Assembly (NCBI GenBank): GCA_044868695.1
Contig: JBIOWP010000064.1
Location: 1 to 18,002 of the forward strand
Length of the DNA stretch: 18,002 nt
Source: a bacterium
GTDB taxonomy: Bacteria; Sysuimicrobiota; Sysuimicrobiia; Sysuimicrobiales; Kaftiobacteriaceae
Direction of reading: 5' to 3'
In this document: positions 1 to 18,002 of the stretch, piece after piece
How positions within the stretch are numbered: position 1 is the first letter of the stretch
Layout of the letters: each line of letters starts with the position of its first letter
Made by a program: the position numbers and the translations under genes
Notes under the pieces: model-generated
Told to the model about the DNA's origin: nothing
What the model saw: the letters and a program-made list of their open reading frames with translations, nothing else
Database searches by the model: none

Positions 1-266
1 TCGTTGTCGATCGTCTTGGGCACGTGCACGCTCTGGATGGCGCCGGCGTACAGCATGAGGCCTGAGAGGATGGTCAACCACGCCGCGACGGCCATGGCGA
101 CTTGGAAGCGTTTCTGTGAGGCGAGACGCTGCATGAACCGCGCGCCTTCAGGTCCACCCCCCGCGACCGCCGGCTGCAAGAACCCCACCAGAAAGAACGT
201 CGTCCCCGCCCAGAAGACCCCTGAGAAGATGTGGATCACCCGCAGGATGATCAGCGGCACGTTCAT
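1..266 (-). CDS. Small integral membrane protein, 3' end outside the window; not in the supplied ORF track
   Basis: ATG at 266-264 with AAGGAGG (282-276) 9 nt upstream. Open frame to the window edge: MNVPLIILRVIHIFSGVFWAGTTFFLVGFLQPAVAGGGPEGARFMQRLASQKRFQVAMAVAAWLTILSGLMLYAGAIQSVHVPKTIDN. Two hydrophobic helices. Lies 61 nt downstream of the RND stop on the same strand. Confidence 0.8.
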   Translation of the reverse strand, partial: MNVPLIILRVIHIFSGVFWAGTTFFLVGFLQPAVAGGGPEGARFMQRLASQKRFQVAMAVAAWLTILSGLMLYAGAIQSVHVPKTIDN

Positions 267-327
267 GGAATACAGCCTCCTTGGTAGCCCGTCATTGCCG
301 CCACTGGCAGTCAGCGCACTTCCGGTC

Positions 328-3300
328 CTATGAGCCTTCTTCTACCTGACCGTCCGCGTCTGCGACTTCAGGGACCATCGACGGCGCGGGCCCGACCTGA
401 GCAGAGCCCCGTAGCCGTGCCAGCATCCGCCCCCATACCAGACCGACCAGGTCGGCGACCCGCCCGAAGACGCGTACGCGGCTCAGATCGTCAAACAGCG
501 AGTAGATCACCGGGATCGCGACCAGGGTGAGCACGAGCGAAAGGACCTGGCCGCCGATGATCACGGAGCTCATCGCCCGATTCGTCTCCGCGCCGACGCC
601 ACGGGAGATCGCAAGCGGAATCATCCCGGCGACGAAGGCGATCGTGGTCATCAGGATGGGGCGGAGCCGGTCCCGGCTGGCCGCCACAATCGCGGCGTTC
701 CGGTCCAATCCCTGGGCCCGCAGCTGGTTGGCGTGGTCAATCTGCAGGATCGCGTTCTTTTTCACGACGCCGAACAGGACCAGGATCCCAAGCTGGGACA
801 GGATGTTCAGGGACCCATGCAGCAGGAGGATGGAGAGCAGCGCAAAGGGGACCGTCAGCGGCAGTGAGAGCAGGATCGTGATCGGATGGATCCAGGACTC
901 GAACTGGGCTGCCAGTACGAGGTACATGAACACGAAGGAGAGCATGAACGCCGTCATGAAGGCCGCCGCCTGCTCGCCCTGCGCTTCCGCCGCCCCCGCG
1001 AAGTTGGTCGCGTATCCGGCCGGAAGATCGAGCGCGCGAATCGCGGAGTCCAGCTGCCGCAGGATGCCGGCCTGGTCGGTGTTGGGCAGCAGGTTCGCGG
1101 TGAGAGTGACCTGACGCCGCCGGTTGAAGCGGTCGATGACACTGGGCCCGACGCCGCGGTCGATCCGCACGACCTGTTCGAGCGGAAGCGCCCCGACCGG
1201 CGGTGTGCCGACCGTGAGCTGGTTGAGGCCCTCCAGATTCCTGCGGTAGGCAGGCTCGGCGCGCATGTGCACCTCATATTGCTCGCCGCCCTCCGTGTAG
1301 GTGGAGACCTGCATCCCGCCCACGAGGACGCGCAGCGCCATCGCCGCATCCATTACGCTCACGCCGAGATCGGCCGCGCGAGCGCGATCGACCGTGATCC
1401 CGAGTTGCGGCTTGCGGCTGATCAATGACGAGTTGACATCCACGACTCCCGGCGTCTCACGCAGGACCTTTTCCCCCACCTCCGCGGCCCGCGTCAGCAC
1501 GGCGAGATCAGGTCCGCTGATCACGTAGTTGATCGGCTCGAATCCGCCGCCGAACTCCGACGCGAGGCTGACCTGCGTCCGCAGCCCAAGATACGCGTAC
1601 TTGGGGAGGACCTCGTCGCGTACTCGCGCCATCAGGACCGGCTGGGACAGTGTTCGCGTGGTCACATCGGTGAGTCGGACAAAGAGCGTGAAGCGATTCG
1701 GCGTGCGCTGAGGGTCATCTCCCACGGTGACGACCGTGTACTCGACGCCGGGGAGGCGACGGACCTCCAGCCCCAGCTGCGTCGCGAGGCGCTCCGTCGC
1801 CTCGAGGGTCCAGCCTTCAGGGGCCCGCACGACGACTTCAAACTGCGATTCGTCGTCTTCGGGAAGGAAGTTTTGGTTCACCGCCGCGCCGATCGGTGCG
1901 ATGCTGAACAGCGTGACGAGGATCAGGACGACCACGACCCATCGCCGGCGGAGGGACGCTCCCAACAACCTCAAATACCAGCGTTCCAGCGCGCCGTAGA
2001 TCCGGCCGCGCGATTGACCCGCGGGCGCCGAGTGGATCGCCCCCTCCGTGGCGTCGGATGCGGCCTGCCCGCTCCCCGGGGCCGACTGGCCGCCTCGCCT
2101 GGCGGACAGCCACCGTGCGGCGAGAGACGGAGTGAGGGTGAAGCTCACCAGCAAGGAAATCCCGATGGCGAACGCCATCGTGTATCCGAAGCTCGACATG
2201 AACCGCCCCACGATCCCGCTCATGAACGCCAGCGGGAGGAAGACGGCGATGAGGCTGAGCGTGGTGGCCGACACGGCCGGACCGATCTCCCGCGTCCCCT
2301 CGATCGCCGCCTGCGCCGGCGCCATGCCCTTCTCGTGGATGAATCGATAGATGTTCTCCAGGACGACAATGGCGTCATCGATGACGATGCCGACCACCAG
2401 CGCCAGCGCGAGCAGCGTGATGGTGTTGAGCGTCAACCCCATCGCGGACAGCAGCGCAAACGTGCTGATCAGTGACGTAGGAATGGCGATCGCCGCGATA
2501 ATCGTGGAGCGCCAGTTCCAGAGGAAGACGAGCACGACCAACGCCGCGAGGATCGACCCCAGAAGCAAGTGCTCCTGGACGGCATGGGTGGACGCCTCGA
2601 CGAACACCGCCTGATCACGGATGCGCCGCAATTCGTATCCTGAGGCCAGGGTGGACTCGAGGGCGTGGACTCTCTCCTTGACCGCTTCCACCACCGCAAG
2701 CGTGTTGGTGCCCGACTGCTTTCTCACCCTGAGAATGACCGCGCGCGCGCCGTCGACGTTGGCGACAGTTTCGGCCTCCGCGGCGCCATCCTCCATCCGG
2801 GCGACGTCGCCCAGCGCGATGGGCACGCGGTCCCGGCTGGCGATGACGACGCGTTCGAGCTGCGCGAGAGAGTCAACCCGCCCGAGGGTGCGGATCGTAA
2901 GGCGCTCGGCGCCCTGGTCGAGGCTTCCGGCCGGGACCTGCACGTTCTGCGCCTGCAGCGTCCGGATGACCTCGGCGACACCCAACCCATAGGCCTGGAG
3001 TTTGGCCGGATCGACGAAGATGTTGATCTGGCGGGCCTGGCCGCCGATGATCTCCACCTGGCCGACACCGGCCGTCCCTTCCAGCGCGGGGCGGATGACT
3101 TTGTCCGCGTACTCGGTGATGTCGCGGACCGGCCGGCTCGACGACAGCGCATACATCAGCACCGGCACGGCGCCGGGGTCGAAGCGCTCGACCACGGGGG
3201 GTTCGATCTCCGCGGGGAGGTCGGGCAGAGCGAGGTTGATCTTGTCCCTGATCTCCTGAACGGCGACGTCGATGTCCTTCTCAAGGAGAAACTGAACGAA

Positions 3301-3576
3301 GACGAGGGAGAATCCCTCCGCGGAAGTGGAACTCAGCGTGTCGATGCCGCTGATCGTGTTGACGGCTGCTTCGATCTTGTCGGTGACGTCCGTCTCGACT
3401 TCTTCCGGAGAGGCCCCGAGCACGCGCGTGCTGATCGAGACAAAGGGAATGTCGATGTTGGGCCACCGCTCGACGTTCAGCCGGTAGTAGGAGAACACGC
3501 CGAGGAAGACCAGCGTCAGGATGAGCACCGAGGCCAGAACCGGCCTGCGTACAGACACCTGGGCGAGCCACTGCAT
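328..3576 (-). CDS. RND efflux transporter permease, AcrB/AcrD/AcrF family (1082 aa)
   Basis: Start reassigned to ATG 3576 (MQWLAQVSVRRPV, a typical RND N-terminus) with an AAGGGGG RBS at 3591-3585. Proton-relay motifs GIVIDDAIVVLENI, GVVKKNAIL and RLRPILMTT. Two large periplasmic loops between TM clusters. Confidence 0.95.
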   Translation of the reverse strand: MQWLAQVSVRRPVLASVLILTLVFLGVFSYYRLNVERWPNIDIPFVSISTRVLGASPEEVETDVTDKIEAAVNTISGIDTLSSTSAEGFSLVFVQFLLEKDIDVAVQEIRDKINLALPDLPAEIEPPVVERFDPGAVPVLMYALSSSRPVRDITEYADKVIRPALEGTAGVGQVEIIGGQARQINIFVDPAKLQAYGLGVAEVIRTLQAQNVQVPAGSLDQGAERLTIRTLGRVDSLAQLERVVIASRDRVPIALGDVARMEDGAAEAETVANVDGARAVILRVRKQSGTNTLAVVEAVKERVHALESTLASGYELRRIRDQAVFVEASTHAVQEHLLLGSILAALVVLVFLWNWRSTIIAAIAIPTSLISTFALLSAMGLTLNTITLLALALVVGIVIDDAIVVLENIYRFIHEKGMAPAQAAIEGTREIGPAVSATTLSLIAVFLPLAFMSGIVGRFMSSFGYTMAFAIGISLLVSFTLTPSLAARWLSARRGGQSAPGSGQAASDATEGAIHSAPAGQSRGRIYGALERWYLRLLGASLRRRWVVVVLILVTLFSIAPIGAAVNQNFLPEDDESQFEVVVRAPEGWTLEATERLATQLGLEVRRLPGVEYTVVTVGDDPQRTPNRFTLFVRLTDVTTRTLSQPVLMARVRDEVLPKYAYLGLRTQVSLASEFGGGFEPINYVISGPDLAVLTRAAEVGEKVLRETPGVVDVNSSLISRKPQLGITVDRARAADLGVSVMDAAMALRVLVGGMQVSTYTEGGEQYEVHMRAEPAYRRNLEGLNQLTVGTPPVGALPLEQVVRIDRGVGPSVIDRFNRRRQVTLTANLLPNTDQAGILRQLDSAIRALDLPAGYATNFAGAAEAQGEQAAAFMTAFMLSFVFMYLVLAAQFESWIHPITILLSLPLTVPFALLSILLLHGSLNILSQLGILVLFGVVKKNAILQIDHANQLRAQGLDRNAAIVAASRDRLRPILMTTIAFVAGMIPLAISRGVGAETNRAMSSVIIGGQVLSLVLTLVAIPVIYSLFDDLSRVRVFGRVADLVGLVWGRMLARLRGSAQVGPAPSMVPEVADADGQVEEGS

Positions 3577-3589
3577 GAGCGTTTCCCCC

Positions 3590-4693
3590 TTACCGCTGCG
3601 GCGGTTGCGGCGCCACGGCCTGATTGTCAGTGAGACCCTCTTGACCTTCGACCACGACGAGCTCACCTGGGCGGACCCCTGACGTGGCTTCCACGCGCCC
3701 GTCCTGACGGTCACCCAACGTAACGGTACGCCTGACCGCGCGGCCGGCCTGAACCACAAAGATCACCGGCCCGCCAGCGGTCGTCAGCACCGCCCGCTCC
3801 GCAATCTGCAGGACGGCGGCCCGTGTTCCGGTCACGATCGTGCCCCGCGCAAACACTCCCGTCTGGAGCATCCGCGCGTGGTTGGGAACCCGGACCTTGA
3901 CGACGAACGAGCGGTTGGCCGCAGAGGCTCCGGGACTGATGTCCGCGATCCGTCCCGTAAAGATCCGGCCCGGCAGGGAATCCACTGTGATGGCGGCGGT
4001 CAGGCCTGGCCGCAGCGCCGCACGGTGGCGCTCGGGCACGGCCAGTTCCACGTACACGTTGTCCATTTGCGCCAGGACAAACGACGGCACGACCGGCGAT
4101 ACGGCCTCACCCGGTTCCACCGACCGCTGGATGATCGTGCCGGCGAAGGGGGCGGTGACGGTCGCGTCGCGCAGCTGGATCTGCGCGCCGGCCAGCGCGG
4201 CCCGCGTCAGGTCGAGCTGCGCCAGTGCGGCCGCGAACTGCGCCTCTGCGGCATCGAGCTCCTGCCGGGAGACCGCGCCGGTCTGATAGAGTTCCCGCAT
4301 CCGCTGCACGCTGGCGTCCGCCAGGTCCAGCGCCGCGCTGGCCTGCGCCGCGCCGGCGCGGGCCTGGGACTCGGTTGCGGCCAGCTGGTCGCTCCGCAGA
4401 CGCATCAGTGGGGCGCCGAGCGGCACCCGCTGCCCTTCGCTGACAAAGACCTCCGCGACGATGCCCGACAGCGTCGACGCCACCCTGGCCTCTCTCAGGC
4501 TCGCGACTGTGCCGGTAGCCGACACGCTCGCCACGACGTCCCCGGGCTGGGCAGCGACGACCGTCACCGGGACCGGCGACGGCTGCGCCAGTTGAGTTTC
4601 CGCCGTGGGCGCGCCGCCTCTTGCCCGAACCGCGAGAAAGCCGCCGGCGAGCGCGACGATGATTGCGCCAACGATGAACACTCGGATCCGCAT
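3590..4693 (-). CDS. RND periplasmic adaptor / membrane fusion protein (367 aa)
   Basis: N-terminal hydrophobic anchor; lipoyl half-motifs SGIVAEVFVSEGQRV and VTAPFAGTI flank an Ala/Gln coiled coil; C-terminal VVVEGQEGL. ATG 4693 is preferred over 4708 because GAGGAGG (4706-4700) lies 6 nt upstream. Confidence 0.93.
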   Translation of the reverse strand: MRIRVFIVGAIIVALAGGFLAVRARGGAPTAETQLAQPSPVPVTVVAAQPGDVVASVSATGTVASLREARVASTLSGIVAEVFVSEGQRVPLGAPLMRLRSDQLAATESQARAGAAQASAALDLADASVQRMRELYQTGAVSRQELDAAEAQFAAALAQLDLTRAALAGAQIQLRDATVTAPFAGTIIQRSVEPGEAVSPVVPSFVLAQMDNVYVELAVPERHRAALRPGLTAAITVDSLPGRIFTGRIADISPGASAANRSFVVKVRVPNHARMLQTGVFARGTIVTGTRAAVLQIAERAVLTTAGGPVIFVVQAGRAVRRTVTLGDRQDGRVEATSGVRPGELVVVEGQEGLTDNQAVAPQPPQR

Positions 4694-4704
4694 GATGTGC
4701 CTCC

Positions 4705-5973
4705 TCATTGTGATCCCATTGCCAGGATCAGTTGAATACGCGCGGCGTTCTGGTTGAACCGCGCAGACGCCAGCGCCTGCTCCGCGAGGGCCAGGTTCGA
4801 TTGAGCTGTCAGCAGCTCCAGCGATGTGCCGACACCGGTCTGATAGCGTGCCGTAGCGAGGCGGACAGACTCGCGGCCTTGCTCACCGGCTTTGGTGGCC
4901 GCCGCCAGTTCGCCCGCCGCCCGCTGAAGCGCGAGCCAGGCCGTTCGCACGTCCAGCTCCACCTGCTGGCGGGTCTGCGCCTCTCTGATCTTCAATTGCG
5001 CGAGCTGCAATTGAGCCTCGCCGATCCGCGCCTGTGTGATGCCGCCGTCGAACACCGAAAACATGACGCTCAAGGTCACCGACCAGCTCCCAAAGACGGT
5101 GGCGGCCTGCCCGTCCGCGTTGGTGAAGGCATACCCCACGCCGAGGCCCAGGGTTGGCCGGCCGCCGCTCCTCGCGACCTCGACGCCCGCCTCGGCCGCT
5201 TCGGACTGGGCCCTCAGGGCCGCCAGGTCCGGCCGGCTGCGCAGCGCCCGCGCAATGGTGTCCGCAAGCGTGCCGTCGATGGGCCGTGGGGTCAGGGTGT
5301 CCGTGAGCTCCAGCGCCGTGTCCAGCGGGAGGCCGAGCACCGCGTTGAGGCCGGCCTGCGCGTTCGCGACGCCGGTCTGCGCCTGCACCAGCGTCTGCTC
5401 CGCGTTCGCGACGGCCACCTCCGCCTGAAGCACGTCGAGCCGTGACGCGACCCCGGCAGTGAACCTGATCCGGGCGACGCGAAGGCTCTCATTGGCCGAG
5501 GCCACTGCCCGCTGAGCCGCGGCGACGCTCTCGGCCGCCAGCAGCGCCTGCAGGTAGGCCTGCTCGGCCGTAAACACCACCTGCTGTTTCATCCGCTCGT
5601 AGGTCGCCTGGGCGCCCCGCAGATTCGCCTCGGCCAGCGCGGTCCGCGCCTCCAGGGCCCCGCCCGTCGACAGGGGATACGTCACAGTGAGTCCCGAGGC
5701 GTAGACGTTGGGATCGAGCGGCGGAAGCTCTTGTGTGCGGGTGTACGCGCCTGACAGGATGGCCTGGGGCTGCTTGGCACCCTGGGCCGCGGCGAGCTGC
5801 GCGCGGGCGATGGCGGCGTCGAAGGCGGCCGCCCGGAGCTGCAGGTTATCGCGGAGCACGATGTCCGTCACCTGCGCGAACGACAGGCGGGACACCGGCT
5901 GCGCTACGGCGTGCGCGGGAATCATCCCGGCGAGGACGGCGGCGAACAGTAGCGAGACAATCCCTCGGATCAT
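4705..5973 (-). CDS. TolC-family outer membrane efflux protein (422 aa)
   Basis: Start reassigned to ATG 5973 (AGGAG at 5988-5984), which gives a signal peptide MIRGIVSLLFAAVLAGMIPAHAVA-Q. Two OEP repeats: RFTAGVASRLDVLQAEV and RYQTGVGTSLELLTAQ. Directly upstream of the MFP and RND genes. Confidence 0.92.
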   Translation of the reverse strand: MIRGIVSLLFAAVLAGMIPAHAVAQPVSRLSFAQVTDIVLRDNLQLRAAAFDAAIARAQLAAAQGAKQPQAILSGAYTRTQELPPLDPNVYASGLTVTYPLSTGGALEARTALAEANLRGAQATYERMKQQVVFTAEQAYLQALLAAESVAAAQRAVASANESLRVARIRFTAGVASRLDVLQAEVAVANAEQTLVQAQTGVANAQAGLNAVLGLPLDTALELTDTLTPRPIDGTLADTIARALRSRPDLAALRAQSEAAEAGVEVARSGGRPTLGLGVGYAFTNADGQAATVFGSWSVTLSVMFSVFDGGITQARIGEAQLQLAQLKIREAQTRQQVELDVRTAWLALQRAAGELAAATKAGEQGRESVRLATARYQTGVGTSLELLTAQSNLALAEQALASARFNQNAARIQLILAMGSQ

Positions 5974-6041
5974 GCCCCTTCGTCTCCTAGAACGTCTATG
6001 TACTCGTCGAACAACGGGCGCCGAGATCGACGCAGAGATCA

Positions 6042-6050
6042 ACCCTACCA
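6042..6050 (-). promoter_or_regulatory. Candidate extended -10 element (TG-N-TAGGGT) of the efflux operon promoter
   Basis: The minus strand reads TGGTAGGGT from 6050 to 6042. This predicts a start site near 6035 and centres the CRP-type site at -41.5. Confidence 0.5.
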
Positions 6051-6068
6051 AACCCCGGGATCGATCCA

Positions 6069-6084
6069 TGTGACCGATGTCACA
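6069..6084. promoter_or_regulatory. CRP/FNR-family binding site, CRP consensus TGTGA-N6-TCACA
   Basis: TGTGA CCGATG TCACA matches all 10 core positions. It lies about 100 nt upstream of the tolC start and overlaps the TGA stop of the receiver gene. Confidence 0.7.
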
Positions 6085-6472
6085 CTTTCCCCCTGTCCGT
6101 AAGGGGAGATGGTCGCCTGGTCTGACGGATCGCCTGGAGCAGCCGGTCTCCATTCTCGTGTTTCGAGACGAACACGGTCGCGCCGGCCGCCAGTGCGCGG
6201 TCGCGTGAGAACGCATCGTCACGGAGGCTAAGAACCACGACCACGCTCTCGGGCGAGACGGAGCGCATCGCCTCGATCAATCCGGGGGTGTCGAGTTCCG
6301 CTGATTCGACGTCCACCAGGATGACATCGGGACGAAGGACTGCCGCTCTTGACAGCGCGGCAAGCATGTCATCGGCTTCGCCGACCACGGTCACATCGGG
6401 CTCTAACTTAAGCCGCATCCGCAGGCCGGACCGGATGGCGGGCTGGCTCTCGACGAGCAAAAGGCGTATCAT
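6080..6472 (-). CDS. Stand-alone receiver-domain protein, NarL-like REC without HTH (130 aa)
   Basis: ATG 6472 with AGAGG at 6484-6480. Sequence MIRLLLVES...RPDVILVD...VVVLSL...AGATVFVSK retains the phospho-Asp, Ser and Lys. The acidic pair is altered to ES. The protein ends soon after helix 5. Confidence 0.85.
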   Translation of the reverse strand: MIRLLLVESQPAIRSGLRMRLKLEPDVTVVGEADDMLAALSRAAVLRPDVILVDVESAELDTPGLIEAMRSVSPESVVVVLSLRDDAFSRDRALAAGATVFVSKHENGDRLLQAIRQTRRPSPLTDRGKV

Positions 6473-6561
6473 CGGTCTACCTCTAAGTAACGGCCATCGC
6501 AGCCTCACGAGCATCGAGCAAACGGTGGGCTGCGACGTCCAGCCTATGGGTGGTGGGGAGT

Positions 6562-6577
6562 TCCGACCAAAGGCGGA
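6562..6577. promoter_or_regulatory. Imperfect 16-bp inverted repeat TCCGACCAAAGGCGGA, candidate NarL/LiaR-type regulator box
   Basis: TCCG...CGGA dyad in the divergent intergenic region, about 50 nt upstream of the NarL-family gene. Related CCAAAG/CTTTG elements occur at 8879-8935. Confidence 0.4.
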
Positions 6578-6625
6578 CGACAGGGACCACACAATGGTGG
6601 ACACTAGCGTCCGGAGATGGCAGCC

Positions 6626-7276
6626 ATGGTGACCCGGATTTTGATTGCCGATGACCATAGCGTCGTGCGCCAGGGGCTGCGTATGTTCTTGGGCCTCGAC
6701 CCCGAACTGGAGGTCGTCGCAGAGGCCACCGACGGGTCGGAAGCCCTGCGTCTGGCCCGCGAGTTGCGGCCGGACGTCGTCCTGATGGACTTGTTGATGC
6801 CGAAGATGGATGGGATTGCCGCAACCCGGGAGGTCAGGCGGGAACTGCCAGACACCGAAGTGCTGGCGCTGACGAGCGTCCTGGAGGACGCCGCGGTGGT
6901 CAATGCCGTCCGGGCCGGCGCGATCGGCTACCTGCTGAAGAACACCGAGGCCGACGAGCTGTGCCGCGCCATCAAGGCGGCCGCGGCGGGCCAGGTCCAG
7001 CTCTCGCCGGAGGCGGCCGCCCGTCTAATGCGCGAGGTCCGGGCACCTGAGAGTCCCGAAACGCTGACCGAGCGTGAGACCGACGTTCTCAGGCTGCTCG
7101 CCGAAGGCAAGGCCAACAAGCAGATCGCCGTGACGCTCGGAATCGGCGAGAAAACGGTGAAGACGCACGTCAGCAATATCCTCGCCAAGCTGGGCGTGCA
7201 GAGCCGTACGCAGGCGGCGCTGTACGCCGCCAGAATCGGTCTCGTCCCCACGACGCAGGTAGGAGCGCGCACATGA
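6626..7276 (+). CDS. NarL/FixJ-family response regulator (REC + LuxR HTH)
   Basis: RILIADDH, PDVVLMDLLMP and GAIGYLLK receiver motifs; LTERETDVLRLLAEGKANKQIA...KTVKTHVSNILAKLGVQSRTQA LuxR HTH. GGAG at 6613-6616 favours ATG 6626 over 6617. Confidence 0.96.
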   Translation: MVTRILIADDHSVVRQGLRMFLGLDPELEVVAEATDGSEALRLARELRPDVVLMDLLMPKMDGIAATREVRRELPDTEVLALTSVLEDAAVVNAVRAGAIGYLLKNTEADELCRAIKAAAAGQVQLSPEAAARLMREVRAPESPETLTERETDVLRLLAEGKANKQIAVTLGIGEKTVKTHVSNILAKLGVQSRTQAALYAARIGLVPTTQVGART

Positions 7277-8859
7277 TGCAGCCCGCCGCCTCGCTGGGAA
7301 TGCTCTCCGCCCCGTTCGAAGCCTCGTCGGAGGCGGTCATCCTGATCAGCGAAGATGACCGGATCCTCTACGCCAACCCGGCGGCATGCCGGATCACCGG
7401 TTACCGGCTGGATGAACTGCTGGGCGCGCACGCCTACGGGTCGATGCCGCCCGACGCGCGCGAAGCGCTCCAGGCAGCGATCAAGCACCATGACGCGACG
7501 CAGCCTCCCGGGACCATCATGCGCGGCACGTCGGTGATGACCCGGGCGAACGGGGAGAACTACGAGGCGGAATTCACCGCGGCCCTGCTGATGCTCGACG
7601 GGCGCTGCCTGGTGTCCGTCATGTTCCACGACGTCTCCGAAGTGCAGGGGATGGCGCGCAAGGTTGAAGCCCTCTCCGAAATCGCCTCGCAGGTGGCATT
7701 CGCGGAATCAGCACTCGAGACGACGCTCTCGAGCCTGGCGAAGAGCGTGGTGCGGGCCACCGGGACCGTTGCCTGCGCGGTGTGTCTGGTCGACGAGAAC
7801 GGAGAGCTTCGCCAGACCGCCGACGGGCGCTTCGTGTGGGGGGCCTATGGTCTGCCCAACGATCCGGACGTGGAGGCGCAGTGGAGGGCGGCCGCTCAGC
7901 GCGGGGCGCGGCCCAATGTCGATTCCGTCCGGGAACGGCGTCCCATGGTCCACGCGGGCGCCCGCACCAAACTTCTTGATGACCCGGCCTTCGAGCCCAT
8001 GTATCCCTACCTGCGCGAGGCCCCCTGGGAAGCCGTTGCCTCGATGCCCATGCTCTATCGCAATAACGCCATCGGCGCGCTCAACGTCTTCTACCCCCGG
8101 GGAAAGAACCCGGGCCATATGGAGATCGCGTTTCTCACGGCGATCGCCGGTCAGGCCGCCGTCGCCGTGGAGAATTCCAGGCTGATTAACGACGCGAGGG
8201 AGAAGGCGATCCTCGAAGAACGGCAGCGGATCGCGCGCGAGCTGCATGATTCCGTCTCCCAGGCCCTGTACGGTATCGCCCTCGGCGCGCGCACCGCGCG
8301 CACGCTGGTGGACCGCGATCCTGCACAGGCGGCGGGGCCGCTCGACTATGTGCTTTCCCTCGCCGAGGCCGCCCTCGCTGAGATGCGGGCCCTGATCTTC
8401 GAGCTGAGGCCGGAAACGCTCGAGACCGAGGGGCTCGTCGGCGCACTCACTATGCAGATCGAAGCGGTCCGTGCCCGGCACGGGCTCGAGATCCATGCCG
8501 AGTGGTGCAGTGAACCCGACCTCACTCACGCGGTGAAGGAAGCCCTCTACCGCATCGCCCAGGAGGCGCTCACGAACATCACCAAACACGCCCGCGCCCG
8601 GCGGGTGGACGTGCGCATGGCCTGCGACTCGGATCAGATTACGCTTGAAGTCAGCGACGACGGCGTCGGGTTCGCCTCGGAAGATTCGTTCCCCGGCCAC
8701 CTCGGGCTGCGTTCGATGCGGGAGCGCGCGCGCAATGCGGGCGGCACCGTTGACGTAGAGAGCGTGCCGCTGCGGGGAACACGTATCCGGATCCGCATCC
8801 CCTACGAGAAGAGGGCCGCGCCGCGCTCCTCCCCGAGAACTTCCATCATTTCTCCCTAG
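7273..8859 (+). CDS. Soluble sensor histidine kinase, PAS-GAF-HisKA_3-HATPase_c
   Basis: PAS (RILYANPAACRITGY..DELLG); GAF (SMPMLYRNNAIGALNVF, AIAGQAAVAVEN); H-box ERQRIARELHDSVSQ; N-box IAQEALTNITKHA; DDGVGF and GLRSMRERA. ATGA overlap with the regulator. No TM segment is evident. Confidence 0.95.
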   Translation: MMQPAASLGMLSAPFEASSEAVILISEDDRILYANPAACRITGYRLDELLGAHAYGSMPPDAREALQAAIKHHDATQPPGTIMRGTSVMTRANGENYEAEFTAALLMLDGRCLVSVMFHDVSEVQGMARKVEALSEIASQVAFAESALETTLSSLAKSVVRATGTVACAVCLVDENGELRQTADGRFVWGAYGLPNDPDVEAQWRAAAQRGARPNVDSVRERRPMVHAGARTKLLDDPAFEPMYPYLREAPWEAVASMPMLYRNNAIGALNVFYPRGKNPGHMEIAFLTAIAGQAAVAVENSRLINDAREKAILEERQRIARELHDSVSQALYGIALGARTARTLVDRDPAQAAGPLDYVLSLAEAALAEMRALIFELRPETLETEGLVGALTMQIEAVRARHGLEIHAEWCSEPDLTHAVKEALYRIAQEALTNITKHARARRVDVRMACDSDQITLEVSDDGVGFASEDSFPGHLGLRSMRERARNAGGTVDVESVPLRGTRIRIRIPYEKRAAPRSSPRTSIISP

Positions 8860-8878
8860 AATTGCTATGAGTCTGCGA

Positions 8879-8935
8879 TAGGCTCTTTGGCCTACCCTGC
8901 CCCAAAGTTCGCTCTCTGGTACGACCTTTGCTTCC
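8879..8935. promoter_or_regulatory. Cluster of candidate regulator boxes upstream of the Gly-rich protein gene
   Basis: TAGGC-TCTTTG-GCCTA inverted repeat (8879-8894), CCCCAAAGTT (8900-8909) and TACGACCTTTG (8920-8930). Confidence 0.35.
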
Positions 8936-8962
8936 TCTGCTCGGGGTAGGAGGCTGTCCGAC

Positions 8963-9550
8963 ATGAGAAGGGCTGTCTCGGGGACACTAGCCGCGCTGGT
9001 GCTCTCGCTCCTGGCCGGGGCCGTGACTCATCCGGCGTACGGGCAGGCCGCGCCTTCCGGTTTTGAGGCGGAGTTCTGCGGGAAAGTCCTGGCAAACGCC
9101 TCGGCCTACCCTCCTGCTATTGTGGCGCGGTGCCAGCAACTGCTCGGCCAAGCTAGCCAGGTGCCCACTGCGAGCGGGAGTACCGGCACCACCGGCTCCG
9201 GCACCACGACTGGAAGCGGAACCACAAGCGGAACGAGCGATACGAGCGGAACCGGAACAGGCAGCGGGACCGCCGACACGAGCGGAGCTGGGACGAGCGG
9301 CGCGACCGGCGATACGAGTGGAAGCGGAACAAGCGGTGGGACCGGCGACACAAGCGGAGGCAGTTCGGTCGGCGGCACAAGCGGCGGGACAAGCGGGGGA
9401 ACCAGTGGGGGCACAAGCGGCGGAAGCAGCGGCGGCGGCAAGGGCAACGGCAAGGGCGGCGGTGGCGGGAACGGTGGCGGTAACGGCGGTGGGAACGGTG
9501 GCGGTAACGGCGGTGGAAATGGCGGCGGTAAGGGGAAAGGCGGCGGCTAG
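8963..9550 (+). CDS. Secreted Gly/Ser/Thr-rich repeat protein of unknown function (195 aa)
   Basis: AGGAGG at 8948-8953, 9 nt before the ATG. Sec signal MRRAVSGTLAALVLSLLAGAVTHPAYG-Q, a short C-x17-C segment, then a long low-complexity tail. Confidence 0.8.
   Translation: MRRAVSGTLAALVLSLLAGAVTHPAYGQAAPSGFEAEFCGKVLANASAYPPAIVARCQQLLGQASQVPTASGSTGTTGSGTTTGSGTTSGTSDTSGTGTGSGTADTSGAGTSGATGDTSGSGTSGGTGDTSGGSSVGGTSGGTSGGTSGGTSGGSSGGGKGNGKGGGGGNGGGNGGGNGGGNGGGNGGGKGKGGG
9239..9520 (+). repeat. Coding tandem repeats: 4 x DTSG at a 36-nt period, 4 x 12-nt GGTS, 5 x 12-nt GGGN
   Basis: DTSG codons start at 9239, 9275, 9311 and 9347. GGTS x4 spans 9371-9418 and GGGN x5 spans 9461-9520. The GGTS and GGGN units differ only at synonymous positions. 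Confidence 0.9.
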
Positions 9551-10890
9551 GGTGTTCGGATGGTGCGGTAGGCGGCGAGTGCCCGGTCGATCAGTTCGTC
9601 GGTGCTTCCCAAGTATGCGGAAACGTCGAAGACCTGCTGCAGCGTGTCTGGCGCGAGCGCGCCGCGGACCTGTTCGTCGGATGCCGCCAGCTCTCTAAGG
9701 TGAGTTCCCGTCTGCGCGGCACGGTCGCTGAGCCGCTGGACGATGCGATAGGCTTCGGGCCGTCCAAGTGTACGGGCCAGCGCCATCGTCAGCGCCTCGG
9801 CCAGGATCAAGCCTCCGGTTAGATCAAGATTCGTTCGCATCCGCCCCGTGTCCACCTCGAGATGTTCCAGCGCGCGGTGCACCCACTCGATCGAGGCCGC
9901 GGTGAACCGGAACAGGTCCGGCACGGCCTGCCACTCTGCCTGCCAGCCGCCCGCCGCGCGTTCGTGTTCTTGCACGCCCGCCGCCAGGACCGTGGGGACC
10001 ACCCCCAGCGCCAGGTGCGCGGATGCCCTGGCGGCCGTAATTTCCACCGGGTTGCGTTTGTGGGGCATCGTCGATGAGCGCCCCGCGGTGTCCGTCGACG
10101 TCCCCGTGACTTCTCCAACCTCGGTCTGCGTGAGCAGCGAGATGTCGGCGGCGACTTTGGCCATCGCCCCCGCGACCAGGCCCAGGGCCGAGGCGATCTC
10201 GGCCATCCGGTCGCGTTCGGTGTGCCAGGGCAGGTCCGGCGTGCCCAGGTTGAGCTCGCGGGCCAGCAGCTCCATGACGTGGACGCCGTCGGTGCCCAGC
10301 GCCGCGAGCGTTCCGGCCGCCCCGCCCAACTGCACGACCACCGCACGCGCCTGCAGTTCGCGCAGCCGCTCTACCAGACGCGTCACGTGTGCCAGCCACC
10401 GCGCCGCTTTGAGGCCGAACGTAATCGGCACCGCGTGCTGCATCAGGGTGCGGCCGGCCATCGGCGTGCGCCGGTGGCGTTCGGCCAGCGCCGCGCACGC
10501 GCCCGCGACATCGAGGAGGCGCCCGGTCAGCAGGCGCAGGCCGTCCCTGATCTGGAGCATCATCGCGGTGTCGATCGCATCCTGGCTGGTCGCACCCCAG
10601 TGCACGAACCGGCGCCCGTCGCCCTCGACGCGTTCGGTCAGCATCTTGACCAGGGGAATCGCGGGTGTCCCGGCCAGGGCGGCATCCCGATAGAGCGCGT
10701 CGACGTCGAACAGGTCCACCTTGCAGCGGGAGGCGATCGCTTCGGCCGCGGCCCCAGCGATCAGGCCTGCGCGCGCCTGCGCGCGCGCCAGCGCGGCTTC
10801 GAACTCCAGCATCCGGGCGACCAGCGACCGGCCGGAGAAGGCTGCCGACATCTCCGGCGTGCTGAACTGCGTGTCCCCGATGTCCGTCAC
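9547..10890 (-). CDS. pcaB: 3-carboxy-cis,cis-muconate cycloisomerase
   Basis: Fumarase/aspartase superfamily signature SSTMPHKRNP; HWGATSQD, GRTLMQHA and EHERAAGGWQAEW. GTG start overlaps the pcaJ stop (GTGA). pca gene context. Confidence 0.92.
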   Translation of the reverse strand: MTDIGDTQFSTPEMSAAFSGRSLVARMLEFEAALARAQARAGLIAGAAAEAIASRCKVDLFDVDALYRDAALAGTPAIPLVKMLTERVEGDGRRFVHWGATSQDAIDTAMMLQIRDGLRLLTGRLLDVAGACAALAERHRRTPMAGRTLMQHAVPITFGLKAARWLAHVTRLVERLRELQARAVVVQLGGAAGTLAALGTDGVHVMELLARELNLGTPDLPWHTERDRMAEIASALGLVAGAMAKVAADISLLTQTEVGEVTGTSTDTAGRSSTMPHKRNPVEITAARASAHLALGVVPTVLAAGVQEHERAAGGWQAEWQAVPDLFRFTAASIEWVHRALEHLEVDTGRMRTNLDLTGGLILAEALTMALARTLGRPEAYRIVQRLSDRAAQTGTHLRELAASDEQVRGALAPDTLQQVFDVSAYLGSTDELIDRALAAYRTIRTP

Positions 10891-11657
10891 GATGCGCGGC
10901 CCGCCGCCTGTCCCGACCGGTTCAGTAGATCCTGGAGCACGGTGAGTTCCTGTGCCGTCGGAGGCGGGGTTGCTGTGACCTGTTCAGCAAATCGGACCGG
11001 CCAGCCGGTGCGCTCCGCGATGGTGTCGCGTGTCACCCCCGGGTGCACCGAGGCGACCACCAGTTCTTTCGTGGAGGGCTCAGGGCGCATGAGGCACAGG
11101 TCGGTGACCACGAGGCTGGGACCGGCCGTGCGCAGGCCGAGGCGCGTCCGGTGATCCGTGCCGGTCCCGAAGCCGAACGACGTGACGAAGTCGACGGCGG
11201 GCACAAACGTCCGGCGCGTCTGAGAGGCGATCACGAACACCTGGCCGCAGCAGCTGGCGATCTCCGGCGCCCCGCCGCCGCCGGGCAGGCGGACCTTGGG
11301 TTCGGCGTACGCGCCGATCACCGTGGTATTGATGTTGCCGAACCGGTCCAGCTGCGCGGCCGCCAAGAAGCCGATCGTGACGCGGCCCCCCTGCAGCCAG
11401 TACGCAAACATCTCGGGGACCGACACGGTCACGAGCGCCGTCTCGCACAGTTCCGGGTCGCCGATCGACAGCGGCAGGACGTGCGGCTTCGCGCCGATCG
11501 TCCCGGATTCGTAGATGAGGGTGATGTCCGGGGCGTGGGTGAGCCGGGCCAGGTTGCAGGCGGCGGAGGGCATCCCGATGCCGACGAAGCAGACGTCGTC
11601 GTTCTTCAACGCCCGCGCCGCCGCCACCATCATCATCTCTTCAGCGGTGAAACTCAC
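10887..11657 (-). CDS. pcaJ: 3-oxoadipate CoA-transferase subunit B, GctB/CatJ type (256 aa)
   Basis: Real start is GTG 11657 (GTGA overlap with the subunit A stop), not 12287 as in the ORF track. Motifs CFVGIGMPS, LIYESG (catalytic Glu), AAQLDRFGNIN and RLPGGGGAPEIA. Confidence 0.88.
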   Translation of the reverse strand: MSFTAEEMMMVAAARALKNDDVCFVGIGMPSAACNLARLTHAPDITLIYESGTIGAKPHVLPLSIGDPELCETALVTVSVPEMFAYWLQGGRVTIGFLAAAQLDRFGNINTTVIGAYAEPKVRLPGGGGAPEIASCCGQVFVIASQTRRTFVPAVDFVTSFGFGTGTDHRTRLGLRTAGPSLVVTDLCLMRPEPSTKELVVASVHPGVTRDTIAERTGWPVRFAEQVTATPPPTAQELTVLQDLLNRSGQAAGRAS

Positions 11658-12478
11658 GAGGGGGTTCCTGCCCGTGTCATGACGTTGGCTTCCATCCACG
11701 CCAGGAACGTCTCCCGCTCGCGCGCGATCCCGTCCCACGCGGTATAGAATGCGTTGTCCCGTTTGTAGTAGCCGTGCGCATAAGACGGGCGCGCGCCTCC
11801 GGGCGCCGCGACAATCGCGTCGACGGTCCACGCGGGCAGAACCACGGAGTTGGGGCTGGGCGGGCGCAGGTCGGTCACGATTTCTTCCACGGTGACGACC
11901 GCGCGGGAGGCGGCCAGCACGGCCTCCTTCTGCACGCCGACGATGCCCTCGATGAGCACGTTGCCCGCGCGGTCCGCCCGCTGCGCATGCACGACCGCGA
12001 CGTCGGGCCGGATGGACGGGATCGCGGCGAGCCGCTCGCCGGTGAAGGGGTCCTCGATAGACCGAATGGCAGGATTCACCCTGGGGAGATCGGTGCCCGT
12101 GTACCCGCGCAGGATGGCCAGCGGGAGGCCCGCCGCGCCCGCCGCGTAGGCGTGCGCCATTCCGGCGTGGCTGTGTTCTTCGAGCTCGAGCGGGGCGGGC
12201 CAGTCGTGCTCCACCGCGTCGCGAAGCCGGTGCAGCGACCCGACGCCGGGATTGCCACCCCAAGAGAAGATGAGCTTGCGCGCGCACCCCATCCCGATGA
12301 GCTGGTCGTAGATGAGGTCGGGGGTCATCCGCGCCAGTGTGAGGTTGCGTCTCCGCTGCCGGATCACCTCATGGCCGGCGGCGAAGGGGATCAGGTGCGT
12401 GAACCCCTCCATGGCGACGGTATCGCCGTCCCGGACATACTCTGCGATGGCTTCGGCGAGTGACAGGAACCGTGGCAC
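11654..12478 (-). CDS. pcaI: 3-oxoadipate CoA-transferase subunit A, GctA/CatI type
   Basis: DGDTVAMEGFTHLIPFAAGHE, RMTPDLIYDQLIG, FSWGGNPGVGSLHR and HAQRADRAGN. GTG start with AGGAG at 12487-12483. Confidence 0.9.
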   Translation of the reverse strand: MPRFLSLAEAIAEYVRDGDTVAMEGFTHLIPFAAGHEVIRQRRRNLTLARMTPDLIYDQLIGMGCARKLIFSWGGNPGVGSLHRLRDAVEHDWPAPLELEEHSHAGMAHAYAAGAAGLPLAILRGYTGTDLPRVNPAIRSIEDPFTGERLAAIPSIRPDVAVVHAQRADRAGNVLIEGIVGVQKEAVLAASRAVVTVEEIVTDLRPPSPNSVVLPAWTVDAIVAAPGGARPSYAHGYYKRDNAFYTAWDGIARERETFLAWMEANVMTRAGTPS

Positions 12479-12495
12479 GCTGCTCCTACCGCCGC

Positions 12496-13071
12496 CTACA
12501 GGTTGAAGAAGACGGTCTCCGCGTCGCCCTGCAGGACGATGTCGAACCGGTACGCGACCCGGCCGTCGACCCCCTGGCGCCTGGCCACCAGCGTCGACCG
12601 GCGCGGCTCGGATACCAGGTGCAGGACGGGATCGGCAGCGTTGGCGGCGGCATCGTCGAAGTAGACACGGGTCCGCAGGTGATCCAGCAGGCCGCGTGCG
12701 AAAACGAACAGGTTGAGGTGCGGCGCCTGCATGCGCTGCCCGTCGAAGGGGACGGGGCCGGGCTTGATCGTCTCGAACCAGAAGTAGCCGCGCTCATCTG
12801 TGCCGGCGCGCCCGAAACCGACGAACGCCGGGTCGAGCGGGACGGGGCGCACATCGGCGGCGTGACGGTAGCGGCCGGCCGCGTTCGCCTGCCAGATCTC
12901 TACGAAGGCATCGGAGACGCCTGCGCGATCTCCGTCGTAGACGTAGCCTTCCACACGGATGCGCTCGCCCAGGGTCTGGGGCGTTCCCATCACGTTCATC
13001 GTCTCGTGCAGCATCCCGCCGTGGAAGAATGGACCGACGGTTTGAGGAGGGGTGAGGCCGCGTCCGGTCAT
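12496..13071 (-). CDS. pcaG: Protocatechuate 3,4-dioxygenase alpha subunit
   Basis: TPPQTVGPFFH, EIWQANAAGRY, QAPHLNLFVFARGLL..L.TRVYF and YRFDIVLQGDAETVFF. ATGA overlap with pcaH. Confidence 0.96.
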   Translation of the reverse strand: MTGRGLTPPQTVGPFFHGGMLHETMNVMGTPQTLGERIRVEGYVYDGDRAGVSDAFVEIWQANAAGRYRHAADVRPVPLDPAFVGFGRAGTDERGYFWFETIKPGPVPFDGQRMQAPHLNLFVFARGLLDHLRTRVYFDDAAANAADPVLHLVSEPRRSTLVARRQGVDGRVAYRFDIVLQGDAETVFFNL

Positions 13072-13820
13072 CGCCGCGCGCGCTGCGTCGCCTCGAACGG
13101 TTCGAACGGTGTGGCGCGCGCGCCGCGCAGGACGATGTCGAAGCGGAAGCCAAGGGCGTAGCCTTCCTGGGTCACGTCGTGCGCGTACTGCGCGACTAGG
13201 CGCGCCCGCGCCGCCTCCGTGGGCACCGAATTGAAGATGGGATCAAGCGGCTGCAGCGGGTCACCGGGGAAGTACATCTGGGTGACCAGCCGTGAGACCC
13301 ACGCCGGCCCGAACAGCGAGAAGTGGATGTGGGCCGGCCGCCAGGCGTTGGGATGGTTCTGCCAAGGATACGCGCCCGGCCGGATCGTGACAAAGCGGTA
13401 GACACCCTGGTCATTCGTGAGGCAGCGGCCGAAGCCCAGGAAGTTCGGATCAAGCGGCGCCTGATGCTGGTCCACGCGGTGCCGGTACCGGCCCGCGGCG
13501 TTGGCCTGCCAGATCTCGATGAGCGTGCCGGGCAGCGCCGCGCCGTCCTCGTCGAGGACGCGGCCGGTGACGATGATCCGCTCACCCATCGCCTCCGCGC
13601 CGGTGCCCATGTTGGTCGTCAGGTCGCTGTCCTCCACGCCGGCGTCGCCCCGCACCGTATGGTGCAGGGCGTCGCTGATCGCCGGCCCCGGGCCGGTAAT
13701 CTCCGACAGCGTCAGCGGCAGCCGGACCAGCGGCTGGTGCGGCGCGCGGCGCACCGTGCTGCGGTAGGCCTCATACAAGTACGGCGGGAAGGTCGAGGGG
13801 TCGCGTCCCGGACCGTCCAT
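13068..13820 (-). CDS. pcaH: Protocatechuate 3,4-dioxygenase beta subunit
   Basis: TLSEITGP, EIWQANAAGRYRH (Fe-ligand Tyr), PGAYPW (Fe-ligand Tyr), WRPAHIHFS (Arg and two His ligands) and RLVTQMYFPGDP. Confidence 0.97.
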   Translation of the reverse strand: MDGPGRDPSTFPPYLYEAYRSTVRRAPHQPLVRLPLTLSEITGPGPAISDALHHTVRGDAGVEDSDLTTNMGTGAEAMGERIIVTGRVLDEDGAALPGTLIEIWQANAAGRYRHRVDQHQAPLDPNFLGFGRCLTNDQGVYRFVTIRPGAYPWQNHPNAWRPAHIHFSLFGPAWVSRLVTQMYFPGDPLQPLDPIFNSVPTEAARARLVAQYAHDVTQEGYALGFRFDIVLRGARATPFEPFEATQRARR

Positions 13821-14194
13821 TACGGCTCACCCGCTTCGCCCAGATGCGTTTTGGCCATCGCGAACGCGGTATTGGCCGCCGGGATGCCGGCGTAGATGGC
13901 CACGTGGAACAACGCTTCGACGATCTCTTTCGGGTCCACGCCGAGGGTGCGGCTGGCGCGCAGGTGGAGCGCGAGCTCTTCCCGGCCCAGCGCGGCCAGG
14001 ATCGCGATGGTGATGAGGCTGCGCGTGCGCCGGTCCAGATTGGGTCTGGTCCACACCGACCCCCACGCCGTCTCGGTGATGAACCGCTGGAAGTCGGCAT
14101 CCAGCGCGGTGGTCTGCCCCTGGGCCCTGGCCACATGCTCGGCCCCCAGGATCTCTTTGCGAACCTTCATGCCTGCGTCGTACCGAGAGTCCAT
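13820..14194 (-). CDS. pcaC: 4-carboxymuconolactone decarboxylase (124 aa)
   Basis: Start at ATG 14194 (TAATG overlap with the upstream stop). GMKVRKEILG, FQRFITETAWGSVWTRP.LDRRTRSLIT and AIYAGIPAANTAF. Confidence 0.95.
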   Translation of the reverse strand: MDSRYDAGMKVRKEILGAEHVARAQGQTTALDADFQRFITETAWGSVWTRPNLDRRTRSLITIAILAALGREELALHLRASRTLGVDPKEIVEALFHVAIYAGIPAANTAFAMAKTHLGEAGEP

Positions 14195-14919
14195 TAGCCC
14201 GCCCCGCCACCGTGTGACGTCGCAGTCTTCCTGACCAGGTACGCCCAAACCTGTTCGGGCGAATAGACGCGGCGGCGTTTGGCCAGCGCCTCGTCGTCGC
14301 TCGACCAGGTGCGGAGCTCGCCAGCGGCCATCGCCAGCAGCTGTTTGCGGCAGGCCCGCTCGAGCAGGATCGCCGCGACCACGGCCGCCTCGACGGTTTC
14401 GGCGGCGGTCACGGTGCCGTGGTGCACCAGCAGCGCGGCGTTGCGCACGCCCAGCGTCTCCGCCACTGCCTGGCCCAGCTCGCGCGTGAGGATCAGGTCG
14501 CCGGTTTTGGTGAAGCGCGCGATGTCGGGTGGGACGAAGATCGTCCCTTCATGGGAGATCGGACGCAGCGGCCGTTCGAGCGAGGCGAACGCGACGGCGT
14601 GCGGCGCGTGGGTGTGGACGACGCTGTTGACGTCCACCCGCGCGCGCATGATCTCAGTGTGGATGGGAAACTCCAGATGGCGGCGGCCCGTCCCTGCCAG
14701 CACCTCGCCGTCCCACCCGACCAGCAGCACCCGGTCCGGCGTGATCTCCTCGAAGCCCCAGCCCGTGGCCTTCATCCATACTCCGCGGCCGGCGGGGTCG
14801 CGGACGGAGACATGACCCAGGAAGAAGTCCCCCAGATCCTCGGTGGCCAGCACGCGTGAGGCCGTGGCGATCTGTTCGCGGATCGCCTGGTCGTGCGCGG
14901 TCAGGGTGGCCTTGCTCAT
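14194..14919 (-). CDS. Class II aldolase/adducin-fold metalloenzyme, possible aromatic-acid decarboxylase
   Basis: GHVSVR, EFPIH...SVVHTH (Glu plus HxH metal ligands) and LLVHHG (third His). The fold call is confident; the decarboxylase role is inferred from context. Confidence 0.85.
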   Translation of the reverse strand: MSKATLTAHDQAIREQIATASRVLATEDLGDFFLGHVSVRDPAGRGVWMKATGWGFEEITPDRVLLVGWDGEVLAGTGRRHLEFPIHTEIMRARVDVNSVVHTHAPHAVAFASLERPLRPISHEGTIFVPPDIARFTKTGDLILTRELGQAVAETLGVRNAALLVHHGTVTAAETVEAAVVAAILLERACRKQLLAMAAGELRTWSSDDEALAKRRRVYSPEQVWAYLVRKTATSHGGGAG

Positions 14920-14990
14920 CGTGTGTAGGAAGATTCGTCCAGCGAGAACTCCACGCCTTCACCATGGAGAGCGATGAGGATGACGCCCAT
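14916..14990 (-). pseudogene. 24-codon mini-ORF, probable 3' remnant of a cupin paralogue
   Basis: MGVILIALHGEGVEFSLDESSYTR*. Its LHGEGVEFSLDESSYTR aligns without gaps to LRRDGVEVRMEAAFYQR of the upstream cupin (15082-15132). It starts 1 nt after the cupin stop and ends in an ATGA overlap with the aldolase gene. Confidence 0.55.
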
Positions 14991-14991
14991 C

Positions 14992-16266
14992 TCACCGGTC
15001 ACGTGATCGTCCGGCCTTCGACTTTTGTGCGCTCCGCCGGGGTCGGCGTTCGAGGGCGGGAGCGGCGGCCGCGCCGCCGGGGCGCTGATAGAAGGCGGCC
15101 TCCATCCGGACTTCCACGCCGTCCCGCCGGAGGGTGGCTTCGTACTCATGGCGGATGAACGGATCTTCATCCCAGTAGGGGATGGCGCTGCCGCCTTCGT
15201 CCAGGTGCATCGCGTTCTTGTCCAGGACCTGTTCGCCGGGACGCCCGGGCTCACGCCCCGTGCCCCGGCCGAACGGCCCGAACCAGGCCATCAGACGCAG
15301 CGGATCGCGGCTCACCCCGAAATGCTGATGGAAGTGCTGGCCGCCCATCGGGGCGGCGCTGACCATCCCGACCGGTTCGTAATCCTGTCGGAGCACGTGA
15401 TCCGCCTGGCCCGTTTCCCACGGGCGCGTCCCGAGCTCCCGCGGCCAGGCGTACGTGTAGCCCTTGCCCGCGATGCAGATCAACACGGCCGCCGATTCGT
15501 GCGCATGCGCCTTCGAGTAGCGGCCCGCCTCGTGCTGGCCGATCCAGTGGTAGAAGACGTTCTTGGCCAGGTGAGGTTCCAGGCGCCGGAATCCCGGCGA
15601 GCGGCGGTTGTCAAGCGGCAGCGGAACGCGCACGGCGTCGGGGATGATGGCCGCCGTCACCATGGCCAGACCGCGGTACGGGTCGGGTTCGAGTTCCAGC
15701 GGGCGCGGCGTGAAGTAGTCCCCACTGCCGTCGTACCGGTCGCGGAAGACATAGGGGCAGTTGAAGACGAAGTCCTGGTTGGTGAACAAGTTGAACGCGC
15801 TGGGTGCGCTGGTGCCGGCGAGCAGCAGGGCCGGTCCGGAGGCCATGCTGTTGATGAGCCGGTGGTGGGTGTTGAGCGGGATCGCGAACAGCGAGCCGGG
15901 CTGCCACTCCAGGATCTCGTGCCGGGCGCCATCCTCGTGCCAGATCTCCGCGGCGCCCCGTCCTTCCACGACGAAGATGATTTCCTCATATAAGTGGCGC
16001 TCGGGATGGAGCGCCTGGGCAGCGGGGATCTCGACGAGGTAGCATCCCCAGATCCCTTCGGTTCCGTACAGCTGAATGAACGTGCCCTTCCCGCCGACTC
16101 GCGCCCACGGGGCGAGCGGGAGGTCCTGCACCCGCTTGACGCCGATCCCGCGGTAGATCGGGATCCCCTGGGATTCCATGAAACTGTCGTAGGGAGAGGG
16201 AGGTCGCCGCCACTTGCCATAGCCCGCCCGCGCGTCTCCCCGGGGTTCCTGCCATGCGCCGGTCAT
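14992..16266 (-). CDS. Bicupin-domain protein of unknown function (424 aa)
   Basis: Start at ATG 16266 (ATGA overlap with tctB). Cupin 1: PERHLYEEIIFVVEGRG ... WQPGSLFAIPLNTHHRLIN. Cupin 2: YSKAHAHESAAVLICIAGKG ... HFHQHF. Confidence 0.85.
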   Translation of the reverse strand: MTGAWQEPRGDARAGYGKWRRPPSPYDSFMESQGIPIYRGIGVKRVQDLPLAPWARVGGKGTFIQLYGTEGIWGCYLVEIPAAQALHPERHLYEEIIFVVEGRGAAEIWHEDGARHEILEWQPGSLFAIPLNTHHRLINSMASGPALLLAGTSAPSAFNLFTNQDFVFNCPYVFRDRYDGSGDYFTPRPLELEPDPYRGLAMVTAAIIPDAVRVPLPLDNRRSPGFRRLEPHLAKNVFYHWIGQHEAGRYSKAHAHESAAVLICIAGKGYTYAWPRELGTRPWETGQADHVLRQDYEPVGMVSAAPMGGQHFHQHFGVSRDPLRLMAWFGPFGRGTGREPGRPGEQVLDKNAMHLDEGGSAIPYWDEDPFIRHEYEATLRRDGVEVRMEAAFYQRPGGAAAAPALERRPRRSAQKSKAGRSRDR

Positions 16267-16715
16267 CTGCCCACAGCCCTCCAGAGCAGCCCGGCCGGCA
16301 GCGGCAGGTGCAGCAGGTTGACGAACAAGAGGTGAAACACCAGCCCTGCCAGGAAGGCGAGGACGACTGAGATTCCCCATCCTTCTCTGCCCTGGGCCCG
16401 CAGGTACCCGAGGACGAAGAGCGGCACGGCAGCCTGAAACCCCAGGAGGATCACCGCCCCAAACAGGCCGGCGATCCAGGCCGCGATCACGGCGGTCTTC
16501 CGTGTGTCAGGTTCCTCTTCATCGGCGGCCTCCGCCGGCAGTGCGGCGCCTCTAAGACAGAGCACGCTCTCCGCCGCGGCCAGCAGCAGCAGTGGCAGCG
16601 CGACGACGCGGGGGTAGAGCGCGGCCTTGATGCCCCAGCCGCGTGTTTCCAGCAACGCCCATCCCGCGACCAGGGCGACCGCTGCGCTAAAGAGGAACCG
16701 GCCGCTAACCCGCAC
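16263..16715 (-). CDS. tctB: Tripartite tricarboxylate transporter small permease, TctB family
   Basis: About 150 aa with 4-5 hydrophobic segments, YPRVV and C-terminal LFVNLLHLPLPAGLL. GTG 16715 has GGGAG 6 nt upstream. Overlaps the tctA stop. Confidence 0.8.
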   Translation of the reverse strand: MRVSGRFLFSAAVALVAGWALLETRGWGIKAALYPRVVALPLLLLAAAESVLCLRGAALPAEAADEEEPDTRKTAVIAAWIAGLFGAVILLGFQAAVPLFVLGYLRAQGREGWGISVVLAFLAGLVFHLLFVNLLHLPLPAGLLWRAVGR

Positions 16716-18002
16716 CGACAACTCCCGGCACGTCCGCCTTGGCCTCGGCGCGTCGCTGTTGAATAAGGGAAGAGACGATGACCGTGACGGTTAGGATGAA
16801 GAGGAGCACCACCACGGGGCGTGTCAACCAGGTGGCCCCATAGCGCGCGACCGAGATCCACAGATACCGTTCGGCGATTTCCCCGAGGACCAGACCCAGG
16901 ACCAGCGGCGCGCGCGGCCACCCGAATCGCACCATGAGATACCCGAGAGCGCCGAAGAACAGCATGACGATCACATCACCCAGGCTGTTGTTGTTGGTAT
17001 ACGAGCCAAGGAAGGTGAGTACGATTAGGAAGGGGATCAGCAGCGATCCGCGCACGGCGGTGATGCGCGCCAGCTGGTTCAGGAACACCAGGCTCGCGGT
17101 GACCGTGATGATATTGGCCAGGACGATCGTCCACACCATCGAGAGCGTCACGTTCAGGTGCCTGGTCAGCATGTCCGGTCCGGGCGTGAGGCCCACCAGC
17201 AGGAACCCTCCAAGTAGGATGGCCATCGCGGAACTGCCCGGAACGCCGAACGCGACCGTGGGAATCAGCGCTCCGCCTTCCTTCGAGTTGTTGGCGGCGC
17301 CCGGACCCAGGACGCCCCGGACGTCGCCGCGCCCGAAGCCCGTGCGGTCCTGCGGCGTTTTCCCGCTCTGTGCCGCGTGCGCGTAGGCGATCCACTGCGC
17401 CACACCGCCGCCCAGCCCCGGAATGATCCCGATGTACGTGCCGATAATGCTGCAGCGGATGGTGAGCCAGAAATGGCGGAAGGTGTCCTTGATCCCTTCC
17501 AGCACGCCGCCCAGCCGTCCGGTCGGCGCGGCTCCCGCGATCGCCGTCCCGCGGACCGCGAGGTCGATGATTTCGGGAATCGCAAAGAACCCGACCAGGG
17601 CAGGCACGAGGTCCAGCCCCTGCCAGAGGTAGAGCGTTCCAAATGTGAACCGGAGGTGCCCGGACTGCGGATCCGACCCCACCGCGGCGAAGAGCAGCCC
17701 CAGACACCCTCCCAGGAACCCGCGGATCATTGCCCGGGACCCGCGGGCACTGAGCGAGGCGATAAATGCGATGCCCAGGATGGACAGCATGAACAATTCA
17801 GGCGACCCGAACGCGAGCACCAGCGGTCGGACGACCGGGATGGCGAGCGCGAGCGCGGCAGCACCGACCAGCGCGCCGACCAGCGAGCTCATCAGCGCCG
17901 CCCCGAGCGCCCGTCCGGCCTCGCCCTTCTTGGCCATCGCATGTCCGTCGAGAATCGTGGCGGCGGTCGTGCCTTCGCCTGGAATACCGAAGAGGATTGA
18001 CG
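16705..18002 (-). CDS. tctA: Tripartite tricarboxylate transporter large permease, TctA family (5' end outside the window)
   Basis: The frame stays open beyond the track's ATG: SILFGIPGEGTTAATILDGHAMAKKGEAGRAL. Also GIIPGLGG, AANNSKEGGALIPTVAFGVPGS and GLTPGP. Confidence 0.93.
   Translation of the reverse strand, partial: SILFGIPGEGTTAATILDGHAMAKKGEAGRALGAALMSSLVGALVGAAALALAIPVVRPLVLAFGSPELFMLSILGIAFIASLSARGSRAMIRGFLGGCLGLLFAAVGSDPQSGHLRFTFGTLYLWQGLDLVPALVGFFAIPEIIDLAVRGTAIAGAAPTGRLGGVLEGIKDTFRHFWLTIRCSIIGTYIGIIPGLGGGVAQWIAYAHAAQSGKTPQDRTGFGRGDVRGVLGPGAANNSKEGGALIPTVAFGVPGSSAMAILLGGFLLVGLTPGPDMLTRHLNVTLSMVWTIVLANIITVTASLVFLNQLARITAVRGSLLIPFLIVLTFLGSYTNNNSLGDVIVMLFFGALGYLMVRFGWPRAPLVLGLVLGEIAERYLWISVARYGATWLTRPVVVLLFILTVTVIVSSLIQQRRAEAKADVPGVVGAG

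Follow-up and report, generated by a model that had tools for sequence, protein, structure and literature searches.

Genes for protocatechuate cleavage that are joined in one operon to an importer, a cupin and an aldolase-fold protein raise the question of which acid is taken up and by what steps it would reach protocatechuate. We examined such a locus of a soil bacterium in a stretch of 18,002 nucleotides (hereafter the window), which is one whole contig that ends within tctA, with tctC outside it. We give about even chances to the view that the window forms the end, from importer to ring cleavage, of a larger island for natural phthalate-type acids, i.e. hydroxylated benzene di- or tricarboxylic acids, along a partly undescribed route. 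Phthalate-like acids of natural origin are suggested as the diet because the pca genes are joined to an importer, a likely decarboxylase and a predicted ATPase-binding metal enzyme. All substrates named for this route are putative. The tripartite tricarboxylate-type (TTT) system would import the acid; the bicupin would act early together with a EutA-like ATPase, nickel or cobalt being the likely metal, and so produce a phthalate-type acid; Rieske oxygenases of the neighbouring island would hydroxylate this product; the aldolase-fold enzyme would form protocatechuate by taking off the carboxyl adjacent to a ring hydroxyl; and PcaHG, PcaB, PcaC and a CoA-transferase would carry protocatechuate down the beta-ketoadipate route.

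A coordinate recheck of the sequence reproduced all ten junctions exactly as originally described, on the minus strand and with no internal stops. Thus tctA and tctB (GTG start at 16715) overlap by 11 nt, tctB and the bicupin gene share an ATGA at 16266-16263, and a 1-nt gap at 14991 separates the bicupin gene from a 24-codon reading frame. The aldolase-fold gene starts at an ATGA at 14919-14916, and TAATG motifs with 1-nt overlaps at 14194 and 13820 link it to pcaC and pcaC to pcaH. An ATGA at 13071-13068 joins pcaH and pcaG, a 17-nt gap precedes the gene for CoA-transferase subunit A at 12478, and GTGA motifs mark the boundaries between subunits A and B (11657) and between subunit B and pcaB (10890). 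The count of eleven seamlessly joined frames has nonetheless to be lowered to ten genes, the eleventh frame being a scar. A sigma-70-like scan, a weak test in a genome of 68% GC, returned promoters at chance level (1 found, 0.5 expected) and none ahead of pcaC.

The scar (14916..15010, minus strand) is what remains of a deleted NicO/UreH-like nickel/cobalt transporter gene, and on these grounds the 24-codon frame (14990-14916) was rejected as a peptide gene. Its GC3 is 0.67, against 0.81-0.90 in the ten real genes. The residues encoded at its start match the N-terminal end of a NicO-family transporter found at the same place in close relatives (locus L178), and its 3' half matches the relatives' spacer between transporter and aldolase genes; the transporter of an intact relative scores 32.2 bits with Pfam NicO (threshold 27.7). 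Near-identical contigs bridge the scar in four of four soil runs (from two studies, with one run possibly from the source sample), which rules out an assembly error. This nickel transporter has been lost here, and no NicO match was found in the genome.

The pca part itself is ordinary. As in known beta-ketoadipate operons, PcaC (13820..14194; TIGR02425, 164.4 > 155.7), PcaH, the protocatechuate 3,4-dioxygenase beta subunit (13068..13820; TIGR02422, 317.2 > 296.4), PcaG, the alpha subunit (12496..13071; TIGR02423, 216.1 > 126.25), and PcaB (9547..10890; TIGR02426, 371.8 > 355.75), all encoded on the minus strand, exceed curated cut-offs and are accompanied by a CoA-transferase pair. PcaC and PcaB correspond to 4-carboxymuconolactone decarboxylase and 3-carboxy-cis,cis-muconate cycloisomerase, respectively. 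The operon departs from the known ones in the translational coupling of its upstream genes and in its CoA-transferases, which match Pfam CoA_trans but are not canonical PcaI/PcaJ: subunit A (11654..12478, minus strand) scores 30.2 on TIGR02429 (cut-off 128.5) and subunit B (10887..11657, minus strand) 31.6 on TIGR02428 (cut-off 243.55). They are likely of a non-canonical 3-oxoadipate type, which we take to be CatI-like and CatJ-like. No pcaD, pcaF or regulator gene lies in the operon, and the best matches in the 95% complete genome fall below cut-off (PcaD, 134 vs 255.85 bits; PcaF, 522.9 at a contig end vs 597 bits).

At the other end, tctA (16705..18002, minus strand, 5' end cut by the contig end; Pfam TctA, 354.6 bits) and tctB (16263..16715, minus strand; Pfam TctB, 48.5 bits, cut-off 29.1) encode the large and small membrane subunits. 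A TctC-like gene upstream, on contig C39 and in relatives, completes the tripartite set, so that the tctC expected beyond the window was indeed found in the relatives' loci. C39 and a further contig, C108, were placed beside the window by synteny in relatives, the C39 overlap being 90.6% identical. The architecture, set beside aromatic diacid catabolism, is that of terephthalate uptake by Comamonas TphC/TpiAB, but the TctC encoded upstream bears only a remote similarity to TphC/TBP terephthalate-binding proteins (E 1e-9 to 4e-7).

Comparison of relatives revealed a conserved layout in which eutA-like and second bicupin (cupinB) genes diverge from tctC, tctA, tctB, cupinA, usually a nickel transporter gene, the aldolase-fold gene, pcaCHG, catIJ and pcaB. 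The cupin-aldolase-pca order is repeated in 10 or more related genomes (10 of 20 stretches compared), which bears out the association originally noted; a tie of the cupin to pca in particular does not hold, pcaH lying within the stretch at 1 of 80 GTDB loci. Nor would two enzymes suffice to reach protocatechuate, as had been proposed, since the second bicupin, the EutA-like ATPase, usually a nickel/cobalt transporter, and the Rieske oxygenases of the adjacent island also belong to the system.

The bicupin (14992..16266, minus strand; subfamily A, 424 aa, Pfam Cupin_2) is tied not to pca but to the EutA-like ATPase encoded on C39, as judged from co-occurrence, a fusion and a predicted complex. 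Full-length EutA is present in 21 of 61 related genomes, all 21 cupin-positive, and in 34 of the 80 GTDB loci, while pcaH is missing from 11 of 24 cupin-positive relatives and the cupin from 10 of 23 pcaH-positive ones. At one locus (L087) the two proteins are fused. Binding between them is predicted with a complex score of 0.63 (best control 0.01; 51 of 78 solved complexes come up to the mark, as do 2 of 108 mismatches), with at least 53% of contacts shared between prediction runs and a partner pLDDT of at least 74. The ATPase gives a full-length Pfam EutA match (417.9 bits), as does the reactivase of B12-dependent ethanolamine ammonia-lyase, but it falls under the NCBIfam EutA cut-offs (tested on the orthologue of genome G035), is paired or fused with a bicupin, and has no EutB client in its 95% complete genome (0 matches, against a positive E. 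coli control), for which reason ethanolamine use was rejected. A sequence search for EutA relatives in the PDB found none, and a literature search, from which subscription journals were mostly absent, found no paper linking phthalate or aromatics with a cupin and EutA. It is an evenly balanced expectation that the ATPase would load or exchange the bicupin metal. Nickel/cobalt transporters of three unrelated types occur alongside the pair, in one case together with NikR; none was seen at 72 of the 80 GTDB loci.

Downstream of the bicupin-EutA pair the genes swap among pca, phthalate 3,4-dioxygenase, phthaloyl-CoA and isophthalate-dioxygenase-like routes, which points to phthalate-type acids as the substrate class and makes the substituted aromatic acid of the original prediction appear well chosen. 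In family f3 the pair is followed by two CoA-transferases and a UbiD, which share 43-52% and 66-68% identity with those of the Aromatoleum EbN1 plasmid cluster. The anaerobic or hybrid phthaloyl-CoA route of Aromatoleum/Azoarcus (PhtSaSb, PhtDa) there replaces the aldolase-pca genes; it is absent from the window, and the EbN1 cluster itself has neither cupin nor EutA. In Alphaproteobacteria the partner is a Rieske protein resembling isophthalate dioxygenase (9INA, E 1.6e-150; 10 of 80 GTDB loci), and OphC-like genes (30-54% identity) occur with the pair at 8 of the 80. The genome of the window holds no close phthalate 3,4-dioxygenase (best E 1.5e-49); the resemblance of its two Rieske pairs to terephthalate dioxygenase (E 3.5e-48) and to 7YLS/9O71 (E 1.7e-54) is no more than distant.

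Which reaction would the bicupin catalyse? Its structure model (pLDDT 83) best matches gentisate/salicylate 1,2-dioxygenase (Z 20.2, rmsd 3.7 A, 262 residues aligned), with oxalate decarboxylase nearly equal (Z 18.6) and also in the top Foldseek ranks. Identity to solved dioxygenases is 11-13%, the profile match to 3BU7 reaches only E 0.00027, no NCBIfam family was hit at E 0.001 (gentisate 1,2-dioxygenase TIGR02272 included), a PDB sequence search gave nothing useful, and the Atlas returned only unnamed cupin clusters. Candidate site residues are E89/H91/E94/H135 in the N-barrel and H254/H256/H313/H315 in the C-barrel; K252, H254, H256 and H313 are invariant, the following residue being variable. 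The bicupin fold and a KAHxH three-histidine motif without glutamate are shared with gentisate, salicylate and 1-hydroxy-2-naphthoate 1,2-dioxygenases, from which the protein differs in having its histidine triad in the C-barrel and an E-x-H...E...H site in the N-barrel, as well as in its partner ATPase and nickel/cobalt transporters. Our first choice, held tentatively, is an O2-dependent C-C cleavage of the gentisate/1-hydroxy-2-naphthoate-dioxygenase type at the C-terminal three-histidine site, turning a fused ring into an ortho-dicarboxylic acid. PhnG supplies phthalate in the phenanthrene route (PMC3318190). Neither a naphthoate-route hydratase-aldolase nor an aldehyde dehydrogenase is encoded in the operon. 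A quercetinase route was rejected, as the operon has no esterase and the swapped partners are of phthalate type.

We consider it unlikely that the bicupins are instead metal-dependent decarboxylases of benzene tri- or tetracarboxylates (trimellitate, hemimellitate, pyromellitate) whose product is the phthalate isomer that the lineage oxidises, the rest of the operon acting as set out above. This would suit the importer of tricarboxylate type, the first Foldseek ranks (oxalate decarboxylase/MncA) and the spread of partners over ortho, iso and tere isomers, which fused-ring fission leaves unexplained. Oxalate decarboxylase bicupins have a His-His-Glu-His manganese site in both barrels, but here the C-barrel lacks the conserved glutamate and in the N-barrel glutamate replaces the first histidine; moreover, no cupin is known to us to remove a carboxyl from an unactivated aryl acid. 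On C108 the terephthalate-dioxygenase-like pair has the same orientation as an OphC-like decarboxylase gene although the terephthalate route, like that of isophthalate, is described as needing no separate decarboxylase (PMC13040137); Rieske attack on a triacid would, however, explain extra decarboxylases without a cupin step. No trimellitate pathway paper was found in a search mostly outside subscription journals.

The aldolase-fold protein (14194..14919, minus strand; Pfam Aldolase_II) had been regarded as foreign to this chemistry. That view fails, as PhtC, the 3,4-dihydroxyphthalate decarboxylase, itself has the class II aldolase fold. E83, H102, H104 and H167, presumably the catalytic glutamate and three zinc histidines as assigned from FucA, are intact and align with PhtC. 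The protein is 33% identical to canonical PhtC and scores 93.5 bits on NF053537 (cut-off 200; 384.8 for the PhtC of a Microbacterium plasmid), which places it outside that family; a sugar-phosphate aldolase was rejected from the scores (fucA 48.2 vs 400.25, araD 40 vs 389.1) and the aromatic context. Orthologues at least 70% identical occur in 21 of 61 genomes, 14 with pcaH, 5 with a phthalate 3,4-dioxygenase orthologue (PDB 9JP5, E 1.6e-188) and 2 at contig ends. In four of those five (genus g18) the gene directly follows those for the dioxygenase and dihydrodiol dehydrogenase, a true PhtAa/PhtB set as in the actinobacterial route (PhtAaAbAcAd, PhtB, PhtC), where likewise a class II aldolase-fold enzyme stands ahead of protocatechuate cleavage; the genome of the window differs from that route in lacking a PhtAa orthologue, in its TTT import and in bicupin and EutA-like genes without counterpart. 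A second aldolase in the g18 genomes lacks two zinc histidines, and canonical PhtC above cut-off was found in none of the 61 genomes. Because orthologues follow the phthalate 3,4-dioxygenase in relatives without canonical PhtC, the protein is likely a PhtC-like ortho-hydroxy-aryl decarboxylase, and we think it somewhat probable that it converts 3,4-dihydroxyphthalate or 4,5-dihydroxyisophthalate to protocatechuate. Among plasmids, the nearest homologues belong to phthalate or Rieske clusters, and a quick tree in which long branches meet, used solely for one well-supported clade, groups the protein with Microbacterium and Streptomyces homologues. Literature searches, mostly outside subscription journals, found no relevant paper on a class II aldolase in a phthalate context and none on structures 9JP5/9JP7; the portions available of the ophA2 phthalate literature found do not name such an enzyme.

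The substrate may nevertheless differ from that of PhtC, since on one Microbacterium plasmid a homologue of 53% identity accompanies canonical PhtC, and a 39% homologue is found in a Ralstonia 4,5-dioxygenase cluster, which needs no PhtC. The enzyme could act on a monohydroxy diacid (4-hydroxyisophthalate or 3-hydroxyphthalate) to give a hydroxybenzoate that a separate hydroxylase takes to protocatechuate, or decarboxylate a ring-cleavage product, as the class II aldolase DhbB of Pseudomonas reinekei does (PMC6362003). In genome G060 a 4-hydroxybenzoate 3-monooxygenase gene is divergent from aldolase-pcaCHG, with no cupin, and the gene for an HpaB-like monooxygenase comes after that of the aldolase in g18 and after pcaB in g6; the window's genome has a 75% orthologue on C15. 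Yet the g18 orthologue is the sole candidate with an intact zinc site directly after the dihydrodiol dehydrogenase in genomes without canonical PhtC, and broad specificity could cover mono- and dihydroxy diacids alike; we regard these substrates as improbable and retain the dihydroxy diacids.

That the bicupin-EutA module has a substrate of its own unrelated to pca (e.g. pyridine carboxylates or a non-aromatic acid) and was merely gathered under a shared promoter in an aromatic-scavenging island is very doubtful, for although pcaH is rare and a phthalate-type gene was not seen at 59 of the 80 GTDB loci (raw counts, without a background rate), at many loci the surroundings consist of tctC genes alone or of unrelated genes and pca often occurs without the cupin, three phthalate-type routes follow the module in three families within the phylum, and overlapping stop and start codons couple cupin, aldolase and pca.

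A wider idea, which we put forward as speculation and think rather unlikely as a whole, is that bicupin and EutA-like protein together make up a nickel enzyme of an undescribed kind, serviced by ATP and widespread among uncultured soil bacteria, which would free phthalate-type acids from polycyclic or polycarboxylic aromatics of natural origin (quinone pigments, humic or charred carbon), the natural upstream source for which phthalate, isophthalate and phthaloyl-CoA pathways evolved, with the aldolase clade a second, independent PhtC. The origin of phthalate-degrading pathways before plastics is an open issue, on which a module upstream of several unrelated phthalate routes would bear; natural phthalate esters are one idea that has been raised (PMC13040137). 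If true, EutA-family ATPases would gain a client without B12, and a non-canonical hydroxyphthalate decarboxylase, useful for annotation and biocatalysis, would be added.

The module, which occurs in uncultured soil phyla, provides a short list of proteins to assay, and has cultured carriers in Phyllobacterium (e.g. Phyllobacterium zundukense) and Sinorhizobium. A copy on contig C50 was rejected as a meaningful functional second copy; it is likely a bin contaminant or a transfer, since its identity to g6-type relatives is about 90%, whereas that of the window is 80%.

The cluster on the minus strand of the window (9547..18002) is real and conserved, and probably a phthalate-type funnel with one uncharacterised enzyme module. 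Gene identities, coupling, conservation, exchanges of downstream modules and a scar left in the operon are direct observations. Every gene junction listed in the original prediction proved exact on recheck; the eleventh ORF counted there is a 24-codon relic, not a gene. Pfam or curated family cut-offs were passed by tctA, tctB, pcaC, pcaH, pcaG and pcaB, and the two CoA-transferases matched Pfam CoA_trans yet fell far below the PcaI/PcaJ cut-offs. PcaD and PcaF are not in the operon and, if present, lie outside it. The window is the entire contig C64 of a 2.59-Mb genome (95% complete), and near-identical DNA is present in soil metagenomes of two studies. The pca genes and the three aerobic phthalate routes are already known (PMC13040137); that review mentions no cupin and no aldolase.

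The cluster belongs to a larger unit. A second contig of the same genome, C39, overlaps the tctA end of the window at 90.6% identity, with 25 of the 28 differences at third codon positions, and strain variation in tctA was also seen in the soil runs. C39 carries tctC and, divergent from it, a second bicupin (cupinB, 37% identical to the window bicupin, cupinA) and a full-length EutA-like ATPase. In two soil-run contigs extending beyond the window end, 32 bases match the cupin on the opposite strand; this agrees with the divergent C39 layout, though as weak evidence. Relatives carry the genes contiguously, in the order eutA-cupinB <> tctC-tctA-tctB-cupinA-aldolase-pcaCHG-catIJ-pcaB, and on contigs of six genomes this layout is linked to an island matching contigs C108/C161 of the window's genome. 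The island encodes two Rieske alpha/beta pairs, a Zn dehydrogenase, ABC transporters, a TPP enzyme, an OphC-like 4,5-dihydroxyphthalate decarboxylase (PDB 9JP7, E 1.2e-65) and three small cupins of the bicupin superfamily. These small cupins, related to the bicupin halves, lie at 8412-9573 and 13160-13639 of locus L147 (C108); two adjacent ones stand before a Rieske alpha/beta pair, where the bicupin family is thus present in split form and lacks EutA. A second aldolase-pcaC-pcaH-pcaG copy (C50, 1-2178), 78% identical to the window and about 90% to relatives of the g6 type, is, judging by these identities, likely a bin contaminant or a transfer.

CupinA (14992..16266, 424 aa) has counterparts 71-77% identical in Candidatus Sysuimicrobiota records and belongs to a large family (1889 matches among 8000 candidates scored; 556 representatives at E 1e-30) that has no family name attached; within the phylum, 40 of 94 genomes carry it. 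The model of cupinA (pLDDT 83) shows a bicupin fold and is closest in structure to gentisate 1,2-dioxygenase (Z 20.2) and salicylate 1,2-dioxygenase (Z 20.1), at 11-13% identity; oxalate decarboxylase, first in the Foldseek ranking, reached Z 18.6. As in gentisate dioxygenase, the C-barrel bears a KAHxH...HxH pattern and no Glu.

The bicupin's constant companion is the EutA-like protein: full-length EutA was found in 21 of 61 genomes, and all 21 have the cupin; of three cupin-positive genomes without EutA, two break inside cupinB. Among the best 80 of 609 GTDB loci, EutA occurs in 34 (27 within 300 bases), tctC in 36, pcaH in 1 and a Ni/Co transporter in 8, each of these with EutA, all being raw counts in which kin loci are not independent. 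In one locus (L087, 10001-12600) a single 864-aa ORF fuses bicupin A to the EutA-like ATPase. The predicted complex of cupin and EutA-like protein scored 0.63 (best control 0.01), against a mark that 51 of 78 solved complexes attained, as did 2 of 108 mismatched pairs; contact agreement between runs was at least 53% and partner pLDDT at least 74. The predicted interface involves cupin residues at about 82-85, 103-107, 116-122 and 138-143 and ATPase residues at about 402-447. This modelling supports binding of the two proteins, without separating the cupin paralogues. EutB was not found in the window's genome at its 95% completeness, nor a solved EutA relative by sequence, and a literature search with most subscription journals outside its reach found no report of the pair.

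The genes behind the cupin-EutA pair vary by lineage: aldolase-pca genes in families f1 and f5, a phthalate 3,4-dioxygenase set in genus g18, and GntR, two family III CoA-transferases, UbiD and NicO in all four stretches fetched from family f3. On the Aromatoleum EbN1 plasmid a UbiX-UbiD-CoA-transferase-TRAP cluster, which we take to be the pht cluster, holds counterparts of the f3 CoA-transferases and UbiD at 43-52% and 66-68% identity. In Alphaproteobacteria the gene behind the pair encodes a Rieske protein most similar to isophthalate dioxygenase (9INA, an entry named in PMC12445078). The EbN1 gene order is that of the phthalate-induced cluster of Azoarcus PA01 (bioRxiv 10.1101/2022.07.29.502009). 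By our own thresholds, 21 of the best 80 of the 609 GTDB loci contain a phthalate-type gene, again a raw count, and the majority of loci outside the phylum have no such partner. This swapping of downstream modules is the chief argument for a bicupin step that precedes phthalate-type acids. A less likely reading that it would also fit is a bicupin that decarboxylates benzene polycarboxylates. On EbN1 plasmid 2 (L161, 6729-8243) a second UbiD, 53-69% identical to the UbiDs adjoining cupin-EutA clusters, lies between two 99.4% identical phthaloyl-CoA-decarboxylase-like genes; its substrate may be the one sought here.

The relic marks a lost transporter. At its position, 12 related loci spanning cupin to aldolase (L042, L043, L045, L051, L172, L173, L175-L180) encode a 229-242-aa membrane protein, two of three scanned copies of which passed the Pfam NicO cut-off; in 8 other related loci cupin and aldolase are directly adjacent. 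The first residues of the relic match the start of the NicO-family protein and its 3' half the spacer behind it, and contigs bridge the scar in all four soil metagenome runs examined. Because the Ni transporter is lost and no NicO was found elsewhere in the 95% complete genome, a nickel step is weakened for this strain. Phyllobacterium has NiCoT and NikR at its cupin-EutA locus.

The aldolase-fold protein (14194..14919) retains the catalytic Glu and the three His that align with those of 3,4-dihydroxyphthalate decarboxylase (PhtC). The PhtC model gives it 93.5 bits, where 200 are required; canonical PhtC exceeded the cut-off in none of the 61 genomes. Orthologues (at least 70% identity) occur in 21 of the 61: 14 have pcaH, two lie at contig ends, and five, of g18 and without pcaH, have a phthalate 3,4-dioxygenase alpha orthologue (match to 9JP5, E 1.6e-188). 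In four of these five the aldolase gene follows those for alpha, beta, ferredoxin and dihydrodiol dehydrogenase; the next aldolase in the operon lacks two His. At the g18 loci L144, L146, L151 and L158 the same Rieske island is accompanied by a lower pathway of the meta-cleavage type. The nearest plasmid-borne homologues of the aldolase come from a Streptomyces Rieske cluster and a Microbacterium pht cluster (53% each), from cupin-EutA clusters of Sinorhizobium (44%) and from a 4,5-dioxygenase cluster of Ralstonia (39%). In genome G060 the gene accompanies a divergent 4-hydroxybenzoate hydroxylase, with no cupin. Exact equivalence to PhtC is disfavoured by this pairing and by the Microbacterium cluster, which has canonical PhtC too; the aldolase-fold enzyme is likely a decarboxylase that acts at the position ortho to a ring hydroxyl. 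The Microbacterium sediminis plasmid cluster (L164) further holds two dioxygenase alpha copies (88% identical) and an OphC-like gene, so that decarboxylases outnumber phthalate's need.

In the pathway we propose, the TTT importer would take up an aromatic polyacid and the bicupin would act early, most likely by dioxygenase-type C-C cleavage, with its metal loaded or exchanged at the expense of ATP. Rieske oxygenases encoded on C108 would carry out a hydroxylation, ortho-decarboxylation would yield protocatechuate, and ortho ring cleavage would follow.

Beside the cluster, a 195-aa Gly/Thr/Ser-rich ORF (8963-9550, plus strand) with a signal-peptide-like start and no Pfam match overlaps the pcaB stop with its own by 4 nt; one soil run carries an allele 12 bases shorter, and in relatives this place is taken by a gene for a cyclase or an HpaB-like protein. 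The genes at 328-8859, an RND efflux set (AcrB, MFP, outer-membrane-factor-like) with a NarL-type regulator, a lone receiver and a PAS-GAF-HisKA_3 kinase, are not conserved next to the cluster in relatives. A cyclase-family (PF04199) gene follows pcaB in six fetched stretches (L031, L035-L038, L041) and in G060 (L152); standing where pcaD would be expected, it is a candidate substitute enol-lactone hydrolase. In L031 (genome G057), a formamidase/acetamidase-family gene (10119-11054) is inserted between the aldolase gene and pcaC.
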